Below, piece by piece: positions 1 to 64,000 of a stretch of 64,000 nt of DNA. The position numbers and the translations under genes were made by a program. The notes beneath the pieces were generated by a model. That model was given only the letters and a program-made list of their open reading frames with translations. It was not told the DNA's origin and made no database searches. Positions within the stretch are counted from its first letter, which is position 1. Each line of letters begins with the position of its first letter. Source of the stretch: an uncultured bacterium (lineage in GTDB: Bacteria; Krumholzibacteriota; Krumholzibacteriia; Krumholzibacteriales; Krumholzibacteriaceae); contig CAWFAD010000012.1 in the NCBI GenBank assembly GCA_963813815.1, forward strand, positions 58,142 to 122,141, read 5' to 3'.

Positions 1-644
<644 letters not shown>

Positions 645-1337
645 TCACGACTTTTTTCTCGAGATCATGACGCGTGCCGGCCGTAGCGCTTCGCCGTGGA
701 GCAGATATCCCTTTCGTACGACCTGCGCGACGCATCCATCCTCCAGAGTGTCGTCGTCGATCTCACCGACCGCCTCGTGGTATTTCGGATCGAACTTCGC
801 GCCGAGAGCGGCCATCTCAGTCACGCCCGCCCTTCCCAGTATTTCCATGAACCCCGCGCGAATGAGCCGCAAACCTTCCCGGTGCGCCTCGTCCATGCCT
901 TCTAGTGCTGCGATGGCACGGTCGAAATTGTCGATCCCCCCGATGATTTCCTTGATGAGATCGGCATTCGCACGCTTTTGAAGCAATTCCCATTCCCGAT
1001 GAGTACGTTTACGGAAGTTCTCGAAATCGGCGGCAATGCGAAGCATCCTATCTTCTTTAATTTTAAGCTGTTGAACCGCTTCTTTCGCCGTCCTATCGAG
1101 CTCCATGAGCTGTGTGTTCTTCTTCTGCAGGTGCTCGAGCAACTCCTTGCGACTCGCGCGTTTCATGCGCTTTTGCACGTGTTCCTCGCCGTCGGCTTGA
1201 GCCTCCCTTTCGAGCACGATCTCCGGGGACTCGGCGAGTTCGTCCGCCTTCTCCGCGTCGGGCCGCGCTTCCTGTCCACCCTCCGTCTCCGGCGCCGCCT
1301 TGGGTTCTTCCTGCTCCACGTCATCCTCCTCGAGCAT
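645..1337 (-). CDS. grpE: Nucleotide exchange factor GrpE
   Basis: The 230 aa ORF has an acidic N-terminus and the FENFRKR ... DLIKEI ... HEAV motifs typical of GrpE. It sits between hrcA and dnaK. Confidence 0.9.
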   Translation of the reverse strand: MLEEDDVEQEEPKAAPETEGGQEARPDAEKADELAESPEIVLEREAQADGEEHVQKRMKRASRKELLEHLQKKNTQLMELDRTAKEAVQQLKIKEDRMLRIAADFENFRKRTHREWELLQKRANADLIKEIIGGIDNFDRAIAALEGMDEAHREGLRLIRAGFMEILGRAGVTEMAALGAKFDPKYHEAVGEIDDDTLEDGCVAQVVRKGYLLHGEALRPARVMISRKKS

Positions 1338-1344
1338 CCTGCCG

Positions 1345-2379
1345 CTATTCTCCTATTTGGATATGCGTGAGCTCCTCGACGGTCGTATCGAGGAGCGACA
1401 GCACCTGCCGGTAGGACATTCTCATCGGGCCGAGCACGCCGAGAATGCCGTCGCAATCCGACGTCCGAAACCGCCGGGTGACGATGGCGAAATCCTCGAG
1501 CTCGGCGATGCGATTCTCGCGCCCGATCGTCACCGAGAGATCCGTGTCGAGCCGGTTCTTGAGCACGCCGAGCATGATCGTCCGCTCGCCCATGAGCCGC
1601 ACGAGACTCTGCAGAATCCTCGGATTGCTCAGCTCGTAGCTGTCCGCCTGGCGCTCGATTCCCCGATACGAGTATTCGAGATCGTACGGCGAATCGAAGA
1701 GGAACGCCGCCTCGCGAAACACCGCCGAGACTATTTCGCGCTCGGTGCCCGCGCCCTCCCGCAGAAAGCTCTCGAGGCGCTCCGGCGCTCGCTCCAGAGC
1801 GTGTCCGGCGATCCGCTCGTTGATCATCCTGCCGGCGCCCTCGACGACGTGCGAAGGGTAGTCGCGATCGAATCGCACGAAGACCTTTCTCGCATCGCCG
1901 GGGGCCAGCGTGAGGATGACGAGTCCGCCGCGGCTCTCGAGGAGCACGATCTCGAAGCGCTCGACGACGCGGCTTGCCTGCACGACGCCCATCGTGAGCC
2001 CCATGTAATCGGTGATCTCGCTGAGAAGCCTCGACGTCGCCGCCATGAGCTCGCGCACGTCGCGCCAGTCCTGGCCGATTTTCGTGCGAATCCGTTCCGC
2101 GAGAACGCGGTTCGGCGGACCGAGCGCCCGGATGCCGTCGACGTAGAGACGATAGCCGCTGTCGCTCGGCACCCTCCCCGCCGAAACGTGCGGTTTGTGG
2201 ATGAGCCCGAGATCCTCGAGACGATGAAGGATCTTTCGTATGTTCGCCGTGCTCTCCTCGAGCCTGAAGTGCGATTTTATCATCCGGCTGCTCACCGGTT
2301 CGCCCGTCGCGACGAATATGTCGATGACATTGCGTAATATTCTTATTTCGTCTTGAGTTATGAGAATTTTATCGCCCAT
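1345..2379 (-). CDS. hrcA: Heat-inducible transcription repressor HrcA
   Basis: The 344 aa ORF begins MGDKILITQDEIRILRNVIDIFVATGEPVSSRMI, a winged-helix N-terminus like HrcA. It is first gene of the hrcA-grpE-dnaK operon. Confidence 0.88.
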   Translation of the reverse strand: MGDKILITQDEIRILRNVIDIFVATGEPVSSRMIKSHFRLEESTANIRKILHRLEDLGLIHKPHVSAGRVPSDSGYRLYVDGIRALGPPNRVLAERIRTKIGQDWRDVRELMAATSRLLSEITDYMGLTMGVVQASRVVERFEIVLLESRGGLVILTLAPGDARKVFVRFDRDYPSHVVEGAGRMINERIAGHALERAPERLESFLREGAGTEREIVSAVFREAAFLFDSPYDLEYSYRGIERQADSYELSNPRILQSLVRLMGERTIMLGVLKNRLDTDLSVTIGRENRIAELEDFAIVTRRFRTSDCDGILGVLGPMRMSYRQVLSLLDTTVEELTHIQIGE

Positions 2380-2382
2380 GGA

Positions 2383-2409
2383 ATAGCACTCTCCTAGACG
2401 GACTGCTAC
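2383..2409 (-). promoter_or_regulatory. CIRCE-like inverted repeat (HrcA operator) just upstream of hrcA
   Basis: Sequence aTAGCACTC-N9-GAcTGCTAc matches the CIRCE consensus TTAGCACTC-N9-GAGTGCTAA with a few mismatches. It lies 4 nt upstream of the hrcA start codon. Confidence 0.45.
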
Positions 2410-2485
2410 ATTTCATAAGAATGTACGGAGTTCGGTCGCGATTGTCAAGAAAGAGGTCGAACCGGCGCCGGGAAAACGCGGAAGA

Positions 2486-3097
2486 TCAGCGAATTATATC
2501 CCCGATGCGCGAGAAACGGATCCAGTGCTTCCCGTAATCCAGAGAAAAATAGATGAAAAGCGCCTTGCCGCGCAGAAGCTTCCGGTTCACGGGGCCCCAG
2601 TAGCGGCTGTCGGAGCTGTTGTCTCGATTGTCGCCGAAAACGAGGATGTGATCCTCCGGCACGGTGTACGGACCGAAGGTGGGACGCTCGACGTCCCCAT
2701 AGAGGTATTTCACGTACTTCTCTTGCTTCTCCACGCCGTCGACGAAGAGACGGCTGTCGCGAAACTCAACCGTCTGTCCGGCGACCGCGACGCAGCGCTT
2801 GATGTAGTCGGTTTTGCCGTCGCCGGGCCATTTGAAGATCACGATGTCCCCCGCACGAGGATCGCGCACCGCCGGCAGGAAAAGGTCCACGAAGGGCACC
2901 TTGGCCCCGTAGAGAAACTTGTTCGCGAAGAGAAAGTCCCCCTTGAGGAGCGTGTCCTCCATGGATTCGGAGGGAATGTGATAGCTCTGGATGATGAGGG
3001 CGCGCACGATGAGGGCGAGGATGACGGCCGTCGCGACTATCTCGACATACTCGCGCAGCTTCGATTTCGGTTTCTTGTCCTTGGTATCGGACTTCAT
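2486..3097 (-). CDS. lepB: Signal peptidase I
   Basis: The 203 aa ORF has an N-terminal TM helix, a SESMEDTL box with the catalytic Ser, a KRCVAVAGQ box with the catalytic Lys, and the GDNRDNSSDSRYWG box. Confidence 0.85.
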   Translation of the reverse strand: MKSDTKDKKPKSKLREYVEIVATAVILALIVRALIIQSYHIPSESMEDTLLKGDFLFANKFLYGAKVPFVDLFLPAVRDPRAGDIVIFKWPGDGKTDYIKRCVAVAGQTVEFRDSRLFVDGVEKQEKYVKYLYGDVERPTFGPYTVPEDHILVFGDNRDNSSDSRYWGPVNRKLLRGKALFIYFSLDYGKHWIRFSRIGDIIR

Positions 3098-3243
3098 CGC
3101 GGCCTCCCGTGAATGTTGACGCCCGCTCTCCCATACGTGATCGCGGGCGCGTATGTTCCAGTAATACTAACCGTTTCGGTCGTCCCGCGCAAATGCCGAT
3201 TTGCCGCTGAGCCCGGCGCGACGCGGCGTCCGCCGCCGGGCGA

Positions 3244-3987
3244 TCAGTAACGCAGGACGATCTGCAGTCCCACGCGGTCGGCGGAGGCCGCCGGGGCGAC
3301 CTGGAAACGCATATCGTCGAGATGCGCGTCGACGTAGGCGTCGATCACGATCACGAGCACGGCGGCCGCCGACCACCAGATCCAATCCACGGAGCGGTCC
3401 CAGTACTCCGTCACCCACGAATCGTGAAATCGCCATTCGCTCGAGCTCACCGGATAGGTGTCGCGCACCGCTTTCTCGCGGCTCCAGAGACGCCGATTCT
3501 GATAGATCATGAGCGTGTAAAAGGTTTCGACGCCCATACCGATCGCCGCTTTGAGCGGCTTCTCGTTGTACATCTGGCCGAGCCCCGGGAAGGTGAGCGC
3601 GCAGAGCATGGCGACCCGCCCGCTGCGTCTCTGCCGATACTCCTTGCCCGCGAACCCCGCCGTCTCGCCCCCGAGGATCGATTTGAGCTCGTCCATCGTC
3701 CAAACGCCGCCCTCGGGAGGCGCGAACGCCGTATCCGGCCGCGCGGCGCGGACGGAATCGGAGCCGCTCGCCGACGCCGTGTCCTCCGGAGCGACCCACG
3801 CCGTATCCGCAACCGGCGAGGCGGCCGAATCCGCGGCGGCCCGGACGGCGTCGGCCGGAACCGCGGCGATCGATCCCTCAGGCCACAGCGGGCCGCCGGC
3901 CGCCACAGGGTTCGCGGCCGCGAGGACGCCGAGCATCGCCAGCGCGACGGCTATGGTTTTCCCGTAAAATGCAGGTTTCAGAGGCAT
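3244..3987 (-). CDS. Hypothetical secreted/membrane protein (signal peptide, two predicted TM helices, Trp-rich C-terminal region)
   Basis: Reading from the internal Met MPLKPAFYGKTIAVALAMLGVLAAANPVAAG gives a signal peptide. Hydrophobic segments follow at LCALTFPGLGQMY and WIWWSAAAVLVIVIDAYV. The upstream part of the long ORF (3244..4245) overlaps the tRNA and is unlikely to be coding. I did not recognise a catalytic family. Confidence 0.45.
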   Translation of the reverse strand: MPLKPAFYGKTIAVALAMLGVLAAANPVAAGGPLWPEGSIAAVPADAVRAAADSAASPVADTAWVAPEDTASASGSDSVRAARPDTAFAPPEGGVWTMDELKSILGGETAGFAGKEYRQRRSGRVAMLCALTFPGLGQMYNEKPLKAAIGMGVETFYTLMIYQNRRLWSREKAVRDTYPVSSSEWRFHDSWVTEYWDRSVDWIWWSAAAVLVIVIDAYVDAHLDDMRFQVAPAASADRVGLQIVLRY

Positions 3988-3996
3988 ATATGAATC

Positions 3997-4094
3997 TGGC
4001 GGGAATGTGTGGGAATCGAACCCACCCCGGATGGTTTTAGCACCCGGCGGAAGGATTTGAAGTCCTCGAGGTCCACCAGAACCCATCCATTCCC
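3997..4094 (-). tRNA. selC: tRNA-Sec (anticodon UCA), selC
   Basis: The minus-strand sequence is GGGAATGGATGGGTTCTGGTGGACCTCGAGGACTTCAAATCCTTCCGCCGGGTGCTAAAACCATCCGGGGTGGGTTCGATTCCCACACATTCCCGCCA. The anticodon loop CTTCAAATC matches E. coli selC, with UCA reading UGA. It has a long variable arm, a 7 bp acceptor stem GGGAATG/CATTCCC and a T-loop GGTTCGATTCC. It is 98 nt, longer than a canonical tRNA. Confidence 0.7.
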
Positions 4095-4135
4095 GCAACG
4101 CCGCAACACGTCCCCCCGCGATCCCCGGCGCCGGC

Positions 4136-4558
4136 TCACCGTCCGATGCGCGCGATCGCTTCGATCTCCACGAGCGCGCCGAGCGGGAGCCGTCCCACCT
4201 GGTACGTGGCCCGCGCCGGAGGAGCCTCGCCGAAGAAGGTCGCATAGACCTCGTTCAGAACTGCGAAATCGTCCATCGACTGGAGCAGCACCGTCGTCTT
4301 CACGACCGCGGCCATCGTCGTCCCGGCGGCCTCGCAGATCGCGGCGACATTTTTGAGCGCCCGCCGCGCCTCGGCCTCGATCCCTCCGTCGACGAGCTTC
4401 TTCGTCTCCGGATCGATCCCGAGCTGCCCCGATACGAAGAGAAATTCCCCCGCGAGGATGCCCTGACTGTACGGTCCGATGGCGGCGGGGGCCGCCTTCG
4501 TGCGGATCACCTGTTTCACCGTGCCTCCTCCGAGAACGGTCGTCGCACCGAAGATCAC
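4136..4558 (-). CDS. ridA: RidA/YjgF family reactive enamine-imine deaminase
   Basis: The C-terminal 127 aa of the long ORF (VKQVIRTKAAPAAIGPYSQGI ... ARATYQVGRLPLGALVEIEAIA) is a typical RidA. The likely start is the GTG at 4558, overlapping the glmS stop as GTGA, or the GTG of VKQ near 4519. The 5' part of ORF 4136..6115 is an out-of-frame overlap with glmS and was rejected. Confidence 0.7.
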   Translation of the reverse strand: MIFGATTVLGGGTVKQVIRTKAAPAAIGPYSQGILAGEFLFVSGQLGIDPETKKLVDGGIEAEARRALKNVAAICEAAGTTMAAVVKTTVLLQSMDDFAVLNEVYATFFGEAPPARATYQVGRLPLGALVEIEAIARIGR

Positions 4559-6387
4559 TCGACCGTGACGCTTTTCGCGAGGTTGCGGGGTTGATCGACG
4601 TTGCACCCCCGCAGCACCGCGATGTGGTACGCCAGCAACTGCAGCGGAATCACCGAGAGAATCGGATAGAGGAAGTCGAGCGTGCGCGGAATGTAGATCA
4701 CGTGATCCGCCATCTCGACGACCTCGGTGTTCCCTTCGTTCGTGATCGCGATGATCCTGCCCTTGCGCGCCTTTACCTCGGCAATGTTGCCGACGATCTT
4801 CTGGTACGCCGCGTCGCGCGGGCAGATGAACACGACCGGCATGTTCTCGTCGATGAGGGCGATCGGGCCGTGCTTCATCTCCGCCGCGGGATACCCCTCG
4901 GCGTGCACGTAGGAGATTTCCTTGAGCTTGAGCGCTCCCTCGAGGGCGACCGGATAGTTGGCGCCGCGGCCGAGATAGAGGAAATTGTTGTGCTGAGCGA
5001 GCTGCTCGGCGATGCCGCGGATCGACTCGCTCGTATCGAGAATGGAGGCGACCTGCCCGGGGACCGCCTGAATCGCCTTCACGATTTTCTGGCCCTCGGC
5101 CTCGGAGATCGTGCGCAGGCGGCCGAAGATGAGCGCGATGAGGCTCAACACCGTGATCTGGGAGGTAAAGGCCTTCGTCGACGCGACGCCGATCTCCGGA
5201 CCCGCGTGAATGTAGACGCCCGCGTGCGACTCGCGGGCGATCGTGCTGCCGACGACGTTGCAGATGCCGAGGCAGCGCGCCCCGCGCCGCCCGGCCTCTC
5301 GGAGCGCCGCGAGCGTGTCGACCGTCTCTCCGGACTGGCTGATCGCGAAGACGATCGTGCCGTCCTCGATGACGGGATTGCGGTAGCGGAACTCGCTCGC
5401 GTACTCGACCTCGACGGGAATGCGCGCCTTCTCCTCGATCATGTACTCGCCGATGAGCCCCGCGTGCCAGCTCGTGCCGCACCCGATGAGCAGGATGCGC
5501 TTCACGTTCCGGAGCTCCTCCTCCGTCATGTTGAGACCGCCGAGATGCGCCTCCCCCGTCGCCGCGATGAGGCGCCCGCGCATGGCGTTCGTGATCGTTT
5601 CCGGCTGCTCGCGAATCTCCTTGATCATGAAGTGCGGATGGCCGCCGCGCTCGATCATATCGAGATCCCAGTCGATTTTCTGGACGTCGTGGCTCACGTA
5701 TTCGTTCTGGACCGTCATGGTTGTGAAGCCGTCGCGGGTCGCCACGATCATTTCGTGATCCTCGAGATAGATCACCTGGCGCGTGTGCTTGAGGATCGCC
5801 GCGACGTCGCTCGCGATGATGTACTCGCTCTCGCCGATGCCCATGACAACGGGCGAGCCGTTGCGGGCCGCGACGAGCTTGTCCGGCTCGCTCGCCGACA
5901 CGACGAGGATGCCGTACGTTCCCTCGACCTTCTCGAGCGCCTTCCGCACGGCGACCTCGAGATCGCAGCCGGTGTAGTACTTCTCGATGAGGTGCACGAG
6001 CGTTTCCGTATCCGTCTCCGTGACGAACCGGTGATTCTCCGCGATGAGGGATTTCTTGAGCGTCGAGTAGTTCTCGATGATGCCGTTGTGAATGAGCGCG
6101 ATCCGGCCGCTGCAATCGAAATGCGGATGGGCGTTCGTGCGGTTCGGCTCGCCGTGCGTGGCCCAGCGGGTATGCGCTATGCCCACGCTGCCCGAGAGAT
6201 CCATTCCCCGGAGCTTCTCCTCGAGCTGGCTGATCTTACCCGCCGTTTTCTCGTACACGAGCCCGCCGTCGCGCGCGATCGCGATCCCGGCGGAGTCGTA
6301 TCCCCGGTACTCGAGCCGCTTGAGCCCCTCGATGAGAATCGCGCCGACGTTCTTGCTCTTTCCGATGTACCCGATAATTCCGCACAT
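4555..6387 (-). CDS. glmS: Glutamine--fructose-6-phosphate aminotransferase (isomerising)
   Basis: The protein begins MCGIIGYIG with the Cys1 nucleophile. It has the N-terminal Ntn amidotransferase domain and two SIS domains, and ends with the conserved KSVTVE. It is 610 aa from the internal Met. Confidence 0.95.
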   Translation of the reverse strand: MCGIIGYIGKSKNVGAILIEGLKRLEYRGYDSAGIAIARDGGLVYEKTAGKISQLEEKLRGMDLSGSVGIAHTRWATHGEPNRTNAHPHFDCSGRIALIHNGIIENYSTLKKSLIAENHRFVTETDTETLVHLIEKYYTGCDLEVAVRKALEKVEGTYGILVVSASEPDKLVAARNGSPVVMGIGESEYIIASDVAAILKHTRQVIYLEDHEMIVATRDGFTTMTVQNEYVSHDVQKIDWDLDMIERGGHPHFMIKEIREQPETITNAMRGRLIAATGEAHLGGLNMTEEELRNVKRILLIGCGTSWHAGLIGEYMIEEKARIPVEVEYASEFRYRNPVIEDGTIVFAISQSGETVDTLAALREAGRRGARCLGICNVVGSTIARESHAGVYIHAGPEIGVASTKAFTSQITVLSLIALIFGRLRTISEAEGQKIVKAIQAVPGQVASILDTSESIRGIAEQLAQHNNFLYLGRGANYPVALEGALKLKEISYVHAEGYPAAEMKHGPIALIDENMPVVFICPRDAAYQKIVGNIAEVKARKGRIIAITNEGNTEVVEMADHVIYIPRTLDFLYPILSVIPLQLLAYHIAVLRGCNVDQPRNLAKSVTVE

Positions 6388-6460
6388 CTCGACACCTCGA
6401 ATCGAATATCGCCGGCAAGGCCGGCGCCGACCTACCAACGCGATTGCCGCCCGCGCGGCG

Positions 6461-7801
6461 TCACGACAGAAGCTTTCCCGCTTCCCTCGCGAGCCGCTCC
6501 GCCTCCTCGGCGGATGCCGCCTCCGCGATGACCCTCACCACGGGCTCCGTATTCGACCTGCGCAGATGTATCCACCCCATGGGCATATCAATTCTTATAC
6601 CATCCGACGCGCAGGCCTCTCCCGGGAAACGCTTTTCCGCTTCTTTTTTCACCCGCTCGAAATCGCCGGCGAACGAGAACTTGTCCTTGACGATGTGGTA
6701 GCGCGGGTAGGAGGCGACCTTGTCGGCGAGCGAGACTCCCTCCTCCGCCAGCGCCTGCAGCGCGAGGGCGGCTCCGAGCATCGCGTCGCGGCCGTAGTGG
6801 AGGGGCGGATAGATGACCCCACCGTTCCCCTCGCCCCCGATCGCCGCGCTCCGCTCCTTCATGAGGGCGATGACGTTCGCCTCCCCCACTTTCGACCGAA
6901 ACACGGGAACGCCGTGCCGCTTTCCCAGATCGTCGATGATGCGCGAGGTCGAGAGGTTCGCGACGAGCGGTCCCTTTTCCCTCGAGAGCACGAAATCCGC
7001 CGCCACGGCGAGCGTGAGCTCCTCGCTGCACACAAACCCCGTCCCGTCGACGAGCACGAGGCGGTCGGCGTCCGGATCGCACGCGAAGCCGATGTCGGCC
7101 CGCTCGCGAACGACCGCGCGAGACAGATCGACGAGGTTCGCCGGACGCGGCTCGGGCTCGTGTGGGAACGGCTCATCGACGCTCGTGAAGAGCTCCACGA
7201 CCGTGACGCCGAGCTCCCGGAGCAACGCCGGCAGGATGACGCTCCCCGCGCCGTTCACGCAGTCGACCACGGCCTTGAAACCCCGCTTCGCGACGCGATC
7301 GCGGTCCATGCGTCCGAGCGCGAGAATCCGCCCCACGTGGACGGCGTTTCCCGCCTCGTTCGCCGCATACCCGCCGAAGGACCGCCTCGCCTCGTACACC
7401 GGCGACGCCGCGGCGGAGGTCAGGTCGTCCATCTCCGCGGCCGAGAGAAACTCCCCGCGGCGGTCCAGAAACTTGAGCGCGTTCCACTCGATGCCGTTGT
7501 GGCTCGCCGTGATGATGATCCCGCCCTCGGCCTTGAGCTCGTCGACCATGATCTCGACGGTCGGGGTCGACGCGATGCCCAGATCGACGGCCGAGCATCC
7601 CTCGAAGCGCAGCGCCGAAAACACCGCCGAGGCGAGCGCCGGACCGGAGGGACGGGTGTCCCGCCCCACGACGACGACGCCGCCGCGGAGCCGCGCGGCG
7701 AATGCGGCCGCGTAGCGCAGCGCCGTCCCGGGGTTCATTCCGGGCCCCACGATCCCCCGCACGCCCGAGACGCCGGCCATGAGATTCGGATTCTGAGCCA
7801 T
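6461..7801 (-). CDS. glmM: Alpha-D-phosphohexomutase family enzyme, probably phosphoglucosamine mutase
   Basis: It has a GVSGVRG active-site loop, a TASHNG phosphoserine loop and four-domain phosphohexomutase architecture. It lies directly upstream of glmS. The motif deviates from canonical GlmM (TASHNP), so the substrate assignment is tentative. The start could be at 7822 or 7801. Confidence 0.6.
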   Translation of the reverse strand: MAQNPNLMAGVSGVRGIVGPGMNPGTALRYAAAFAARLRGGVVVVGRDTRPSGPALASAVFSALRFEGCSAVDLGIASTPTVEIMVDELKAEGGIIITASHNGIEWNALKFLDRRGEFLSAAEMDDLTSAAASPVYEARRSFGGYAANEAGNAVHVGRILALGRMDRDRVAKRGFKAVVDCVNGAGSVILPALLRELGVTVVELFTSVDEPFPHEPEPRPANLVDLSRAVVRERADIGFACDPDADRLVLVDGTGFVCSEELTLAVAADFVLSREKGPLVANLSTSRIIDDLGKRHGVPVFRSKVGEANVIALMKERSAAIGGEGNGGVIYPPLHYGRDAMLGAALALQALAEEGVSLADKVASYPRYHIVKDKFSFAGDFERVKKEAEKRFPGEACASDGIRIDMPMGWIHLRRSNTEPVVRVIAEAASAEEAERLAREAGKLLS

Positions 7802-7935
7802 CGACACGCTCCGTCCCGCCACCGCGCCCGCGGCGCCGGGCGGTTTGCATTATACGACAGCCGCCGCCGAGCCGCATAAGAAAAATCCCGGCCGCCGGGC
7901 GGCCGGGACGATTCGCGGACCCTTCGCGGCGGAGC

Positions 7936-8481
7936 CTATTCCCGCACTTCGGCGTACGCGCGCATGAACGATTTGAGGTTTCGCGGCCCGACGCGCCCAA
8001 AACGCTTCGTGAGGGGTTCCTCGATCGATTCGGGCTTGATGACGCCCGTCATCTTGACCGCCGCGCCGAGCATCGTCGTGTTCGTAATGGGGCGCCCGAG
8101 CTCCTCGACCGCGATTTTCGTCGCGTCGACCGTTGCGACCCGGATATCGGCGTAGCCGAACTGTTTCTTGATCTCCTCGGGGCTCTTCGCCGTGTTGACG
8201 ACGAGAACGCCGCCGGATTTCAGGCCCTTTCGGGGATTCGCGATCCGGAGGAGGCTCTGGTCGAGCACGATGACGACGTCCGGTTCGTTCACGGCGAACC
8301 GGGTCCGGAGAGGCGCATCGTCGACGCGGGAGAACGCGACGACCGGCGCGCCGCGCCGCTCCGGCCCGAAGCTCGGAAAGCTCTGCGCGTATCTGCCCTC
8401 GTTGATGACGGCGACGGCGAGCAACTCGGCGCTCGTCACCGCTCCCTGTCCGCCGCGTCCGTGAAATCTGATCTCCAGCAT
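7936..8481 (-). CDS. porG: 2-oxoacid:ferredoxin oxidoreductase gamma subunit
   Basis: The 181 aa protein begins MLEIRFHGRGGQGAVTSAELLA, which includes the GRGGQG motif of OFOR gamma subunits. It is the last gene of the porDAB-nuoEF-fdx-porG string. Confidence 0.8.
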   Translation of the reverse strand: MLEIRFHGRGGQGAVTSAELLAVAVINEGRYAQSFPSFGPERRGAPVVAFSRVDDAPLRTRFAVNEPDVVIVLDQSLLRIANPRKGLKSGGVLVVNTAKSPEEIKKQFGYADIRVATVDATKIAVEELGRPITNTTMLGAAVKMTGVIKPESIEEPLTKRFGRVGPRNLKSFMRAYAEVRE

Positions 8482-8488
8482 GTTCGTC

Positions 8489-9214
8489 CTACTTTTTTGT
8501 CGAACGGCAATCGACGCACGTGTCGAAATGATCTTCCGGAAGGTTCGCGATCTTCCGGAAATACTCGAGCTGTTTCACCGGGGCGAAATGCTTTCCGCAG
8601 ACCTTGCATGCGGCCATCGGAAAATCCGTCTTCCAGATGCGCCGCACACCGTCGCGCTCCTCCATCGGAATGACGCCCACCGGACAGATATAGTGGCACG
8701 AGCCGCACGCGATGCAATCCTCCGGCGCCTCCTCGAACGGCGTCGCGACGGCGCGCGTGTCGCCGCGGCTCTTGAATCCGATCGCCGATACCCCCACGAC
8801 CTCCCGGCAGACGCGAACGCACTGGCCGCAGAGGATGCACCCCTTGAAGTCGACCGGGAACATGCTCTTCTCGATCCCGAGGCTCGAGGCGAGCTCGCGG
8901 AGGCGCGGATGCGTCGAGTTCCGCGAGAGGAGCAGGTGCAGAACGAGCCGCCGCACGTTCAGAACGCGCTCGGTCGAGGTATTCACCTCGAGCCCCTCGG
9001 CCACCTCGTGGATGCACGAAACGACGAGGCGCTGGCGCTTCTTGTGCGTAACCTCGACCATGCAGAGCCGGCAGGCGCCGTACGGATGGAGCTCCTCGTT
9101 GCTGCAGAGGTTGGGGATGTCGATGTTGGCGTCGCGCGCGGCGTCGAGAATCGTCGTCCCCGCCGCGGCCGTCACCCGCCGTCCGTCGATCGTCAGTGTC
9201 ACCTTGTCCGCCAT
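8489..9214 (-). CDS. [2Fe-2S] plus 2x[4Fe-4S] ferredoxin-like protein, like the N-terminus of NuoG or HydA without a catalytic domain
   Basis: Reading from the internal Met MADKVTLTIDGRRVTAAAGTTILDAARDANIDIPNLC ... CRLCMVEV gives a 2Fe-2S ferredoxin fold. Two CxxCxxCxxxCP motifs follow, giving 241 aa. The upstream extension of the ORF was rejected because it overlaps nuoF in another frame. Confidence 0.75.
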   Translation of the reverse strand: MADKVTLTIDGRRVTAAAGTTILDAARDANIDIPNLCSNEELHPYGACRLCMVEVTHKKRQRLVVSCIHEVAEGLEVNTSTERVLNVRRLVLHLLLSRNSTHPRLRELASSLGIEKSMFPVDFKGCILCGQCVRVCREVVGVSAIGFKSRGDTRAVATPFEEAPEDCIACGSCHYICPVGVIPMEERDGVRRIWKTDFPMAACKVCGKHFAPVKQLEYFRKIANLPEDHFDTCVDCRSTKK

Positions 9215-9258
9215 GTCGGTTCCTTTGCCGGGGGCGGCGCGTCCCCGCGCCGCCATCG

Positions 9259-11109
9259 CTACGAAATGAGTATCGCGTCGAACTTGCAGGCCTCGAAACA
9301 GGCCCCGCACTTGATACACGTTTTCTGATCGATCGTATGAGCCTTTTTCTTCTCCCCCGTTGCCGCCTTCGTCGGGCATACTCGCGCGCACGCCGTGCAT
9401 CCGGTGCAGGCGTCCGCCGCGACCGTGAAGGCGATGAGCTCCTTGCAGACGCCGGCCGGGCACTTCCGGTCGCGGATATGCGCGAGGTACTCGTCCTTGA
9501 AATGCTTGATGGTGCTCAGCACGGGGAACGGCGCCGTGCCCCCGAGGGCGCAGAGCGAGCCGTCGATGACCCCCTTGCCGATCCATTCGAGCAGATCGAT
9601 ATCGCTCTCCACTCCCTTGCCCGCGCAGATCCGGTCGAGAATGGCGCGCATCTGGTAGACGCCCTCGCGGCACGGCGTGCACTTGCCGCAAGACTCCTGC
9701 TCGAGAAACTTGAGGAAATACCTGGCGACGTCCACCATGCAGGTGCGATCGTCCATGACGATCATGCCGCCCGAGCCCATCATCGAGCCCACCTTCGAGA
9801 GCTCGTCGAAATCGACCGGCATGTCGAGATGCTGCTCGGGGATGCAGCCGCCCGAGGGACCGCCCGTTTGTATCGCCTTGAACTTCCGGCCCTTCGGGAT
9901 GCCGCCGCCGATGCCGAACACGATCTCGCGGAGGGTGATTCCCATGGGGACCTCAACGAGACCGGTGTTGTTGATCTTGCCGACGAGCGAGAAGATCTTC
10001 GTTCCCGTGCTCCCCGCGGTGCCGATCGAGGCGTACCAGTCGGCGCCCTTGCTGATGATCGGCGGCACGTTCGCCCACGTTTCGACGTTGTTGAGGCAGG
10101 TCGGTTTGTCGTAGAGGCCCCGGTCGGTGGCGTGCACGTACTTCTGACGCGGCTCGCCGGCCCGCCCTTCGATCGAGGCGAAGAGCGCGGAGGATTCGCC
10201 GCAGACGAAGGCGCCGCCGCCGCGGTTGATCTTGATATCGAAGCTGAAATCCGTTCCGAGGATCCTTTCGCCGAGCAGCCCGTACGCGCGGGCGTTCTCG
10301 ATCGCAGAGGTGATGTTCGTCACGGCGAGCGGATACTCGTTGCGCACGTAGATGTACCCGTTGCTCGAGCCGATCGCGAAGGCGCCGATGATCATCCCCT
10401 CGAGCACGCTGTGCGGATTGCCCTCGAGGAGGCTTCGATCCATGTAGGCGCCCGGATCCCCCTCGTCGGCGTTGCAGATGACGTACTTCGGCTCGCCCTC
10501 CGCCTTGGCGGTCGATTCCCATTTCCAGCCCGTCATGAAGCCGCCGCCGCCCCGTCCGCGAAGCTTCGCCCTCGTCACCTCGTTGATGATGTCCCCGGGC
10601 TTCATCGCGAGCGCCTTGGCGAGCGCCGCGTAGCCTCCGATGGCGACGTAGTCGTCGATGCTCCGCGGATCGATCTGCCCGTTCATGCCGAAGATAAGCC
10701 GCATCTGCTTCCGGTAGAAGGGAACGTCGTGCTCGTGGAGGATTTTCTCCTTCGTCACCGGATCGCGGTACACGAGGCGGTCGATGATTTCGTCCTTGAG
10801 CACCGATTTCTCGATGATCTCGCCCGCGTCCTCGGTTTTCACGTGCTGGTAGAATATCTTCTTCGGCTGGATCACGACAAGCGGTCCGCGCTCGCAGAAT
10901 CCGTGACAGCCGCTCGTGCGAATCTCGACCTTGTTTCCGAGCCCGCGCTTCTCGATCTCCGCGCGGAAGTTGTCGATGAGCTTCTGCGTACCGTACGCGA
11001 GGCATCCCGTGCCGGCGCATATCACGATGGTCGGCTTTCTCGGGTCGCGCGCGGACGCGAGCTTCTGCTGGAGCGTCGCGAGCTCTTTCGCCGATTTAAG
11101 CTTCTTCAT
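9259..11109 (-). CDS. nuoF: NADH-binding flavoprotein of the NuoF/HydB/HndC type (FMN, NAD(H), [4Fe-4S]) with an N-terminal thioredoxin-like [2Fe-2S] domain and a C-terminal 2x[4Fe-4S] domain
   Basis: The 616 aa protein has a GRGGGGF glycine-rich loop, the ESCGKCTPCREG 4Fe-4S motif, and C-terminal CTGCTAC ... CIKCGAC ferredoxin motifs. Confidence 0.85.
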   Translation of the reverse strand: MKKLKSAKELATLQQKLASARDPRKPTIVICAGTGCLAYGTQKLIDNFRAEIEKRGLGNKVEIRTSGCHGFCERGPLVVIQPKKIFYQHVKTEDAGEIIEKSVLKDEIIDRLVYRDPVTKEKILHEHDVPFYRKQMRLIFGMNGQIDPRSIDDYVAIGGYAALAKALAMKPGDIINEVTRAKLRGRGGGGFMTGWKWESTAKAEGEPKYVICNADEGDPGAYMDRSLLEGNPHSVLEGMIIGAFAIGSSNGYIYVRNEYPLAVTNITSAIENARAYGLLGERILGTDFSFDIKINRGGGAFVCGESSALFASIEGRAGEPRQKYVHATDRGLYDKPTCLNNVETWANVPPIISKGADWYASIGTAGSTGTKIFSLVGKINNTGLVEVPMGITLREIVFGIGGGIPKGRKFKAIQTGGPSGGCIPEQHLDMPVDFDELSKVGSMMGSGGMIVMDDRTCMVDVARYFLKFLEQESCGKCTPCREGVYQMRAILDRICAGKGVESDIDLLEWIGKGVIDGSLCALGGTAPFPVLSTIKHFKDEYLAHIRDRKCPAGVCKELIAFTVAADACTGCTACARVCPTKAATGEKKKAHTIDQKTCIKCGACFEACKFDAILIS

Positions 11110-11605
11110 CGGTTTCTACCTTTTTCCCGAGGGCGGCGAGCACCTTGTTCGTCTTGGCGATCGTGATTTGGCCGTGATACTCGTCGTTCACGACGAGTAT
11201 GGGGCCGAGCGCACAGGCGCCGAGGCAGTTCACCGTCTCAAAGCTGAACTCTCGATCGCTCGTCGTTTCGCCCGAAGCGATGCCGAGCGTGCGTGCGATG
11301 TGGTCAGCGATCTGCGGGGCCCCGCGAACGTGGCACGCCGTTCCGAGACAGAGGCTCAGGCGGTAGCGGCCTTTCGGCGCGAGACTGAACGCGCGGTAGA
11401 AGGTCGCGAGGTGGTACACGAGACTCCGCGTCACGCCGAGACTCTCGACGAGAGCGTCGAGCGCCTCTCTCGGGAGGTAATTGAACTCCCGCTGGATATC
11501 CTGCATGATGGGGATCACGAAGCTCTTGTCGCGCCCGTACCGCGCGACGATCTCGTCGACCTTCGCTCCCACGGCATCGTTTCGTTTCGATCGGCTCGCT
11601 TCCAT
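11096..11605 (-). CDS. nuoE: NuoE/HydC-type [2Fe-2S] thioredoxin-like ferredoxin subunit
   Basis: The 169 aa protein has the CLGTACH ... CLGACALGP cysteine pattern of 24 kDa NuoE-like subunits. It overlaps the nuoF start by 14 nt. Confidence 0.85.
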   Translation of the reverse strand: MEASRSKRNDAVGAKVDEIVARYGRDKSFVIPIMQDIQREFNYLPREALDALVESLGVTRSLVYHLATFYRAFSLAPKGRYRLSLCLGTACHVRGAPQIADHIARTLGIASGETTSDREFSFETVNCLGACALGPILVVNDEYHGQITIAKTNKVLAALGKKVETDEEA

Positions 11606-11654
11606 GGCTCGCTCTTTCCTGAGGTCGTCCTCTCTGCATCGACTCCCGCGCGCG

Positions 11655-12578
11655 CTAGAGCTCGGCTCTCGCGCGGAGCTTCTCCCATTCCCCCGTGACG
11701 CGACTCTGTATCTTCTCGATGAGCTCGGGCGTCAGATGGCGGAACCGCCCCTGAGGCTTGAGGTAGTCCGCGACCGGCCGCAGCGCGGGAACGTCGACCG
11801 TGATTCGGTACCGCCCCTTCTCGACTTCGTAGAGCGGGAACACACCCGTCTCGACGGCCAGCCGCCCGATCCAGATCGCCTTTTCGCTCGGAAGCCCCCA
11901 TCCCGTCGGACACACGGAGAGTATATGAATGTAGGCGGGGCCGCCGGCCTTCGCCGCCTTCTCGACCTTCTTCATGAGATCGAAGGGGTAGCTCGAGCAC
12001 GCCGTCGCGACGTAGGGGATGCCGTGCGCGGCCGCGATCTCCGGCATGTTCTTCTTCCACGTGACCTGCCCGGCCTTTATCTTGCCCGCCGGCGAGGTGG
12101 TCGTCGAGGCGCCGAACGGCGTTCCCGAGGATCGCTGCACGCCGGTGTTCATGTAGGCCTCGTTGTCGTAGCAGACATAGATGAAGCGATGCCCTCGCTC
12201 GAATGCGCCCGAAAGCGCCTGCAACCCGATGTCGCTCGTTGCGCCGTCGCCGCCCATGCCGAGGAAGATCGTCCCCTTCTCGGGGATCGCGCCCTTGCGC
12301 ACGAGCGCGCGGTAGGCGCCCTCGGCCCCCGTCGCGACCGCCGCGGCGTTTTCGAACGCGACGTGAATCCAGGGCACTCGCCAGTTGGTGAAGGGGAACG
12401 GCGAGGAGATGATCTCCATGCACCCCGTGGCCGAAGCGACGACGACGTTCTGCCCGAGCGCCTTTGCGACGAGCCGGACGGCGAGCGCTTCCGCGCACCC
12501 CTGACAGGCGCGATGTCCCGGGGCGAAGTACTCGCGCTTCGTGACGAGCCTCGAGGCGTATACGTTGAGCGATTCCAT
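11655..12578 (-). CDS. porB: Pyruvate/2-oxoacid:ferredoxin oxidoreductase beta subunit (TPP-binding)
   Basis: The 307 aa protein has the CQGCAE cysteine motif and the TPP-binding GDG ... NE region. Confidence 0.85.
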
Positions 12579-13762
12579 TACTCTCTCACCCCGTAGAAGA
12601 TATAATCTTCCTGCCGGATCGGCGCGCCGGAAGCGACGAGCTCCTCCGTTTTCGCGTACATCTTGATGAAGTCTTCCGGCGTAACGTCGCGGCCGGCGAA
12701 TCCCGCGAGGAAATTGGTGATCGCCGGCTTCTGCTTCTGCTCATAGAGCGCCGCGCGGATCTCGCTCGCCACCGGCCCGCCGGGACCGCCGTACGATATC
12801 GCCCGGTCGATAACGATGAGCTTTTTCACGCCCTTCACCGCGTCGCGGAGCTCGTCGAACGGAAACGGGCGCCAGAGGCGAAGCCGTATCTGCCCGACCG
12901 GCTTTCCCTGCTCGCGAAGGCGGTCGACCGCGATCGACGCGGTCTCCCCGAAGCTTCCCATCGTGACGATCGCCGTCTCGGCTCCGTCCATCTTGTAGGT
13001 TTCAACCGACTTGTACGCGCGACCGGTGATCTTCGCGATCTCGTCCCACGCCTTCATGATGACCGGCCTCGCGGCGAGGAGCGCCGCGTCCTGCGCCTTT
13101 TTCGTTTCGGCAAAAATGTTCGGAATGCCGAAGGCGCCCAGCGTGACGGGAGCGTCGGGAGTGAGCACGTTGACCGGTTTGAAGGGAGGAAGGTAACGCG
13201 CGGCCTGCTCCTTGTCCCAGTACTCGATGGCCTCGATGACGTGCGTCACGATGAACCCGTCGATGTTGATCATGACCGGTATCGAGACCGCCGGATCTTC
13301 GGCGACGCGAAAGGCGTAGAGCACGTGGTCGAAGAGCTCCTGCCCGTTGTCGGCGAACACCTGTATCCAGCCGCAGTCGCGCACCGACATCACGTCGGTG
13401 TGATCGTTCCAGATGCTCAGGGGTCCCGAAAGCGAGCGGTTCGCGAGGATCATCACGATCGGGAGCCGCAGGCTCGCCGCGATGAACACGATCTCGTTCA
13501 TGAGGGCGAGCCCCTGCGCGCTCGTGCAGGTGAAGGTGCGCGCCCCCATCGCGGAGGAGCCGCAGCACACGCTCATCGCCGAATGTTCCGATTCGACCGG
13601 TATGAACTCGGCGTCGAGCTCTCCCTCGGCGACGAGCTCGGCGAGGTGCTCGACGATGTGCGTCTGCGGGGTGATCGGATACGCCGCGACGACGTCGACG
13701 TTCGCCAGGGCGACCGCCTCCGCCGCGGCGATCGAGTTTTCGATTCCGACGCGTTTCGGCAT
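12578..13762 (-). CDS. porA: Pyruvate/2-oxoacid:ferredoxin oxidoreductase alpha subunit
   Basis: The 394 aa protein begins [34 protein letters not shown] and has the typical POR alpha domains I and III. Confidence 0.85.
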
Positions 13763-14068
13763 TTATTCCTCCGCCTCCTCCGCCATCGAGATGCAGCCCG
13801 TGATGCATTCCTGCGCGCAGATGCCGCAACCCTTGCAGTAGTAGAGGTCGGCCTCGAAGTAGCCTTCCTCATTCTTGCGGACCGCCGCGTCGGGACAGAA
13901 GAGGTAACAGACGCCGCACTTGACGCAGCGGGAATGATCCCACAGGGGCCGGATGGAGCGCCAGTCGCCGGTCCTATACTGCGCGGCGTTGCCGGCGTCG
14001 GAGACCGCGCAGCCGATCTCGATGTCTTTCCACCCGAGTTCTTCTTCCGATTTGACCGGCTTTTTCAT
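13763..14068 (-). CDS. porD: Pyruvate/2-oxoacid:ferredoxin oxidoreductase delta subunit (2x[4Fe-4S] ferredoxin)
   Basis: The 101 aa protein has two CxxCxxCxxxCP motifs (CVKCGVCYLFCP and CKGCGICAQEC). It is first in the cluster. Confidence 0.8.
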   Translation of the reverse strand: MKKPVKSEEELGWKDIEIGCAVSDAGNAAQYRTGDWRSIRPLWDHSRCVKCGVCYLFCPDAAVRKNEEGYFEADLYYCKGCGICAQECITGCISMAEEAEE

Positions 14069-14215
14069 GTCACTCCCCCGCGCTTCAGGGACGAAAAGCC
14101 CTCCCGACCCGATTCCCCGCCGTGAACGAAAAAAATTAGGCGAAATATACTCTCTTCGCCGCGCACCTTCAAGCGGAAACGGCGGGGGCCGCGCCCCCGC
14201 CGTCCGCCTGCGAGC

Positions 14216-16174
14216 CTACTGGCGTTCCTCGAGGAGATGCTCGACGACGTGCGGGTCGGCGAGCGTCGTCGTATCGCCGACCTCGGTGCTGCCGGTCGCG
14301 ATGACTTTGAGGATGCGACGCATGATCTTGCCGCTGCGCGTCTTCGGGAGCGCGTCGGCGAACTGTATCTTGTCGGGCTTCGCGATGGGCCCGATCATTT
14401 TCGAGACGTGGTTGCGAAGCTCTTCCTTGAGCTTGTCGCTCTTGTCGAACCCGCCGGTGAGCGTGACGAACGCGTAGAGCCCCTCGCCCTTGATCTCGTG
14501 CGGCATCGGCACGACCGCCGCCTCGGCGACCGCCTCGTGGCTCACGAGGGCGCTCTCGACTTCCATCGTTCCGATCCGGTGGCCCGAGACGTTGATCACG
14601 TCGTCGACGCGGCCCATGAGCCAGAAATAGCCGTCCTCGTCCTTGCGCGCGCCGTCGCCCGTGAAGTACACGCCCTTGTAGCGGCTGTAGTACTGATCCT
14701 GGTACCGCTGGTCGTCGCCCCACACCGTGCGGAGCTGTCCCGGCCACGGCTTCTCGATGATGAGATAGCCGCCTTCGTTCGTGTCGCACGGCGAGCCGTC
14801 CTCGCGGACGACCTTGGGGAACACGCCCGGGAACGGCAGCGTCGCTGAGCCCGGCTTCAGCGGGAACGCGCCGGGAAGCGGCGTGATGAGGATGCCGCCC
14901 GTTTCCGTCTGCCACCACGTGTCGACGATCGGGCAGCGTTCCTTGCCGATCACCCGGTAGTACCACATCCAGGCCTCGGGATTGATCGGCTCGCCGACCG
15001 AGCCGAGGAGGCGCAGGCTCGAGAGGTCGTTCTTCGCCGGCCATTCGTCGCCGTCGCGCGCGATCGCGCGGATGGCGGTCGGCGCGGTGTAGAAGACCGA
15101 CACTTTGTACTTCGAAACAACCTTCCAGAAACGATCCGGCTCGGGATAGCTCGGAACGCCCTCGAACATGACGGTCGTCGCGCCGTTCGAGAGCGGCCCG
15201 TACACGATGTACGAGTGGCCGGTGATCCAGCCGATATCGGCGGTGCACCAGTAGATGTCTTCCTCGCGCAGATCGAAGATGAGCTTGTTCGTCATGGTCA
15301 CGTACACGAGATAGCCGCCCGTCGTGTGGACGACGCCCTTCGGCTTGCCCGTCGTGCCGCTCGTGTAGAGAATGAACGAGAGGTCCTCGGCTTCGACGTG
15401 CGTCGGCTCGCAGGTTTCGGAGACCTTCGCCATCTCCTCGTGCCACCAGAAGTCTTTGCCCTTGTTCATCGTGACATCGAGCCCCGTGCGCTTGACGACG
15501 ATCACGTGCTCGATCGTCGGGCAGGCGCCGAGAACGGAATCGGCTCCGGTCTTGAGCGGCACAGCCTTGCCCCGGCGGTAGCTCCCGTCGCTCGTGATGA
15601 GCATCTTGGCGCCCGCGTCGATGATGCGGTCCTTGAGCGATTCGGCGCTGAAGCCGCCGAACACGATCGAGTGGATCGCGCCGATGCGCGTGCAGGCGAG
15701 CATCGCGATCGCGAGCTCGGGGATCATCGGAAGGTACAGGTTGACCCGATCGCCCTTCTTGATCCCGTGCGCCTTGAGGACGTTCGCGAACTTGCTGACC
15801 TCGCGATGGAGCTCCTTGTACGTGTACTTTTTCGAATCGGTGAGCGGCTCGCCTTCCCAGATGAGGGCGATCTTGTCGCCCTTCGTCTTGAGGTGCCGGT
15901 CGAGGCAGTTATAAGAGATGTTGGTCGTGCCGCCGGAGAACCATTTCACGAAGGGGGCTTTGCCGTAGTCGAGCACCTTGTCCCACTTCTTGAACCAGTG
16001 AATACAGTTCGCCTGCTCGGCCCAGAAACCCTCGAGATCCTTCTCGGATTTGCCGTAGAGCTTCTTGTACTCATCCATGCTCTTGATGTGAGCCTTCTCG
16101 ACGAAGCTCTTCGGGGGATTGAAAACCCGGCGCTCATCGAGCATCGAAGTGATGGTTTTCCTCTCCGCTGCCAT
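14216..16174 (-). CDS. acs: Acetyl-CoA synthetase (AMP-forming)
   Basis: The 652 aa protein has [12 protein letters not shown] and WQTETGG motifs and the C-terminal SGKIMRR, giving full-length Acs architecture. Confidence 0.9.
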
Positions 16175-16439
16175 CTGCTACCTCCTGTAGGGTTTCCGTT
16201 CGCTCGCAGGATTATCGTTTCAGTCGGATACATGGTCGCGCAAAACGCGGCACTAAACGCTTGAATTTATTGAGATACTCCGCAAATGTCAAGACAAAAT
16301 CGGTTTGGCGAATGGGGGTTCCGCAAACCTCTGGAAACGAATCCCCAGCCGGTATATACTCTCACACTGCGGCGTTCGAGCGGCCCGTACCGGGCATGCA
16401 ACGCCCTCCGCGAAACGGGACGCCGCGCCGCGAACGACC

Positions 16440-18934
16440 ATGCCGAAAAAGAGCGCATTACGCCTTCCGCTCGCGGCCGCGATCCGGCCCTGCGCCGCCG
16501 TCGCCGCTCTGGCCATCGCCGCCGCGCCGGGGCCGCTTTTCGCCGTGGGCCACGCGCGGGATATCCGTTTCACGCAGATCTCCATCGAACAGGGGCTCTC
16601 GCAGAGCATCGTCGAGTGCATCATCCAGGACCGGCGCGGATTCATATGGATGGCCACCGAGGACGGGCTCAACAAGTTCGACGGGTACGATTTCACGATT
16701 CTCCGCCACGATCCCGACGATCCGAACAGCCTCGTCTACAACCAGCTCCTCTCCCTCTGCGAGGACCGCGACGGCCGCATATGGATCGGAACGTTCCAGG
16801 GCGGCCTCAACCGCTACGATCCCGCGACGAGGCGCTTTACCCTCTACACGCACGCGATCGGCGATTCCACGAGCATCAGCCACAATTCGATAAACGCGAT
16901 CGTCGATACGAAGGCCGGGGACCTCTGGATCGGCACCGATAACGGGCTCAACCGCTACGAGCGCCGAACGGATTCCTTCACCCGCTTTTACGGCGACTCG
17001 ACCGGCGAGAACGGACCCGGCCACAGCGGAATCCGCTGCATCCTCGAGGATCGCGGCGGCGGGGTCTGGATCGGCACGAACGGCGGCGGCCTCAGCCGTT
17101 ACGACCCGGCGAGCGGCCGATGGAGGCGCTACGCGCACGATCCCGGCGATCCCGGAAGCCTCAGCCACAACACGGTGCGCGCGATCCGCGAGGACCATGA
17201 GGGCGCGCTCTGGGTCGGCACCGTCGGCGGCGGACTCAACCGGCTCGACCGCCGGACGGATCGCTTCACCCGCTACCGGCACGACCAGGACGATCCGAAG
17301 AGTCTCGCTCACGATCAGGTGTTCGATATCCTCGAGGACCGCACAGGCGCCCTTTGGATCGGCACCAACGGCGGAGGGCTCGACCTCTTCGATCGCGAGA
17401 CCGGCGGTTTCATTCACTATCGGAACGATCCGAACGATCCGAACAGCTTGAGCTTCGACGAGATTCACGACATCTTCGAGGATCGATCGGGGATTCTGTG
17501 GCTCGGCACCTACGGGGGCGGGGCGAACAAGTTCGACACGAAGCGAAAGAGCTTCGTTCTCTACCGCCCGAATCCGGCGGATCCGGCGAGCGGGCTCAGC
17601 GCCGAGATCGTGTGGTCGATCAGCGAGGACGAGCGGGGAATCCTGTGGATCGGCACGCACGGAGGCGGGCTCAACCGCCTCGACCGCGCAACCGGGCGCT
17701 ACCGGCACTACCGCCACGATCCGGGCGATCCAACGAGCCTGAGCTCCGACATTGTGCGGATCGTGTACCGGGACCGTTCCGGAGCCTTCTGGATCGGCAC
17801 GCACGGAGGCGGCCTCTGCAGGTTCGACCGCTCGAGCGGCCGCTTCACCGCCTATCGTCACGACCCATCCGATCCGTCGAGCCTGAGCCATGACGAGATC
17901 AGATCGATATACGAGGATCGGCAGGGCGCGCTCTGGCTCGGCACGAACGGCGGCGGTCTCAACCGCATGGACCGCGCGACCGGCGTTTTCCGCCGCTACC
18001 GGTCCGATCCCAATGATTCAACGAGCCTCAGCAACGATTTCGTGCGCGCGATCTACGAGGACGACTCGGGGGGCTTCTGGATCGGCACGCAGGGGGGAGG
18101 GCTCAACCGCCTCGACCGCTCGACGGGCGTATTCACGCCGTTCCGGGCGAACCGGCTCGACGCGGGCGGCATCAGCAACGATTACATCTTCTCCATCTTC
18201 GAGGATTCGCGGCGAGGTATGTGGATCGCCACCTGGGGCGGCGGGTTCAACAGGTTCGACCGGCAGACGGGGACCTTCAGGCACTATACGATGAAGGACG
18301 GCCTCCCCAACAACTCCGTCTACGGCATGCTCGAGGACGAGGACGGCAACCTCTGGCTCAGCACGAACCGCGGGATATCGAGATTCGACCCACGGACGGA
18401 AACCTTCAAGAACTACACCGACGAGGACGGGCTCCAGAGCAACGAGTTCAACGGAGGGGCGTTCTTCAAGAGCCCCGCCGGGGAGATGTTCTTCGGCGGG
18501 ATCCACGGCTTCAACTCTTTCTTTCCGGGGGACATCAGGGACAATTCCTTCATCCCTCCCGTCATCATCACCTCGCTCTCGGTGCTGAACCGGCCGGCGG
18601 AGCTCGACACGCCGATCACGGATATTCATACGCTCCGGCTCTCGTATCGCGATTACCTTTTTTCGTTCGAGTTCGCCGCGCTCGATTTCACGGCGCCGGA
18701 CAAGAATCAATACGCCTACCTGATGGAGGGCCTCGATCGCGATTGGATAGCGACCCCCGCGGGAAGGCGCCACGCGAGCTACACGACCCTGCCCCCGGCC
18801 GCTACGTCTTCAAGGTGAAGGGCTCGAACAACGACGGCGTATGGAACGAGACGCCCGCGACGATATCGATCGTCATCACGCCTCCCTACTGGCGAACGCT
18901 CTGGTTTCGAAAAATGATATACTTTTTTTGCTGA
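16440..18934 (+). pseudogene. Sensor protein with two-component-regulator propeller repeats, Y_Y_Y domain and TM helix. It is frameshifted near 18795, and the reading frame ends inside a foreign low-GC insertion
   Basis: From the internal Met MPKKSALRL there is a signal peptide. More than 12 repeats of the LWIGTxxGGLNRxDRxTGxFxxYRHDPxDPxSL unit follow. At a C5G homopolymer the frame of ORF 16305..18818 moves into ORF 18221..18934. That second frame carries the Y_Y_Y segment GRYVFKVKGSNNDGVWNE and a TM helix ITPPYWRTLWF. Confidence 0.6.
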
Positions 18935-19585
18935 AAGGCTGGCGCCGTTGTACCTGTACCTTCGGTACCATGTCGAATGTGGCATGCTGTTGGCCGGTTA
19001 CAGTGCTTCAAATTCAATGATGATTCATACCACGATCATCAGACATGACCGCGCTGCATAGCCTAGCCACACGTGGTCTGCAGCGGCGTAAGGTCACGCG
19101 AATCAAAAGCACAAAAAATGTGCAACTTTTAGCATCCAGAGGTTTGGATATTTCCACAGTACATAATTGAGGGGATCATCTTCATGCACCACTCTTGGCA
19201 GCCGCAAGGTCATCCCGGGTGGTATCACGCTGCAGTGTGGTACTTATATGATATTACTTTTTTTTGGCTGAAAGGCTGGCGCCGTTGTACCCCTGTACCC
19301 TTTCAGGTACCATGTCCGAATGTGGCATGCTGTTGGCCCGGTTAACCAGTGCTTCAAATTCAATGATGATTCATACCACGATCATCAGACATGACCGCGC
19401 TGCATAGCCTAGCCACACGTGGTGCTGCAGCGGCGTAAGGTCACGCGAATCAACTGCACAAAAAATGTGCAACTTTTGCAGCACCAGAGGTTTGGATATT
19501 TGAGTATAATTAATATTAGAATTAGATATTTTATATTTATATTTATAATTATATTTATCTATTTAATATATTTTTTTTTTTTATA
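18914..19585. repeat. Low-GC (about 40-45%) insertion containing an imperfect tandem duplication of a roughly 250 bp unit, plus an AT-rich low-complexity tail
   Basis: Unit 1 is about 18914..19155 and unit 2 about 19248..19504. Both begin ATGATAT(T)ACTTTTTTTGCTGAAAGGCTGGCGCCGTTGTACC and end GGTTTGGATATTT. They differ by scattered 1-2 nt indels. Each unit has a short hairpin GCACAAAAAATGTGC. The tail at 19505..19585 is TATAATTAATATTAGAATTAGATATTTTATATTTATATTTATAATTATATTTATCTATTTAATATATTTTTTTTTTTT. The flanking DNA is about 68% GC. Confidence 0.6.
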
Positions 19586-20394
19586 CCTCGCCGCCGGCTT
19601 CATGGTCGCCGGGGTCGCGACCGTCTTTTACCGTCGCCGGCTCACCGGCGTCCGGCTCGCCGCCGAGCTCAGGGCGGCGCACAAGGCGCAGATGTCGATC
19701 ATGCCCCAGTCGGATCCGGCGATCGAGGGGTTCGAAATCTCCGGAACCTGCATCCCCGCCTACGAGGTCGGAGGCGATTTCTACGATTACTTCTGGCTCG
19801 GGAAGGATCGCCGCCGCTTCGGCATCGCCGTCGGCGACGTCGCGGGGAAGGCCATGAACGCCGCGATGATATCGGTCATGTCGAGCGGCATGCTCTCCTC
19901 GAAGGTCGATAACGCCGTTTCGGTCGCCGGCCTCATGCGCGACCTCAACGGGCCGCTCTTCAACAAGACCGACGATTACGTGTTCACGGCGCTCTGTCTT
20001 CTCTCGCTCGACGCCGGAGCGAAATCTGGCGTCTTACAGCGTCGCCGGATTCAACAACCCCATTCTCAAATCCCGCGCGGGCGTGCGTTCGCTCCCCGGA
20101 CGGGGACCGCAGTTCCCCCTCGGGAGCCTCGAGAACATCGCCTACGAGGAGACGGCCCTGCGGCTCGAACGTGGAGACGTTCTCCTTGTGTTTTCGGACG
20201 GACTCATCGAGGAGCGGAACAAGGCGGGCGAATTCTTCGGCCTCGAGCGCCTGCGCGCGCTTCTCGAGACCCTCGACACGGCGGGCATGACGGCGCGCGG
20301 GATCAAGGAGTCGATCGTCTCGGAGGTGCTCGCCTTCGCCGGAAAGCGGCGCCATGACGACGACATCACGCTCGTCGTCGTGAAGGCCGCCTAA
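19586..20394 (+). pseudogene. PP2C-family (SpoIIE/RsbU-like) Ser/Thr phosphatase domain. The 5' end is truncated by the insertion and there is a +1 frameshift near 20030. It is probably the C-terminal part of the upstream sensor gene
   Basis: Frame of ORF 19419..20357 reads LAAGFMVAGVATVFYRRRL (a TM helix) then AELRAAHKAQMSIMPQSD ... GGDFYDYFWL ... GIAVGDVAGKAMNAAM. It then shifts into ORF 20083..20394, which reads SYSVAGFNNPILKSRAGVRSLPGRG ... VLLVFSDGLIEERN ... DDITLVVVKAA. Confidence 0.6.
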
Positions 20395-21158
20395 GACGCT
20401 TTCTTGATCGCGCGGACGATGACGCTTTCGGCGGGGCTCCGCGGAGCCCCCTGAAACGGATACGGAACCTCTTCGATCACCCGGACATCCTCGAATCCCG
20501 CCCCGCGGATGAGCGCGAGATAATCGTTCTTGAGCGACGCGTTCGCGATGCAGCCGACGAGAAGCTCTTCGGATTCGCGCAGCTCCTCCGGCAGTGGCTC
20601 GAGAAGAACGATATCGGAGACGACGAGACGTCCGCCGGGCCGGAGCACCCGCAGCGCTTCGTCGAAAACCCGCGCCTTGTCCGGCGAAAGATTCACGACG
20701 CAGTTCGAGATGACGATATCGACCGAGGCGTCCGCCGCGGGCAGGTTCTCGATCTCCCCGAGCCTGAACTCGACGTTGTCGAGGCGGCCGTCCGACGCCG
20801 CGCGACGGGCCCGGTCGATCATTTCGGGTGTCATATCGACGCCGATGACGCGGCCCGACGGACCCACCGCCTTCGCGGCTATGAAGCAGTCGAGCCCCGG
20901 CCCCGAGCCGAGGTCGAGGACGGTCTCCCCCTTCCGTGGCTTCGCGTGCGCGATCGGGTTGCCGCAGGAGAGACCGGCGATGGGGACTCCGGGCGCGCCC
21001 GCGAGATCCCCCGCCGCGTACCCCATCCCCTCGAAGAACGACTCCGCCGACTCGTTCCCTCCGCAGCACGAGCTACCGCCCGGCCTGCACGAGCAGGAGG
21101 TGCGGGCTATTTTCGCGTACCCTTCCCGAACCGTCTTTCTCATCCGATCCTTTTCCAT
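20391..21158 (-). CDS. arsM: Arsenite S-adenosylmethionine methyltransferase
   Basis: The 255 aa protein has VREGYAKIA, the conserved Cys residues (CSC ... CC ... GCG), the SAM-binding LDLGSGPGLDCFIAAKAVG motif and RLVVSDIVL. Confidence 0.8.
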   Translation of the reverse strand: MEKDRMRKTVREGYAKIARTSCSCRPGGSSCCGGNESAESFFEGMGYAAGDLAGAPGVPIAGLSCGNPIAHAKPRKGETVLDLGSGPGLDCFIAAKAVGPSGRVIGVDMTPEMIDRARRAASDGRLDNVEFRLGEIENLPAADASVDIVISNCVVNLSPDKARVFDEALRVLRPGGRLVVSDIVLLEPLPEELRESEELLVGCIANASLKNDYLALIRGAGFEDVRVIEEVPYPFQGAPRSPAESVIVRAIKKAS

Positions 21159-21198
21159 AGCGCCTCCTTGACGCCCCGCCGTGCGGCGCGCCGCCCGA

Positions 21199-21579
21199 CT
21201 ATGCGCCGCAACCGTGACCGTGTCCGTGGTGCCCGCACGAGTTGTCCGCGGTGAGCTCCTCGAGCGCTCCCCTCTTCAACGCCTCGACGTTGTCGCGGAC
21301 CGTGCCGGGCATCGAGCGGTACACGCGAATCCCCGCGTCGTTCAGCCGCTCGACCGCCCGCGCGCCGATCCCGCCAACGATGATCGCTTCGACATTCGCG
21401 CCTTCGAGCCCCTGCAGCGGCCGGCACGCGCCGTGGGCGTGGTGCTGGTCGCCGTTATCGACGACGCGCGACTCGCCGGAATCTCCGTCGACGATCAGGA
21501 ACCGCTCGGCCGAGCCGAAATGCCCGTAGGGCTCCCCTTCCATGCCGCGCACGTCGTTCACCGGAATGCAGATCCGCAT
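21199..21579 (-). CDS. Dinitrogenase FeMo-cofactor-binding domain protein (NifX/NafY/NifB-C-terminal-like) with a His/Cys-rich C-terminal tail
   Basis: The 126 aa protein reads MRICIPVNDVRG ... HFGSAERFLIVD ... AIIVGGIGARAVERLNDAGIRVY, matching the Nitro_FeMo-Co family. The C-terminus is CGHHGHGHGCGA. Confidence 0.7.
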   Translation of the reverse strand: MRICIPVNDVRGMEGEPYGHFGSAERFLIVDGDSGESRVVDNGDQHHAHGACRPLQGLEGANVEAIIVGGIGARAVERLNDAGIRVYRSMPGTVRDNVEALKRGALEELTADNSCGHHGHGHGCGA

Positions 21580-21589
21580 CGTGTTTCTC

Positions 21590-21967
21590 CTATTCGTTTT
21601 TGCCGAGGTCCAGCATTTCCTTCATCATGGGGCCGAGCATCGCTCGCACGCCGCCGGCGAGGCTCTCGGCCTTGACGAGCGTGAGGCAGCACGTCTTTCC
21701 GCGCCCCCCGCGCCCACCGTGCCCGCCGTGGAAGATGATGGCGAGCTTTTCCCCCGCGCCGATTCCGGCGCGCTCCCGCACGTCCTTCGGCAGGACGACT
21801 TGGCCGCGCTCGTCGACCGACACGACGGCCTCTATCCGGCAGCAGCCCCCGAGGGCTCCCCGGCCACCCCCGCGCATCCCTCTCTGCCCGCAGCAGCCGT
21901 CCCCGCCGATTCCAGATCGCTTTCCGCTCACGTAGCCTCCTTCATGTTCGGCGCACACGGACGCCAT
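21590..21967 (-). CDS. Small Cys/Gly-rich protein with a SpoVT/AbrB-like (MazE-like swapped-hairpin) DNA-binding segment. It may be a metal(loid)-responsive regulator
   Basis: The segment EAVVSVDERGQVVLPKDVRERAGIGAGEKLAIIF resembles AbrB/MazE domains. It is flanked by CC pairs (DGCCGQ, GGCCR, TCCL). The start is uncertain and may be the internal Met near 21877. The high-GC low-complexity N-terminus lowers confidence. Confidence 0.35.
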   Translation of the reverse strand: MASVCAEHEGGYVSGKRSGIGGDGCCGQRGMRGGGRGALGGCCRIEAVVSVDERGQVVLPKDVRERAGIGAGEKLAIIFHGGHGGRGGRGKTCCLTLVKAESLAGGVRAMLGPMMKEMLDLGKNE

Positions 21968-22279
21968 AAACGCACAATATTCAGAATATTATGATTTATC
22001 TGATTTGTCAATGGTCAATGATTGAGCGTTATCCCTCGCCGCGGGAATCATAACGCGGATGCGCGGCTCCGCCGTAGCTCTCTCAAAGGCATGGCATTCG
22101 ACGCAATTATTCCATCAATAGATATTTATGATGACTTTAACTCTAGCTTATGCTACCCTAGCTGTGACTGGGGGATTCTTAATTCATTTCTAAATGGGTC
22201 TAGCCGTATTGAGGGAACTCTTTCCGAAACCTCAATCCGCCTTCCGCGGGTTGAGTGGTTATCCAAGGGGGGATCGTTG

Positions 22280-25200
22280 ATGAAAAAGGTGTTAGCCCTC
22301 GTGATCGGCGTCGGCCTCATTGCCCTGCTCATCGGCTCGGTCGCAGCCCGCGAAATTGCGAATCCCGGCAAGCGTCCCGTGAGAGATTGGTCGAGCGATG
22401 AGTCGCTCGATCTCGTCGATCCGGGTCTGCGCGGCCTCTACGAGACCGCCGCCGCGGATACGTACTGCATGGTCTGGTACACCTTTGAGACCAACAACTG
22501 GATGGGTTGGACCCCGATCGACAACACGGCTCAGGTGGATACGTTTTTCCACGTGGACGACTTCGCCGGCCTCGGCACCTCCTGGACTCCGCTCGAGGGC
22601 TTGAAGTCGATGTGGTGCGGAGCCGAAGAGGACCTTGATGATCCGTACATGTGCTCGTGGGAGTACGCCCCTGGCTACGGCAACTACTGGAACCAGATGC
22701 TGACGAGCGATCCGTTCGCCTTCCAAGGCACGATCAGCTTCACGTATACGATCAGGTGGGATTCGGAGCCCGGATACGATTACACTCGGATCGAGTACGA
22801 CGCTGGCGGCGGCAGCTGGGTGGAGCTTGCTGAGTTCGACGACCTCGGCGACAGCACGGGAACCGTTCTCGTGTACACGACGCAGGCTCGGACGAAGCTT
22901 CGCTTCCACTTCACGGCCGACGGCGCCTGGAGCGATCAGGACGGCCTGTGGAACACGAACGGCGCGTGCGTCGTCGACGCTCTGCGCATTCAGGACGCCG
23001 CGACGCTCAACCTGTACGAGAACTTCGAGACCGCGGCCGTCGACGCGAAAGACGCGGGGATCTGGCACGCGCGTCCGGAGACTCCATACGGCAGCTTCGC
23101 CGGCCTGTACACCGGCCTGACCGACAAGGATCCGTGCGGCGACAACTTCGGCACGCAGGTCGTGTTCTTCGTCGGGTCGAGCGAGATCAGCACGAGCTAC
23201 CCGGGTCTCTTCGACACTCCGTTCTGCACGGGCCCCGGCGGCACCAGCGCACCGTGCCAGGATGAGGGCATCGTGTCTCCGATCATCGACATGACGATGT
23301 ACTCGACGCTCTGCAACAACGTTCAGGACGGCACCATCCCGTCTACCGATCTGAACCTGCTCGGAGGCGCCATTCTCCGGTTCACCTCGTACCGCGATCT
23401 GCCGCTCTCGAACCTCGTGTTCTACACGTGGTCCGTCCGGTCGATCATCGACGGGTGCCCCGGCCAGTGGGTGGACGATAACTTCGTTTACTACGGCGCC
23501 GACATGGATTACATCTATGGAGGAGCCGGCGACGTGAGCAAGTTCATCGGCGGCAACGATCCGGTGCAGATCAGAATCGGTTGCACGGACATGTGCGACG
23601 CCTGGTACAACACGTACGGCAACTGCGCGGCGCACACTCCGTCGCCCTGGGTCGACAACGTGCGCCTGTACCGGTACAAAACCGCCGGTCCGCAGTGGGG
23701 ATCGCGCGACCTGGATTTCTTCCAGGACAACTTCCCCGAGGCTGAGTACAACATCGAGAGCTACGTCCGCTGCGACGCGGCGAACGACATCTTCGCGGGC
23801 GACAACCCGGTCATCCATCCGGGCGACTCGCTCGTGGTCGATTGCACGTCGATTATCGCGGACGGGCTCAAAGAGGACAACACCTTCGGCGGCGCCTCCG
23901 TGTACATCAACGTGAGAGCCAGCTACATCGGCCCCGCGCCGACGAAACCGGCTCTCAGCGGCGCCGCGCTCGCCGGATCGGTTCTCGTCAACGACGATCC
24001 GGAGACGTACGTGAACTTCAACTACGTGAGCACGAGCGGTGCCTGGACGAAGATTCAGTGCGACACCGCCCGGACGGGCGCCGGCATCGTCGACGGCAAG
24101 TACATGGTCGACCTCAACGACGAGCTCTTCACCCGCGGCTACAAGATCGACTACTACTTCACGGCCACGGACAAGAAGAACGTCACTTCGGCGTACCCGC
24201 GCTACTCGCGCTCGGGCCCGCCGTACTTCGAGTGGACCTGTCTCCCGACGCTCAACACCGACGTGCTCTTCGTAGATGACGGCTACGTCGAGCTGTACTG
24301 GCTGCCGGTCTTCGACGCCGTGCTGGCTCTGCCGGACGCCAAGATCGACATCTACGACGTGAACGCCCCGAGCTCGGGCGTCTCCAACGGTCCGGGAAGC
24401 CGTGCGAAGAACTACCAGCTGAGAAGCACGTACGAGACGATCGTGTGGGATTGCGGCGCCTACGAGTCCGTGACGATCAGCGAGGGCACGGCCCACAGCG
24501 ACAAGTCGAACGACTGCCAGATGCTCGTCGACTGGATGAGCCTCTCGGAGCACCAGTGCGGCCTCTGGGTCTGCGGCGACGACATCGCCTTCGACCTGGA
24601 CGGCGCGGCCGGCGGCTCCGCGCTTCTCCTCATGAGCTCCTGGTGCGGCGTTGACTACGTCGCGACGAGCTACTTCGAAGAGACGGGCGGCCGGTTGAGC
24701 GGCGGCGTCGTGACGCCGCTTCTCACGGGCAACACCGACTCGGGCATCTTCGTTCACAGCGGCGTGCCCGACAAGCTGTACGCCTCCGGCGCCTGCTTCA
24801 TCATCAACCAGTTCGACTGCCTCGAGAAGACGGCCGGCGGCAAGTACGCTCTGAGCTACCCTGCGTATCTCGGAACGAACTACTACGGCGCCATCTCGAA
24901 GGCGACCACGAACACGAGCGGGTTCCCGGTCCGCACCATGTGGTTCGGATTCAGCTACGCGTTTGTTCGTGACGACGTCAACACGGCTCCGATGGACAAG
25001 TTCGAGATCGCGAACGACGTTCTCGTCTGGATGCAGAACGAGACGAACCTCGTGATTTCGGGCAACGAGACTCCGTCGGCCTACGCGCTCGCGCAGAACT
25101 TCCCGAACCCCTTCAACCCGTCGACGACCATCCGGATCGACATGCGGGAGAAGGGCTTTGTGACGTTGAAGATCTACAACGTCGCCGGGCAGCTCGTGCG

Positions 25201-25354
25201 CACGCTCGTTGACGGCGTGAAGGATGCGGGTTCCTACAACATCGCCTGGGACGGCATGAACGACCGTGGCGGCGCTGTGGCGAGCGGCATCTACTTCTAC
25301 AAGATGGAGACCAAGGACTTCAGCCAGACGAAGAAGATGGTCATGCTGCGGTAG
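22280..25354 (+). CDS. Large secreted protein (1024 aa) with a C-terminal T9SS (Por secretion) sorting domain
   Basis: A strong SD (AAGGGGGG) precedes the ATG at 22280. A signal peptide MKKVLALVIGVGLIALLIGSVAA follows. The C-terminus FPNPFNPSTTIRIDMREKGFVTLKIYNVAGQLVRTLVDGVKDAGSYNIAWDGMNDRGGAVASGIYFYKMETKDFSQTKKMVMLR matches the T9SS CTD (TIGR04183-like). The central domains are not assignable from sequence. Confidence 0.75.
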   Translation: MKKVLALVIGVGLIALLIGSVAAREIANPGKRPVRDWSSDESLDLVDPGLRGLYETAAADTYCMVWYTFETNNWMGWTPIDNTAQVDTFFHVDDFAGLGTSWTPLEGLKSMWCGAEEDLDDPYMCSWEYAPGYGNYWNQMLTSDPFAFQGTISFTYTIRWDSEPGYDYTRIEYDAGGGSWVELAEFDDLGDSTGTVLVYTTQARTKLRFHFTADGAWSDQDGLWNTNGACVVDALRIQDAATLNLYENFETAAVDAKDAGIWHARPETPYGSFAGLYTGLTDKDPCGDNFGTQVVFFVGSSEISTSYPGLFDTPFCTGPGGTSAPCQDEGIVSPIIDMTMYSTLCNNVQDGTIPSTDLNLLGGAILRFTSYRDLPLSNLVFYTWSVRSIIDGCPGQWVDDNFVYYGADMDYIYGGAGDVSKFIGGNDPVQIRIGCTDMCDAWYNTYGNCAAHTPSPWVDNVRLYRYKTAGPQWGSRDLDFFQDNFPEAEYNIESYVRCDAANDIFAGDNPVIHPGDSLVVDCTSIIADGLKEDNTFGGASVYINVRASYIGPAPTKPALSGAALAGSVLVNDDPETYVNFNYVSTSGAWTKIQCDTARTGAGIVDGKYMVDLNDELFTRGYKIDYYFTATDKKNVTSAYPRYSRSGPPYFEWTCLPTLNTDVLFVDDGYVELYWLPVFDAVLALPDAKIDIYDVNAPSSGVSNGPGSRAKNYQLRSTYETIVWDCGAYESVTISEGTAHSDKSNDCQMLVDWMSLSEHQCGLWVCGDDIAFDLDGAAGGSALLLMSSWCGVDYVATSYFEETGGRLSGGVVTPLLTGNTDSGIFVHSGVPDKLYASGACFIINQFDCLEKTAGGKYALSYPAYLGTNYYGAISKATTNTSGFPVRTMWFGFSYAFVRDDVNTAPMDKFEIANDVLVWMQNETNLVISGNETPSAYALAQNFPNPFNPSTTIRIDMREKGFVTLKIYNVAGQLVRTLVDGVKDAGSYNIAWDGMNDRGGAVASGIYFYKMETKDFSQTKKMVMLR

Positions 25355-25382
25355 CGGCAGACTCCGGCCATCGATACGCATG

Positions 25383-25415
25383 AAAACGGCAGCCCATTCA
25401 CTGGGCTGCCGTTTT
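25383..25415. terminator. Bidirectional rho-independent terminator hairpin between the convergent T9SS cargo gene and the kinase gene
   Basis: AAAACGGCAGCCC-attcact-GGGCTGCCGTTTT is a perfect 13 bp stem flanked by A and T runs. It overlaps the last codons of the kinase at 25398. Confidence 0.5.
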
Positions 25416-27773
25416 CACATCCGCTTCTGCTCCGGGGAAACCGATGCGGCTCAAAATCTCCCACCAGCGCGGATCGGAACGCAGGCTGTCGAAGTACGGC
25501 TCGCTGTTCATGGACATTATTTGTATTGAGCGCGCCTGCAACGACTTTCTCAGGCAGGCAAATGCATTATCCCTATCGCCGAGCCCTGCGTACACCATGG
25601 CGGCTCCGTAAGGGTCGACGAACGCCTCCGCGGACTCCTTCTCGTACTCACGGAGCTCACGGCGCGCGATCTCGCGCTTCCCGGCGACGGCGTACACGAA
25701 TCCCGTCTGGCCGTCGAAACGGCCGGAGTATTTCGTCTCCAGAGTGTCGCATTGGGCCAATGCCTCGTCGAACTTTCCCTGCGCCGCAAGGCTCGTGGCG
25801 AGAAATATTCGCGAGACGTCGGCCAGCGTCGCCTTCGGCTCCATGGCGATATGCCGCCGCAGAGTGGCGTTGGCGTCGTCGTATCGTTTCGCATAAAAAT
25901 ACGTCCATCCGAGAAAGCTGATCGAATAGGCGGAAGATGCGTCGAGCTCGCACTGACGCTGCGCGAGATCGAGAGCCTCGTCGGTTCTCAACGCGGCCGC
26001 GAGATAGAGGATATAGTTTTTGAGCACCGGGATACTGCTTGGATTGAGCTCCAGGGCCCGTTTGTATTCGGCGTCCGCCGTCGACCAATTCCATTCGAAG
26101 AGGAATTTCGCGAGGGCGAGCGCCCCATGCGCTTCCGCGGACCGCCCGTCGAGCTGCACCGCTTTCTCCGCCGCGCGCAGGGCGTCGGTCGCGATCTCCC
26201 CCGGCGCGGCCTGTCCGTAGACGCATAGCATGCTGAGCGCATCGGCAAGCCCGGCGTTCGCGGGAGCGAAAGCAGGATCTATCTCGATTGCCCGTTGAAA
26301 CAGATCCGCGGCGGCGCGGTTCTTGGCACCGAGCAGCTCCGCGATTCCCCTCAAGTAAGCTTCCATGGCCTCGGGATCGGAGGATCCGACGCCTGCAAGA
26401 ATTTGCCGCTGCTCCGGCGTGAGCTTCGCCTTGATCTCGCGGGCGATCGATTCGGCTATTTCGTTCATCACGATCAGCGCGTCCTGCAGATCCCGGCGAT
26501 AGCTGTTCTGCCAGATCACCCGGTCCCGTTGAGCGCTGTAGAGCTTCGCCGTTATGACCATCCTCCTTCCATCGACGGTCAGCTCCGCCTCGACGAGTCC
26601 CTTCGCTTTGCTTTTTCTGCCGATTTCCTTGAGAGACTCGGCGCTTGCTTCGAATCGCCTCATGGTTCGATTCGAAATGACATTTACGCCGATCGATCCG
26701 AGGCTCACCGCGAGGCGATCGGTGAGACTGGCAGCCAGAAACGCCTTGTCGGGATCCTCCGAGCGATACTCGATGGGCAGCACGCCGATCGAATCTATCC
26801 TTTCGACCTTCGGGGCGAGGAGCGCGAGGCTACCCACTATGATCCCCGAGATGACAACCGCAGCCGCCGCGATGACCGCCGCGCGCTGCCAGGGACGGGC
26901 GCGGCGCCAGACTCGCTTGAGCCCTTTCGCGGGCGCAGCCTTCCCGGCGGGAAGCGCCTCCCGGTCTTTGGCCAGCGCATCGAGGTCGGCAACGAGCTCC
27001 TCCGCCTTCTGATACCTCCGCGCCGGGTCCCTCGCCAGCGCCTTGGCGACGATCCCATCGAGACCGGCGGGGATATCTCCGCCCTCTTTCGCAAGCGACG
27101 GCGCATCCTCGTTCAGAATCGAATACAGCAGCGCCGCTTCGTAGTCCGCCCCAAACGGCATCCGCCCCGACACCATCTCGTACAGCACCACGCCCAACGC
27201 CCAGATGTCGCTTCGATGATCCGCCTCCCTCCCCTGCACCTGCTCCGGCGACATATAGGCCACCGTCCCCATCGTCGTCCCCGTCCGCGTGAGCTTCGTC
27301 GCGCCCGAGACCTTCGCCAAACCAAAGTCCATGAGCATCGGCCTGCCCTCGGCCGTCAGCATCACGTTCGCGGGCTTGATGTCTCGGTGAACGATGCCTT
27401 TGGCGTGGGCAGCGGCGAGGCCATCCCCGATCTGCCGGGCGATCGAGAGCGCCTCATCGAGGGGGAGCGCGCCTTCACCGATACGATCCTTGAGGCTCCG
27501 CCCCTCGATGTGAGCCATAGCAATGAATGTCCGGCCTTCCGCCTCGGCGATCTCGTAGACGGGGCAAATGTTGGGGTGAAGGAGCGCCGCGGCCGCCCGG
27601 GCCTCGTGCACGAGCCGGGCGCGGTCTTCATCGCGAGCTATAGAGTCAGGAGGAAGAAACTTGAGCGCCACGGTCCGGCCGAGGGTGAGATCTTCCGCCC
27701 GATAGACCACGCCCATCCCCCCCTCGCCGAGCTTCGAGAGAACGCGATAGTGTCCTATGGTCCGCCCGATCAT
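25398..27773 (-). CDS. Ser/Thr protein kinase with a TM segment and C-terminal TPR repeats (paralogue 1 of 3)
   Basis: The 791 aa protein begins MIGRTIGHYRVLSKLGEGGMGVVYRAEDLTLGRTVALK and carries HRDIKPANVML, DFGLAK and GTVAYMSPEQ. It has a TM helix AAVIAAAAVVISGIIVGSLALLA and a TPR-like C-terminal half. Confidence 0.85.
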   Translation of the reverse strand: MIGRTIGHYRVLSKLGEGGMGVVYRAEDLTLGRTVALKFLPPDSIARDEDRARLVHEARAAAALLHPNICPVYEIAEAEGRTFIAMAHIEGRSLKDRIGEGALPLDEALSIARQIGDGLAAAHAKGIVHRDIKPANVMLTAEGRPMLMDFGLAKVSGATKLTRTGTTMGTVAYMSPEQVQGREADHRSDIWALGVVLYEMVSGRMPFGADYEAALLYSILNEDAPSLAKEGGDIPAGLDGIVAKALARDPARRYQKAEELVADLDALAKDREALPAGKAAPAKGLKRVWRRARPWQRAAVIAAAAVVISGIIVGSLALLAPKVERIDSIGVLPIEYRSEDPDKAFLAASLTDRLAVSLGSIGVNVISNRTMRRFEASAESLKEIGRKSKAKGLVEAELTVDGRRMVITAKLYSAQRDRVIWQNSYRRDLQDALIVMNEIAESIAREIKAKLTPEQRQILAGVGSSDPEAMEAYLRGIAELLGAKNRAAADLFQRAIEIDPAFAPANAGLADALSMLCVYGQAAPGEIATDALRAAEKAVQLDGRSAEAHGALALAKFLFEWNWSTADAEYKRALELNPSSIPVLKNYILYLAAALRTDEALDLAQRQCELDASSAYSISFLGWTYFYAKRYDDANATLRRHIAMEPKATLADVSRIFLATSLAAQGKFDEALAQCDTLETKYSGRFDGQTGFVYAVAGKREIARRELREYEKESAEAFVDPYGAAMVYAGLGDRDNAFACLRKSLQARSIQIMSMNSEPYFDSLRSDPRWWEILSRIGFPGAEADVKTAAQ

Positions 27774-27809
27774 TTCGCTTGTCCCGCGGCAGAGTGATCG
27801 ATCGCCCTT

Positions 27810-30236
27810 CTACTGTTCCATAATGCCGGCTCTCGCCAGCAACCCTTTGTAGCGCGGATCTCTTTTGAGGAAGACGAGCCAGGGCGTATTGATTCGCCTC
27901 GCAAGATCACGAGGACGATCTGCGTATTCTATCTCGAGAGATGTATACGCTTCAGTGATCCTTCCGAGACAGCAATATGCGAATGCCTTTTTGCCGGCAA
28001 CCTTCTCATGGGCGAGCGCCGATTCTACGTGCGCTCCCTCGCCGAGCCAATAGGAGGCGGCAGCGAGCGTCGATGGACTCCAGTAGCCTCGCGGCGCCAG
28101 AGCGACCACCTCGCGGAAGCATTTCCTCGCCTGGACCGTATCGCCGACATTCACGTACCAGGCTGCCAGAAGGGCCCTGTGATTTTCGTTTACTGCGGCC
28201 GCTATCTCAACATCTCTGAGAGCCTCGCGATACCTGCCTCTTGTCGCGTACACCGAGCTCCGATAGAGGCGGCTGTACACCTCGGCGCTGTCTTCCGCGA
28301 TCGCCCGGGTCAGGTAGACGATCGCGCTGTCCATCATGAAGCAATCGAGAAATATGATCCCGACGCCGCCCGCATACCCGGTGTTCAAGGGATCAAGCAT
28401 CTGCGCGAGCTTCGCTTCGCTCACCGCCTTGTCGCAATCGCCCTCCATCGAGAGGAAAAACGCATAGCTGTTGTGAAACGCCGCCAGGTTCGGATCGAGA
28501 GCGAACGTCCGCTGGAAAAGCTCTTCCGCTGCCGCGGAATCGGCCTCGAAGGAATACTTGTAATCGGCGAGAGCTCCGAGCGCCTCGGGCAGGTTCGGAT
28601 CGAGCGCGAGCGCGCGGTCGATGTTGAGCTTCGCCTTGGGAACGGCCTCCTCGGCCGGGAGGATATCAACCCAGGCATAGACGCTGTAGGCGAATGCGAG
28701 CCCGGCATATGCCTCGGCGAACGTGGAATCGATCGCGACCGCTCTTTCGAGATACTCTATCGCCTTCGATGCACTGTCGACATCCGTCCTGGAACGATAA
28801 CCCATTCCCAACAGGTAGGCTTGCATGGCTTTGGGATTCACGGGGCGCCTCGCCGCAAGCGATGCCCGGCTTCCCGCTCGCATCTCGACGCCAAGCGCAG
28901 TCGCCACCTCACGCGCCACTTCATCGAGACGCTGGTGCAGATTTTGCATGTCACAGCTGAGGGTGCGAGCGTAAAGCTGCCTATCCTTCGCTGCTTCGTA
29001 AACCTGGATGCTCAGCCGCACGGCGTTCCCCGAAAATATGCACGAGCCCGTGATCAACGCTCTTGCATCCACCTTCCGGGAAATCTTGTCCATCGGCAGG
29101 TCGCTCCCCTTGAATTCCATCATCGTCTGCGGTGATCGAATCTGAACTCCTTCGAGGGATCCGAGCGCGCCTGAGAGAACGATTTCGAGCCCATTGATCA
29201 TTTCATCCTTCGATAAATCTCCCGTGAGGTTCTTGAGGGGCAGGATGCCGATCGAGTCGATCGACTCCGCCCCCGGCGATGATATCTTCATAATCCCGAA
29301 GGCGAGGGCCCCCGCGACGATGCAGAGCGCGCCGATAACGGCCGCCCTCTGCCATGGCCGCGACCGGCGCCAGACTCGCTTGAGCCCTTTCGCGGGCGCA
29401 GCCTTCCCGGCGGGAAGCGCCTCCCGGTCTTTGGCCAGCGCATCGAGATCCGCAACAAGCTCCTCCGCCTTCTGATACCTCCGCACCGGGTCCTTCGCGA
29501 GCGCCTTGGCGATGATCCCATCGAGGCCGGCAGGAATGTCTCCGCCCTCCACCGCAAGCGGCTCCGGATCCTCGTTCAATATCGAATACAGCAGCGCCGC
29601 CTCGTAGTCCGCCCCGAACGGCATCCGCCCCGACACCATCTCGTACAGCGCCACGCCCAACGCCCAGATGTCGCTTCGATGATCCGCCTCCCTCCCCTGT
29701 ACCTGCTCCGGCGACATATAGGCCACCGTCCCCATCGTCGTCCCCGTCCGCGTGAGCTTCGTCGCTCCGGAGACCTTCGCCAAACCGAAGTCCATGAGCA
29801 TCGGCCGGCCATCGGCCGTCAGCATCACGTTCGCAGGCTTGATGTCGCGGTGCACGATCCCCTTGGCGTGGGCGGCGGCGAGCGCGTCGGCCGTCTGTCG
29901 GGCGATCGAGAGTGCTTCGTCGAGCGGCATCGGACCCTCGGCGATGCGATCCTTGAGGCTCCGCCCCTCGATGTGGGCCATCGAAATGAACGTGCGCCCA
30001 TCCGCTTCAGCTATCTCGTGAATCGGGCAGATGTTCGGATGAAGAAGCGCCGCGGCGGCCCTCGCCTCGTGCACGAGGCGGGCGCGGTCTTCCTCTCGGG
30101 CCACCGAATCAGGCGGGAGAAACTTGAGCGCCACGGTCCGACCGAGGGTGAGGTCCTCGGCCCGGTAGACCACGCCCATCCCCCCCTCGCCGAGCTTCGA
30201 GAGAATGCGATAGTGGGAGATCTTCTGTCCGATCAT
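27810..30236 (-). CDS. Ser/Thr protein kinase with TM segment and TPR repeats (paralogue 2 of 3)
   Basis: From the internal Met MIGQKISHYRILSKLGEGGMGVVYRAEDLTLGRTVALKFLPPDSVAREEDRARLVHE. The kinase domain is almost identical to paralogues 1 and 3 for about 300 aa. The C-terminal TPR region is divergent. Confidence 0.85.
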   Translation of the reverse strand: MIGQKISHYRILSKLGEGGMGVVYRAEDLTLGRTVALKFLPPDSVAREEDRARLVHEARAAAALLHPNICPIHEIAEADGRTFISMAHIEGRSLKDRIAEGPMPLDEALSIARQTADALAAAHAKGIVHRDIKPANVMLTADGRPMLMDFGLAKVSGATKLTRTGTTMGTVAYMSPEQVQGREADHRSDIWALGVALYEMVSGRMPFGADYEAALLYSILNEDPEPLAVEGGDIPAGLDGIIAKALAKDPVRRYQKAEELVADLDALAKDREALPAGKAAPAKGLKRVWRRSRPWQRAAVIGALCIVAGALAFGIMKISSPGAESIDSIGILPLKNLTGDLSKDEMINGLEIVLSGALGSLEGVQIRSPQTMMEFKGSDLPMDKISRKVDARALITGSCIFSGNAVRLSIQVYEAAKDRQLYARTLSCDMQNLHQRLDEVAREVATALGVEMRAGSRASLAARRPVNPKAMQAYLLGMGYRSRTDVDSASKAIEYLERAVAIDSTFAEAYAGLAFAYSVYAWVDILPAEEAVPKAKLNIDRALALDPNLPEALGALADYKYSFEADSAAAEELFQRTFALDPNLAAFHNSYAFFLSMEGDCDKAVSEAKLAQMLDPLNTGYAGGVGIIFLDCFMMDSAIVYLTRAIAEDSAEVYSRLYRSSVYATRGRYREALRDVEIAAAVNENHRALLAAWYVNVGDTVQARKCFREVVALAPRGYWSPSTLAAASYWLGEGAHVESALAHEKVAGKKAFAYCCLGRITEAYTSLEIEYADRPRDLARRINTPWLVFLKRDPRYKGLLARAGIMEQ

Positions 30237-30247
30237 TCCAAGCGCCT

Positions 30248-33121
30248 TTAGAGCTCGGCCACCCTCTTCTTCGCATCGATGAGCTGCGGCCGGTCCCCAT
30301 CCGCTTCGGACCACATCTCGAGGAACCTGGCGTATTCCTTTTTCGCCTCCGCCGGACGTTTCATCTCTTCGTAGAGCTTGCCGAGCTCGTAGTGCGACAG
30401 AGCGTGCCCGCCGTAGATCCGCAACAATTCCTTGTGCACTTTCGCGGCCTCATCGAAACGTCTCTGCATCGCGTAAACGCGCGCCCGCGCGGTTCGGTAA
30501 TCGATATCGATGTATCCTCCGAATGGAATGCCTCCCCGCTGAAGCTGGTCGAGGAACTTTAGGGCTGTTTTAGGATCGTGGTCCGCCAGCGCGGCGTAGG
30601 CCTCGATCTCGAGCGCATCGTATTGAGCAATTCCACCTTGTTTGCCGGTTTGGCCGGCGAGATTTTTCGCCGCCTCTCGCGCTCCCTTCACATCGCCGAG
30701 CATGGCCAGAGCCCTGCCGAGTGGCCGAGGGTAATCGTTCATCGTGTCGGACGACGCCCATTGCCGATACAGGTCGCAAACCTCCTGAGGCCGCTCCATG
30801 GCGATCAGCATGCGAAACTCGGGCATGTCCATATCGGGCAAAACGGTGTATTCCCGAATCAAGTCGCGGGCCTTTCGATATTGGCCCTTTTCAACGTAAA
30901 GGGACGCGAGACACATATCGAAAGGACTCAGAACGATCAGTTCCCATCGTCTGCGCGGACCAATATTGCTCTGGCCGAGGATCTCTTCGAGAATATGGAT
31001 TGCTTCAGCTACGTCGCCTCGCTGATACGCGCAGTAGCTCAAAACCGCACGGTTCCACTTGGGATCCAGCTCCAGGGCCTTTTGAAACGCCGCTTCTGCG
31101 CTATCCGGCTTCCCGAGGGCGAGATATCTACGCCCCAGCTCATCCCAGTTATTCGGAACTTCCGGATGTCGTTCCGCCAGCAATCGCGTCGCCCGTAGCG
31201 CTTCCTCCGTTCGCCCCATGCACACAAGCGAAGATACGTACATAGGACCTCCGAAAATCGGATCATCCGGATACAGGCGCAATCCCGTTTCGCAAACCGC
31301 CAGCGCTTCGCCGAATTCCCAAACCATAAACATGTCTGTGAACATATCCCGCATGACTTGGCGATAATCAGGCCAACGAGCGAGAAGCCTCCGGTACGCT
31401 GCAATAATGGCCGTATGCGAGGTCTCGCGCCAGGCTTCCAGCCTCATCCGATCCTTCACGCCAAGATTTTCCCTCAGCATCCACGCTTTATCCGAATATT
31501 CCTTGGACTTTCCCCTTGTGGTGGGCGAAATACCCCCGAACATTTGGTAGGCGTTTGCGAGCTCCATATATGCCAGGGCAAACGTCGAATCCTCTGTGAC
31601 AGCTTTCTCCAACTCAGCGATCGCATCATCTCCACGGTACTCTTCGCACGCGAGCAAACCAGATATATAGTGCTGGTAGGCTCTCAGAGAATTAGTCGTG
31701 ATACTCTCCACCGGCTTCGGCGCGATGGTCGCCTTGACCCCGCAGGCGCTCGCAATCCGCGGAATCGCCTTCGCGATGATCTCATCCGCTATACCCTGAA
31801 GTCCCGATCCCTCCGCATCTCCCGCGCCGACGTTCTGCCCGTTTCGTACATCGACCAGCCTCCAGCTCACGATTCGATTCGGTCCCGTCCGCCCGATCTT
31901 GGCAACGAGGAAGAGCGTCGCCTTGACCTGCCGGGCGAGGTCGAATATCTGGCTGTCATCGATCGCGCCCCGGGGGGAGCCGTAGAGACGGCGGCGAAAA
32001 TCGTGGATCAGCTCGGAGCTTATCACCCGGATGACATCCGCCTCCGTAAGACTGGTGCTCACGAGCTCGGTGAGGGCCGCCGATGTGATGAGACTGTCGG
32101 GAGCATCGATGTCCCGAAAATCCATTACCGCTATCGAAAACGAAGCGGCTTCGGGCTCCCCGTGCCGCATCTGGACTATCGACAGTGCGGCAATGGCTCC
32201 CATGACTATGAGCGATGCGACCGCCGCCGCGCGCTGCCAGGGCCGGGCGCGGCGCCAGACCCGCTTGAGCCCCTTCGCGGGGATCGCCTTGCCCGCGGGC
32301 AGCGCTTCACTGTCCCGCGCCAGGGCCTCAAGATCCGCAACAAGCTCCTCGGCCTTCTGGTATCTCCTCGCCGGATCCTTCGCCAATGCCTTCGCGATGA
32401 TCCCGTCAAGGCCGGCGGGGATGTCGCTCCCCTCTCCCGCAAGGGGCGCGGGATCTTCGTTCAATATCGAGTACAGCAGCGCCGCCTCGTAGTCCGCCCC
32501 GAACGGCAGCTTCCCCGACGTCATCTCGTAGAGCACCACGCCCAACGCCCAGATGTCGCTCCGGTGATCCGCCTCCCTCCCCTGCACCTGCTCCGGCGAC
32601 ATGTACGCCACCGTCCCCATCGTCGTCCCCGTGCGCGTCAGCTTCGTCGTCCCCGAGACCTTCGCCAGCCCGAAGTCCATCAGCATCGGTCGGCCGTCGG
32701 TCGTGAGCATGACGTTGGCGGGCTTTATATCCCGGTGGATGATCCCCTTGGCGTGGGCGGCAGCCAGACCATCTCCTATCTGACGAGCGATCGAGAGCGC
32801 CCCATCCAGGGGAAGCGGTCCCTCTGCGACGCGATCCTTGAGGCTCCGCCCCTCGATGTGGGCCATCGATATGAACGTGCGGCCCTCGGCTTCAGCGATC
32901 TCGTAGATGGGGCAAATGTTGGGGTGAAGGAGCGCCGCGGCCGCCCGGGCCTCGTGCACGAGCCGGGCGCGGTCTTCCTCGCAAGCCACGGAGTCGGGCG
33001 GAAGGAACTTCAGCGCCACCGTCCGGCCGAGGGTGAGATCCTCGGCCCGATAGACCACACCCATCCCCCCCTCGCCGAGCTTCGAGAGAATGCGGTAGTG
33101 GGAAATCGTATTTCCTATCAT
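30248..33121 (-). CDS. Ser/Thr protein kinase with TM segment and TPR repeats (paralogue 3 of 3)
   Basis: From the internal Met MIGNTISHYRILSKLGEGGMGVVYRAEDL ..., giving 957 aa. An alternative start is at 33151. The kinase domain is near-identical to the other two. The C-terminal TPR/sensor region is longer and divergent. Confidence 0.85.
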   Translation of the reverse strand: MIGNTISHYRILSKLGEGGMGVVYRAEDLTLGRTVALKFLPPDSVACEEDRARLVHEARAAAALLHPNICPIYEIAEAEGRTFISMAHIEGRSLKDRVAEGPLPLDGALSIARQIGDGLAAAHAKGIIHRDIKPANVMLTTDGRPMLMDFGLAKVSGTTKLTRTGTTMGTVAYMSPEQVQGREADHRSDIWALGVVLYEMTSGKLPFGADYEAALLYSILNEDPAPLAGEGSDIPAGLDGIIAKALAKDPARRYQKAEELVADLEALARDSEALPAGKAIPAKGLKRVWRRARPWQRAAAVASLIVMGAIAALSIVQMRHGEPEAASFSIAVMDFRDIDAPDSLITSAALTELVSTSLTEADVIRVISSELIHDFRRRLYGSPRGAIDDSQIFDLARQVKATLFLVAKIGRTGPNRIVSWRLVDVRNGQNVGAGDAEGSGLQGIADEIIAKAIPRIASACGVKATIAPKPVESITTNSLRAYQHYISGLLACEEYRGDDAIAELEKAVTEDSTFALAYMELANAYQMFGGISPTTRGKSKEYSDKAWMLRENLGVKDRMRLEAWRETSHTAIIAAYRRLLARWPDYRQVMRDMFTDMFMVWEFGEALAVCETGLRLYPDDPIFGGPMYVSSLVCMGRTEEALRATRLLAERHPEVPNNWDELGRRYLALGKPDSAEAAFQKALELDPKWNRAVLSYCAYQRGDVAEAIHILEEILGQSNIGPRRRWELIVLSPFDMCLASLYVEKGQYRKARDLIREYTVLPDMDMPEFRMLIAMERPQEVCDLYRQWASSDTMNDYPRPLGRALAMLGDVKGAREAAKNLAGQTGKQGGIAQYDALEIEAYAALADHDPKTALKFLDQLQRGGIPFGGYIDIDYRTARARVYAMQRRFDEAAKVHKELLRIYGGHALSHYELGKLYEEMKRPAEAKKEYARFLEMWSEADGDRPQLIDAKKRVAEL

Positions 33122-33193
33122 GCGATAAACCCGAAATGAAAGCCGCTTCACATCGAAAAAAGCGCTGCCGCCGAAATCGGCCCCCGAGCTCCC

Positions 33194-33526
33194 CTAGGTG
33201 TCTCTTCGGGCCGCGTACGCAAACTGCGAAAAGTACCGACGCCAGACGGCATCGGTCGACTTGAGCTCGTTTTCTCCGTAAAAATAATCGACGAGCGCTT
33301 CTCTCATCCGGGCAATTTCTCTTAGATGCGAGGAACGAATCGGGTATTGCAGCGAAAGATCGATCAATTCGAGGGCCCGTTCGATCGCCTTTTCGCTGTA
33401 CGTGGCGTTTCCCCTCTCCCGCCAGGAAATCGCGCGCTCCACCTCGCTCCCGATGTTCGCCATGCGCTCGAGAAGCGGCATATCCTTCCATCGTCCCGCG
33501 GCCAGATTCTTGTGCTGATAGCTCAT
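33194..33526 (-). CDS. Hypothetical small protein
   Basis: The ORF reads from the internal Met MSYQHKNLAAGRWKDMPLLERMANIGSEVERAISWRERGN. I did not recognise a family. The coding call rests on ORF length and position only. Confidence 0.3.
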   Translation of the reverse strand: MSYQHKNLAAGRWKDMPLLERMANIGSEVERAISWRERGNATYSEKAIERALELIDLSLQYPIRSSHLREIARMREALVDYFYGENELKSTDAVWRRYFSQFAYAARRDT

Positions 33527-33684
33527 TGCACCATTATAAACGAACCTCCCGCACTGGCAAGACGCATTCTCGTTGGCAGCTCTGGGCCGAGGCAACGAAC
33601 GAAACGGCAGCCCTGAGGGGAGCTGCCGTTTCCGTGTCGATCACAGGACGCCGCGAGGCGCTGTCGTCCCGCGGCGAACCGCCG

Positions 33685-35193
33685 CTATTTCATCTTCGGA
33701 AGCTTCACGAGCCCCTTCTTCTGCAGGAGCTGGAACTTGCTGCGGGACTCCGTGATCATCCTGTCGGCCTTGCTGATGAGCTGGTCCCAGGTGAGGTCGA
33801 TGCGCGCCACGCCCTGCTCGACCGCCTTGCGGCCCACGGCCGCCGCCTCGCGCGGATAGACCTCCACTTCGTCCATCGTCGGGATGAGGTAATCCTCGCG
33901 AAGCCCCTTGTCCTCGGCGACGCGCGCGAGCTCGCGGGCGGCCGCGATGCACATCTCGTCGGTGATCGTGCGGGCCATAACGTCGAGCGTTCCGCGGAAG
34001 ATGCCCGGGAAACCGAGGGAGTTGTTGACCTGGTTCGGGAAGTCGCTACGGCCGGTGGCGACGACCCTCGCGCCCGCCTCCTTCGCCTCCCACGGCCAGA
34101 TCTCGGGGATCGGGTTGGCGCAGACGAACACGATCGCGTCCTTCGCCATCCGCGCGATCCATTCCTTTTTGATCGTGTCGGGGCCCTGCTTCGAAAGGGC
34201 GATGAGCACGTCGGCCCCCTCGATCGCGCGCGGCACGTCTCCCGTTCTCCCCTCGCCGTTCGTCTTCTGCGCCATCTCCCATTTCTCTTTCCAATCCTGC
34301 TTGAGCTCCTCCTCGCGGCCGAGGTGGAGGATCCCCTTGCTGTCGCACATGATGACGTTCTTCGGCGAAACGCCGGCGAGCATGATCATGCGGGCGATGC
34401 AGATGTTCGCGGCCCCCGCGCCCACCATCGTCACCTTGACCTTCGAGATATCCTTGCCGACGATCTTCACCGCGTTGATGAGACCCGCTACGGTAACTGC
34501 GGCCGTGCCCTGCTGGTCGTCGTGCCACACGGGGATGCGGCATTCGCGCCGGAGCGTATCGAGAACGCGGAAGCACTTGGGCTGCGAAATATCCTCGAGG
34601 TTGATGCCGCCGAAGGAGGGCTGCAGGAGCTTCACGAACTCGATGAGCTTGTCCGGGTCCTTCGTATCGACGCAGATCGGGAAGGCGTCGACCCCGCCGA
34701 GATACTTGAAGAGCATCCCCTTGCCCTCCATGACCGGCAGGCCCGCCTCGGGACCGATGTCGCCGAGTCCGAGAACGCGCGTGCCGTCCGAGACCACGGC
34801 GACGAAGTTCCCCTTGTTCGTGTGCTCGAAAACCTTTTCGGGGTTATCGCGGATATCGAGGCACGGCTTCGCGACTCCGGGGGTGTACCAGATCGCGAAA
34901 TCGTCGAAGCTGCGGATGCAGGCCTTCGGCATGATCTCGATCTTCCCCTTGTAGAAGGGGTGCATGATCATGGCGTCGATCCCGGGCTGCTTGGCCTTCT
35001 CGACGAGCTCTTCCTTCGTGACTGGTTTCATGATCTTCGGAGCGGGCTTTTTCGGCGCCGCTTTCCGCGGGGCCGGTTTCTTGGCGGGCTTCGCCGCCTT
35101 TTTCGCGGCCTTCTTCGGGGACTTCTTCACGGCCTTTTTCGGCGTTTTCTTCGCCGGCTTTTTCTTCGAGGCCTTCGCCTTCTTCGGGCTCAT
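33685..35193 (-). CDS. maeB: NAD(P)-dependent malic enzyme with an unusual N-terminal Lys/Ala/Pro-rich tail
   Basis: The malic enzyme N- and NAD-binding domains are present (IRDNPEKVFEHTNKGNFVAVVSDGTRVLGLGDIG ... TMVGAGAANICIA). A roughly 60 aa in-frame tail SPKKAKASKKKPAKKTPKKAVKKSPKKAAKKAAKPAKKPAPRKAAPKKPAPK precedes the catalytic core. The start is placed at the Met of MSPKK and could be further downstream. Confidence 0.8.
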   Translation of the reverse strand: MSPKKAKASKKKPAKKTPKKAVKKSPKKAAKKAAKPAKKPAPRKAAPKKPAPKIMKPVTKEELVEKAKQPGIDAMIMHPFYKGKIEIMPKACIRSFDDFAIWYTPGVAKPCLDIRDNPEKVFEHTNKGNFVAVVSDGTRVLGLGDIGPEAGLPVMEGKGMLFKYLGGVDAFPICVDTKDPDKLIEFVKLLQPSFGGINLEDISQPKCFRVLDTLRRECRIPVWHDDQQGTAAVTVAGLINAVKIVGKDISKVKVTMVGAGAANICIARMIMLAGVSPKNVIMCDSKGILHLGREEELKQDWKEKWEMAQKTNGEGRTGDVPRAIEGADVLIALSKQGPDTIKKEWIARMAKDAIVFVCANPIPEIWPWEAKEAGARVVATGRSDFPNQVNNSLGFPGIFRGTLDVMARTITDEMCIAAARELARVAEDKGLREDYLIPTMDEVEVYPREAAAVGRKAVEQGVARIDLTWDQLISKADRMITESRSKFQLLQKKGLVKLPKMK

Positions 35194-35260
35194 CGATCTA
35201 CCTCCCGGGGTCAATCCCGACTTCGGAACGCTCGCCGCTCCATATCCGATTCGAACGCTA

Positions 35261-35809
35261 TTATTTCTCGAGGAGCTCCGCCGCGGCCTTCAGCCCCTCG
35301 TCGAACGCCTTCATGTTGAGCTCTTCGGTCCCTTTCGGCACGCGGGCGAGAATGGCCTTGCGGACCGATTCCTCGGACGCGGCCTGCGAGATTTTCGTGA
35401 GAATCCCGAGGGCAACGATGTTCGTCACGACCGCCTTGCCGACCTTCTTCAGCGCGATCTCGGTGATCGGCGCCTCGTAGAGCCGGTAGTCTCCCTTCGG
35501 CAGCTCCTTGACGAGCCCCGAATCGACGATGAGAACGCCGCCGGCCTTGAGGTCCCCGCTGTACTTCGTGCACGAGACCTGCGTGAGCGCGAGCAGCAGA
35601 TCGAGGTTCAGCACCTTCGGATAATCGATGTCGCCGTCGCTCGTGACGACCTCGGCCTTGCTCGCCCCGCCGCGCGCCTCGGGGCCGTAGCTCTGCGTCT
35701 GCACGGCGTTGCGCCCGTCGTATATCACGACCGCCTCCGCCAGGATCTTGCCCGCGAGGATGAGCCCCTGCCCGCCGGAGCCGCTCAGCCTCATTTCATA
35801 TCTGTCCAT
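35261..35809 (-). CDS. 2-oxoacid:ferredoxin oxidoreductase gamma subunit (cluster 2)
   Basis: The 182 aa protein begins MDRYEMRLSGSGGQGLILAGKILAEA. It is last in the korD-korA-korB-korG string on the minus strand. Confidence 0.8.
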   Translation of the reverse strand: MDRYEMRLSGSGGQGLILAGKILAEAVVIYDGRNAVQTQSYGPEARGGASKAEVVTSDGDIDYPKVLNLDLLLALTQVSCTKYSGDLKAGGVLIVDSGLVKELPKGDYRLYEAPITEIALKKVGKAVVTNIVALGILTKISQAASEESVRKAILARVPKGTEELNMKAFDEGLKAAAELLEK

Positions 35810-35827
35810 GCGAAGCTCCTGTTTCCG

Positions 35828-36652
35828 TCAGTCCTTCGATTTCTCGGTTTTCAGCCTTTGGATGAGCTTGTCGTACTCGGCGCAGAACTCCGGTTTCTCG
35901 ACGTCCCACAGGACTCCGGACGCGATCTTGCCCACGCGCTCGTCCTCGGCCATCTTGTCGAGCTTGTCCTTCGTAACGACGTTGTCCTTGAGCCAGTTCA
36001 TGAGATCGACGGGGTTGGCGAGCTTGTTCCGCCGCCCGTACGCCGTCGGACACGGCGAGAGGATCTCGACCACGGAGAATCCCTTCTTCGAGAGCGCCGC
36101 CGTGATGAGCTTGTCGAGCTGCTGGACGTGGTACACGTCGCCGAGCGCCACGAACGAGGCCCCCGCCGCCTGCGCGAGCCCCGCGATGTTGAACGACGGC
36201 TCGAGGTTCCCGAACGGCGCCGTCGAAGCGTTCTTGCCGCGCGGGGTCGTCGGGGACACCTGCCCTCCCGTCATCCCGTAGATGAAGTTGTTGTAGAGGA
36301 GCACCGTGAGATCGATGTTGCGTCTCGCCGCATGGATGTAATGGTTCCCGCCGATGGCGGTCGCGTCCCCGTCCCCCGTCACGACGATCACGTGGAGCTT
36401 CGGGCTGGCGAGCTTTACCCCCGTGGCGAAGGCGATCGCGCGCCCGTGCGTCGTATGCAGCGTGTTGATATCGATGTATCCGGGAGTGCGGCTCGAGCAT
36501 CCGATCCCCGACACCATCGCGGTCTCGTCCTTCGGGATCCCGAGCTTCTTGAGGGAGCGGATGAGCGACTTGAGGACGATCCCGTCCCCGCACCCCGAGC
36601 ACCAGATATGAGGCAGGTTCCGCTCGCGCACGTATTCGAGGTAGTTGAACAT
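35828..36652 (-). CDS. 2-oxoacid:ferredoxin oxidoreductase beta subunit (cluster 2)
   Basis: From the internal Met MFNYLEYVRERNLPHIWCSGCGDGIV ... GDGDATAIGGNH ... MTGGQVSPTTP, a TPP-binding beta subunit of 274 aa. Confidence 0.85.
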   Translation of the reverse strand: MFNYLEYVRERNLPHIWCSGCGDGIVLKSLIRSLKKLGIPKDETAMVSGIGCSSRTPGYIDINTLHTTHGRAIAFATGVKLASPKLHVIVVTGDGDATAIGGNHYIHAARRNIDLTVLLYNNFIYGMTGGQVSPTTPRGKNASTAPFGNLEPSFNIAGLAQAAGASFVALGDVYHVQQLDKLITAALSKKGFSVVEILSPCPTAYGRRNKLANPVDLMNWLKDNVVTKDKLDKMAEDERVGKIASGVLWDVEKPEFCAEYDKLIQRLKTEKSKD

Positions 36653-36654
36653 CG

Positions 36655-37921
36655 TCAGAACGCCTCCTTGACGGCGTCGACGATCTGTTTCGGGGTGATC
36701 GGGTCTCCATCGACGCGGTTCACCCGCCTGATTTCGGCGCGGCATTTCGCCGCGAGCTCGACCTCGCGCGCCATCTGCCCGAGGTTCATTTCGGCGCAGA
36801 TGAACGCCTTGACCTTCCCCGCGATATCGAGTATCTCCTCCGCCGGGAACGGCCAGATCGTCGTCGGCTCGAAGAGACCGACCTTGATTCCCGCCTCGCG
36901 GCACTCCTTGACGGCACGCTTCGCGGACCGGGCGACCCCGCCGTACGCGAAGACGCAGATCTTCGCGTCATCGAGCTCGAACGTCTTCCAGCGCATGATC
37001 TTCGCGCGGTGCCGCTCGATCTTGTCGGTGAGGTGCAGGATGTTCGCCTCGATCTTCTTCGCGTCGTTCGTCGGGAAGCCCGTTTCGTCATGGCAGAGAC
37101 CGGTCACGTTGTACCGGTATCCCGTGCCGAAATTCGCGAGAACCGGGATGCCGTCCTCGTTCTTCGCGTACGGGAGATACTTGCCGGGGAGGAACGGACG
37201 GCTGCTTGCGATTGACGATCCGGACGCTCGAGTGGTCAGGGAGGTACATCCGCTCCGTCATGTGGCCGACGATCTCGTCGAAGAGCAGTATGACGGGGGT
37301 CATGTACGTCTCGGCGAGGTTGAACGCCTCGATCGTCTGCTCGAACATCTCTTGCGCCGAGGATGCGGTGAGGGCGATGACGCCGTGGTCCCCGTGGCTT
37401 CCCCACCGGGCCTGCTGCATGTCCATCTGGGCGGGAAGGGTCGGCGTGCCGGTGTCGGGCCGCCCCGCTGCACGTCGACGACGACGCACGGCACCTCCGC
37501 CATGACCGGCGTGCCCGAGATTCTCCTGCTTGAGGCTGAAGCCGGGACCCGAGGTCGCCGTGAGCGCCTTGGCCCCGGTGAGCGAGGCTCCGATGACGGC
37601 GCCCATCGCCGCGATCTCGTCCTCCATCTGGATGAATTTCCCCCCGACCCGCGGAAGCTTCCTCACGAGGTACTCCGCGATCTCGGAGCTCGGGGTGATC
37701 GGATACCCGGCGAAGAAGCGGCAGCCGGCCCAGATCGCCCCTTCGGCGCAGGCGTCGTTCCCCTGCATCATGACCACCGTGCCGGTCGGACTCTTTGACA
37801 ACGCCGTCGTCTCCTTTTTCGGGTCGCCCCGCCGCGGGGACGCCCCCATACCCGTCTCGACTCCCCGGGGACGGCGAGGGGCAAAAAAATAAGGACCCCC
37901 TCGCGGAGAGTCCTCATTCAA
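36655..37921 (-). pseudogene. 2-oxoacid:ferredoxin oxidoreductase alpha subunit (cluster 2), interrupted by three frameshifts
   Basis: The N-terminal piece MMQGNDACAEGAIWAGCRFFAGYPITPSSEI is in ORF 37088..37921. The middle piece MAEVPCVVVDVQRGGP is in ORF 37300..37503. The C-terminal piece TGLCHDETGFPTNDAKK ... DAVKEAF is in ORF 36655..37107. Together they reconstruct a full alpha subunit. This is either real decay or sequencing errors. Confidence 0.65.
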
Positions 37922-38132
37922 CCGTTATAGCGAAATCAGGACACCTGAGCTCGCACAGGTTGCACTTGATGCAGTCATCGGGTCGTGCAACCTTGACCTT
38001 GCCGCCCTCCATCTCGAGGACGGCCTTGGGGCAAAAGGCCACGCAGATCTCGCACCCCTTGCACCACTTCAGGTTGACCTTTATTATCGCTTTCTTTTTT
38101 TCTGCAGCCTGGCTCTCGGCCACCCCGACCAC
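37914..38132 (-). CDS. 2-oxoacid:ferredoxin oxidoreductase delta subunit (2x[4Fe-4S] ferredoxin, cluster 2)
   Basis: The 72 aa protein, with a GTG start, has CKGCEICVAFCP and CIKCNLCELRCP motifs. Confidence 0.75.
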   Translation of the reverse strand: MVGVAESQAAEKKKAIIKVNLKWCKGCEICVAFCPKAVLEMEGGKVKVARPDDCIKCNLCELRCPDFAITVE

Positions 38133-38341
38133 TTCCGATCAGGTTCTATGCAAGCGCTTGAAAAGCGATTTATCCCGTGAAAGGTACGGTCTGAAATTGG
38201 AACGAATATATACCACCCCTCGTTTCAATGGCAAGCCTTTTTGGGCCTATAGCAGACTTTTTTCAGGATACTGGAAGGGATTCGGGCGTCTTTTTCGGCC
38301 ATTTCCTTGACGTAAGAGGCGTTCTTTCATATTATTCACGC

Positions 38342-38560
38342 ATGCATTCGATCAAGTTGCGCACGGAATGGTGCAAGGCGTGCAAGATCTGCATCCAGAT
38401 CTGCCCGCGCCAGGTCTACGTACAGGGGAAGGACCTCAACGCAAAAGGATACAAGGTCACGAAGGTCGAGAAGCTCGAGGAGTGCACGGGATGCAAGCTC
38501 TGCGAGCTCATGTGCCCCGATCTCGTGATCACCGTCGAAGATGCCGAAAAAAACGGATAA
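38342..38560 (+). CDS. 2-oxoacid:ferredoxin oxidoreductase delta subunit (cluster 3)
   Basis: From the internal Met MHSIKLRTEWCKACKICIQICP ... CTGCKLCELMCP, 72 aa. It is divergent from cluster 2 across a roughly 210 bp shared intergenic region. Confidence 0.75.
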   Translation: MHSIKLRTEWCKACKICIQICPRQVYVQGKDLNAKGYKVTKVEKLEECTGCKLCELMCPDLVITVEDAEKNG

Positions 38561-39674
38561 GGCGCTCATGGCGCCCAAGAAATACTTCATGCAGGGAAAC
38601 CTCGCCTGCGCCGAGGGAGCGCTCGCGGCTGGGTGCCGATTCTACGCGGGATACCCCATCACTCCCTCTTCCGAGATCATGGAGCACCTCGCGCGGCGGA
38701 TGACCGAGGTCGGGGGAACGTTCGCGCAGATGGAGGACGAGATCGCCTCGATTTGCGCCGTCATCGGCTCCTCGTGGGGGGGCGTGAAATCGATGACCGC
38801 CACCTCGGGCCCCGGCCTTTCCCTCATGATCGAGGGGCTCGGGTACGCCTTCATGACGGAGACGCCATGCGTCATCATCAACGTGCAGCGGCAGGGCCCC
38901 GCCACGGGGAAGGCGACGAGGCCCGGCCAGGGAGACATCATGCAGGCGCGCTGGGGAGCTCACGGCGACCATCGCGTCATCGCCCTTTCTCCGTGGTCGT
39001 GCCAGGAGATGTACGATCTCACGATCGAGTCCTTCAATCTCTCCGAGCGCTACCGGGTCCCGGTCATACTCCTCGCCGACGAGATCGTCGGACACATCAA
39101 GGAGAGCTTCACCGTCCGCCCCGAGGTCGAGACGTTCGATCGCAACCGCGAGGGGGGCAAGGCGCCGTTCGGAGCCGAGCTCGTCCCCCCGATGCCGGCG
39201 TTCGGCGACGGACAGGCGCTCCTCGTGACCGGCTCGACGCATAACGATTGGGGAGTCCGCAAGGTGTCCGATCCCGACGTGCAGGAGAAACTCACGAAGC
39301 GCATCTGCGACAAGATAGACCTCAACCGGCACGAGATCGTGAAGGTCGACCGGCATTTCACCGAGGATTGCGACACGCTGCTCATCGCCTTCGGCATCAC
39401 GGCGCGCAGCGCCTACTACGCGGCGCGCGCGCTCCGGAGCGAGGGGCGCCGGGTCGGCCTGCTGCGCCCGATCAGCATCTGGCCGCTCCCCGAGGACGAG
39501 ATCAGGGCCGCCGCCGAAACGGCCTCCCGGGTGATCGTCTGCGAGATGAACCAGGGACAGCTCGTTCACGAGGTCGAACGGCTCCTCTGCGGAAAGGAGA
39601 TCGCGGGGCTTTTCAAGAGCCGCGGCGAACCGATCTACCCTCAGGAGATCATCGCAAAGGTGGTGGCGCAGTGA
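38541..39674 (+). CDS. 2-oxoacid:ferredoxin oxidoreductase alpha subunit (cluster 3, intact)
   Basis: The 377 aa protein reads MPKKTDKALMAPKKYFMQGNLACAEGALAAGCRFYAGYPITPSSEI ... INVQRQGPATG. Its stop overlaps the beta start. Confidence 0.85.
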   Translation: MPKKTDKALMAPKKYFMQGNLACAEGALAAGCRFYAGYPITPSSEIMEHLARRMTEVGGTFAQMEDEIASICAVIGSSWGGVKSMTATSGPGLSLMIEGLGYAFMTETPCVIINVQRQGPATGKATRPGQGDIMQARWGAHGDHRVIALSPWSCQEMYDLTIESFNLSERYRVPVILLADEIVGHIKESFTVRPEVETFDRNREGGKAPFGAELVPPMPAFGDGQALLVTGSTHNDWGVRKVSDPDVQEKLTKRICDKIDLNRHEIVKVDRHFTEDCDTLLIAFGITARSAYYAARALRSEGRRVGLLRPISIWPLPEDEIRAAAETASRVIVCEMNQGQLVHEVERLLCGKEIAGLFKSRGEPIYPQEIIAKVVAQ

Positions 39675-40429
39675 GCTCGCATCTCTACCGGTATCTGCGC
39701 GAAGAGGTCTTTCCGACGCCGTTCTGCCCCGGGTGCGGGCACGGCATTCTGCTCGGCGCCGTGACGCGCGCCATCGACGAGCTCGGGCTCGACATGAAGA
39801 GAATAGTGTTCGTCTCGGGCATCGGGTGCGCGGCATGGATCCCCTCTCCCCATTTCAAGGCGGACACGCTCCACACCCTCCACGGACGGGCGGTCGCCTT
39901 CGCGAACGGGCTCAAGCGCTCCCGCCCCGATCTCAAGGTCATCGTGATCTCCGGCGACGGGGATCTCGCCGCGATCGGCGGAAATCATCTGATTCACGCG
40001 GCGCGCCGGAACGTTCCGCTCACCGTCATCTGCGCCAACAACAGCATCTACGGAATGACCGGCGGGCAGCAGTCTCCGACCACGCCGTACGGCGCCTTCA
40101 GCGAGACGACCCCCAAGGGAAATCCCGAGAAACCGTTCGATCTGTGCCGTCTCATGAAGGCCTGCGATGCGCCGTTCGTGGCCCGTCAGACGGTGTATCA
40201 CGTACGGCCGCTCATCAAGATCATCAAGAAGGCGCTCACGACGGAGGGATTCGCGTTCGTCGACGTCGTGTCCCCGTGCCCGACGCAGTTCGGGCGCAAG
40301 AACAAGCTCGCGGGCGGCTACGAGATGCTCATGGATCTCAAGGAGCGCGCGATTCAATACGAGAAGGCGAAGGCGCTTCCCAAAGAGGAGCTTCAACAGA
40401 GGATCGTAACCGGTGAATTCAACGATTGA
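39671..40429 (+). CDS. 2-oxoacid:ferredoxin oxidoreductase beta subunit (cluster 3)
   Basis: From a GTG start, the 252 aa protein reads SSHLYRYLREEVFPTPFCPGCGHGIL ... GDGDLAAIGGNH ... MTGGQQSPTTP. Confidence 0.85.
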   Translation: MSSHLYRYLREEVFPTPFCPGCGHGILLGAVTRAIDELGLDMKRIVFVSGIGCAAWIPSPHFKADTLHTLHGRAVAFANGLKRSRPDLKVIVISGDGDLAAIGGNHLIHAARRNVPLTVICANNSIYGMTGGQQSPTTPYGAFSETTPKGNPEKPFDLCRLMKACDAPFVARQTVYHVRPLIKIIKKALTTEGFAFVDVVSPCPTQFGRKNKLAGGYEMLMDLKERAIQYEKAKALPKEELQQRIVTGEFND

Positions 40430-40970
40430 AATCAAGCTGACCGGCAAGGGCGGCCAGGGAGTCGTCTCCGCCGGCGAGATTCTCGCGTACGCGGCCGTTC
40501 TCGACGGCAAGGAAGCGAGCGCGGTGGCGGCCTACGGCTCCGAGGCCCGCGGCGGCGCCGTGAGCTCGGACGTCGTCATCGGCGATACCGAGGTCCCCGC
40601 CCCCTTCGTCATCAAACCGACGTACGTGCTGGCGATGTCGAAGGAAGGATACGCCGCGGCAGCCAAAATCCTCGCCGCCGATACGAAGGTCATCTACGAC
40701 GCGACGACCATCAAGGACGCCCCGCGCGACGCGAACCACTTCCCCGTTCCCGCCGCCGAAATCGCCGCGAAGGTCGGCAACCCCGTCACGATCAACATGG
40801 TGCTCCTCGGCGCCTTCGCGGCGATCACCGCCGTGGTGAAGCGCGAAAGCATCGAAACGGTCGTGAAGGAGAAAATGAAGCCCGAAGCGGCCGCGCTCAA
40901 CGTCAAGGCGCTCGCGGAGGGGTATGAAACGGGAAAGGGGCTTCTCGAGAAGCCCCCCGCCTCGAATTGA
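40413..40970 (+). CDS. 2-oxoacid:ferredoxin oxidoreductase gamma subunit (cluster 3)
   Basis: From a GTG start, the 185 aa protein reads NSTIEIKLTGKGGQGVVSAGEILAYAAV. It overlaps the beta gene end. Confidence 0.8.
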   Translation: MNSTIEIKLTGKGGQGVVSAGEILAYAAVLDGKEASAVAAYGSEARGGAVSSDVVIGDTEVPAPFVIKPTYVLAMSKEGYAAAAKILAADTKVIYDATTIKDAPRDANHFPVPAAEIAAKVGNPVTINMVLLGAFAAITAVVKRESIETVVKEKMKPEAAALNVKALAEGYETGKGLLEKPPASN

Positions 40971-41006
40971 TCTATCGAATCCGCGCCCGGAATCAATGCA
41001 AATTTC

Positions 41007-41085
41007 TGGAGCTGGCGATCGGAATTGAACCGATGACCTGCGCATTACGAGTGCGCTGCTCTACCAGCTGAGCTACGCCAGCTCC
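41007..41085 (-). tRNA. tRNA-Thr (anticodon CGU)
   Basis: The minus-strand sequence is GGAGCTGGCGTAGCTCAGCTGGTAGAGCAGCGCACTCGTAATGCGCAGGTCATCGGTTCAATTCCGATCGCCAGCTCCA. The acceptor stem is GGAGCTG/CAGCTCC, the anticodon stem-loop is GCGCA-CTCGTAA-TGCGC, and the T-loop is GGTTCAATTCC. Ends are approximate to +/-2 nt. Confidence 0.75.
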
Positions 41086-41120
41086 GTAACGTATCAATAT
41101 AGAGGGCAATCCGAACGTTT

Positions 41121-42530
41121 TCAAGCACTATTTCTCGCGAACCGCCCCTTCAGCGGAAAAGAGGGGAGCGAGCGCTCGACGTCGTCGGCGGCGTAGAGGA
41201 GAGCGGTTCCCTTGACGATGAGATCGTATTTCGAACGAACGACCGAATACGAGCTCTGAACGTAGACGGCCCGGGCCTGCAGAAGCTCGAGCAGCGTCGA
41301 GAGACCGAGCCGGTATCGCTCCTCGTAGTTCAGAAGCGCCTGTTCCGCATAGACGAGCTGGGCCTTGGACACATCGGTCGTTTTCCGCGCCGTCTCGTAG
41401 TCGGCGAGCGCCTGCGCCGCCTCGATGCGGGCGCGCAGCTCCAGCGCTTCGAGGCCGATCTCTGAGCGCCGCAGACCGATCTTCGCCTGCGATACGCTGT
41501 TCCTCGTCTGAAAGCGATCGAAGAGGGGGAAACTCGCCGAGATCCCGATCGAGGCGTTGAGGTTCCGGTCGAGCTGATCGGCGTAATCCCCAGGCGTACC
41601 AGAAGGATCGCGGTAGCTCGTTCCGACGCTCGCCGAGAGGCTCAAGCTCGGCCAGTACCCGGCGCGGCTCACGGCGATCTGCCGCTCGCTCGACTCCTTC
41701 ACCTTGCGCTGGGCGGCGATATCGGGACGCTTCGAGAGCCCCCCCTCGACGGCGACGCCGGCGAGGAGGCTGTCGAGACCGGTCATGAGCGCTTCCGCGT
41801 CGGGTTCCACGACGGTGCATCCGCCCGCCGGATTGCTCCCCATCGCTTGGAGCAGCTGCAGCTTGCTGATCTCGAGGCTTCGCCGGGCCTCGAGGAGAGC
41901 GGCCTCGGCGTCGGCCACGGCCGCCTGCTGCTGGTAGAGATCAGCCGCCGGGCGCTTGCCCGCGGCGACGAAGGCGTCGATATGCTCGAGCGAGCGGCGC
42001 TGGGAGGTCAGGTTCGCCTCGTTCACGGCGAGTATCTCCTTGTCGAGCACGGCCTGCATGAAGCGGACGACGGCGTCGTACAGCACCGATTGCCGCGTCC
42101 GGACGTAGCCGAGCTCCTCGGCCTCGAGATCGAGCTTCGCCTGTCTGCGAGAGTTGACCCTGCTCATGCCGGTGAAGAGGTCGAGGCTCGATGACACCCC
42201 GAGGCTCATCGAACGCGACGTCGCGCCCTCGTACCCTTCGAGGAGCGAATCGTACTCCTTCGCCCAGGATTGGGACGCGTGGGCGGAAAAACCGGCCGAC
42301 GGGAGAAAGTCATACGCGCTTCTCCGGAGCGCTATTCGGCTCGCCTCCGGGAGCGTGGCGGCCTGCCGGAGATCGAGATTCGCCCGGAGGGCTTCCGCCA
42401 CGGCGTCGCCGAGCGTGACGGCGCGCTCCCCGGCGGCGGCTCCCGCGAACCCGAAGCAGAGAACCGCGGCCGCGGCCGAAACGCGCCGGGCCGCCCCGTG
42501 CCTGAACGATGTCGAGAAAAGACGAGCCAT
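41121..42530 (-). CDS. TolC-family outer membrane efflux protein
   Basis: The 469 aa protein has a signal peptide and two repeated coiled-coil/beta-barrel halves with the typical TolC/OMF periodicity (AEALRANLDLRQA ..., LELLQARAVYVQSSY). Confidence 0.75.
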   Translation of the reverse strand: MARLFSTSFRHGAARRVSAAAAVLCFGFAGAAAGERAVTLGDAVAEALRANLDLRQAATLPEASRIALRRSAYDFLPSAGFSAHASQSWAKEYDSLLEGYEGATSRSMSLGVSSSLDLFTGMSRVNSRRQAKLDLEAEELGYVRTRQSVLYDAVVRFMQAVLDKEILAVNEANLTSQRRSLEHIDAFVAAGKRPAADLYQQQAAVADAEAALLEARRSLEISKLQLLQAMGSNPAGGCTVVEPDAEALMTGLDSLLAGVAVEGGLSKRPDIAAQRKVKESSERQIAVSRAGYWPSLSLSASVGTSYRDPSGTPGDYADQLDRNLNASIGISASFPLFDRFQTRNSVSQAKIGLRRSEIGLEALELRARIEAAQALADYETARKTTDVSKAQLVYAEQALLNYEERYRLGLSTLLELLQARAVYVQSSYSVVRSKYDLIVKGTALLYAADDVERSLPSFPLKGRFARNSA

Positions 42531-42581
42531 ACACACTCCCGTTCCTTCGAAAATCCCCGCGAGTCGCCCGGATCGTTCCGG

Positions 42582-42989
42582 TCAGTTTTTCCGCTTCCGC
42601 CGCTCGAACCGCTCCCGCATCTCAACGATGTTTTCGTCGTAGCGCTCGCGCTGCTCCGGCGTGAGTATCGTTCTGATGCGCGCCTCCATTTCATCGGCCA
42701 TCGACCGCACTTCGTCCCGGGAGACGCGGTCGAACTGCTCGAAGCGCGGCCCGAACTCCTTCACGATTGCGTCGAGCTGCGTGCGCTGGTCCGCGTCGAG
42801 GTCCAGATTGCCCGTGAGCCGCCCGGCGACCATTTCATGGATGGGCGGGCGATCGTGTCTCATGATGTGAATCACGTGATTGCGGATCAGCACCGCCGTC
42901 ACGAGCCCCCCGACGATGATGCCGGCGGCGAAAACGGCGACCACCGCGGTCCAGGCCTTTCTGCCGCCCTTCGTAATGCCATCGCTCAT
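42582..42989 (-). CDS. Periplasmic LTXXQ-motif protein (Spy/CpxP/ZraP-like envelope stress protein)
   Basis: From the internal Met MSDGITKGG the 135 aa protein has a TM/signal segment and an LTPEQRERY motif. It is downstream of the ECF sigma/anti-sigma pair. Confidence 0.55.
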   Translation of the reverse strand: MSDGITKGGRKAWTAVVAVFAAGIIVGGLVTAVLIRNHVIHIMRHDRPPIHEMVAGRLTGNLDLDADQRTQLDAIVKEFGPRFEQFDRVSRDEVRSMADEMEARIRTILTPEQRERYDENIVEMRERFERRKRKN

Positions 42990-43012
42990 ACCAATCCCTC
43001 CCGGTGACGGGC

Positions 43013-43318
43013 TCACATCAGAAAGCCGACCGGATCCTCGAGAAACCGCATCGCGAGATCCCCGTAGTCGACGAACCCTTGGTTCAAAGCGTAGATTAGA
43101 AGCGCGATCGCCGCGCACGCCGCGATCGCCGACAAGCGCCACGCGAACCGCGCCACGAACGCTTCCTGCGTCGCGCCGCTCATGGCGAGCGAGCGCCCGC
43201 GAACGTCCGTCATGACGGCGGCGCGCCATTGCCCGCCGGGCGTGATCCGTCCGCGCCCTCGCCGCTCGGCGAAGAGCGTTCTCTCGAGCGCCTCGAGCGA
43301 TTCCTTCCTCGGTTTCAT
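43013..43318 (-). CDS. Putative anti-sigma factor (single-pass membrane protein)
   Basis: From the internal Met MKPRKESLEALERTLF it has a TM helix WRLSAIAACAAIALLIYAL. Its start overlaps the ECF sigma factor stop as ATGA. The call is positional. Confidence 0.4.
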   Translation of the reverse strand: MKPRKESLEALERTLFAERRGRGRITPGGQWRAAVMTDVRGRSLAMSGATQEAFVARFAWRLSAIAACAAIALLIYALNQGFVDYGDLAMRFLEDPVGFLM

Positions 43319-43920
43319 GGGCGTCCTTTCCGGTCCTCGAGCATTTCCTCGAGAATTCCGCGAAGCTTTCGCCGCGCGCGCAACGCGCGCACCTTGACGT
43401 TCCCCGCGCTCCATCCGAGCACGGCGGCGGCCTCCTTCACAGGCCGCTCCTCTATATGAACGATTTCAATCACCATTCGGTCCTCCGGAGAGAGCCGGGA
43501 AAGCGCCCGATCGAGCAGCTCCCGCGCGTGCCGCGCGGATTCCGCCCGGTCGAGGAGCGCCATCGAGCGCTCGGAGGCGGCCACGTCCATCCAGCGGCGC
43601 TCCTCGTCGCCGAGCGCGCTCTCTTCCCGGTCGCGCCGCCGGTAACGCTCCCGCCAGTAGTCGTAGCATGCCCTCGTGGCGATCCGTGACAGCCATCCGG
43701 CGAAATTCCCCCTCCCCCGATACGACGAGAGAGATAGATAAGCTCGGACGAACGCCTCGTGGGCGACCTCCTCGACGTCCTCCCGCGGGACGTGCCGCGC
43801 CGCGATGGCGAACACCGCGTCCTCGTGCCGCTCGACGAGCAGCTCGAATGCGTCGACGTCGCCGCCCGCGACGAGCTCGATGATCTCGGCGTCGCTCCGG
43901 ACGAGGGACTCCTTTTTCAT
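43315..43920 (-). CDS. ECF (sigma-70 family, group 4) RNA polymerase sigma factor
   Basis: From the internal Met MKKESLVRSDAEIIELVAGGDVDAFELLVERHEDAVFAIAARHV region 2 is present. Region 4 reads ERPVKEAAAVLGWSAGNVKVRALRARRKLR. Confidence 0.8.
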   Translation of the reverse strand: MKKESLVRSDAEIIELVAGGDVDAFELLVERHEDAVFAIAARHVPREDVEEVAHEAFVRAYLSLSSYRGRGNFAGWLSRIATRACYDYWRERYRRRDREESALGDEERRWMDVAASERSMALLDRAESARHARELLDRALSRLSPEDRMVIEIVHIEERPVKEAAAVLGWSAGNVKVRALRARRKLRGILEEMLEDRKGRP

Positions 43921-44120
43921 GCGCAGAACGTTACTCGCTGCCATCGCACCATGTCCACTCGTTACTGGCCTTCCACCGAACTCGTCGCTCCCGGGCGGAC
44001 TTTGGTTACAGCGTACCGGCCTTCCGAAGCCCGCGCGCGGCCGGGGAGTGTAACCGGGCCGCGGCTTCGGCCGACGATATGGCCGTACCCCGGCTTTTCC
44101 CCCGAAGGAGGAATACGGAC

Positions 44121-45020
44121 ATGAGAATGCACCGTGCGCTGGCGCTCCTCGCGGCCGCCGGCGCGCTCGCGGCGCTCGCCCCCTCGAGCGGAAGCGCGGA
44201 CCCCACCTATGAGAGCAATCGATGCGATCGCGCCATCACGATCGACGGAGAGGCGACCGAGTGGGCGGGCCGGGAAGCGCGCTACGACGAGGAGGACGGC
44301 TACAAGCTCGGCTTCTTCAACGACGAGGAATACCTCTACGTGTACTTCGCCACTTGGAATCTCTCGACGCAGCAGCGCGTGCTCACGAGCGGCCTCACCG
44401 TCTGGCTCGACGGCGGCGGCAAGAAGAAGAAAACCTTCGGAATCAACTATCCGCGCGGCCGCGACCGGGGTCCCGGGAGCGGATTCCCGGCGGCCGACGG
44501 CGCCGCTCCCGGCGAAATACCTCGCGAGGCGCGCGGCGAGGCGCCGCGCTCGATGCAACGCCCCGGAGCGAATCCGGATCCGGCGAAGCTCGCGGCCCTT
44601 CTCAACGAAACGCAGGCCGAGGCGCTGCTCAAGAGCCCGGCCGGCGATTCGGTCCTGCTCCTCTCTCCTGCCGACAGCTCCGCCGCGGGGCTTCGGGCGA
44701 TGCTCCGGGCGAGAAGCAGGCTCCTCGTCATAGAGCTTCGCGTGCCCCTCGATCCGGGCGCGGCTTCGCCCTACGCGCTTCATGCGGTTCCGGGACGAAC
44801 CATCAGCGTCGGATTCGAAACGGGCACGATGGAGAGACCGAAATTGACGCGCCCGCAGGGCATGCCGGAGGACGATCAAACGGGCGGAGGAATGCCTCCC
44901 GGCGGAGGCGGCAATGCCCCCGGGGGCGGCATGTTTCCCGGCGGAGGCGCGGGGGGTCCCGGGGGAATGGGCGCGCCCGAAGGGCTCAAGCTCTGGGTCA
45001 AGGTCAAGCTCGCTCCGTAG
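44121..45020 (+). CDS. Hypothetical secreted protein with a Gly/Pro-rich C-terminus
   Basis: From the internal Met MRMHRALALLAAAGALAALAPSSGSA there is a signal peptide. The C-terminus reads GGGMPPGGGGNAPGGGMFPGGGAGGPGGMGAP. No family was recognised. Confidence 0.4.
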   Translation: MRMHRALALLAAAGALAALAPSSGSADPTYESNRCDRAITIDGEATEWAGREARYDEEDGYKLGFFNDEEYLYVYFATWNLSTQQRVLTSGLTVWLDGGGKKKKTFGINYPRGRDRGPGSGFPAADGAAPGEIPREARGEAPRSMQRPGANPDPAKLAALLNETQAEALLKSPAGDSVLLLSPADSSAAGLRAMLRARSRLLVIELRVPLDPGAASPYALHAVPGRTISVGFETGTMERPKLTRPQGMPEDDQTGGGMPPGGGGNAPGGGMFPGGGAGGPGGMGAPEGLKLWVKVKLAP

Positions 45021-45492
45021 AGCTCCCGCCCACGAGCTTCTCGGGCACCTGCACGGCGACGAGCTCGCCGCGCGCACAGGGCTTGCCGCCGGCCCTCAGC
45101 GTGGCCGTGACGACGATCTTTCGCCCCTTGATCTCCTTGACCTTCGCGCGCACCTCGAGGAGCGTGTCGATCGGAGTGGGCTGAAGGTAGTCCACGTGAA
45201 GCGACGCGGTGACGAATCGCCGCGGGGGATCGGACCCCATCTCCCGCCCCTCGGCCCGATACGCCGCGGCCGACGCCGTTCCGGTGCAGTGGCAATCGAT
45301 GAGGGAAGCGATGAGCCCCCCGTACACGTAACCGGGGATCGACGTGTGGTACGGCTTCGGCTCGAAGACGCACACCGCCTCGTCCCCGTCCCAGTAGCTC
45401 TTGATGTGGAGGCCGTGCTCGTTCAGCCGTCCGCAGCCGTAACACTGCGCGAAATTGTCCGGATAATATTCCTGGAACGCCTTCGGCGTCAT
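45004..45492 (-). CDS. Hotdog-fold thioesterase (PaaI/YbgC-like)
   Basis: Internal Met MTPKAFQEYYPDNFAQCYGCGRLNEHGLHIKSYWDGDEAVCVFEPKPYHTSIPGYVYGGLIASLIDCH, 162 aa. It is the last gene of the long minus-strand operon. The upstream part of ORF 45004..46161 was rejected. Confidence 0.65.
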   Translation of the reverse strand: MTPKAFQEYYPDNFAQCYGCGRLNEHGLHIKSYWDGDEAVCVFEPKPYHTSIPGYVYGGLIASLIDCHCTGTASAAAYRAEGREMGSDPPRRFVTASLHVDYLQPTPIDTLLEVRAKVKEIKGRKIVVTATLRAGGKPCARGELVAVQVPEKLVGGSSTERA

Positions 45493-46656
45493 TTCAAGGC
45501 CTCCTTGCGTCCCGCGTAGAAGTCGCGGTAAAAGGATATCGAGCTCCAGACCTCTCGCGGGATAAGGGGCTCGCCGCGCAGAATGAAGTTCGCCATGTTG
45601 CGGCCGACGCCGGGGCCGAGCATGAAACCCTGCCCGCACATCCCGACCGCGAGATAGAGCCCATCCACTTCGCGCACCTTGTCGAGGATGATGATACCGT
45701 CGGGAGTCATGGGATAGAGGCCGCGCCAGGTGCGCCGGATGAGCATGTTCCGCAGCCGGGGTATGAGCTCGATCATGCGCCGCGCGAGCACGGGCATGAA
45801 CTCGGACGTGTTCTCCTTGTTCGTGCCCCAGATTGGAACGATCGGCGTATAGCAGAAGATGACCTGTCCCCGGTCGTTCTGGCCGAAGTAGAAGTTCTTG
45901 GTCTTGCCCTCGGGCCCCGGCCGGATATCGACGATGAGCGGGTCGAAGAACCGCTCCATCGGGGCCGAAATGCCCGCCTCGTGGCAGTCGGGCGTGACGG
46001 GGATCTCGACGCCCGCCATCGCGCCGACCTCCTTCGCGAACGATCCCGCCGCGTTCACGACGATGTTCGAGTGGTAGATCCCCGCGCGCGTTTTGACCGA
46101 GGCGATCCGGCCCCGCTTCACCGCGAGCCCCGTCACGGGCTCGTTGAAGCGGTACTCGCATCCGCCGCCCGCGCTCACCTTCCAGAGAGCGGCCGCGTAT
46201 TTCAGCGGCGATACCTGCCCGTCCCCGGGGAGAACGTGCCGCCGCGAAGATCCTTCTCGTTGATGCCCGGAACGAGCTTCTTGATGTCGTCGGGGCCGAG
46301 CCAGTCGATGTCGAGGCCGTGGCTCTTCTGGATGGAAAGGAGGCCCTTGAGGATGTTCTCTTCCGCCTCGCGGTACACCGGAAAACAGTATCCCCCCGGC
46401 ACCCATCCGAGATCGATCCCCGTGCGCTCCTGGAAGGTCGAGTAGAACTCGAGGCTCTGGAGACAGAGCGTTATCTTCGCCGGATCGGAATGGGTCGCCC
46501 GGACGCCGCCGATCGCCGCCTTGTTCTCCCCCTGTCCCACCGACGCGTTCGACTCGAGAACGAGAACCCGGAGCCGCTCGAGGGTGAGAAAGTGCGCGAT
46601 GGCGAGCCCCACGCTCCCGCGCCGATGACGATGGCGTCGTAGCTCGCGCCTTTCAT
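45489..46656 (-). pseudogene. FAD-dependent oxidoreductase (DAO family; sarcosine oxidase beta / HcnC / OoxB-like) with two frameshifts
   Basis: The N-terminus MKGASYDAIVIGAG is in the tail frame of ORF 46471..49896. The middle piece with the FAD site GSVGLAIAHFLTLERLRVLVLE is ORF 46202..46675. The C-terminal 300 aa (PGDGQVSPLKYAAALWKV ... GQGFMLGPGVGR) is ORF 45489..46406. One shift is in a CCCCGGGG homopolymer. The other shift lies between 46471 and 46675, inside the FAD-binding motif. Confidence 0.65.
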
Positions 46657-48800
46657 GCGCCATCCCCTTCCCCATCGGAGCCGGCGAACACCCCGAGCGG
46701 CACCTCCGCCGTGAACGGCCTGTTCGTCGGCAGCGTGATCTCGCCCGCCGGAATCCCGGCCTCGCGGTAGAGCCTCAGTATGAGATCGGTGCACGTCTTT
46801 CCGCCGCACGCTCCCATGCCGGTGCGGATCGTGGCCTTGAGGATGTTCATGTCCCGCACGCCGTCGCGAATCTCTTTTCGCACCTCGCCCGCCGTGATGC
46901 GCTCGCAGCGGCAGATGATCGTGTCGTCCGTCAGGGGCTCTCCGGCGGCCGGCGCCTTCGCGCCCTTCTCCGGCTCGAGCACGGTGAATCCCGCGACCGC
47001 GAAGGCGTCTCCCCGCGGCACCTCGATCGAAACGATCTTCCGCTTGGCGTCGATGTTGGAGGTGCGGAACGCGACGACGCGTCCCCGGCCGACCGCTCCA
47101 CCTTCCATGTCGACCGTCTTGACTTCCTTCCCCTCCGCGAGATCCGTCGTTTCCAGCTCGTAGGGCAGCATGAGGAGCGACGTCTTCCGGGCGGGGTCGT
47201 ACTCCGGCATGACGAGACTGATCGCGAGCCCCGGACAAACCGCGACGCAGTTCGTGCAGCCGATGCAATCCCCGCCGAACACGGGATTGCACATGATCGA
47301 GTCGCCGCTCAGGATGATGCTGTTTCGGGGGCAGCTGTCGGCGCACGGATTGCAGGGGATCTCCTGAACGCAACGGATGATGGGGTAGACCCGCTTTTCG
47401 AATCTCGCGGGTTCGTCCGGGATCGTCCGTCCGGGCTTGCTGCGGAGCACCTTCGCCGTCGACTCCCACTCGTCCGGAACGTCGATGTCGCGGGCGAGCG
47501 ACCTCGCTATCCGGCGCCCCGTGATTTTTCCGCTGAATATGGCGGCGGACGCCTCGGCGATCTCCTCCGCGTCGCCGGCCTTGTAGCACTCGATTCCGTA
47601 CCCGGCGAGCTTCTCGTAGAGCTCGTTCACCGGCGAGAGGCCGACGGCGATGAGGAGCGTGTCGACGTCGTACGACCGTTCCGTTCCGGCGATCGGCTTC
47701 CAGTCCCGGTCGAGGCCAGCGATCGTGATCCGCTCGAGCGCTTCCTTGCCTTCCGCCCGGAGCACCGTGTGGGAGGTGTGAACCGGCACGCCGAGACGGC
47801 GGAGCTTGTCGAGGTGCACCTTGTATCCCCCGCATTGCGGAAGGGCCTCGACGAGCCCCACGACGGTGATCCCCGCCTGGATCGCGTGGTAGCCGGTGAT
47901 GAGACCGACGTTCCCGCCGCCGACGACGAAAAGGCGCCTCGTCGGAAGAACGAGATCGCGGTTCAGGATCGTCTGGAAGGCGCCCGCGCCGTAGACTCCC
48001 GGGAGATCGCAGCCGGGAAAGGCGAGGCTCTTTTCGCGCGCCCCGCACGCCACGAGAACGACGCGCGGTCTCGCGAGATAATACCGGCGGCCCTGTTGGA
48101 GACCGATCTGCTTGTCCCAGAAGGCGCCGACGGCGGTCGTGTCGAGCATCACCGATACGCTCGGGTACCGATCGAGCCTTCCGGTCAGGATATGCGCGAT
48201 CTCGATGCCCCGCGTGCCCGCGTAGCAATCGTCGCGCGAGCCGAAAAAGGTGTGCGTCTGCAGGGTGAGCTTTCCGCCGAGCTCGTTCTTGTCGTCCACG
48301 ACGAGCGTTTTGATCCCGAGCTCCCCAAGCTCGGCCGCCGCGTTGATGCCCGCGGGGCCGCCTCCGATGACGAGAACCTCGGTCTCGATCGTTTCGATCT
48401 CCCTGAACGCGGGGAGCGCATCGGCCGCGGGGAGAGCGGGCGAGCCGTCGCAGCTTTCGACGCGCATCCCCTCGCTCACGACTTGCATGCATCCCTTCAC
48501 GGGGACGCCCCCGACGAGGACCATGCACTGGCTGCACTGGCCGTTCGCGCAGAAGATGCCCTGCGGCCCTCCGTCGCGTTCGTGGTGGCCGAAGACCTGA
48601 ATGCCGTTCGCGAAGAGCGCCGTCGTGACGACCTCTCCCTCGTACGCCTTCATCGGCGCGCCGTTCCAGGTGAAGGACACGCTCGCCCGTTCGCGTATCG
48701 GCAGGATCGGGTGGCTCCTGACGCGGAATTCCCCCATCGCGCGAAGCGTCGCGCTCGAAACCGGCGTGGAGCGGGAGGTTTTCTTCATCTCGATCGACAC
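46653..48800 (-). CDS. Multidomain oxidoreductase with an N-terminal [2Fe-2S] domain, an FAD/NAD(P)-binding pyridine nucleotide-disulfide oxidoreductase domain, a Cys-rich 4Fe-4S-like segment and a C-terminal BFD-like [2Fe-2S] domain
   Basis: The 715 aa protein has FTWNGAPMKAYEGEVVTTALFANGIQ ... CANGQCSQCMV (a Fer2_4-like domain). It has VLVIGGGPAGINAA ... VVGGGNVGL (two Rossmann GxGxxG motifs), CNPCADSCP ... CIGCTNCVAVCP, and ICRCERITAGEVRKEI ... GACGGKTC (BFD-like). This resembles HcnA+HcnB, OoxA or SoxA. Confidence 0.7.
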   Translation of the reverse strand: MSIEMKKTSRSTPVSSATLRAMGEFRVRSHPILPIRERASVSFTWNGAPMKAYEGEVVTTALFANGIQVFGHHERDGGPQGIFCANGQCSQCMVLVGGVPVKGCMQVVSEGMRVESCDGSPALPAADALPAFREIETIETEVLVIGGGPAGINAAAELGELGIKTLVVDDKNELGGKLTLQTHTFFGSRDDCYAGTRGIEIAHILTGRLDRYPSVSVMLDTTAVGAFWDKQIGLQQGRRYYLARPRVVLVACGAREKSLAFPGCDLPGVYGAGAFQTILNRDLVLPTRRLFVVGGGNVGLITGYHAIQAGITVVGLVEALPQCGGYKVHLDKLRRLGVPVHTSHTVLRAEGKEALERITIAGLDRDWKPIAGTERSYDVDTLLIAVGLSPVNELYEKLAGYGIECYKAGDAEEIAEASAAIFSGKITGRRIARSLARDIDVPDEWESTAKVLRSKPGRTIPDEPARFEKRVYPIIRCVQEIPCNPCADSCPRNSIILSGDSIMCNPVFGGDCIGCTNCVAVCPGLAISLVMPEYDPARKTSLLMLPYELETTDLAEGKEVKTVDMEGGAVGRGRVVAFRTSNIDAKRKIVSIEVPRGDAFAVAGFTVLEPEKGAKAPAAGEPLTDDTIICRCERITAGEVRKEIRDGVRDMNILKATIRTGMGACGGKTCTDLILRLYREAGIPAGEITLPTNRPFTAEVPLGVFAGSDGEGDGA

Positions 48801-49955
48801 CTATTTCGCGAGCCTCGCCGCGGCGAGGGTCAGGAGATCCTTCACGTCGACGGGCGCCTTGCGCCACGACGTGCCGCCGAGCACTTCGGCGTAGAGGAGC
48901 GTGCATTTCGGACAGGCGGTGACGAGCGTGCCGGCGCCGGCGCGGTGCGCCTCGACGAGGCGCTCGTCGACGGCCGTCCTCGTGTGCGGCCCGTGATCGA
49001 CGAGCGATCCGGCCCCGCAGCACGGGGCCTTCGCGCCCCGCCGCTCGAGCTCGACGAGCCCCGCCGAAGAAAGGGAGCTCAGCAGCTTTCTCGGAGCGTC
49101 CTCGACCCCGAGGGATCGGCACAGATAGCAGGGATCGTGAAACGCGAATTTCTCCTCGCCGGCGCGAAAGACGAGCCCGCCGAGACGCTCGGCGATGTAC
49201 TCGGTGACGTGCCGGATCTCGATCGGCGCTCCGCCGAGCTCTCCGGCGTAATTGAATTTCAGCGTGAAGGCGCATTCGGGACACACGGTGAGAACGGTCT
49301 TCGCCTTCGCCTTCTTCAGCAGGGCCGCGTTGTGGCGCGCGAGAGCGGCGAACGCCTCGCGATCGCCCGTGTCGTACAGATCCCTGCCGCAGCAGCGCTC
49401 GTCCTCGAGAATCGCCGGGGCGACGCCGAGGCCGTTGAGGAGTCTCACCGCGGCCCTCGCCATGCCGCCGAAGGCTCCCGGCTCGACACCAATGCCGAGG
49501 GAATCGAAGAGCGCGAGGCATCCGGCGAACAGCACGACGGCGCTCTCCGGATCGAGCTCGAGCGACTTGTCGACCCACGAGTGGCGGGCCTTCGCCGCTC
49601 CCTGCCGGACCCCGGTCTCGAGCCTTTTCTGATACTGGCGGACGAGGCCACCGTGAATCGGCCGGCAATCGGATCTGCCGACGCGGAGCTCCCGGACGAA
49701 ATCGGCGAATTCGACCTTGAAGGGACACGCCTCGGTGCACGCCCGGCACGTGACGCACGTCCAAATCAGCCGGTGCTCGCGAGCGGCCGCCTCCCCGCCC
49801 CGGAGAAAGAGTTGAGCGAGATCGCGGGGATGGTGCTTGCCGTAGTGCCGGTAAACGGGACAGACCTCTGCGCACTCGTTCGCGCAGCGCGTGCAATCCT
49901 CGATGCGGAAGCTTTCCTTGATTTCCTGTTCGTTCATTTCGATTTCCATGCCCAC
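48801..49955 (-). CDS. HdrD/GlcF/GlpC-like iron-sulfur protein (2x[4Fe-4S] ferredoxin domain plus two CCG cysteine-rich domains)
   Basis: The 384 aa protein has CTRCANECAEVCP and CVTCRACTEACP motifs followed by CCG-type motifs (CCGRD, CPECAF, PCYLC, CCGAG, CPKC). Confidence 0.8.
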   Translation of the reverse strand: MGMEIEMNEQEIKESFRIEDCTRCANECAEVCPVYRHYGKHHPRDLAQLFLRGGEAAAREHRLIWTCVTCRACTEACPFKVEFADFVRELRVGRSDCRPIHGGLVRQYQKRLETGVRQGAAKARHSWVDKSLELDPESAVVLFAGCLALFDSLGIGVEPGAFGGMARAAVRLLNGLGVAPAILEDERCCGRDLYDTGDREAFAALARHNAALLKKAKAKTVLTVCPECAFTLKFNYAGELGGAPIEIRHVTEYIAERLGGLVFRAGEEKFAFHDPCYLCRSLGVEDAPRKLLSSLSSAGLVELERRGAKAPCCGAGSLVDHGPHTRTAVDERLVEAHRAGAGTLVTACPKCTLLYAEVLGGTSWRKAPVDVKDLLTLAAARLAK

Positions 49956-52195
49956 CGGTCGACGGCGAGCGCGAACTCGCCGGGACTCGTCGAAATTTCC
50001 GTCACGACGTTCGGGTTGCAGCCGAACACGCGGAGCAGATCCCGCGCCCGCTCCGCGACGAGACGCGAGCGCGAGCGCCCGAATCCGTAATGGCAGACCT
50101 CCTCACGGCAGCCGCAGACGAGAATCCTCTGGCTGCCGCGAAGCGCCGCCTCGACGATGAGGGACGGCGCGATGCGTCCCGTGCACATCGTCTCGATCAC
50201 GAGCACGCCGCCCGGCAGCTCGAGCCGCGCGGGGCGCGCCCAGCGGCAGACGAAGAGGACCTTCGTTCTCGTCGAAACCGAGGCGAGCGCTCGCATGATC
50301 GCCCCGTGCTCGAAATTGTCTTGATCGGCGGCGCCCGTCGGGCACGCGCCGGCGCAGATTCCGCAACCCTTGCAGGCGAGCTCGTCGACGCGGGCGACGA
50401 GACGGTTCCCCGGACGCGATTCGACCTGGATCGCCCGGTACCCGCACACCTCGGCGCAGCGTCCGCAGCCGATGCAGAGCCCCTCGTCGACCCGCGCGAT
50501 CGTGCGGACGACGGCGGCCTCCGTCTCTTCCTCCCCCGCCCGCACGCGGACCGTCCGCGGCAGGGCAGACCAGAACTCGCGCCCCGCATGCGCGCCGAGG
50601 GTGAAATCCCCTCCGAACTTCAGGAGCAGGTCCTTCTTCTCGCAGATATCCACGCAAACCGAGCACTCCGCGCAGGGGCCGCAGCGGAGGCACCGCCTCG
50701 CCTCGCGGCGCGCCTCCCGATCGGAGAGCCCCTTCTCGACCTCCCGGAAATCGTTCCGCCTCGCCCGCGCCCCCTCGACCGGCATGGTCGCGCGTCGCGG
50801 GTGATCTTCCGGAACGATCTCGAGCGTGTACTCCTCGTGCGCTATCGAATCGTCGATCGTGAGATCGAGCGGAGAGGAAAGAGTCTCGCCGCTCAGATGG
50901 TGATGGATGCCGAGGGCCGCCCGCTGCCCCGACGCGATCGCCTCCACGACGGTTCTCGGACCGGTGACGAGGTCGCCCGCGGCGAACACGCCACCCGCGG
51001 CGGCGGCGGATGTCGCCGGATCGATCGCAAGCGTTCCGGCGGGGGTCGTTTCGAGACCGAGAGAGGCGGCGAACCCCCTGACGTCGATCCCCCGCGTATG
51101 CGCGTCGACGAAGACGTCCGCCTCGACGGCGAACTCGCCGTCGGGACGCTCGCTCAGCTCGCGCCGGCCCGTTGCGTCCTTCGATCCCTCGACGAGCGGC
51201 GAACAGACGACCGCCTCGAGCGTCCGGCCTCTCCTCGCGAGGCGCAGCGGCCGGACGAGAAACTTGAAAACGAGGCCTTCCCCTTCGGCGAGCTCGATAT
51301 CGCCGCGGTGAAGCGCGGCGAGCTCGCGGCTCGAGCCCACGAGATAGGTGACGCGCCGCGCTCCGAGCCGGAGCGCCGTACGGGCGCAGTCGAGCGCCAT
51401 CATGCCCTCGCCGGCGACGACGACGCTCTTTCCCTCGACGATCGCCCGCGCCTTCGCGCGCTCGCCCTCCGCCGGAGCGGCCGCCGCCTCGAGGAGCTCG
51501 ATCGCGTGCAGCGCCCCTCCTCTCCCCGCCGGTCCCCATTTCCAAGAGGGTTTCCACGCGCCGTTCGCGAGGAGCAGCACCCGGTATCCCCGCCGCTTGA
51601 GCCGGCTCCACGTGACGTCCCGGCCGAACTGCACGCCCGTTTCGAGCTCGATCCCCATCTCGAGAATCATGCTCGATTCCCTCCGGACGACCTCCGCGGG
51701 AAGTCTGAATCCCGGTATGAGATTCATCATGCCGCCCGGAATCTCCCTCGCTTCGAAGATCGTGACGGCGTACCCGAGGCTCGCGAGCGCCGCCGCCGCG
51801 GAAAGCCCGGCCGGACCGGCGCCGATGACGGCGACTTTCTCCGGGCGGCTCCTCGCGGCCCTCGCGGACGGACGGATTCCGCGCTTCATCTCGAGATCGG
51901 ACACGAAGCGTTTCAGCGCGCACACGGCCACCGCCTCGTCGTGCCTGCCCCGCGTGCACGCCGCCTCGCACGGCCGCGGGCAGACGCGCCCGCAGACCCC
52001 GGGGAACGGATTCCGCTCGCGGATGAGCTCGAGAGCTTCGGCGTAGCGCCCGTCGGCGATGAGCGACACGTAGCCGCGCGCGTTGATGCGCGTCGGGCAC
52101 GCCAGCGTGCAGGGGGAGGTCTCGAGGGGAACGAGCTCCCACGTTCTCTCGCCCTGCGGCATGCGAACCCGTATCGTTTCCGCCGCGCGTTTCAT
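49934..52195 (-). CDS. Fusion protein with an NAD(P)H-dependent GltD/NfnB/SudA-like FAD oxidoreductase, a 2x[4Fe-4S] ferredoxin and an MvhD (methyl-viologen-reducing hydrogenase delta) domain
   Basis: From the internal Met MKRAAETIRV the protein is 753 aa. The GltD-like N-terminus reads CTLACPTRINARGYVSLIADGRYAEALELIRERNPFPGVCGRVCPRPCEAAC. The FAD site is KVAVIGAGPAGLSAAAALASLGY and the NAD site is SVVVAGEGMMALDCA. Ferredoxin motifs CLRCGPCAECSVCVDIC, CIGCGRCAEVC and CKGCGICAGACP follow. The MvhD-like part is KVLFVCRWARPARLELPGG ... ILVCGCREEVCHY ... GCNPNVVTEIS. The upstream part of ORF 49934..53248 belongs to a separate ferredoxin gene. Confidence 0.75.
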   Translation of the reverse strand: MKRAAETIRVRMPQGERTWELVPLETSPCTLACPTRINARGYVSLIADGRYAEALELIRERNPFPGVCGRVCPRPCEAACTRGRHDEAVAVCALKRFVSDLEMKRGIRPSARAARSRPEKVAVIGAGPAGLSAAAALASLGYAVTIFEAREIPGGMMNLIPGFRLPAEVVRRESSMILEMGIELETGVQFGRDVTWSRLKRRGYRVLLLANGAWKPSWKWGPAGRGGALHAIELLEAAAAPAEGERAKARAIVEGKSVVVAGEGMMALDCARTALRLGARRVTYLVGSSRELAALHRGDIELAEGEGLVFKFLVRPLRLARRGRTLEAVVCSPLVEGSKDATGRRELSERPDGEFAVEADVFVDAHTRGIDVRGFAASLGLETTPAGTLAIDPATSAAAAGGVFAAGDLVTGPRTVVEAIASGQRAALGIHHHLSGETLSSPLDLTIDDSIAHEEYTLEIVPEDHPRRATMPVEGARARRNDFREVEKGLSDREARREARRCLRCGPCAECSVCVDICEKKDLLLKFGGDFTLGAHAGREFWSALPRTVRVRAGEEETEAAVVRTIARVDEGLCIGCGRCAEVCGYRAIQVESRPGNRLVARVDELACKGCGICAGACPTGAADQDNFEHGAIMRALASVSTRTKVLFVCRWARPARLELPGGVLVIETMCTGRIAPSLIVEAALRGSQRILVCGCREEVCHYGFGRSRSRLVAERARDLLRVFGCNPNVVTEISTSPGEFALAVDRWAWKSK

Positions 52196-53017
52196 GCCGT
52201 GCGCGCCCCCTTCTTCCGCCCTCCGCGCCCCGTAGTCCGGCCCGCGGGCTTTCCCGCCGCCGGCTTGCGCGGCGATCGCCCGCCCCGCCGCGCGAGGGCG
52301 ACCGCCACGAGGGGATGCGTCCCCGCCTCGCCGCGCTGCTTCTGGTCGATCTCGCAGCGCGCGCATTCGTAGTTCAGCGAGCAGACCGCGTCCGGCAAAA
52401 AGCCCATGAGGGTATAGCGGCAGAGGTGCTCCCCCCCCCTGCTTGCGGAGCTCGAGGACGCGCGTGTATTCCATCTGAACGGCCCCCGTGGGGCATACGA
52501 AGGTGCACGCCCCGCAGGCGATGCACTTCGAATGATCGATGCCGTAGGGGGAGTCGACTTTCCTGTCGATCCCCCGTTCGGCGAAGCCTATCGCGTTCGC
52601 CCCGACGATCTCGGCGCACGTGCGGACGCACAGCCCGCAGAGGATGCAGTTGTCGTCGAGGGGGACAAAACGCGATTTGACGACGCCGTATCGCGCGGCG
52701 AGCTTCTTCACGTACGGAGCGTTCGGCGAGCGCGCGAGCAGCAGCTCGAGCAGAAACTTTCTCAGAGCGCGTATCCTCTCCGTCTCCGAACGCACCTCGA
52801 GCCCGTCGGCGACCGGATAGAGGCACGAGGTCACGATCCGCCAGCGTTTCTTGCCCCTCTCTCTGACCTCCACGACGCAGAGCCGGCAGGCTCCATAGGG
52901 TTCGAGAGCGTCGTGAGCGCAGACGGCGGGAATGTCGACGCCCGCGGCGCGCGCCGCGTCGAGCACGCTCTCCCCTTCCCGCGCCGGCCTCGCCCTGCCG
53001 TTCAGGATAAACCTCAT
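52192..53017 (-). pseudogene. [2Fe-2S] plus 2x[4Fe-4S] ferredoxin-like protein (paralogue of 8489..9214), frameshifted in a G9 homopolymer
   Basis: From the internal Met MRFILNGRARPAREGESVLDAARAAGVDIPAVCAHDALEPYGACRLCVVEV ... CILCGLCVRTC ... CIACGACTFVCP. The frame then moves, at a run of nine G around 52430, into ORF 52192..52407 (MGFLPDAVCSLNYECARCEID ... basic tail). Its stop overlaps the ATG of the next gene as ATGA. Confidence 0.6.
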
Positions 53018-53553
53018 GTATAGCTCTCCAGCGCCTTGTCGACCGTGAGGTGGTCGAGCTTGCCGTGTATGTTTCCGTCGATCGTCATGACCGGAGCCTG
53101 ACCGCAGCATCCGAGACACCGGACCGTCTCGAACGAAAAACGTCCGTCGGCGGTCGTCCCGCCCTCCGCGATTCCGAGCGTCCGCTCGATCGCATCCTTT
53201 ACCCGCTCCCCGCCCCGCACGTGGCAGGCCGTCCCCATGCAGAGGCATACCTCGTGGCGGCCGCGGGGCTCGAGCCGGAAGGCCTTGTAGAAGGTCGCGA
53301 TCGCGTAGAGGCGCGTCATCGGCACGTCGAGCTCCCGCGCGATGTACCGCAGATCCGCCTCGCCGAGGTAGCGGCGCTTCTCCTGAAGATCCTGGAGAAT
53401 GGCGATGATCTGGACGCTCGCGCGTCCGTGCCGCTCGAGGACCTCCTCGATGGCCGATGCCTCTGGCGCCGCCGGAGACGGCACGGCCGTCGAGGGGCCG
53501 CGCCGCGCGGCGAGCGCGCGTTCGATGGCTCGTATGCTCTCGCTTCCGCTCAT
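53014..53553 (-). CDS. NuoE/HydC-type [2Fe-2S] subunit (second copy)
   Basis: From the internal Met MSGSESIRAIERALAAR ... CLCMGTACHVRG ... CLGCCGQAP, 179 aa. The upstream extension of ORF 53014..53802 was rejected. Confidence 0.8.
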   Translation of the reverse strand: MSGSESIRAIERALAARRGPSTAVPSPAAPEASAIEEVLERHGRASVQIIAILQDLQEKRRYLGEADLRYIARELDVPMTRLYAIATFYKAFRLEPRGRHEVCLCMGTACHVRGGERVKDAIERTLGIAEGGTTADGRFSFETVRCLGCCGQAPVMTIDGNIHGKLDHLTVDKALESYT

Positions 53554-53600
53554 GGCTTGTGTCCCGGGCGGCCCCGGAGGGGGGCCTCCTTCGCGCGGCG

Positions 53601-55478
53601 TCACCTCTCTATCGCGTCGAATTTGCAGACGTCCCAGCAGGCGCCGCACTTGATGCAACGCGCCTCGTCGATCACGTGGACCTCTTTCGGCTTTCCGCTG
53701 ATACAGCCCGACGGGCACGGCTTGAAGCAGGCGTGGCACCCCGTGCACCGCCCGGTCTCGATCCGGTACCGCAGGAGCGGCTTGCACACTCCGGCGGGGC
53801 ACCGTTTGTCGCGGATGTGAGCCTCGATCTCGTCCCTGAAATAGCGGATCACGGTCAGCACCGGATTCGGGGCGGAGCCGCCGAGCGCGCAGAGCGAGGT
53901 CGCGGCCACGTTCCCCGCGATCTCCTCGAGGAGCGCCACGTCACCCCGCTTCCCCTTCCCCCCGGCTATCCGGTTCAATATCTCGAGAAGCGCGCGGAGC
54001 CCCTCGCGGCACGGAAGGCACTTCCCGCACGATTCATCCTTCAGAAAGTCTATGAAATACCGGGCGACGTCCACCATGCAGGTGTTCTCGTCCATGACGA
54101 TCATGCCGCCGGATCCCATCATCGATCCCGCCTCCGCGAGGCGGTCGAAATCGACCGGCAGGTCGAGCATCGACTCGGGGAGCACCCCTCCCGACGGCCC
54201 GCCCGTCTGCACCGCCTTGAACTTCTTTCCGTTCGGCACGCCCCCGCCGATGTCGAAGATAATTTCGCGGAGCGTCGTTCCCATCGGCACCTCGACGAGA
54301 CCGGTGTTCACGACCTTGCCCACGAGCGAGAATATCTTGGTCCCCTTGCTCCCGCCCCAGGGGCTCTCGCTCACGTCGCCGACCCCTATCGAGGTGTACC
54401 AGTCGACGCCCCCGAGAACGATCTTCGGCACGTTGGCCCACGTCTCGACGTTGTTGAGCACGGTCGGCATCTCAAAGAGCCCCTTCTCGACCGTGTGAAC
54501 GTACTTCGCGCGCGGCTCCCCGGGTTTCCCCTCGAGGGACGCCATGAGCGCGGTCGATTCGCCGCAGACGAACGCCCCACCCCCGCGCGATATGCCGATA
54601 TCGAAGGAGAAATCGCTCCCGAGGATGCGCCGGCCGAGGAGACCGCATTCGCGTGCCTGCGCGAGCGCGATCGTGAGCGACTCGAGGGCCAGCGGATATT
54701 CATGGCGAACGTAGATGTATCCCTCGCTCGCCCCGACGGCGTACGCGCCGATGATCATCCCCTCGATGACGCTGTGCGGATTTCCCTCGCAGACGCTGCG
54801 GTCCATGAACGCGCCCGGATCGCCCTCGTCGGCGTTGCAGATGACGTATTTCCGCTCGCCCCGCGCCCGCCGCGCGGTGCTCCACTTGACGCCGGCCGGA
54901 AACCCCCCACCTCCCCGCCCGCGGAGCCCCGAGCGCGTTATCGTCTCGATGACCTTCCGCGGGTTCGCTCCCTCGAGCGCGCGCCGGAGCGCCTGATACC
55001 CGTCGAGCGCGATGTAGTCCCGAATGTCCGTCGGATCGATCCTCGAGTTGTCGCCGAGCACGAGGCGAAGCTGCTTGCGGTAGTAAGGCACCTCGTCCTC
55101 GATCTCGACGCGCCGTTTGCTTCGCGGGTCGAGATAGAGGAGGCGCTCGACGACCTCGCCGCGCGCGAGCGTCTTCTCGACGATCTCGGGCACGTCGGAG
55201 GGCCGCACCTGCGTATAGAGGATCCGCCGGGGATGAATGACGACGAGGGCGCCCTTCTCGCAGAAGCCGTGGCAACCGGTGGCCTTGACCTCGACGTGGC
55301 GCAGCCGCGCTTTGGCGACCTCGCGTCTCATGGCTTCGTGGACGTGGACCGAGTCGCAGGCGCGGCAGCCCGTGTCCGTGCAGATGCCGACGGTGACGGC
55401 CCCCGCTGGGCGCTGCTCGATGATCTGCTTCTTGAACCTATCGAGGCTGCCGTATGAACGAAGCTTCGAGAGTTTCAG
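53601..55478 (-). CDS. NuoF/HydB-type NADH-binding FMN flavoprotein with an N-terminal thioredoxin-like [2Fe-2S] domain and C-terminal 2x[4Fe-4S] domain (second copy)
   Basis: About 625 aa with GICTDTGCRAC ... ATGCHGFCEKG, GRGGGGFPAGVKW and DESCGKCLPCREG. The C-terminus has CTGCHACFKPCP ... CIKCGACWDVC. No ATG is in frame between the upstream stop and the domain. The likely start is a CTG or GTG preceded by GGAGGT at about 55478, so the start is uncertain. Confidence 0.75.
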   Translation of the reverse strand: MKLSKLRSYGSLDRFKKQIIEQRPAGAVTVGICTDTGCRACDSVHVHEAMRREVAKARLRHVEVKATGCHGFCEKGALVVIHPRRILYTQVRPSDVPEIVEKTLARGEVVERLLYLDPRSKRRVEIEDEVPYYRKQLRLVLGDNSRIDPTDIRDYIALDGYQALRRALEGANPRKVIETITRSGLRGRGGGGFPAGVKWSTARRARGERKYVICNADEGDPGAFMDRSVCEGNPHSVIEGMIIGAYAVGASEGYIYVRHEYPLALESLTIALAQARECGLLGRRILGSDFSFDIGISRGGGAFVCGESTALMASLEGKPGEPRAKYVHTVEKGLFEMPTVLNNVETWANVPKIVLGGVDWYTSIGVGDVSESPWGGSKGTKIFSLVGKVVNTGLVEVPMGTTLREIIFDIGGGVPNGKKFKAVQTGGPSGGVLPESMLDLPVDFDRLAEAGSMMGSGGMIVMDENTCMVDVARYFIDFLKDESCGKCLPCREGLRALLEILNRIAGGKGKRGDVALLEEIAGNVAATSLCALGGSAPNPVLTVIRYFRDEIEAHIRDKRCPAGVCKPLLRYRIETGRCTGCHACFKPCPSGCISGKPKEVHVIDEARCIKCGACWDVCKFDAIER

Positions 55479-55549
55479 AGACGACCTCCGGCCGATATGA
55501 GCAATAAAGATAAACTGAATAAATAAGAAATCCCTGACGGTGTCAAGGG

Positions 55550-57529
55550 CTAGGGAGCGATGGTGAGAAGCACCTGATCCTTCTCGACCGAGGTGCCGGG
55601 GGCGACCTTGAGCGCCTTGACGGTGCCGTTCATGCCGGACGTGAGGTTGTTCTGCATCTTCATGGCCTCGAGGATGACGAGAACGTCCCCCTCCTTGACC
55701 TTGTCGCCGACCTTCACCTCGAACTGCACCACCATTCCCGGCATAGGGGCTATGACCGAATATTCGCCGTTCGAGGACGCCGGGGCGTCGTTCTTCGCGC
55801 CCTTCGGCTTCGCCTCGTCCTTCTGCGGTTTCGGTTCCTCTTTCTTCTCGTTTTCCTTCTTCTCCGTCTCGGCCGGAGTCGACGGCTCCTTGCGAACGAG
55901 AGGCTGCGTCTCGCCGACCGCGACGACGCGCGGCTTGCCGCCTATCTCCTCGACGTCGACGCTGTATCGCTCCCCGCTGACCGAGACGCTGAAGGTGCGG
56001 ATGGCCGAGCCGCCCGATCCGCTCGCCGCCGGGGCCTTCTCGACAAGCTGGCCCTTGAGCGCCTTCTCGATCGTCTCGTTCTCGCGTTTGACGTCCTCGA
56101 TCGTTTTCGCTTTCGTCTCCGGGGGCGCCTGCTCCTTGCCGTACTTCCAGCGCAGGAAACGCAGCCCCGTCGTCGGATACATCGCGTAGACGAGGATGTC
56201 CCGCTCGTTTTTCGCGATATCTTTCGTCGCCTCGCGCGCCTTGTCCATCTCGGGCTCGAGGGTATCGGCCGCGCGGCACGTGATGGGCTTCTCGCCGCGC
56301 GGATAGCCATGGAGCACGATCCGCTGGATGCGCGGATCGATGGGGGCCGGCGGTTTGCCGTAGAGGCCGTAGACGTAGTCCTTCACCTGGCTCGAGATCA
56401 TCTTGTACCGGCCGAAAAGGACGTTCTGGACGGCCTGCGTCCCGACGATCTGGCTCGTCGGGGTCACGAGCGGCGGGTACCCGAGCTCCTTGCGCGTGCG
56501 CGGCAGCTCCTCGTACACCTCGCCTATGCGGTCGAGGGCGTCCGCCTCCTTGAGCTGGCTCATGAGGTTCGTGAGCATGCCGCCGGGTATCTGGTGATCG
56601 AGCACCCCGGTATCGATGATCGACATCTTCGTCGAATCGAGGAACTGCCGGTACTTGGGAGCGATCGACTCGAGGTACTGCGCCACCTCGTAGAGCTTCT
56701 CGAGATCGAGCCCGGGGTCGCGCATCTTTCCCTTGAGAGCCGCGACGATCGGCTCCACGGCCGGCTCGCTCGTGCGGAGACCGAACGGCGACACGGCGCA
56801 ATCGACAATGTCGACCCCCGCCTCGATCGCCTTGAGATAGGTCATCGACGCCATGCCGCTCGTGTAATGGCAGTGAAGCTGGAGCGGGATCTTCACGACC
56901 CGTTTGAGGGCCTGAATGAGCTCGTAGGCGTCATACGGGTTGAGAAGGCCGGCCATGTCCTTGATGCAGATCGAATCCGCCCCCATCTCCTTGAGTGCCT
57001 TGGCCTTCTCGACGTAATAGCGGAGATTGTATACCTTGCCGCCGATCTTCGACCCTGTGAGCGAGAAGGAGATGGTGCCCTGAATGTGCTTTTTCGCCTT
57101 CTTGATCGCCTTGAACGAGGCCACGAAGTTGCGCTCGTCGTTCAGCGCGTCGAACACGCGGAAGATGTCGACGCCGGCCTCGGCCGATTCGGCCACGAAC
57201 GCATCGACCACGTCGTCGGCGTAGTTGCGGTAACCGACGAGATTCTGGCCTCGAAGCAGCATCTGAAGCGGCGTTTTCTTCACGCGCTTCTTGAGCTCGA
57301 CGAGCCGGTCCCATGGATCCTCGTTGAGAAAGCGCGTCGCGACGTCGAACGTCGCCCCGCCCCATACCTCGAGGGCATGAAATCCGATCCGGTCCAGCCG
57401 CTCGGCGATGGGAAGCATGTCCTCCGTCCGCATCCTCGTCGCGAGCGTGGACTGGTGCCCGTCCCTGAGCGTGGTATCGGTGATCTTTACGGATGTGAAG
57501 GCCTTGAGAATTCTGGCCCGATTCGGCAT
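55550..57529 (-). CDS. oadA: Carboxyltransferase plus biotin carboxyl carrier protein (oxaloacetate decarboxylase alpha / pyruvate carboxylase subunit B type)
   Basis: The 659 aa protein has a TIM-barrel carboxyltransferase N-terminus (ITDTTLRDGHQS). After a Pro/Glu/Lys-rich linker, the C-terminal biotinyl domain has the EAMKM biotinylation motif. Confidence 0.85.
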   Translation of the reverse strand: MPNRARILKAFTSVKITDTTLRDGHQSTLATRMRTEDMLPIAERLDRIGFHALEVWGGATFDVATRFLNEDPWDRLVELKKRVKKTPLQMLLRGQNLVGYRNYADDVVDAFVAESAEAGVDIFRVFDALNDERNFVASFKAIKKAKKHIQGTISFSLTGSKIGGKVYNLRYYVEKAKALKEMGADSICIKDMAGLLNPYDAYELIQALKRVVKIPLQLHCHYTSGMASMTYLKAIEAGVDIVDCAVSPFGLRTSEPAVEPIVAALKGKMRDPGLDLEKLYEVAQYLESIAPKYRQFLDSTKMSIIDTGVLDHQIPGGMLTNLMSQLKEADALDRIGEVYEELPRTRKELGYPPLVTPTSQIVGTQAVQNVLFGRYKMISSQVKDYVYGLYGKPPAPIDPRIQRIVLHGYPRGEKPITCRAADTLEPEMDKAREATKDIAKNERDILVYAMYPTTGLRFLRWKYGKEQAPPETKAKTIEDVKRENETIEKALKGQLVEKAPAASGSGGSAIRTFSVSVSGERYSVDVEEIGGKPRVVAVGETQPLVRKEPSTPAETEKKENEKKEEPKPQKDEAKPKGAKNDAPASSNGEYSVIAPMPGMVVQFEVKVGDKVKEGDVLVILEAMKMQNNLTSGMNGTVKALKVAPGTSVEKDQVLLTIAP

Positions 57530-57568
57530 ACAGCAAACCCTTCAAAAAGGTTTCGGCGGAGCCCCTGA

Positions 57569-57769
57569 TTATATGATCGAGAATCTCCTCGGGCTCATCC
57601 GTGCCGGATTCGCCCGCACGGCCAGCGCCATCTTCGACATCGTTTCCCGGCGCCCGGCCATTTTCCAGGGGCTCAGCTTCTGCCCGAACCTTCTCTCGTC
57701 GTTATTTTCCAGTTCTATGTATGCATCCACGGCCGCCGTGATGACGGCGAGCGTCCTCGTGTCGAGCAT
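57569..57769 (-). CDS. Small hypothetical ORF upstream of oadA
   Basis: The 66 aa ORF has an AVITAAVDAY segment reminiscent of the C-terminal motif of OadG (the sodium-pump decarboxylase gamma subunit) but lacks the expected N-terminal TM helix. Confidence 0.2.
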   Translation of the reverse strand: MLDTRTLAVITAAVDAYIELENNDERRFGQKLSPWKMAGRRETMSKMALAVRANPARMSPRRFSII

Positions 57770-57940
57770 CCTCGTTCCTCCCGGTTACGGGAAAAGATAA
57801 CCCCGCCGTTTTGCGGGTGTCAATCCAAAAAATGCCCGCCCGCCCGACGGCGCCAAACACATAATAATTTATCAAATAATCAATTAGCTCGGTGCGAGCC
57901 CGGCAGGCTGGTTAAAAAGCCCGCCGCGGGGGCTTTGAAA

Positions 57941-58018
<78 letters not shown>

Positions 58019-58058
58019 GGGCGTTAATCTTATTGGAAAAACACCAATTGTCAATGAA

Positions 58059-58778
58059 TTATTGCTTTGAAGGCCCTCGGCGGGGGCGTCTCGCGGCGTG
58101 CTCGGAGGCCTCGATATCGAGCATCCGCTTGCCGCCGACGTACTCCCGGGATGCCGGGCGCGTGATACCCGGCAGGCGCTCGGCGATGCGCTGAATGCGG
58201 GAAATTTCGCGCTCGATGCTGCGAAGCTTCCTCACGGCTCCCGCGTCCAGGCGGTCGCTCTCCATGAGAAGAAGCTGCGTGTTGCCGAGAATGGCGCAGA
58301 GCGGGTTATTGATGGCGTGGCTCAGCCCGACCGCTATCTCGGAGAGGGCGGCGAGACGCTCCGCCTCGAGGAGCTTGCCCTGAAACCGCTTCACGTCCCG
58401 GAGATCGGAGATGACGCAGAGAACCCCCGCGAGACCGCCGCGGCCCCTGCGGAGAGGAGAAACGACGAGTCGAACCGGGATATCGCCGCCCCTCTTCGAA
58501 CGTATCTTCGTTATGAAGCCGTCCGCCTCGTACCGTCCCCGCTCCCGCAGGATGCGCGTGATGTAGCGCAGCTGGGAAACGCTCATGAGGGCGTTCGCCC
58601 GGCGCCGCTCCACTTCCGAACGGCCGTAGCCGGTGAGCTCCTCCGCCGCGCCGTTCATCATGATGACGCGGAGCCCCGTGTCGAGCGACAGGAGGGCCGC
58701 GGGAAAGCTCTCGAACACCCCGGCGAGGTAGTCCCTCGTCTCGCGTCTGCCCGGCTTATGCTTCGTTGCCGTCTCCAT
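58059..58778 (-). CDS. PAS plus HisKA (dimerisation/phosphoacceptor) protein lacking a recognisable HATPase_c domain
   Basis: The 239 aa protein has a PAS-like N-terminus (LLSLDTGLRVIMMNGAAEELTGY) and an H-box LSEIAVGLSHAINNPLCAILGNTQLL. It ends about 60 aa later, just before tRNA-Phe. It is either a truncated sensor kinase or a phosphotransfer/regulatory protein. Confidence 0.55.
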   Translation of the reverse strand: METATKHKPGRRETRDYLAGVFESFPAALLSLDTGLRVIMMNGAAEELTGYGRSEVERRRANALMSVSQLRYITRILRERGRYEADGFITKIRSKRGGDIPVRLVVSPLRRGRGGLAGVLCVISDLRDVKRFQGKLLEAERLAALSEIAVGLSHAINNPLCAILGNTQLLLMESDRLDAGAVRKLRSIEREISRIQRIAERLPGITRPASREYVGGKRMLDIEASEHAARRPRRGPSKQ

Positions 58779-58826
58779 GCGGTACGACCCGTTCCGGCCG
58801 CCGCGGCCCGTCGCCGCGGCGCTCCC

Positions 58827-59237
58827 TCAGCGCGCCTCGGCGACGCCGCGGCGCTCCATGTGGATGGCGATGCGCTCAATCAGACGCTTCATGTCGAAGG
58901 GCTTGTACATGAACTCGTCGGCCTTCGACCACGTCTTGAGAAAATCCTCGCGCTCGGGGCTCGCGACCTTGCGCGCGGTGAGGACGAGGATCGGGAATGG
59001 ATCGACCTTCCCCTGCTCCATCTCCTCCTTGAGAATGCGCGAAACCTCGTAGCCGTTCTTGCCCGGAAGCATGATGTCGAGCAGCATGAGGTCGATCTGC
59101 TCTTTTCGGGCCTTCCGCAGCGCGTGCAGACCGTCGTGCGCGACGTCCACCGTGAATCCCTTGACCTCGAGGCTGTACTTCACGGTCTCGATGATGTCCA
59201 CGTCGTCCTCGACGATGAGGACCCGGTACCCTTTCAT
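58827..59237 (-). CDS. Single-domain response regulator (CheY-like receiver)
   Basis: The 136 aa protein has YRVLIVEDD and the MLLDIMLPGKNG phospho-Asp region. Confidence 0.85.
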   Translation of the reverse strand: MKGYRVLIVEDDVDIIETVKYSLEVKGFTVDVAHDGLHALRKARKEQIDLMLLDIMLPGKNGYEVSRILKEEMEQGKVDPFPILVLTARKVASPEREDFLKTWSKADEFMYKPFDMKRLIERIAIHMERRGVAEAR

Positions 59238-61195
59238 TCGACTTCTCCTTTCAGTGCAACGACCGTCGCTTCGGGCTCGAGCGCGGCGAGCGCCGCGGCG
59301 ACGAGATCCCGCAGATCTATTCCATCCCTGCGGGCGACCGAGCGTCCGGCCCGGATGCCCGAGGGAAGCGCGAGCGTGCCGCGTTCCCGCGCGCTGACGC
59401 CGAGGGCGAGAGACTCGCCCAGCGGCCAGACGAGGAGCTCCTCATCGTGCGGCTCGCTGCGATGGGGATTGACCGCCGCCCCGCCCCTCGCGGGCGCCAG
59501 TGCCTTCTCCCAGGGCTCCTTCCCCGGCTTCTCGAAACAGTACACGACGGGCATGAGCCCGAGGCTCATCATCTCCTCGAAACGCATCTCGGCCGTCCGG
59601 TACTGCTGGATGACCCGGAACGTCGCTCCGTCGGCGGGCAGATACAGGTGCACGGCGCTGCCGCCGACGACTCCCTCCTCGATGACGAGCGACCCCCCCT
59701 GAAGCCGGATGAGCCGCTGCGCCACGCGGAGCCCGAGCCCCTGCGAGGCGCGAATGGGCCGGTACGCCGTCTGAGCGGACCGGTTCGCGCGGCGCGCCAC
59801 CTCTTCCGGTATGCCTCCGCCCGTGTCGCGAACGCAGAGATCAGCGAACGTCAGCGTTCCCACGCGTCCGAGGAGCGGCCCGGGGAGAAAGAGAGCCGGA
59901 CAACCGGCGCAGGGGATGACGGTGATCGAGACGGTCCCTCCCGAGGGGACGTGCTTGATGCTGTTCGCGAGCAGGTTCTGGATGACCTGCTCGAGCCGGT
60001 CGCGATCGAAGGCGAGCCGGTCTGCGTCGCCGTCGACGAACACCATAAAATCGATCCCCTTCCTCTTCAGCGGCTCGACGAAGAGGGAGGACGCGTCCTC
60101 GATGAACGGCCGTATGTCGTGGAGCTCGATCCGCAGCGCCCGCTCGTCGATGCGCGCGCCGGAGGAATCGATGAGGCCGTCGACGAGCATGCCGAGCCGC
60201 TCGACCGTCCGGAGCGAGTTGGCGAGAAAACGCCCCGCGACCGGCTCGCCGCCGCCGCGGCCCGGGTCTTCCTCCGACTCGGCCACGATCGTGAGCGAGT
60301 TCTTGAGCGCCGTGAGCGGCGTGCGCAGCTCGTGCGCGACCATGGCGATCATTTCCTCGCGCATTTCGGCCTGCTCGCGCGCGGGGGTCGCGTCCCGGAC
60401 GAGCATGAGCGCGCCGACGCCCTCGGCCAGCCCTTCGACGCGGGCGCAGGAAACGGACAGATAGCGTTCGGGCGCGATCGATCCCTTGAGCTCGCGATCG
60501 ACGACCTCGCGCTGGAGTATGTTGAACTCATCCCAGATGCCCTGAAGGCTGAAGAGCGACCGGGAGCCGATTCCTCCGACGGTGTCGGGCATCTCGTCAC
60601 GGATTCCCAGGATCTCCGCGAAGGCCCGGTTCGATCCGACGATGGCCCCCTCCGGCGACACGAGAGCGGCTCCGAGGGGAATGGCGGCGAGAAAACGCTC
60701 CAGTATGTCCCGCTCCCCCCCCACGCGATAAACGAGCGGCGAGCGCTCCCCTTCCTCCTCGGCGAGCCCGCGAAGCGAGGCGATGTCGTCCCTTCCGAAC
60801 GCCTCCTTGCGAACGCTCCCGAGGTAGAGCACGCCTCGCACCTTCGAGCCGAAAGCGAGCGGCACGAGGAAATAGCTCTCGATCCTCGGATTGCCGAGAA
60901 GATAGAGGACGGCCGGCTCGCTTCGCCGGTACATGATCCACTCGAGATGCTCGCGCTCCGGTTCGAGGCCGTTCGTGAACATGCGGTAGCTCGAGCGGAC
61001 CTTCTCTCGAATCTCCTGGACCCGCGAGGCGAGCTCGCGGTTCTCGCACAGTATGTAGACGAGCTCGCGCTCCCGCGCCGTGCAGAAGGCGCAGTACTCC
61101 GCCTGCATGCGCTCCATGATCTCGAGGAGAACCGCGCGCATTCCCTCGTCGTTTCCGACCGCCTTGAGGAGCCGTATTTTGAGCGTCTCGTCCAT
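59234..61195 (-). CDS. Sensor histidine kinase (GAF/PAS sensory region, HisKA, HATPase_c)
   Basis: The 653 aa protein has an H-box MVAHELRTPL, an N-box QVIQNLLANSIKH and G-boxes DTGGGIP and GLGLRVAQRL. Confidence 0.85.
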   Translation of the reverse strand: MDETLKIRLLKAVGNDEGMRAVLLEIMERMQAEYCAFCTARERELVYILCENRELASRVQEIREKVRSSYRMFTNGLEPEREHLEWIMYRRSEPAVLYLLGNPRIESYFLVPLAFGSKVRGVLYLGSVRKEAFGRDDIASLRGLAEEEGERSPLVYRVGGERDILERFLAAIPLGAALVSPEGAIVGSNRAFAEILGIRDEMPDTVGGIGSRSLFSLQGIWDEFNILQREVVDRELKGSIAPERYLSVSCARVEGLAEGVGALMLVRDATPAREQAEMREEMIAMVAHELRTPLTALKNSLTIVAESEEDPGRGGGEPVAGRFLANSLRTVERLGMLVDGLIDSSGARIDERALRIELHDIRPFIEDASSLFVEPLKRKGIDFMVFVDGDADRLAFDRDRLEQVIQNLLANSIKHVPSGGTVSITVIPCAGCPALFLPGPLLGRVGTLTFADLCVRDTGGGIPEEVARRANRSAQTAYRPIRASQGLGLRVAQRLIRLQGGSLVIEEGVVGGSAVHLYLPADGATFRVIQQYRTAEMRFEEMMSLGLMPVVYCFEKPGKEPWEKALAPARGGAAVNPHRSEPHDEELLVWPLGESLALGVSARERGTLALPSGIRAGRSVARRDGIDLRDLVAAALAALEPEATVVALKGEVE

Positions 61196-61504
61196 AATTC
61201 GATGATGGCCGCGTGGGGCGCTCCCGCGCCCTCGGCCCCTCTTTTCCCATTCACAGTGGCCCGGGGAGGTCCCCCGGCGAACATCTTACGCGATGCCAAA
61301 ACGCAACTTACATGCCACGGACCTTGCCGCCGCGCACCCCGGCGCTTCTCCCGCGAACCGCCGGGATGCAACCTTTTAATCGATTGATATTATTGCGGAT
61401 AAATAGAAAGCGAAGCCGCGGGGGACGGCATTGCGCCTTCACGGGTGCGCCCGGTCTGGGTCACAGCCGCTTCGGAACGCTGGCAAGAAAGTTTCCAGGA
61501 GAAA

Positions 61505-62479
61505 TCAGGACTCGTAGCCGTCGGGAAAGCGTTCCTTCCACGCGAACGCGTCCCGGATGATCTCCTCGATCCCGGGATGGAAGCGCTTCCAGCCGAGCAG
61601 GCGCTCGGCCTTCTCGGAAGAGGCGACGAGCGCGGCCGGATCGCCGGGCCGGCGCTCGCCGACCCGGTACGGCACCTTGAGCTTCGTCACGCGCTCGGCG
61701 GCGCGCACGACCTCGAGCACGCTGAATCCCCTGCCGTTCCCGAGGTTGAGAACGCCGGCGTGTCCGGCGACGAGCTTTTCGAGACCGAGAAGGTGCGCCG
61801 TCGCGAGATCCTTTACGTGGATATAATCCCTGACGCAGGTTCCGTCGCACGTCGGGTAATCGCCGCCGTAGACGACGAGCGCGTCGCGCCTGCCGAGAGC
61901 GACGTCGAGCACGAGCGGGATGAGGTGCGTCTCGGGGCGGTGATCCTCGCCGTGGCTCCGCCCGGCTCCCGCGGCGTTGAAGTAGCGGAGCGAAAGAGAT
62001 CGGAGCCCCCACGCCACCCCGCAGTCGGCGAGCATCCGCTCGATGCCGAGCTTCGTGTTGCCGTAGGCGTTCAGCGGACGAAGCGAAGCCTCCTCGGGGA
62101 TGGGAACCGCGTCCGGCTCGCCGTACACGGCCGCGGAGGACGAGAACAGAAAGTATTTCACGCTGCGCGCCCGCATGGCGTCGAGAAGCGAAATCGCGCC
62201 GGAAATGTTGTTGCGGTAGTACTTGATCGGATCGGCGACCGATTCGGCCACCTGCGAGAAGGCCGCGAAGTGGCACACCGCGTCGACGCCGTCGAGAGCC
62301 GAGGCGAGAAACCCGCCGTCGAGGAGATCCCCCTCGCGGAAGGAAACGCGCTCGTCCACGGCGCCCCGGTGCCCCGTCGAAAGGTTGTCGACGACGATCA
62401 CCTCGTGCTTCGCCTCGAGCAGATGCTCGGTGACGACGCTCCCGATATAACCCGCTCCGCCGGTCACGAGGATTCGCAT
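61505..62479 (-). CDS. galE: UDP-glucose 4-epimerase
   Basis: From the internal Met MRILVTGGAGYIGSVVTEHLL the 324 aa protein has the YGNTK catalytic Tyr/Lys motif and an SDR extended family fold. Confidence 0.85.
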   Translation of the reverse strand: MRILVTGGAGYIGSVVTEHLLEAKHEVIVVDNLSTGHRGAVDERVSFREGDLLDGGFLASALDGVDAVCHFAAFSQVAESVADPIKYYRNNISGAISLLDAMRARSVKYFLFSSSAAVYGEPDAVPIPEEASLRPLNAYGNTKLGIERMLADCGVAWGLRSLSLRYFNAAGAGRSHGEDHRPETHLIPLVLDVALGRRDALVVYGGDYPTCDGTCVRDYIHVKDLATAHLLGLEKLVAGHAGVLNLGNGRGFSVLEVVRAAERVTKLKVPYRVGERRPGDPAALVASSEKAERLLGWKRFHPGIEEIIRDAFAWKERFPDGYES

Positions 62480-64000
62480 CTCGGGGAACCTCCGTACCTC
62501 TCCAGATACGCGGCCAAGTGCTTGCCCGTCAGGGACTGATTCGATTGTACGATGCTCTCGGGCGGGCCACAAGCGATAACCGCGCCTCCCTCATCGCCGC
62601 CGCCGGGCCCGAGGTCGATGACCTGATCCGCCCACCGGATCACTTCCATGTTGTGTTCGATGAGGACGATCGTATGCCCCGCGGCGGCGAGATCGTCGAG
62701 GACGCCGAGGAGCCTCTCGACGTCGCTCATATGAAGCCCCGTCGTTGGCTCGTCCATGATGTAGAGGTTGCGTTCGCCGGGGGCGTCGGCGAGCTCGCGG
62801 GCGATCTTGATCCGCTGCGCCTCTCCTCCGGAGAGGGTGTTCGAAGGCTGGCCGAGGGTGAGGTATCCGAGCCCCACCTTCGAGAGGATCCAGAGACGCT
62901 CCCCGAGCTGCGGCGACGCGTCGAAAAAGAGAAGCGCGTCGTCGACCGTCATGTCGAGCGTCTCCGCGATCGTTTTTCCCTTGTGGCGGACGTCGAGGGT
63001 CTCGGCGTTGAAGCGGCGACCCTCGCACTCCTCGCACGGCACGAACACGTCCGCCATGAAATGCATCTCCACCCTGCGGAATCCGACCCCTTGGCAGCGC
63101 GGACAGCGTCCGCCGGCCCTGTTGAAGCTGAACCTGCCCGGGTCGTATCCGCGCCTGCGGGCGAGCGGCTCGGCGGCGAATATCTCGCGAATGAAGCTGA
63201 ACGCCTTGATATAGGTTATGGGATTGGAGCGGGGAGAGACGCCGATCGGACTCTGATCGACGAGCATCACCCGGTCGAGCCGCCCCGTGACCTTCCAGCC
63301 CCGGAGCCGCAGATGAGCCGCCGACAGCGGGTCCTTCGATACGACGCGGTGCAGCACGTCGACGACGAGCGTGCTCTTGCCGGAACCGGAGACGCCGGTG
63401 ACGCACGTGACGGCGCCGAGCGGAAACCGCGCGTCGATGTGCTTCAGGTTGTGCTCGGCGACTCCCGAGAGCTCGATCGCGCCGTGGGAGACACGCTTCT
63501 TTCTCGGGCGCCGCTCGATCGCGCTTCCCCCGGAGAGCCACGCGATCGTTTTCGATAGGGGCGCCGGGGCGCTCCGCGCCCGCTCGAGCGTCCCGTTGTA
63601 GAGCACTTCGCCGCCGCGGCTTCCCGGCCCCGGCCCGAGATCGACGAGCCAGTCGCACGAGGCGATGATATCGGGATCGTGCTCCACGACGATGACCGTG
63701 TTGCCGAGGTCCCGCAGGCGTCTCAACACCGAAACGAGCCTTTCGTTGTCGGCGGCGTGGAGGCCGATCGACGGCTCGTCGAGGATATAGAGGGTGTCGA
63801 CGAGATTCGCGCCGAGCGAGTTGGCGAGATTGATCCGCTGAGCCTCGCCTCCGGAGAGCGTCCGCGTGAGGCGGTCGAGCGTGAGGTATCCGAGACCCAC
63901 CTCGACGAGGAAGCGCAGCCGCGCCGTGAGCTCGGCGAGAACGTCGCGCGCGACGACGGCCTCTTCTTCCGTGAACCGGACGCTCGCGAGCTCGTCGAGA
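62464..64000 (-). CDS. uvrA: Excinuclease ABC subunit A (UvrA), C-terminal two thirds; the gene continues past the window end
   Basis: It has ABC signature motifs LSGGEAQRI (twice), Walker A GVSGSGKST, and the zinc finger CPRCQG ... CEEC. The frame remains open at 64000 (..LDELASVRFTEEEAVVARDV). Confidence 0.9.
   Translation of the reverse strand, partial: LDELASVRFTEEEAVVARDVLAELTARLRFLVEVGLGYLTLDRLTRTLSGGEAQRINLANSLGANLVDTLYILDEPSIGLHAADNERLVSVLRRLRDLGNTVIVVEHDPDIIASCDWLVDLGPGPGSRGGEVLYNGTLERARSAPAPLSKTIAWLSGGSAIERRPRKKRVSHGAIELSGVAEHNLKHIDARFPLGAVTCVTGVSGSGKSTLVVDVLHRVVSKDPLSAAHLRLRGWKVTGRLDRVMLVDQSPIGVSPRSNPITYIKAFSFIREIFAAEPLARRRGYDPGRFSFNRAGGRCPRCQGVGFRRVEMHFMADVFVPCEECEGRRFNAETLDVRHKGKTIAETLDMTVDDALLFFDASPQLGERLWILSKVGLGYLTLGQPSNTLSGGEAQRIKIARELADAPGERNLYIMDEPTTGLHMSDVERLLGVLDDLAAAGHTIVLIEHNMEVIRWADQVIDLGPGGGDEGGAVIACGPPESIVQSNQSLTGKHLAAYLERYGGSPRCESS

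Follow-up and report, generated by a model that had tools for sequence, protein, structure and literature searches.

A conserved tRNA-Sec gene with a non-Watson–Crick eighth acceptor pair in Krumholzibacteriota

The minus strand of the 64-kb stretch of DNA analysed here (the window) carries, at positions 3997..4094, a 98-nt selenocysteine tRNA gene (selC) with the anticodon UCA and the sequence GGGAAUGGAUGGGUUCUGGUGGACCUCGAGGACUUCAAAUCCUUCCGCCGGGUGCUAAAACCAUCCGGGGUGGGUUCGAUUCCCACACAUUCCCGCCA. The identification is fully supported by two independent detectors. ARAGORN returned a tRNA-SeC with the anticodon tca at position 35, and Rfam cmscan matched 4094..4001 to the tRNA-Sec family RF01852 across the full model (1-91) with 71.3 bits, against a gathering threshold of 47, and an E-value of 1.4e-12; in the competition within clan CL00001, RF01852 prevailed over the generic tRNA family RF00005. 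A sequence-only reading of this DNA had placed a 98-nt tRNA-Sec at these coordinates, without naming the strand, and had suggested checking it with ARAGORN and a covariance model. Both tools reproduce the coordinates and length exactly, the covariance models did not score the gene as a tRNA-Ser or a pseudo-tRNA, and the anticodon loop, long variable arm and E. coli selC-like signature described in that reading are all correct. As such, selC is an ordinary, well-understood element of an already known kind, detectable by standard tools. What is mildly new is limited to a clade-wide non-Watson–Crick eighth acceptor pair and the lost selD–selC linkage relative to a sister lineage. We consider it very probable that the gene is functional and would serve a canonical selenocysteine (Sec) pathway whose partner genes lie elsewhere in the genome. 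The gene is built from the following parts.

3997..4094, minus strand: selC, tRNA-Sec(UCA), including the encoded 3′ CCA (ARAGORN; RF01852; 24 Krumholzibacteriota loci)
4087..4094, minus strand: 5′ strand of the acceptor stem, tRNA positions 1-8; positions 1-7 are paired and G8 stands opposite A87
4069..4084, minus strand: D arm, positions 11-26, a 6-bp stem with the 4-nt loop UGGU (pair counts)
4051..4067, minus strand: anticodon arm, positions 28-44, a 5-bp stem with the loop CUUCAAA (Rfam; pair counts)
4058..4060, minus strand: anticodon UCA, which reads UGA (sequence, ARAGORN, Rfam; invariant in 25/25 aligned sequences)
4027..4047, minus strand: long variable arm, positions 48-68, a 7-bp stem with a 7-nt loop (pair counts)
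4009..4025, minus strand: T arm, positions 70-86, a 5-bp stem with the loop UUCGAUU (Rfam, alignment, pair counts; invariant)
4001..4008, minus strand: 3′ strand of the acceptor stem, positions 87-94 (pair counts)
3997..4000, minus strand: discriminator G (4000) and encoded CCA (3999..3997) (sequence; invariant in the alignment)

This architecture agrees with RF01852 and E. coli selC in the UCA anticodon held within the 7-nt loop CUUCAAA, the GGACUUCAAAUCC signature, the 5-bp T stem, the 6-bp D stem with its 4-nt loop, the long variable arm, the acceptor strands of 8 nt each, and the discriminator G73 followed by CCA. A 6-bp D stem closed by a 4-nt loop is a hallmark of tRNA-Sec, and a long variable arm is an identity element for SerRS. 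The anticodon stem comprises 5 pairs and an unpaired C27, whereas that of E. coli tRNA-Sec has 6 bp; in no sequence of the alignment described below does C27 pair, the base opposite it at position 45 being C, U or A.

Unlike E. coli selC, the window gene lies between ridA and a gene encoding a DUF5683 protein, not beside sel genes. It belongs to a string of genes on the same strand that runs glmM-glmS-ridA-selC-DUF5683-lepB and continues with hrcA, grpE and dnaK.

6464..7780, minus strand: glmM (same-strand string)
4558..6387, minus strand: glmS, the syntenic anchor for finding relatives (Pfam SIS and GATase domains)
4139..4558, minus strand: ridA, Rid-family deaminase (Pfam PF01042; TIGR00004)
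3247..3987, minus strand: DUF5683 protein with a signal-peptide-like N-terminus (Pfam PF18935; translation)
2489..3097, minus strand: lepB (same-strand string)

The ridA stop codon is separated from selC by 41 nt, and the encoded CCA from the probable DUF5683 ATG by 9 nt. Upstream of glmM, at 7909..7885, there is a strong terminator-like hairpin. The interval between ridA and selC has no such site, nor does the sequence immediately following selC, and the sole minus-strand site of this kind inside the string near selC is a weak, 5-pair one within ridA (4458..4446). No sigma-70 promoter was detected for selC; the lineage may use other promoter types. Given the 41-nt and 9-nt spacing and the lack of an intervening terminator, selC is probably co-transcribed with the glmM–lepB string, from which the tRNA would be excised by RNase P and 3′ processing. 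The gene context shows no sign of an island integrated at selC.

The nearest relatives of the window GlmS are metagenome-assembled genomes (MAGs) labelled Candidatus Krumholzibacteriota or Krumholzibacteriia, with UBP1_UBA4783 at 94% identity and many others at 74-88%; the T9SS sorting domain and DUF5683 present in the window, both FCB-group hallmarks, fit this placement. The glmS gene of the closest relative, UBA4783 (locus L025, 10001..11769), gives two separate alignment segments, covering residues 1-133 and 195-610, a split which suggests a gap or indel in the MAG assembly. In 24 relatives, with GlmS proteins 74-94% identical to that of the window, ARAGORN detected a 98-nt tRNA-SeC at the corresponding place after glmS-ridA. 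The selC alignment (A1, 25 sequences) has a mean column identity of 96%, with an invariant anticodon, D loop and T loop.

Minimum free energy (MFE) folding of the tRNA alone did not reproduce the cloverleaf; as such failure is usual for tRNAs, we relied on covariation for the structure. The 8/5-type cloverleaf that was evaluated against the alignment consists of 8-nt acceptor strands, a 6-bp D stem with a 4-nt loop, and anticodon, variable and T stems of 5, 7 and 5 bp. Its pairs are formed in 96.3% of cells, five of them show changes of both partners, and 19 additional pair types are seen; these values were equalled in 0/500 shuffles, and registers shifted by 1-3 columns gave pairing of only 38-60%. 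Acceptor pairs 1-7 are standard throughout (100%), with pair 6:89 varying among U-A, U-G and C-G. The D stem is paired in 100% of cells with both-sided changes in 3 of its 6 pairs, and the variable-arm stem in 98.6% with both-sided changes in two pairs.

Across Krumholzibacteriota, selC copies share 92-100% identity with that of the window, whereas glmS DNA is 65-83% identical in the same comparisons, and the 60 nt directly downstream of selC are 39-63% identical, mostly near 45%. The conservation of selC while glmS and the downstream DNA diverge, together with the compensatory changes in its stems, argues that selC is a functional RNA gene under purifying selection, neither a relic nor a chance match. 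Frameshift errors elsewhere in the assembly might recommend an assembly artefact as the source of the signal; this possibility, and with it that of a chance hairpin, is effectively excluded by the RF01852 E-value of 1.4e-12 and by the identical or near-identical sequence in 24 independent assemblies.

At its eighth position, the acceptor stem departs from that of E. coli selC, with a conserved purine–purine opposition in place of a Watson–Crick pair. Pair 8:87 (window 4087/4008) is G.A in 19/19 distinct Krumholzibacteriota sequences and is never standard; in the sister lineage introduced below it is A.G in locus L022 and C.A in L083, L084 and L085. The 8+5 spacing of the acceptor and T branch is kept. 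Because 8:87 is G.A, the branch holds only 12 Watson–Crick pairs, with a 1x1 mismatch at the junction. In E. coli tRNA-Sec, base pairs 8-10 of the acceptor/T branch form the antideterminant for EF-Tu, and the non-Watson–Crick pair 8 could be a putative EF-Tu antideterminant.

Some bacteria that use Sec have tRNA-Sec variants in which the acceptor/T branch is 12 bp long, and these genes often adjoin selA, selB or selD; departures from the 13-bp rule include 7/5 Cloacimonetes-type and bulged forms (PMC5330540). In light of these documented departures, we treat the mismatch as a clade-specific variant inside the known variation of bacterial tRNA-Sec. The window gene resembles the 12-bp variants in its 12 Watson–Crick pairs, in G73 and CCA, and in belonging to an FCB-group lineage; it differs from them in its 1x1 mismatch and in keeping the 2-nt linker to the D stem. 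Unlike the Cloacimonetes-type 7/5 and bulged variants (Epsilonproteobacteria, Clostridiales, Gammaproteobacteria; PMC5330540), its strands are neither shortened nor bulged.

The G.A opposition and the resulting count of 12 Watson–Crick pairs could also be read as marks of a tRNA-Ser-like or allo-tRNA-type molecule (8/4 or 9/3 cloverleaf) bearing a UCA anticodon, or of a pseudo-tRNA, and tRNAs with unusual cloverleaves do surface in searches for selC (PMC5389517). We regard this as extremely unlikely: the tRNA-Sec model is the best in the Rfam tRNA clan, with 71.3 bits; the T stem has 5 bp, not 4 or 3, and the D stem has 6 bp with a 4-nt loop; 12-bp tRNA-Sec variants are on record from Sec-using bacteria (PMC5330540); and a sister ortholog that itself has a non-Watson–Crick 8:87 adjoins a Sec-containing selD.

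This sister lineage was encountered in locus L022, which is labelled Eisenbacteria and whose GlmS is 68% identical to the window GlmS. The locus of this lineage shares with the window the backbone glmM-glmS-ridA-...-selC-DUF5683-lepB-hrcA-grpE, and its tRNA is orthologous to the window selC at 79-83% identity. Every SelD homolog traced to a contig revealed the order glmM-glmS-ridA-selD-selC-DUF5683-lepA-lepB-...-hrcA-grpE (L083, L084, L086-L090). Three genes are inserted after selD in L090, yet selC still adjoins DUF5683; this adjacency is kept in both phyla, including sister loci L083-L090. The two loci differ in selD, which occupies the gap between ridA and selC in all sister contigs examined, and in lepA, which follows DUF5683; both genes are absent from these places in the window and in 24/24 Krumholzibacteriota loci. 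The glmS-to-selC gap is correspondingly 439-641 nt in Krumholzibacteriota versus about 1.6 kb in the sister lineage. Sister-lineage loci have tRNA-Phe(GAA) and tRNA-Thr(CGU) side by side upstream of glmM, with 50-70 nt between them (L022, L083, L084, L086-L090). In the window, the genes for these two tRNAs, both ordinary and 76 nt long, occupy 41007..41082 and 57941..58016 (minus strand; ARAGORN, Rfam); they are separated by 17 kb and lie 33-50 kb from glmM, which indicates that the region has been rearranged.

The L022 SelD (about 7421..8473), directly upstream of selC, is 40% identical to E. coli SelD (E 1e-64); where the E. coli protein has Cys17, the L022 frame reads TGA (VACAG-TGA-ASKLGP). 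The Sec form of SelD occurs in L022, L084 (9880..10945) and L085, and the Cys form in L083 (10001..11059); by these sequences, the sister-lineage SelD presents a classical Sec/Cys pair. A search for homologs of the L022 SelD gave its best 120 matches without lineage labels; of those traced to contigs, 6/6 were of the sister-lineage type and stood in a glmS-ridA-selD-selC context. From the ridA-selD-selC arrangement of the sister lineage, with its Sec/Cys SelD, we infer that the ancestral locus common to both lineages was a working Sec locus; in Krumholzibacteriota, selD and lepA are gone from it.

The co-occurrence of selC and selB is the signature of the Sec-decoding trait (PMC1273633). Neither selA, selB nor selD was found in the 64-kb window, by Pfam on essentially all called genes and by tblastn with the E. 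coli proteins, and tblastn found none of them in the Krumholzibacteriota loci up to 10 kb from glmS. When E. coli SelA, SelB and SelD were compared by tblastn with the window and 80 loci, the only real match was the SelD of L022; an apparent SelB match in L022 is LepA, and an apparent SelD match in locus L019 is ThiL. Our literature search found no paper linking Krumholzibacteriota, or the Eisenbacteria-labelled sister phylum, with selenocysteine.

No window ORF pair had appeared in the sequence-only reading to be split by a Sec-type TGA, and an explicit scan had been recommended there. Three scans of the window now bear this out: i) TGAs with 50 open, coding-type codons on each side, ii) extensions past TGA stops together with upstream segments, for every called gene under a self-trained codon model, and iii) all of the 1,527 TGAs, read in six frames with flanks of 20 codons. 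No credible in-frame Sec-UGA was found in the window; the cases that arose are boundaries of complete genes or frameshift artefacts. In addition, tblastn of the coding-type ORFs of the window and its relatives against all loci, within 10 kb of glmS, gave no TGA aligned to Cys.

Among the individual candidates, the TGA at 35828..35830 is the stop of a 2-oxoacid:ferredoxin oxidoreductase beta subunit at a KorB–KorC boundary, with an SD-like GGAG and the gamma-subunit ATG six codons on. The TGA at 58827..58829 lies between a response regulator (RR) and a PAS/HisKA kinase (HK), which are two separate genes, and the same-frame neighbours GrpE/DnaK and LTXXQ/OEP are likewise separate genes, not Sec-split. 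The six-frame scan yielded five weak matches, four antisense to solid genes and one at the RR/HK boundary. An ArsM-like methyltransferase (20394..21158) passed the ordinary ArsM model and scored far below the selenoprotein 'exception' models. This arsenite-methyltransferase-family gene, a non-Sec form, adjoins NifX/NifB-C-terminal-like (Nitro_FeMo-Co) and AbrB/MazE-like genes (20394..21967, minus strand).

The Hdr/MvhD/GltD-type proteins to which the sequence-only reading had drawn attention are indeed encoded on the minus strand, at 46.6-55.3 kb. Their genes, like those of the accompanying NuoE-, NuoF- and SoxA-like proteins, are uninterrupted ORFs encoding non-Sec forms and lie in a larger cluster.

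45492..55331, minus strand: redox cluster, all Cys forms (NuoF-like, NuoE-like, HdrB/C-like CCG protein)

This cluster also encodes a 1,027-aa fusion of a NuoG N-terminus (2Fe-2S / 4Fe-4S), GltD and MvhD, a SoxA-like 2Fe-2S/FAD/BFD flavoprotein, and a frameshifted SoxB/DAO-like protein; we regard its products as a candidate electron-bifurcating complex, possibly an amine or opine-type dehydrogenase. At the end of the N-terminal piece of the DAO-family oxidoreductase, the TGA at 46202..46204 gives the look of a split selenoprotein, which we rejected because the pieces are in different frames, with two +/-1 shifts at G runs, so that the TGA is not in frame; the protein as a whole is in pieces in three frames, joined at G runs.

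At least three window genes contain +/-1 frameshifts: this oxidoreductase (45492..46690, minus strand; two shifts at G runs), a KorA-like POR alpha subunit (36658..37924, minus strand), with POR_N and PFOR_II in different frames, and a large Reg_prop/Y_Y_Y/SpoIIE phosphatase (16440..20391, plus strand) spread over three or more frames. Homopolymer indel errors are typical of long reads, and the pattern points to such assembly errors or to pseudogenes; the frameshifts thereby generate false signals of in-frame TGAs.

Other features of the window are recorded here in their own right. A 2-oxoacid:ferredoxin oxidoreductase operon at 7939..14068 (minus strand) is interrupted by a flavoprotein module, the order of transcription being por-delta, alpha and beta, then NuoE-like, NuoF-like and HoxU/NuoG-N-terminus-like genes, then por-gamma; the operon may couple 2-oxoacid oxidation to NAD(H). 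Two more clusters for this enzyme family are arranged divergently, at 35264..37924 (minus strand) and 38342..40967 (plus strand), which makes three in 64 kb. Three tandem paralogous Ser/Thr kinase genes at 25401..33121 (minus strand) have near-identical N-termini (MIG..ISHYRILSKLGEGGMGVVYR); TPR repeats were identified by Pfam in the kinase at 25401..27773, the only one of the three scanned.

A further explanation to be weighed is that selC is an orphan: selD, and perhaps selA and selB, would have been lost, and the tRNA would either be a decaying relic or be kept for another role, such as a Ser-charged UGA suppressor or a non-translational function. The absence of selD between ridA and selC in 24/24 Krumholzibacteriota loci, set against its presence in the sister lineage, speaks in favour, as do the lack of sel or selenoprotein genes in the window and the flanks examined and the lack of a literature report of Sec use in Krumholzibacteriota. 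However, sel genes are scattered in most bacteria, so that their absence from 64 kb says little. A relic would be expected to decay, whereas selC has retained 92-100% identity and acquired compensatory changes while its neighbours diverged, and it keeps all the tRNA-Sec hallmarks (UCA, the 6-bp D stem with its 4-nt loop, the long variable arm and G73). As for suppression, 33/53 called genes end in TGA, and general suppression of UGA would therefore be harmful. The strong purifying selection apparent in the alignments thus disfavours an orphan selC, to which we assign a small probability. Krumholzibacteriota keep a strongly conserved tRNA-Sec(UCA) despite the apparent excision of selD; should SelA, SelB and SelD be missing from these genomes, selC would be an orphan throughout the phylum, a scenario that we think quite improbable and that, if true, would mean either that the tRNA acts independently of Sec or that the Sec pathway is non-canonical.

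Taken together, the evidence favours a functional selC that serves the canonical Sec pathway. By analogy with that pathway, SerRS would charge the tRNA with serine, the long variable arm and G73 acting as identity elements; SelA would turn the serine into selenocysteine, using selenophosphate made by SelD; and SelB would bring the charged tRNA to UGA codons with a SECIS hairpin downstream. While the identity of the tRNA, its structure and its conservation under selection are observed directly, we infer that it is charged, that SelA, SelB and SelD are encoded elsewhere in the genome, and that selenoproteins are actually used. The proposal made in the sequence-only reading, that selC implies selenoprotein use, is reasonable and fits the strong purifying selection. 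The presence of selC makes it likely that this uncultured FCB-group bacterium, and apparently Krumholzibacteriota as a phylum, uses the 21st amino acid; annotators of Krumholzibacteriota genomes should therefore expect some UGA codons to signify Sec rather than stop.

Follow-up and report, generated by a model that had tools for sequence, protein, structure and literature searches.

The 64-kb window analysed here, that is, the whole stretch of Krumholzibacteriota DNA, contains seven consecutive minus-strand genes (14068..7936) in the order porD-porA-porB, a NuoE-like, a NuoF-like and a short NuoG-N-terminus-like gene, and porG; the three genes preceding porG are designated bfuC, bfuB and bfuA from here on. 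ORF coordinates combined with Pfam and NCBIfam assignments confirmed the positions and gene order given in the initial annotation to the base. The 400-aa ORF listed by the ORF-calling program for bfuA is an upstream over-extension, and the gene starts with the ATG at position 9214. All junctions within the cluster are tight, with gaps or overlaps of at most 49 nt: porD and porA abut, porA and porB overlap by 1 nt, bfuC and bfuB overlap by 14 nt, and the remaining gaps amount to 49 nt (porB/bfuC), 44 nt (bfuB/bfuA) and 7 nt (bfuA/porG). A GGGGGAG ribosome-binding site precedes the porD start codon at 14068. Consensus scans returned a promoter-like site before porD only and a strong terminator after porG only, while neither an internal promoter nor an internal terminator was found between porD and porG. 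Separate transcription of the embedded genes from such internal signals, which would have spoken against a functional connection, thus finds no counterpart in these scans. Judged by spacing and consensus scans, the seven genes are predicted to be co-transcribed. A weak hairpin followed by a T-run (14160..14139) overlaps the promoter-like site. Neighbouring genes include glmM and acs, the latter encoding an AMP-forming acetyl-CoA synthetase; this gene adjoins the operon upstream, an arrangement that is conserved in Krumholzibacteriota.

Table 1. Genes and transcriptional signals of the por-bfu locus, listed in the direction of transcription.
Feature	Position in window	Strand	Length (aa)	Characteristics
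Promoter-like site, TTGAAG-17-TATATT	14144..14172	-		between acs and porD; consensus scan, 9/12 matches; consensus match only
porD, POR delta	13763..14068	-	101	PorD/KorD family; TIGR02179 92.8 bits vs cutoff 60.05
porA, POR alpha	12578..13762	-	394	POR_N + PFOR_II
porB, POR beta	11655..12578	-	307	TPP_enzyme_C; NCBIfam PorB equivalog 414 bits vs cutoff 405
bfuC, NuoE/HydC-like	11096..11605	-	169	2Fe-2S_thioredx 161.5 bits
bfuB, NuoF/HydB-like	9259..11109	-	616	Complex1_51K 143.8 bits + NADH_4Fe-4S 107 bits
bfuA, WorA-like, short NuoG/HydA N-terminus	8489..9214	-	241	Fer2_4 + 4Fe-4S dicluster
porG, POR gamma	7936..8481	-	181	operon 3' end; TIGR02175 221.7 bits vs 81.1
Intrinsic terminator 3' of porG	7885..7909	-		11-bp stem, 9 GC pairs, then TTTTTCTT

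The por genes encode a four-subunit 2-oxoacid oxidoreductase with alpha, beta, gamma and delta subunits, a thiamine pyrophosphate (TPP) motif and three [4Fe-4S] clusters. PorB carries the TPP-binding motif GDG...N and one set of cluster ligands (C25, C28, C53, C223), and PorD provides two further sets (Cys 48, 51, 54, 58 and 78, 81, 84, 88), which are invariant in 46 homologues. Subunits, TPP motif and the three ligand sets are those of the stand-alone PorABDG enzymes (PDB 9BT4; archaeal/Thermotoga type), and among solved structures PorA is closest to 9bt4_B (309.6 bits), the alpha chain of a pyruvate:ferredoxin oxidoreductase with four subunits. In contrast to these enzymes, whose por genes are contiguous and which deliver electrons to free ferredoxin, the por genes of the window are interrupted by the three bfu genes. 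Two further 2-oxoacid oxidoreductases, both of the KOR/OOR type, are encoded elsewhere in the window, and PorG is only 27-30% identical to their gamma subunits.

Pyruvate is the probable substrate, since a POR model is the top NCBIfam match for all four subunits and PorB exceeds its equivalog cutoff. PorA (468 vs 550), PorD (102 vs 120) and PorG (217 vs 225) stay below theirs, and models for VOR, oxalate and phenylglyoxylate enzymes also score significantly, which leaves some room for a different 2-oxoacid such as 2-oxoisovalerate (VOR-type), oxalate or an aryl-glyoxylate, so that the enzyme would have to be addressed as XOR-Bfu rather than Por-Bfu. Given the ranking of the models, the PFOR-type closest relative of PorA and the presence of the two KOR/OOR-type enzymes elsewhere in the window, such a substrate appears quite improbable. 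A characterised NAD+-reducing 2-oxoacid oxidoreductase is the NADH-dependent phenylglyoxylate dehydrogenase PadEFGHI of Azoarcus/Aromatoleum, which belongs to the same 2-oxoacid:acceptor oxidoreductase superfamily and is linked to NAD+ through an extra subunit. Its NAD module is a single PadH-type subunit and not a NuoE/NuoF/NuoG-N assembly, and the por-bfu operon lacks a gene for a Pad-type extra subunit. Identity with PadEFGHI was rejected, as the matches are significant but sub-threshold (PadE 168 vs 300, PadF 74.9 vs 150, PadG 311.6 vs 700, PadI 233.6 vs 700).

The proteins encoded between porB and porG were compared with the NADH-binding modules of bifurcating and non-bifurcating enzymes. 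In BfuC, the ligands of the [2Fe-2S] cluster C1 (C86, C91, C127, C131) are invariant in 59 sequences, and the best PDB matches, HydC, NiFe-HydC and WorC, all stem from bifurcating enzymes. BfuB combines an FMN/NADH domain and the B1 (N3-type) [4Fe-4S] cluster (C474, 477, 480, 520, invariant) with an N-terminal 2Fe-2S_thioredx domain (residues 24-101) that harbors the thioredoxin-like [2Fe-2S] cluster B5 (C31, 36, 68, 72) and a C-terminal Fer4 dicluster domain (residues 565-613) for the two [4Fe-4S] clusters B3 and B4 (C568-578, C598-608). The B2 site, defined as Cys, Cys/Thr, His, Cys, Cys, is also complete: C438/C476/H525/C531/C536 of Acetomicrobium mobile HydB align with C457/C495/H544/C550/C555 of BfuB, and H544 is invariant in 55 sequences. 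Every ligand set, including all 12 cysteines of B3, B4 and B5, is invariant across 44 POR-linked BfuB sequences. The best PDB match is WorB (9mqx_B, 788.8 bits, residues 23-613), against 767 bits for T. kivui HydB, and on this comparison of solved structures BfuB may be related to the Wor/Bam/Mbh group (clade 45, or clades 35/44). WorB, three HydB proteins and NfnB align with BfuB over its full length (647-789 bits), whereas the non-bifurcating NuoF and FdsB proteins do so only over residues ~127-549 and with 400 bits at most. On the strength of its ligand sets, we regard the trio as a BfuC/BfuB/BfuA module that is complete and belongs to the bifurcating type: all Fe-S ligands that separate HydB and WorB from NuoF and FdsB are present. 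An assignment to the N-module of respiratory complex I was discarded, as the scores remain below the model cutoffs (NuoF TIGR01959, 469.6 vs 558.65; NuoE NF005722, 127.9 vs 141) and the genes are surrounded not by other nuo genes but by por genes, acs and glmM.

In principle, the module could still serve a non-bifurcating NAD+-dependent POR, in which electrons would pass from PorD via BfuA and the FMN of BfuB to NAD+ without any need for ferredoxin, much as in NAD-dependent formate dehydrogenase or the Hox diaphorase. Electron transfer from pyruvate (-500 mV) to NAD+ (-320 mV) is strongly exergonic and calls for no coupling, and literature searches yielded no purified or assayed Por-Bfu enzyme. 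Three observations render this explanation unlikely. BfuB possesses the full B2-B5 cluster set and the conserved histidine, which according to Schut et al. 2022 (PMC9304861) are absent from non-bifurcating homologues; the solved structures closest to BfuB come without exception from enzymes proven to bifurcate, with FdsB and Nqo1 matching the core only; and Wor-Bfu, which likewise has a low-potential donor, was reported by its authors to reduce neither acceptor alone (PMC9304861).

BfuA differs from what had originally been described as the NuoG N-terminus. While the designation of the trio as NuoE/NuoF/NuoG-N holds in its bifurcating version, BfuA is WorA-like, lacks the His-ligated cluster and carries a zinc-finger-like motif. 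All of its 16 cysteines can be assigned, to one [2Fe-2S] cluster (C37, 48, 51, 67), two CxxCxxCxxxC motifs for [4Fe-4S] clusters (C126-136, C167-177) and a C-terminal CxxC...CxxC element (C203, 206, 233, 236). Neither the His-ligated (A3) [4Fe-4S] cluster nor an A5 cluster is present, the alignment with HydA skipping the extra-cluster segment, and no catalytic domain was detected by domain search and PDB alignments. The best PDB match is WorA (9mqx_A, E=6.7e-47, 163 bits); the same chain is the top Foldseek hit of the AlphaFold prediction, which is weak evidence for the fold because the model is poor (pLDDT 66).

Linkage of POR and Bfu genes extends to about 51 species-level genomes besides the window, and the genes occur in four interleaved orders. 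The arrangement of the window, porDAB-bfuCBA-porG, was encountered at 13 loci and is confined to Krumholzibacteriota/UBP1 MAGs among the surveyed genomes. The commonest order is porGDAB-bfuCBA (33 loci in Thermodesulfobacteriota and Dehalococcoidia), four Firmicutes loci read porGDA-bfuCBA-porB, and a single locus in Dehalococcoidia reads porG-bfuCBA-porDAB. Since all seven genes keep together in so many genomes, the adjacency of por and bfu in the window is not a matter of chance. The initial description, according to which an NADH-binding module was inserted before the gamma subunit gene, needs to be modified in this light: the bfu genes do stand between porB and porG, but as porGDAB-bfuCBA is the commonest order, the situation is better read as a porG gene located at the 3' end. 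PorG is 54-62% identical to the porG products heading the porGDAB-bfuCBA clusters in other phyla, and only 26-44% to the gamma subunits encoded by a second POR cluster where those loci have one. Interleaving in different permutations would be difficult to account for if the seven products did not all act together, and at the level of gene order it is a strong argument for one functional unit.

The alternative, two separate co-transcribed enzymes, i.e., an ordinary ferredoxin-dependent POR next to a free BfuABC, with electrons exchanged only via the soluble ferredoxin pool, is improbable. Four-subunit PORs do function alone in many organisms, PorD retains its normal two-cluster exit route, and an orphan BfuA homologue in one genome (L014, 70% identity), which stands alone and has neither POR nor BfuBC genes within 8 kb, demonstrates that the genes are separable. 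However, a free BfuABC with a BfuA devoid of a catalytic domain would be left without a third substrate and could perform only uncoupled exchange between NADH and ferredoxin, the bfu genes split the por genes in three ways across phyla, and the C-terminal zinc-finger element by which WorA touches its partner module is also present in BfuA. Even less convincing, and in our estimation very improbable, is the idea that the trio resides in the por operon merely for co-regulation and serves an unlinked catalytic subunit of a hydrogenase, formate dehydrogenase or Nfn-like enzyme. Bfu modules do combine with a wide range of partners (PMC9304861), and an NfnA-like protein is encoded 40 kb away in the window, but the respective gene has its own adjacent copies of BfuB (58% identity) and BfuC. 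The large ORFs of the window yielded no catalytic subunit of a hydrogenase or formate dehydrogenase and, apart from the solitary homologue in L014, BfuA proteins of this type are encoded next to por genes and not next to other catalytic genes in the surveyed genomes.

The notion of an NAD(H)-linked POR equipped with a Bfu module is not new. It matches Por-Bfu, a Type 2 class of the Bfu family predicted by Schut et al. 2022 (Front Microbiol, PMC9304861) and exemplified by Dehalococcoides mccartyi 195, for which these authors also cite co-expression. All seven components of that class are encoded in the window, the four subunits of POR together with BfuA, BfuB and BfuC, with only a [2Fe-2S] and two [4Fe-4S] clusters in BfuA and the full cluster set in BfuB and BfuC, and its BfuA features the C-terminal zinc-finger motif without a terminal helix, as described for Por-Bfu in PMC12318220. 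Differences concern taxonomy, as the 12 reported sequences are from Chloroflexi and 'syntrophic Proteobacteria', the position of porG, which comes last in the window and first in two Dehalococcoidia-class loci (L052, L056), and residue 495 of the B2 site, which is cysteine here and of the Thr type in D. mccartyi (supplementary alignment, PMC9304861). What is new is the occurrence of Por-Bfu in another phylum, Krumholzibacteriota/UBP1, and in a new gene order. The closest solved relative of BfuB and BfuA, and among the top three for BfuC, is WorABCSL, an electron-bifurcating tungsten aldehyde oxidoreductase from A. mobile (PDB 9MQX). It is likewise a Type 2 Bfu enzyme, and its BfuA receives electrons from a catalytic module of low potential that is separate. 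Experimentally, it reduces NAD+ and ferredoxin only together (as reported in PMC9304861). Its partner, however, is the tungstopterin protein WorL with the polyferredoxin nanowire WorS instead of a TPP enzyme, and WorA extends past the zinc finger into a C-terminal helix that mediates an oligomer contact, whereas the BfuA of the window ends five residues after the second CxxC. The electron-bifurcating hydrogenases HydABC and NiFe-HydABCSL (PDB 8A6T, 7Q4V, 7P5H, 7T2R) share the BfuB/BfuC core with its ligands, including B2, over the full length, but HydA contains an H-cluster domain and a His-ligated [4Fe-4S] cluster, both missing from BfuA.

Taken together, we propose, with a probability of roughly 0.6, that the seven genes encode a single soluble Por-Bfu complex that belongs to Type 2 of the BfuABC family. 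The original suggestion of an NAD(H)-linked, perhaps confurcating 2-oxoacid oxidoreductase gains support from the bifurcating-type trio, the permuted interleaving, a BfuA without catalytic domain and an operon without recognizable internal terminator or promoter, all of these being features read from sequence. In such a complex, PorA and PorB with TPP would decarboxylate pyruvate using CoA, and electrons would exit singly via the [4Fe-4S] cluster of PorB and the two clusters of PorD. From there we infer that they pass through physical contact to BfuA, with its two [4Fe-4S] clusters and one [2Fe-2S] cluster, rather than to free ferredoxin, and further to the BfuB/BfuC core (FMN, B1, B2, C1). 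If it works like those of WorABCSL and HydABC, this core would direct two electrons to NAD+ and two via B3/B4 to ferredoxin, and each branch would run only together with the other. The net reaction would be 2 pyruvate + 2 CoA + NAD+ + 2 Fd(ox) <-> 2 acetyl-CoA + 2 CO2 + NADH + H+ + 2 Fd(red).

The direction in which the enzyme may operate can be approached via the tabulated potentials (pyruvate -500 mV, NAD -280 mV, ferredoxin -500 mV in vivo; Schut et al., PMC9304861). Pyruvate, a low-potential donor, could reduce NAD+ and ferredoxin in an uncoupled manner, so that thermodynamics does not demand bifurcation, a point raised by Schut et al. themselves (PMC9304861). From these values we computed an advantage of ~21 kJ per pyruvate for the oxidative direction; the reverse reaction, synthesis of pyruvate, would be feasible only if pyruvate were kept very low. 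The upstream gene for AMP-forming acetyl-CoA synthetase is compatible with acetate assimilation. A more far-reaching idea, which we put forward tentatively and consider possible rather than probable, is that Por-Bfu is an obligately coupled pyruvate:NAD+/ferredoxin oxidoreductase that forms an acetate-assimilation unit with the upstream acetyl-CoA synthetase in Krumholzibacteriota, acting as a confurcating pyruvate synthase, and that the four gene orders reflect repeated horizontal transfer. If this were true, the confurcating pyruvate synthase would replace half of the costly reduced ferredoxin by NADH, and the four independent permutations would record that the seven-gene module was repeatedly transferred as a whole from one phylum to another.

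The seven genes porD, porA, porB, bfuC (NuoE-like), bfuB (NuoF-like), bfuA (ferredoxin-like) and porG form a run on the minus strand from position 14068 down to 7936. The gene order and coordinates in the initial annotation proved exact, and every assignment was borne out by Pfam and NCBIfam. porD and porA abut, porA and porB overlap by 1 nt, and 49 nt separate porB from bfuC, which in turn overlaps bfuB by 14 nt; gaps of 44 nt and 7 nt lie between bfuB and bfuA and between bfuA and porG, respectively. A TTGAAG-17-TATATT site is located between porD and the upstream acs gene for an AMP-forming acetyl-CoA synthetase, while a GC-rich hairpin of 11 bp followed by a T-run is present 3' of porG. 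Neither a promoter nor a terminator was detected in the porB/bfuC and bfuB/bfuA gaps. Terminator-like matches inside the operon are weak stems of 5-6 bp, all within coding sequence, and their total of 10 is a small excess over the 6.1 ± 2.2 expected by shuffling. Within the operon, nothing comparable to the flanking signals was found that would indicate the separate transcription of the trio considered in the initial annotation. An Rfam scan did not find any regulatory RNA near the operon. The seven-gene feature is real.

Features of the window (window coordinates)
Feature	Position	Strand	Remarks
Selenocysteine tRNA	4001-4094	minus	Rfam RF01852, 71.3 bits
acs - porDAB-bfuCBA-porG - glmM - glmS block	4555-16174		
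Hairpin and T-run	7909..7885		3' of porG
porG	7936-8481	minus	181 aa; Pfam + NCBIfam
bfuA	9214 (ATG)..8489	minus	241 aa; AAAGGA ahead of true start
bfuB	9259-11109	minus	616 aa; Pfam + NCBIfam
BfuB residue 495	about 9625-9627	minus	
bfuC	11096-11605	minus	169 aa; Pfam + NCBIfam
porB	11655-12578	minus	307 aa; Pfam + NCBIfam
porA	12578-13762	minus	394 aa; Pfam + NCBIfam
porD	13763-14068	minus	101 aa; Pfam + NCBIfam
Large beta-propeller protein	16305-18818	plus	two-component regulator type (Reg_prop/Y_Y_Y)
Protein with T9SS sorting domain	22022-25354	plus	1110 aa; C-terminal sorting domain (Por_Secre_tail) at end
Three tandem kinase-TPR genes	25398-33151	minus	791, 834, 967 aa; N-terminal Ser/Thr protein kinase domain, then TPR repeats
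Malic enzyme; pyruvate carboxylase subunit B/oxaloacetate decarboxylase alpha-like protein	33685-35214; 55550-57529	minus	the latter with HMGL, PYC_OADA and biotinyl domains
KOR/OOR operon pair	35261-40970		divergent
KOR/OOR operon 1	38132..35261	minus	delta-alpha-beta-gamma
Alpha gene of operon 1	37921..37088 + 37091..36786	minus	two ORFs
KOR/OOR operon 2	38228..40970	plus	delta-alpha-beta-gamma
Ordinary tRNAs	41010-41082; 57944-58016		
Second Bfu-type cluster	46653-55472	minus	four or five genes
Fer2_4 + Pyr_redox_2 + BFD protein	48800..46653	minus	715 aa
HdrD-like CCG protein	49955..48801	minus	
NfnA/StnA-like protein	53017..49934	minus	~1027 aa; best PDB matches 9BOV_A, 8OH5_C, NfnA 9N5U_A
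BfuC paralogue	~53500..53014	minus	44% identity
BfuB paralogue	55472..53601	minus	full length; 58% identical to POR-linked BfuB

Judged from its protein sequences, the trio within the por operon belongs to the bifurcating Bfu type and is not a plain NADH dehydrogenase module. Pfam shows that BfuB extends beyond its FMN/NADH core and N3-type cluster at both ends, with a thioredoxin-like [2Fe-2S] domain at the N-terminus and a 2x[4Fe-4S] domain at the C-terminus. Over its full length the protein can be aligned with PDB entries of enzymes for which bifurcation is proven: WorB of the tungsten aldehyde oxidoreductase WorABCSL (9MQX_B, 788.8 bits), HydB from T. kivui (8A6T_B, 767 bits), A. woodii (7Q4V_B, 755 bits) and T. 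maritima (7P5H_B, 663 bits), NiFe-HydB from Acetomicrobium mobile (7T2R_B, 750 bits) and NfnB (9N5U_B, 670 bits). In contrast, alignment with the non-bifurcating proteins FdsB and Nqo1 is limited to BfuB residues ~127-549 and yields at most 400 bits. BfuC possesses all four ligands of its cluster C1 and matches HydC and WorC best. A complex I N-module was rejected, as the NuoE and NuoF equivalog scores stay under the cutoff, other nuo genes are absent and BfuB carries the additional N- and C-terminal cluster domains.

The Bfu family is defined by BfuB's five clusters together with a single BfuC cluster, and the B2 site, with ligands C438, C476, H525, C531 and C536 in A. mobile HydB, has been singled out (Schut et al., PMC9304861). 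In an ungapped HMMER alignment the matching residues on the window protein are C457, C495, H544, C550 and C555. In a comparison of 55 BfuB homologues of full length, taken from related loci and including 44 that are POR-linked, the ligand positions proved invariant in all 44 POR-linked sequences with the exception of position 495, which is occupied by Thr (32), Cys (9) or Ser (3). This spread is the variation already described by Schut et al., who found Thr in place of C476 in many sequences and proposed that it lowers the potential of the cluster (PMC9304861). The window protein has Cys, like the A. mobile NiFe enzyme, and tuning of the B2 cluster may differ among lineages, given the variation at this residue. 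A non-bifurcating POR that is simply linked to NAD+ is disfavoured, because the B2-B5 cluster set of BfuB is complete.

BfuA most closely resembles WorA (9MQX_A, E=6.7e-47, residues 1-218). Its 16 cysteines are distributed over a [2Fe-2S] site, a pair of CxxCxxCxxxC motifs and, at the C-terminus, a CxxC...CxxC motif, whereas the segment for the His-ligated cluster of HydA is lacking. The polypeptide ends five residues after the last cysteine, which agrees with a published remark on Por-Bfu, the predicted complex of PorABDG with BfuABC, whose WorA homologue is said to keep the zinc finger and to be missing the terminal helix (PMC12318220). An AlphaFold model built from a 20-sequence alignment is of low confidence (pLDDT 66, below 50 in the dicluster domain); its top Foldseek match is again WorA, which only weakly supplements the sequence evidence.

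For all four Por subunits, POR models were the first NCBIfam match. PorB exceeds the equivalog cutoff for 'pyruvate synthase subunit PorB', while PorA, PorD and PorG reach the subfamily level only. Among solved structures, PorA is closest to the alpha chain of a PFOR with four subunits (9BT4_B, 309.6 bits), with oxalate oxidoreductase next, and the TPP motif and every Por cluster ligand are present and conserved. Pyruvate is therefore the most likely substrate, although it is possible that the Por part acts on another 2-oxoacid. A Pad-type NADH-dependent 2-oxoacid dehydrogenase was discarded, since all four Pad scores are far under the cutoffs.

A search for BfuA homologues (E<=1e-3) returned 4034 proteins, the best 120 of which share 66-91% identity with BfuA and are 234-255 aa long. 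Exact matches to BfuA were limited to two Logan contigs of ~3 kb. Scanning one genome per GTDB species with a BfuA alignment left 79 loci, and mapping the seven window proteins onto these by tblastn showed that Por and Bfu genes adjoin in about 51 of them, in one of four arrangements. The synteny that the initial annotation proposed to search for is conserved, with the window order, porD-A-B-bfuC-B-A-porG, in 13 loci, all from UBP1, Krumholzibacteriota or unclassified 'bacterium' MAGs; BfuA identity to the window is 73-91% in these loci, but 57% in L050. Going by the MAG loci with 91% identity, the window most likely derives from a member of Krumholzibacteriota/UBP1. The order porG-D-A-B-bfuC-B-A prevails in 33 loci, from two Dehalococcoidia and from Thermodesulfobacteriota/Desulfobacterales, ORM2a and Eth-SRB2 among them. 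In four Firmicutes MAGs (L029, L031, L042, L046) porB follows bfuA (porG-D-A-bfuC-B-A-porB), and in one Dehalococcoidia MAG (L067) bfuCBA resides between porG and porD (porG-bfuC-B-A-porD-A-B). The window porG shares 54-62% identity with the porG heading the porG-D-A-B-bfuC-B-A loci, but just 26-44% with gammas from second POR clusters that occur unlinked in those loci and 27-30% with the window's own pair of KOR-type gammas; it is thus the same gene as the leading porG in a changed position. Two separate enzymes that are merely co-transcribed are disfavoured, as the interleaving of por and bfu genes is permuted among loci and BfuA is devoid of a catalytic domain. That bfu genes split por at three points while all seven genes stay together is the strongest argument to be had for the products acting as a single unit.

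Identity to the window stays high in the Firmicutes loci and L067 (e.g., PorB 79-84%, BfuB 67-78%), and such cross-phylum values may reflect transfer of the module between phyla. A lone BfuA homologue (70% identical, 237 aa) is encoded at 8001-8714 of a 224-kb delta-proteobacterial contig (L014), where por, bfuB and bfuC are all absent within 8 kb and the neighbours encode OmpA-family and GAF-domain proteins. Three remoter bfuB-bfuA pairs (BfuA identity 40-45%) have other gene sets 5' of bfuB, which, going by ORF sizes and N-terminal sequences only, encode in L064 and L071 a run of small proteins that seem to be membrane proteins and are similar in size to those of Rnf/Nqr, and in L073 a ~1000-aa HdrA-like flavoprotein and an MvhD-like protein.

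The Bfu trio could also serve an unlinked catalytic partner, such as the hydrogenase or formate dehydrogenase considered in the initial annotation. This is unlikely: neither enzyme turned up when 30 of the larger ORFs throughout the window were searched with Pfam, which instead revealed a second, self-contained Bfu cluster, whose NfnA-like protein, 40 kb away, is paired with its own BfuB and BfuC. That protein combines a BfuA-like N-terminus with a GltD-like FAD/NADPH domain, extra 4Fe-4S clusters and a C-terminal MvhD/FlpD domain. The gene set resembles that of an Nfn-Bfu transhydrogenase to which Hdr-like parts have been added; no description of such MvhD/CCG additions was found. Together with Por-Bfu, the two KOR/OOR-type operons bring the 2-oxoacid oxidoreductase systems in the 64-kb window to three. 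The alpha gene of the minus-strand operon is apparently split, perhaps because of a frameshift or a mistake in the assembly. Malic enzyme, the carboxylase-like protein, acs, Por-Bfu and the KOR operons add up to an unusual wealth of pyruvate, acetyl-CoA and 2-oxoacid enzymes in the window. The tRNA for selenocysteine indicates that the organism probably makes selenoproteins, and the Por_Secre_tail protein suggests a type IX secretion system in the lineage.

In Krumholzibacteriota, acs lies directly upstream of the Por-Bfu operon on the same strand, and the block from acs to glmS retains order and strand in L001, L005, L050 and L058, with protein identities of 66-94% across Krumholzibacteriota/UBP1 MAGs. 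The linkage to acs is absent from the loci of other phyla; it is compatible with acetate assimilation and equally with inherited synteny. Calculated from published potentials (pyruvate -500 mV; physiological values of -280 mV for NAD and -500 mV for Fd; Schut et al. Table 1, PMC9304861), the oxidation of two pyruvate yields about -42 kJ, to which the NAD+ branch alone contributes. The reverse reaction, pyruvate synthesis, is about 21 kJ uphill per pyruvate and comes near equilibrium only once very scarce pyruvate and abundant CO2 and acetyl-CoA have moved the pyruvate couple by about +100 mV. If the complex works like WorABCSL and HydABC, electrons would pass from TPP to the PorB cluster, on to the two PorD clusters and into BfuA, which would hand them to B1 and the FMN of BfuB; at the FMN/B2/C1 site they would be split between NAD+ and, via B3/B4, ferredoxin.

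The NAD(H)-linked POR proposed in the initial annotation is right as far as the sequence reaches. It is not new, because Schut et al. (2022, PMC9304861) already predicted this arrangement under the name Por-Bfu. They placed it among the Type 2 Bfu enzymes, pointed to gene co-expression in Dehalococcoides mccartyi 195 as support, and put forward either pyruvate synthesis at the expense of NADH and Fd when energy is limiting or, in analogy with Wor-Bfu, obligately coupled oxidation. Literature searches for Por-Bfu experiments, Dehalococcoides POR-Hym complexes and remarks on NuoEF next to por genes retrieved only that study plus a single sentence of the paper on the Wor structure, and experimental Por-Bfu work later than 2022 was not found. 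New here are the phylum, the porG-last order, the far larger number of genomes, the four permutations and the ligand conservation statistics. While the question of Por-Bfu was raised by Schut et al. 2022 and not by the window, the window brings in a new phylum and, with the related loci (about 51 genomes, four interleaved orders, ligand invariance), provides the strongest genomic argument yet for a single complex. Such comparative support is useful, though few specialists will be surprised after 2022.

In anaerobes, pyruvate:ferredoxin oxidoreductase is where catabolism meets the fixation of CO2. If Por-Bfu divides the electrons of pyruvate among NAD+ and ferredoxin, or combines electrons from both to form pyruvate, the ATP and redox balances of metabolic models would have to be revised for Dehalococcoidia, numerous sulfate reducers, hydrocarbon degraders such as ORM2a and Eth-SRB2, and Krumholzibacteriota. 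Por-Bfu would then be the second test case, after Wor-Bfu, for why bifurcating machinery joins a low-potential donor.

Follow-up and report, generated by a model that had tools for sequence, protein, structure and literature searches.

Two paralogous BfuABC-type gene trios with different predicted partners in an uncultured bacterium

Copy 1 lies within a pyruvate oxidoreductase operon

The window, i.e. the whole 64 kb stretch of DNA that was analysed, holds exactly two copies each of NuoE-, NuoF- and ferredoxin-like genes (tblastn), arranged as two trios on the minus strand. Copy 1 (8489-11605) has the order E-F-Fdx and was placed by the first-pass annotation inside the operon of a pyruvate:ferredoxin-type oxidoreductase (POR), which Pfam bears out, with porB and porG on either side; as porG comes after the trio, the trio is inside the operon. 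The features of this locus are as follows.

14144..14172, minus strand: promoter-like site in the acs-porD spacer; 9 of 12 matches in a consensus scan (consensus-level support)
13763..14068, minus strand: porD, POR delta subunit with 2x[4Fe-4S]; Pfam Fer4 families; NCBIfam TIGR02179 PorD_KorD 92.8, above the cutoff of 60
12578..13762, minus strand: porA, POR alpha subunit; Pfam POR_N 1e-67 and PFOR_II; best NCBIfam match PorA_Arch, 468 bits against a cutoff of 550
11655..12578, minus strand: porB, TPP-binding POR beta subunit; Pfam TPP_enzyme_C; NCBIfam NF008819 'pyruvate synthase subunit PorB', 414 bits against an equivalog cutoff of 405
11096..11605, minus strand: NuoE1 (BfuC), 169 aa, C1 [2Fe-2S]; Pfam 2Fe-2S_thioredx 1.5e-47; ligands C86, C91, C127 and C131 conserved
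9259..11109, minus strand: NuoF1 (BfuB), 616 aa; N-terminal [2Fe-2S], FMN/NADH site, N3-type [4Fe-4S], His/Cys B2/Zn site and C-terminal 2x[4Fe-4S] (Pfam, ligand table)
8489..9214, minus strand: Fdx1 (short Type-2 BfuA), 241 aa; [2Fe-2S], 2x[4Fe-4S] and C-terminal CxxC...CxxC zinc-finger-like motif (Pfam Fer2_4 and Fer4, Cys table)
7936..8481, minus strand: porG, POR gamma subunit; Pfam POR 2.6e-43; NCBIfam TIGR02175 221.7, above the cutoff of 81
7885..7909, minus strand: strong terminator-like hairpin of 11 pairs (9 of 11 G-C) with a T run behind it, 27 nt past the porG stop codon

Intergenic gaps in the operon range from -14 to +49 nt. The equivalog-level scores of PorA, PorD and PorG fall below the NCBIfam cutoffs, so that PorB is the one subunit by which pyruvate can be assigned as the substrate; the window additionally encodes two conventional 2-oxoacid oxidoreductase clusters. 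The synteny of POR and trio recurs in the close relatives L002-L004 and in the Deltaproteobacteria L089/L090. A union of pyruvate oxidoreductase with BfuABC (Por-Bfu) was predicted by Schut et al. 2022 (PMC9304861), e.g. in Dehalococcoides mccartyi 195, with a BfuA in which the Zn finger is present and the C-terminal helix absent. Judged by its sequence, copy 1 is a member of this class, as four POR subunits and BfuABC lie in one cluster and the short BfuA has the Zn-finger motif and no C-terminal helix. It differs in the lineage of the window, which is related to Latescibacterota, UBP1 and Krumholzibacteriota as opposed to Chloroflexi or syntrophic Proteobacteria, and in gene order, which is D-A-B-E-F-A-G with porG last, compared with G-D-A-B-E-F-A in L089/L090. 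The promoter-like site may mark the start of this Por-Bfu operon.

Copy 2 heads a conserved seven-gene cluster

The second trio (52192-55478) has the order F-E-Fdx and heads what had been annotated as an Hdr/MvhD/GltD operon, an arrangement that is upheld by Pfam and by the sequence. Its genes and neighbours are listed below.

55550..57529, minus strand: pyruvate carboxylase subunit B / oxaloacetate decarboxylase alpha gene (Pfam, NCBIfam, synteny)
55532-55548: weak terminator-like hairpin between the preceding gene and NuoF2
53601..55478, minus strand: NuoF2 (BfuB), 625 aa; CTG start 6 nt after GGAGG (Pfam, ligand table)
53014..53553, minus strand: NuoE2 (BfuC), 179 aa; translation and NCBIfam NuoE/HoxE matches; ligands C105, C110, C146 and C150
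52192..53017, minus strand: Fdx2 (short BfuA), 274 aa after frame correction; [2Fe-2S], 2x[4Fe-4S], C-x12-C-x5-C-x2-C motif and basic tail
49934..52195, minus strand: G flavoprotein, 753 aa; GltD/NfnB-like FAD/NAD(P)H domain, HdrA-type 2x[4Fe-4S] domain and MvhD domain; Pfam Fer4_20, Pyr_redox_2, Fer4 and FlpD
48801..49955, minus strand: H, HdrD/TfrB-like, 384 aa; 2x[4Fe-4S] and two complete CCG motifs (read in the sequence); Pfam Fer4_8 and two CCG
46653..48800, minus strand: Pa, 715 aa; Pfam Fer2_4, Pyr_redox_2 and BFD; like the alpha subunit of L-proline dehydrogenase and the N-terminal part of SoxA (NCBIfam soxA)
45489..46675, minus strand: Pb, DAO-family flavoprotein, like the beta subunit of proline dehydrogenase / SoxB; Pfam DAO on both halves

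The CTG start codon of NuoF2 at 55478 is not canonical and is kept in 12 of 12 relatives. The trio is present over the span first assigned to it, except that Fdx2 reaches 52192 only after frame correction. As sequenced, its frame continues past 52192 to 49934, giving a 1027 aa fusion with the next gene that equals the database protein P0121; compared with a relative, the run of nine Gs at 52431-52439 (nine Cs on the plus strand) has one surplus G (a +1 frameshift), and only once it is removed do the stop at 52192 and the ATGA overlap onto the next gene appear. Pb is split into two ORFs by a frame switch near 46214-46295 (tblastn), and a third gene disrupted as sequenced, besides BfuA2 and Pb, encodes an OFOR alpha subunit. 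If these disruptions are real and not assembly errors, copy 2 would be damaged in this genome.

The genes from NuoF2 to Pb are joined by ATGA overlaps, with gaps of -23 to +47 nt, and their order F-E-A-G-H-Pa-Pb (BfuB, BfuC, BfuA, G, H, Pa, Pb) is conserved in all 16 related species-level genomes, i.e. those with a G protein at least 47% identical. The pyruvate carboxylase subunit B / oxaloacetate decarboxylase alpha gene is directly upstream of copy 2 in every related locus; its membership of the operon is uncertain. The best PDB matches of G are the NfnA proteins of Nfn-Bfu (9bov_A, 3.8e-88), while its C-terminus matches HdrA and MvhD, with residues 564-734 matching NCBIfam HdrA2. The 'Hdr' component of the cluster is H, an HdrD/TfrB-like protein in which HdrC and HdrB are fused and which matches NCBIfam TfrB and LdhH below their cutoffs; canonical HdrA is absent from the cluster. 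Chains A and B of the alpha4beta4 L-proline dehydrogenase PDH1 of Pyrococcus horikoshii (PDB 1Y56) are the best matches of Pa (1y56_A, 4.1e-21) and Pb (1y56_B, 4.6e-45 for the intact orthologue in L008). Unlike PDH1, Pa carries an extra N-terminal Fer2_4 and a C-terminal BFD [2Fe-2S] domain, and both genes of the pair lie within an Hdr-like/Bfu cluster.

GltD/MvhD-HdrD pairs also occur in Spirochaetota and Acidobacteriota with no trio at all, which shows real modularity. In Spirochaetota, G-H-Pa-Pb lies directly 3' of an L-glutamate gamma-semialdehyde (P5C) dehydrogenase gene (TIGR01236 score 798, cutoff 614), a further likeness to PDH1, and since this module has no Bfu trio, the trio is an add-on to G-H-Pa-Pb. 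No P5C dehydrogenase gene adjoins the copy 2 cluster within the window. One of the Spirochaetota loci also holds a proline-racemase-family gene.

Both trios have the cofactor sites of bifurcating enzymes

The Pfam domains of both trios fit the InterPro definition of BfuB, BfuC and BfuA (PMC9304861), and the N-terminal thioredoxin-like 2Fe-2S and C-terminal 2x[4Fe-4S] domains ascribed to both NuoF copies are indeed there (Pfam, ligand table). Aligned with WorA/WorB and T. kivui HydB, whose structures are solved, both copies keep every Cys ligand of B1, B3, B4, B5, C1, A1, A2 and A4. The B2/Zn site is likewise conserved (C457, H544, C550 and C555 in NuoF1; C467, H554, C560 and C565 in NuoF2), and its diagnostic His is reported to be missing from non-bifurcating homologues (PMC9304861). 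The nearest solved relatives are bifurcating enzymes, namely WorABCSL (9mqx), HydABC (8a6t and 7q4v) and NiFe-HydABCSL (7t2r). NuoF1 is closest to 9mqx_B (WorB; 3.9e-236), NuoF2 matches 9mqx_B (1.3e-225) and 7t2r_B (1.4e-225), and Fdx1 aligns over its full length with WorA (9mqx_A; 6.7e-47). By every criterion that can be read from sequence, both trios belong to the BfuABC (HydABC-type) electron-bifurcating family.

Conserved cofactor sites are not proof of bifurcation, and some characterised HydABC homologues are listed as non-bifurcating (PMC9304861). The trios could be simple, non-bifurcating NADH:acceptor modules that move electrons solely between NAD(H) and the partner, copy 1 giving a pyruvate:NAD+ oxidoreductase and copy 2 an NADH-linked Hdr/proline dehydrogenase, with ferredoxin not obligatory. 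In complex I, in NAD-dependent formate dehydrogenases and in NAD-reducing hydrogenases, which are the weaker PDB matches of NuoF1 and NuoF2, NuoEF-type modules do serve as simple NADH ports, and phenylglyoxylate dehydrogenase PadEFGHI (NCBIfam), with sub-threshold matches to all four POR subunits, is a precedent for an NADH-dependent 2-oxoacid oxidoreductase. However, both NuoF copies carry the additional N-terminal [2Fe-2S], the diagnostic His and the C-terminal 2x[4Fe-4S]. Their scores against bifurcating BfuB structures (750-790 bits) are roughly double those against plain NuoF or the beta subunits of formate dehydrogenases (300-400 bits), and we regard this alternative as unlikely. The modules most probably act on NAD(H) and ferredoxin jointly, and the earlier term 'NADH port' falls short of this.

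A hydrogenase or formate dehydrogenase partner was searched for in the window, where the first-pass annotation had seen neither catalytic subunit. Domain, motif and tblastn searches agree: no hydrogenase or molybdopterin domain was detected in any coding-like ORF of the window, no H-cluster or NiFe motif in its six frames and no tblastn match to molybdopterin domains. Hydrogenases make up about half of all BfuABC clusters, and formate dehydrogenases are numerous among them too (PMC9304861). An [FeFe] or [NiFe] hydrogenase or a formate dehydrogenase elsewhere in the genome could be the true partner of one trio, with the local context incidental. Against this, neither BfuA has an H-cluster or pterin domain, both being of the short Type-2 form, a distance of at least 7.9 kb with housekeeping or regulatory genes separates each trio from the window edge, and neither enzyme is encoded within 10 kb on either side in the related loci with listed Pfam content; such a distant partner is very improbable.

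The two trios are ancient paralogues

All three pairs align significantly in pairwise BLASTP, consistent with the earlier view of them as clearly related: NuoE1 and NuoE2 are 44% identical over 141 aa (E 3e-46), NuoF1 and NuoF2 58% over 622 aa (E 0; 59% in the comparison that includes solved BfuB subunits), and Fdx1 and Fdx2 49% over 182 aa (E 2e-51). Of the motif proposed for both ferredoxins, LDAAR.A..DIP..C and PYGACRLC.VEV are truly common, but the N-terminal part is loose, with 8 residues before DGR in Fdx1 rather than the quoted 5, and NGRARPAREGES in Fdx2. The identity between the NuoF copies is no higher than that of either to solved BfuB (57-58% to WorB, 56% to T. kivui HydB), and the duplication is therefore not recent, whereas each copy is 73-90% identical to orthologues from the same gene context. 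The C-terminal Cys domain of BfuA tracks the partner, being CxxC...CxxC with POR and C-x12-C-x5-C-x2-C with G/H, and each trio lineage retains its partner across phyla. On these comparisons the copies are ancient, non-interchangeable paralogues. Re-use of paralogous modules on different partners, as first suggested, is thus supported, with synteny conserved elsewhere, and the broad notion had already appeared in 2022 as the Bfu family (PMC9304861), but 'generic' does not describe them.

The trios might also be free-standing NADH:ferredoxin oxidoreductases, co-transcribed with ferredoxin enzymes and rebalancing the ferredoxin pool against NAD(H) while unattached to them. Neither short BfuA contains a catalytic domain itself, the Spirochaetota have G-H-Pa-Pb without a trio, and L001 encodes, on its own, a BfuA-like protein with 70% identity to Fdx1, which counts against our preferred explanation. 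On the other hand, in the window lineage the copy 1 trio stands between porB and porG at spacings of 7-49 nt, the structure of WorABCSL shows that WorA, which is just as short, docks physically on its partner via the C-terminal Zn finger, and both the systematic variation of the BfuA Cys domain and the retention of partners speak for attachment. We consider free-standing enzymes improbable.

Proposed mechanism and comparison with known systems

We propose that both trios are BfuABC cores, with copy 1 forming a Por-Bfu and copy 2 heading a distinct conserved complex with G, H, Pa and Pb, and we regard this as probable. By analogy with solved family members, BfuB would bind FMN and NAD(H) with its C-terminal 2x[4Fe-4S] domain towards ferredoxin, BfuC would hold a mobile [2Fe-2S] cluster, and the short BfuA, with its [2Fe-2S], 2x[4Fe-4S] and 4-Cys tail, would connect the partner enzyme into the core. 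In copy 1, electrons from the four-subunit POR would pass via PorD and BfuA to the core, coupling pyruvate oxidation, or, with electron flow in the other direction, its synthesis from acetyl-CoA and CO2, simultaneously to NAD(H) and ferredoxin. POR can already reduce ferredoxin directly (E0' about -500 mV; Table 1, PMC9304861), which makes the gain from adding NAD questionable. In copy 2, BfuABC would be physically joined to G, the CCG protein H and the archaeal-type proline-dehydrogenase-like alpha/beta pair, and the most likely task of a bifurcating complex of this kind would be to couple a high-potential amine/imine couple, with proline/P5C as a candidate substrate, to NAD(H) and ferredoxin. 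G carries its own NAD(P)H site, so that NADPH is a possible third substrate, as in Nfn-Bfu.

Among solved structures, NuoF1, NuoF2 and Fdx1 come closest to WorABCSL (Acetomicrobium mobile, PDB 9MQX, PMC12318220). It shares all BfuB ligands and a short BfuA without the A3 and A5 clusters and with a C-terminal 4-Cys zinc finger, but the identity reaches only 57-58% for BfuB and 37-39% for BfuA, the partner role falls to a tungsten aldehyde oxidoreductase with a WorS nanowire, and WorA has a C-terminal adaptor helix where Fdx1 has only 5 residues past its last Cys. The Nfn-Bfu / StnABC transhydrogenases (PDB 9BOV, 9N5U, 8OH5) contain the NfnA domain nearest to the GltD-like domain of G, and all are Bfu-linked. 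In these the GltD domain interrupts BfuA behind the 2Fe-2S domain, all within a single polypeptide, whereas G is a gene of its own in all relatives, adds an HdrA-type ferredoxin domain and an MvhD domain, and has HdrD-like and proline-dehydrogenase-like genes after it. Copy 2 shares an MvhD domain and the C-terminal ferredoxin domain of HdrA with HdrABC-MvhAGD (e.g. PDB 5ODC), and H fuses an HdrC-type 2x[4Fe-4S] with two HdrB-type CCG motifs in the manner of HdrD/TfrB, but the HdrA flavoprotein core is replaced by a GltD-type flavoprotein and there is no hydrogenase. Bam-Bfu combines NuoEFG-like with HdrA-, MvhD- and HdrD-like subunits, which resembles the composition of copy 2. This class II benzoyl-CoA reductase, BamBCDEFGHI, is listed as a Bfu member (PMC9304861). 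We take the resemblance as a lead only, since the copy 2 cluster has no BamB (tungsten AOR-type) gene, its flavoprotein is GltD-type and its catalytic partner is apparently a DAO-family dehydrogenase.

No description of the seven-gene copy 2 cluster was found in the literature, and it is apparently a conserved, undescribed assembly. The two modules probably couple NAD(H) and ferredoxin, each having co-evolved with its own partner.

Two Bfu-type trios in one genome

The window has a G+C content of 61-71% and most of its genes lie on the minus strand. By tblastn it holds exactly two copies each of NuoE, NuoF and the ferredoxin Fdx, and the gene orders proposed in the first-pass annotation, E-F-Fdx for copy 1 and F-E-Fdx for copy 2, were confirmed by Pfam and by the sequence. 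The two trios are related, as had been claimed, with BLASTP identities of 44% for NuoE (E 3e-46), 58% for NuoF (E 0) and 49% for Fdx (E 2e-51). The N-terminal motif quoted for both ferredoxins is approximate; the core that they share is LDAAR.A..DIP..C ... PYGACRLC.VEV.

Genes of the copy 1 (POR) operon
13763-14068, minus: porD, upstream of the trio (Pfam)
12578-13762, minus: porA, upstream of the trio (Pfam)
11655-12578, minus: porB, flanking the trio (Pfam)
11096-11605, minus: NuoE1, thioredoxin-like [2Fe-2S] protein (Pfam)
9259-11109, minus: NuoF1 (Pfam)
8489-9214, minus: Fdx1, 2Fe-2S + 2x4Fe-4S ferredoxin of 241 aa, with its ATG at 9214, beginning MADKVTLTIDGRR... (Pfam, sequence)
7936-8481, minus: porG, flanking the trio on the other side from porB (Pfam)

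Genes of the copy 2 cluster
57569-57769, minus: 66-aa ORF of no family, upstream of pycB
55550-57529, minus: pyruvate carboxylase subunit B / oxaloacetate decarboxylase alpha gene (pycB)
53601-55478, minus: NuoF2 (Pfam)
53014-53553, minus: NuoE2 (sequence)
52192-53017, minus: Fdx2, 274 aa after frame correction (ATGA overlap with the NuoE2 stop)
49934-52195, minus: G, 753-aa flavoprotein (Pfam, PDB, NCBIfam)
48801-49955, minus: H, 384 aa, HdrD/TfrB type (Pfam, sequence motifs)
46653-48800, minus: Pa, 715 aa, with Fer2_4 + Pyr_redox_2 + BFD domains
45489-46675, minus: Pb, DAO-family flavoprotein

Both trios have the make-up of the Bfu family, the HydABC-type electron-bifurcating family composed of a NuoF-like BfuB, a NuoE-like BfuC and a ferredoxin, BfuA. 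The family is defined by the InterPro domains of these three subunits: in BfuB, Nuo51 FMN-binding (IPR011538), SLBB (IPR019554), NADH 4Fe-4S (IPR019575) and 4Fe-4S ferredoxin-type (IPR017896); in BfuC, the NuoE-type thioredoxin-like [2Fe-2S] domain (IPR002023); and in BfuA, at least one 2Fe-2S and one 4Fe-4S ferredoxin-type domain (Schut et al. 2022, PMC9304861). In Pfam searches, NuoF1 and NuoF2 carry PF01512, PF10589 and Fer4 families, as BfuB does, and SLBB (PF10531) stays below its gathering score in the NuoF copies (23.6 and 25.9 vs 27). NuoE1 matches PF01257 (1.5e-47) and NuoE2 matches the NCBIfam NuoE/HoxE models, in agreement with BfuC, and both ferredoxins contain the Fer2_4/Fer2 and Fer4_7 domains expected of BfuA, with 4 + 8 Cys kept. 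The histidine of the B2 site, which binds a [2Fe-2S] cluster or Zn, is near-universal in BfuB and missing in non-bifurcating homologues (PMC9304861). We aligned the window proteins and their related-locus orthologues with WorB and Thermoanaerobacter kivui HydB for BfuB and with WorA for BfuA, all subunits of solved Bfu enzymes; the NuoE (BfuC) alignment was built from the window proteins and those of the related loci and contained no solved BfuC. In both copies every cofactor ligand of BfuA, BfuB and BfuC is kept, the B2 His included.

Cofactor ligands in the two copies
B5, N-terminal [2Fe-2S]: NuoF1 C31, C36, C68, C72; NuoF2 C33, C38, C69, C73
B1: NuoF1 C474, C477, C480, C520; NuoF2 C484, C487, C490, C530
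B2/Zn: NuoF1 C457, H544, C550, C555; NuoF2 C467, H554, C560, C565
B3/B4: eight Cys in NuoF1; eight Cys in NuoF2
C1 (NuoE): four Cys in copy 1; four Cys in copy 2
A1 (Fdx): four Cys in copy 1; four Cys in copy 2
A2/A4 (Fdx): eight Cys in copy 1; eight Cys in copy 2

NuoF1 and NuoF2 match solved bifurcating BfuB subunits with 750-790 bits, compared with 300-400 bits for plain NuoF and formate dehydrogenase beta subunits. The solved subunits matched are those of WorABCSL (9mqx, the A. mobile structure), T. kivui and A. woodii HydABC (8a6t, 7q4v), A. mobile NiFe-HydABCSL (7t2r) and Nfn-Bfu (9n5u, 9bov, 8oh5). Fdx1 aligns to WorA end to end (9mqx_A, 6.7e-47). Neither Fdx1 nor Fdx2 has in its sequence a His-ligated cluster, an A5 site, an H-cluster or a pterin domain, and therefore both are short Type-2 BfuA subunits. 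At its C terminus Fdx1 has a CxxC-x26-CxxC motif (C203, C206, C233, C236) resembling the WorA zinc finger, of which the first pair, C203 and C206, aligns with Cys of the WorA finger; the protein ends five residues later. Fdx2 ends with C-x12-C-x5-C-x2-C and a basic tail.

The earlier statement that the window encodes no hydrogenase or formate dehydrogenase catalytic subunit holds in Pfam scans, motif scans and tblastn, and a hidden enzyme of either kind was rejected within the window on the same three grounds. Pfam found no Fe-hydrogenase, NiFe-hydrogenase or molybdopterin domain in any coding-like ORF of the window, and six-frame motif scans found no H-cluster or NiFe signature in it. The matches of the window to NfnA-type proteins that have a molybdopterin-like domain are confined to the 2Fe-2S, GltD and 4Fe-4S parts of these proteins. 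In the related loci with listed Pfam content, no hydrogenase or formate dehydrogenase gene lies within 10 kb on either side.

Frame and start corrections

The proposed end of Fdx2 at 52192 is correct once one extra G is removed; as sequenced, the frame has no stop before 49934. The ORF that starts at 53017 and ends at this stop encodes a 1027-aa product identical to the database protein P0121. Homology to Fdx jumps in tblastn from frame -1 (53017-52433) to frame -2 (52431-52201), and the switch sits at the sole 9-base homopolymer of the window, at 52431-52439 (C9 on the plus strand, G9 on the minus). A DNA alignment with the related locus L006, where a 279-aa ferredoxin is followed through an ATGA overlap by a 753-aa gene, places the extra G of the window at CAGGGGGGGGGAGC. 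Among the best 120 matches listed, P0121 alone spans the full 1027-aa ORF, and the close homologues of the downstream part, G, are all separate proteins of 743-764 aa among the matches listed. A natural, NfnA-like fusion of BfuA with GltD was rejected, the junction being made by the one-base insertion in the G9 run. The frameshifted ORF stands in public databases as a real protein (P0121).

Two further genes change frame: the DAO gene, Pb, near 46214-46295 (ORFs 46202-46675 and 45489-46406), and an OFOR alpha subunit near 37149-37253 (ORFs 37088-37921 and 36655-37107). Since the close relatives come from long-read-style MAG assemblies, we suggest that the three frame breaks in 64 kb are assembly indels rather than biology. 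The start codon of NuoF2 is CTG (55476-55478, minus), 6 nt after GGAGG. This CTG, with GGAGG at 6-7 nt, is present in all 12 relatives compared (L006-L010, L012, L014, L015, L018, L020, L027 and L052), and several of them have an in-frame stop just upstream of the CTG, with no ATG, GTG or TTG between. The copy 2 BfuB gene is truncated or mis-started by gene callers.

Other features of the window
35261-37921, minus, and 38541-40970, plus: divergent 2-oxoacid:ferredoxin oxidoreductase clusters, with alpha and gamma subunits of both supported by Pfam, and with no delta subunits and no Bfu genes
33685-35214: malic enzyme gene, adjoining these two clusters
25398-33151, minus: three Ser/Thr protein kinase genes in tandem, with TPR repeats (791, 834 and 967 aa)
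22022-25354, plus: 1110-aa protein with a T9SS C-terminal sorting domain, upstream of the kinase genes
18819-19600: stretch of lower G+C (56% over 18001-20000), with T8 at 19258-19265
19571-19582: T12, the longest homopolymer of the window, inside a SpoIIE-domain ORF that starts at 19419
18819-19418: no coding-like ORF

Copy 1 and the POR operon

The POR alpha, beta, gamma and delta genes are all clustered with BfuABC, which is the gene content of the Por-Bfu class. The order is porD-porA-porB-E-F-A-porG (where E, F and A are NuoE, NuoF and the ferredoxin), with gaps of -14 to +49 nt. A promoter-like site lies 5' of porD, and 3' of porG there is a G+C-rich hairpin of 11 bp with a T run. The same order, D-A-B-E-F-A-G, is found in three related loci (L002, L003 and L004), whose Fdx are 74-91% identical to Fdx1. 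Two deltaproteobacterial loci (L089 and L090; Fdx 69% identical) have the order G-D-A-B-E-F-A, with porG first and not last as in the window lineage, so the trio lies 'inside' the POR operon, as first described, only in the window lineage. PorB scores 414 against the cutoff of 405 of the NCBIfam pyruvate synthase equivalog and PorA 468 against 550; PorA, PorD and PorG are above cutoff for subfamily-level NCBIfam models only. A gene for an AMP-forming acetyl-CoA synthetase lies directly upstream of porD and is compatible with acetate assimilation via pyruvate synthesis.

A 2025 paper describes the BfuA of Por-Bfu as having the Zn finger and lacking the adaptor helix of WorA. Fdx1 follows this pattern, being of Type 2 (no A3/A5) with the Zn-finger motif and no C-terminal adaptor helix. 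The BfuB subunits of Por-Bfu belong to clades 35, 44 or 45 of a tree of 1558 BfuB sequences (PMC9304861), and the closest solved relative of NuoF1 is WorB, from a clade 45 enzyme. A portable NuoEF-ferredoxin core serving many partners, and the Por-Bfu class itself, are both already published; our literature search found the class named and no characterisation of it. Judged from its sequence, copy 1 is a Por-Bfu member from a lineage new to the class, and its gene order is also new. Another related locus (L001) encodes, at 10001-10714, a lone BfuA-like ferredoxin of 237 aa that shares 70% identity and the Zn-finger Cys pattern with Fdx1; it adjoins OmpA-family and GAF genes, and NuoE, NuoF and POR are absent within 10 kb.

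Age of the two copies

NuoF1 and NuoF2 are 59% identical to each other, and about as close to solved enzymes from other organisms: identity to WorB is 57% for NuoF1 and 58% for NuoF2, and identity to T. kivui HydB is 56% for both. Identity to the NuoF of other POR-linked loci is 82-90% for NuoF1, and NuoF2 shares 73-87% with its counterparts in loci of the copy 2 gene context. The comparison was extended to NuoE and Fdx, whose identity matrices and NJ trees give the same split. The difference between between-copy and same-context identities, together with the NJ trees, indicates that the copies are old and rules out a recent duplication within the genome. On these comparisons the copies arose either by an ancient duplication or by separate acquisition, and each is tied to its own partner.

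A seven-gene cluster around copy 2

From Fdx2 to Pb, the genes G, H, Pa and Pb follow one another with overlaps or gaps of -23 to 0 nt. Residues ~25-520 of G, which has an NAD(P)H site, are GltD/NfnB-like, and their nearest match is the NfnA of Nfn-Bfu (9bov_A, 3.8e-88). The part at residues ~550-735 resembles MvhD and the C-terminal ferredoxin domain of HdrA. H has Pfam CCG in two stretches and Fer4_8, with both C...CCG...CxxC sets complete in the sequence. The cluster resembles the HdrABC/MvhD-type heterodisulfide reductase in that H likewise has two CCG motifs and an HdrC-type 2x[4Fe-4S] domain, but the HdrA flavoprotein core is missing and its place is taken by the GltD/NfnB-like G. In Nfn-Bfu (NfnABC/StnABC), the GltD/NfnB-like domain is within the BfuA polypeptide (Type 1), whereas G is a gene apart from BfuA in every related locus whose contig spans the junction; the apparent BfuA2-G fusion of the window also differs in domain order from NfnA. 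In addition, Nfn-Bfu has three subunits and no further partners, whereas copy 2 adds the conserved H, Pa and Pb, whose genes lie downstream in each of the 16 related genomes as far as the contigs extend. With G as a polypeptide of its own and four additional conserved subunits, copy 2 is not Nfn-Bfu. It falls outside the eleven functionalities named in 2022 (PMC9304861), and we found no description of its architecture in a literature search and no entry for it in the supplement of that paper.

The best matches of Pa and Pb, which are encoded by adjacent genes, are chains A and B of the Pyrococcus horikoshii L-proline dehydrogenase, 1Y56. Pa matches the alpha chain with 4.1e-21, over residues 39-295 only. 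Pb matches the beta chain with 4.6e-45, a value obtained with the L008 orthologue; the Pb gene of the window is frame-disrupted. The pycB gene and the 66-aa ORF lie directly upstream of copy 2 in all related loci that reach there; they are kept even where the further flanks differ (L008) and are absent from clusters that have no trio. No biotin carboxylase or Oad beta/gamma gene adjoins pycB.

A scan of species-representative genomes with the G alignment gave 80 loci (L009-L088), which we sorted by tblastn with the window proteins into four contexts.

Gene contexts of the G-H pair in other genomes
Context I: PycB-F-E-A-G-H-Pa-Pb; all 16 genomes with G at least 47% identical, where the contig suffices; UBP1, Krumholzibacteriota, unnamed MAGs
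Context II: G-H-Pa-Pb, no trio; Spirochaetota, Lentisphaerota, Eisenbacteria
Context III: OFOR alpha/beta/gamma-G-H-polyferredoxin/MvhD; Acidobacteriota, KSB1, Planctomycetota
Context IV: E-F-short G-A, with a short GltD between NuoF and ferredoxin; Desulfobacterota, Syntrophales, Chloroflexota

Together, the four contexts indicate two modules, the Bfu trio and the G-H pair, each portable without the other. Five Spirochaetota loci of context II have, directly upstream of the cluster, a gene above the cutoff of TIGR01236, the model of L-glutamate gamma-semialdehyde (P5C) dehydrogenase; in one Spirochaetota locus of this context, a proline-racemase-family gene and a peptide transporter are present as well. 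Neither a P5C dehydrogenase nor a proline-racemase-family gene is present in the window. Our best guess, drawn by analogy from the context II loci, is that the substrate of Pa/Pb would be of the proline type.

Proposed mechanism

By analogy with the solved Bfu enzymes, electrons from the partner would pass through A4, A2 and A1 of BfuA to the FMN/B1/B5/C1 site in BfuB and BfuC, where NAD+ would receive a hydride, and ferredoxin would take up the low-potential electrons via B3 and B4; all of these steps would be reversible, as in those enzymes. For copy 1 the third couple would be pyruvate / acetyl-CoA + CO2, at about -500 mV (Table 1, PMC9304861). For copy 2 it would probably be an amine/imine couple of higher potential. 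The proline/P5C couple lies near -120 mV. With a couple of this kind, the mid-potential donor in copy 2 would be NADH, a role that has been proposed for it in the Nuo- and Rub-Bfu types (Schut et al. 2022, PMC9304861). Alternatively, reduced ferredoxin may help to drive the oxidation of proline to NADH. It is possible, although we regard it as rather doubtful, that copy 2 is a new Bfu enzyme class whose third substrate is a high-potential imino/amino acid couple, e.g. proline/P5C, and in which two potential bifurcating centres, the NfnB-like FAD and the Bfu FMN/Fe-S site, stand in series.

Implications

Of the four electron-bifurcating families, Bfu is understood least, and its members other than hydrogenases are for the most part predicted. 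Copy 1 carries the hypothetical Por-Bfu class into a new phylum-level group, and copy 2 is a conserved seven-gene cluster outside the functionalities named in 2022; both clusters are concrete targets for expression and cryo-EM. That a single genome, of a lineage about which little is known, holds two Bfu cores, each specific to its partner, is direct evidence for the core as an old portable module that co-evolves with its partner. The GltD/MvhD-HdrD pair appears as a reusable adaptor, found with proline-dehydrogenase-like enzymes and with 2-oxoacid oxidoreductases, with or without Bfu. The oxidation of an amino acid, of the proline type, is a possible new bifurcation-coupled reaction. If copy 2 is the new Bfu enzyme class considered above, it would let strict anaerobes oxidise proline with reduced ferredoxin being co-oxidised or, in the other direction, would let NADH reduce ferredoxin at the expense of P5C.
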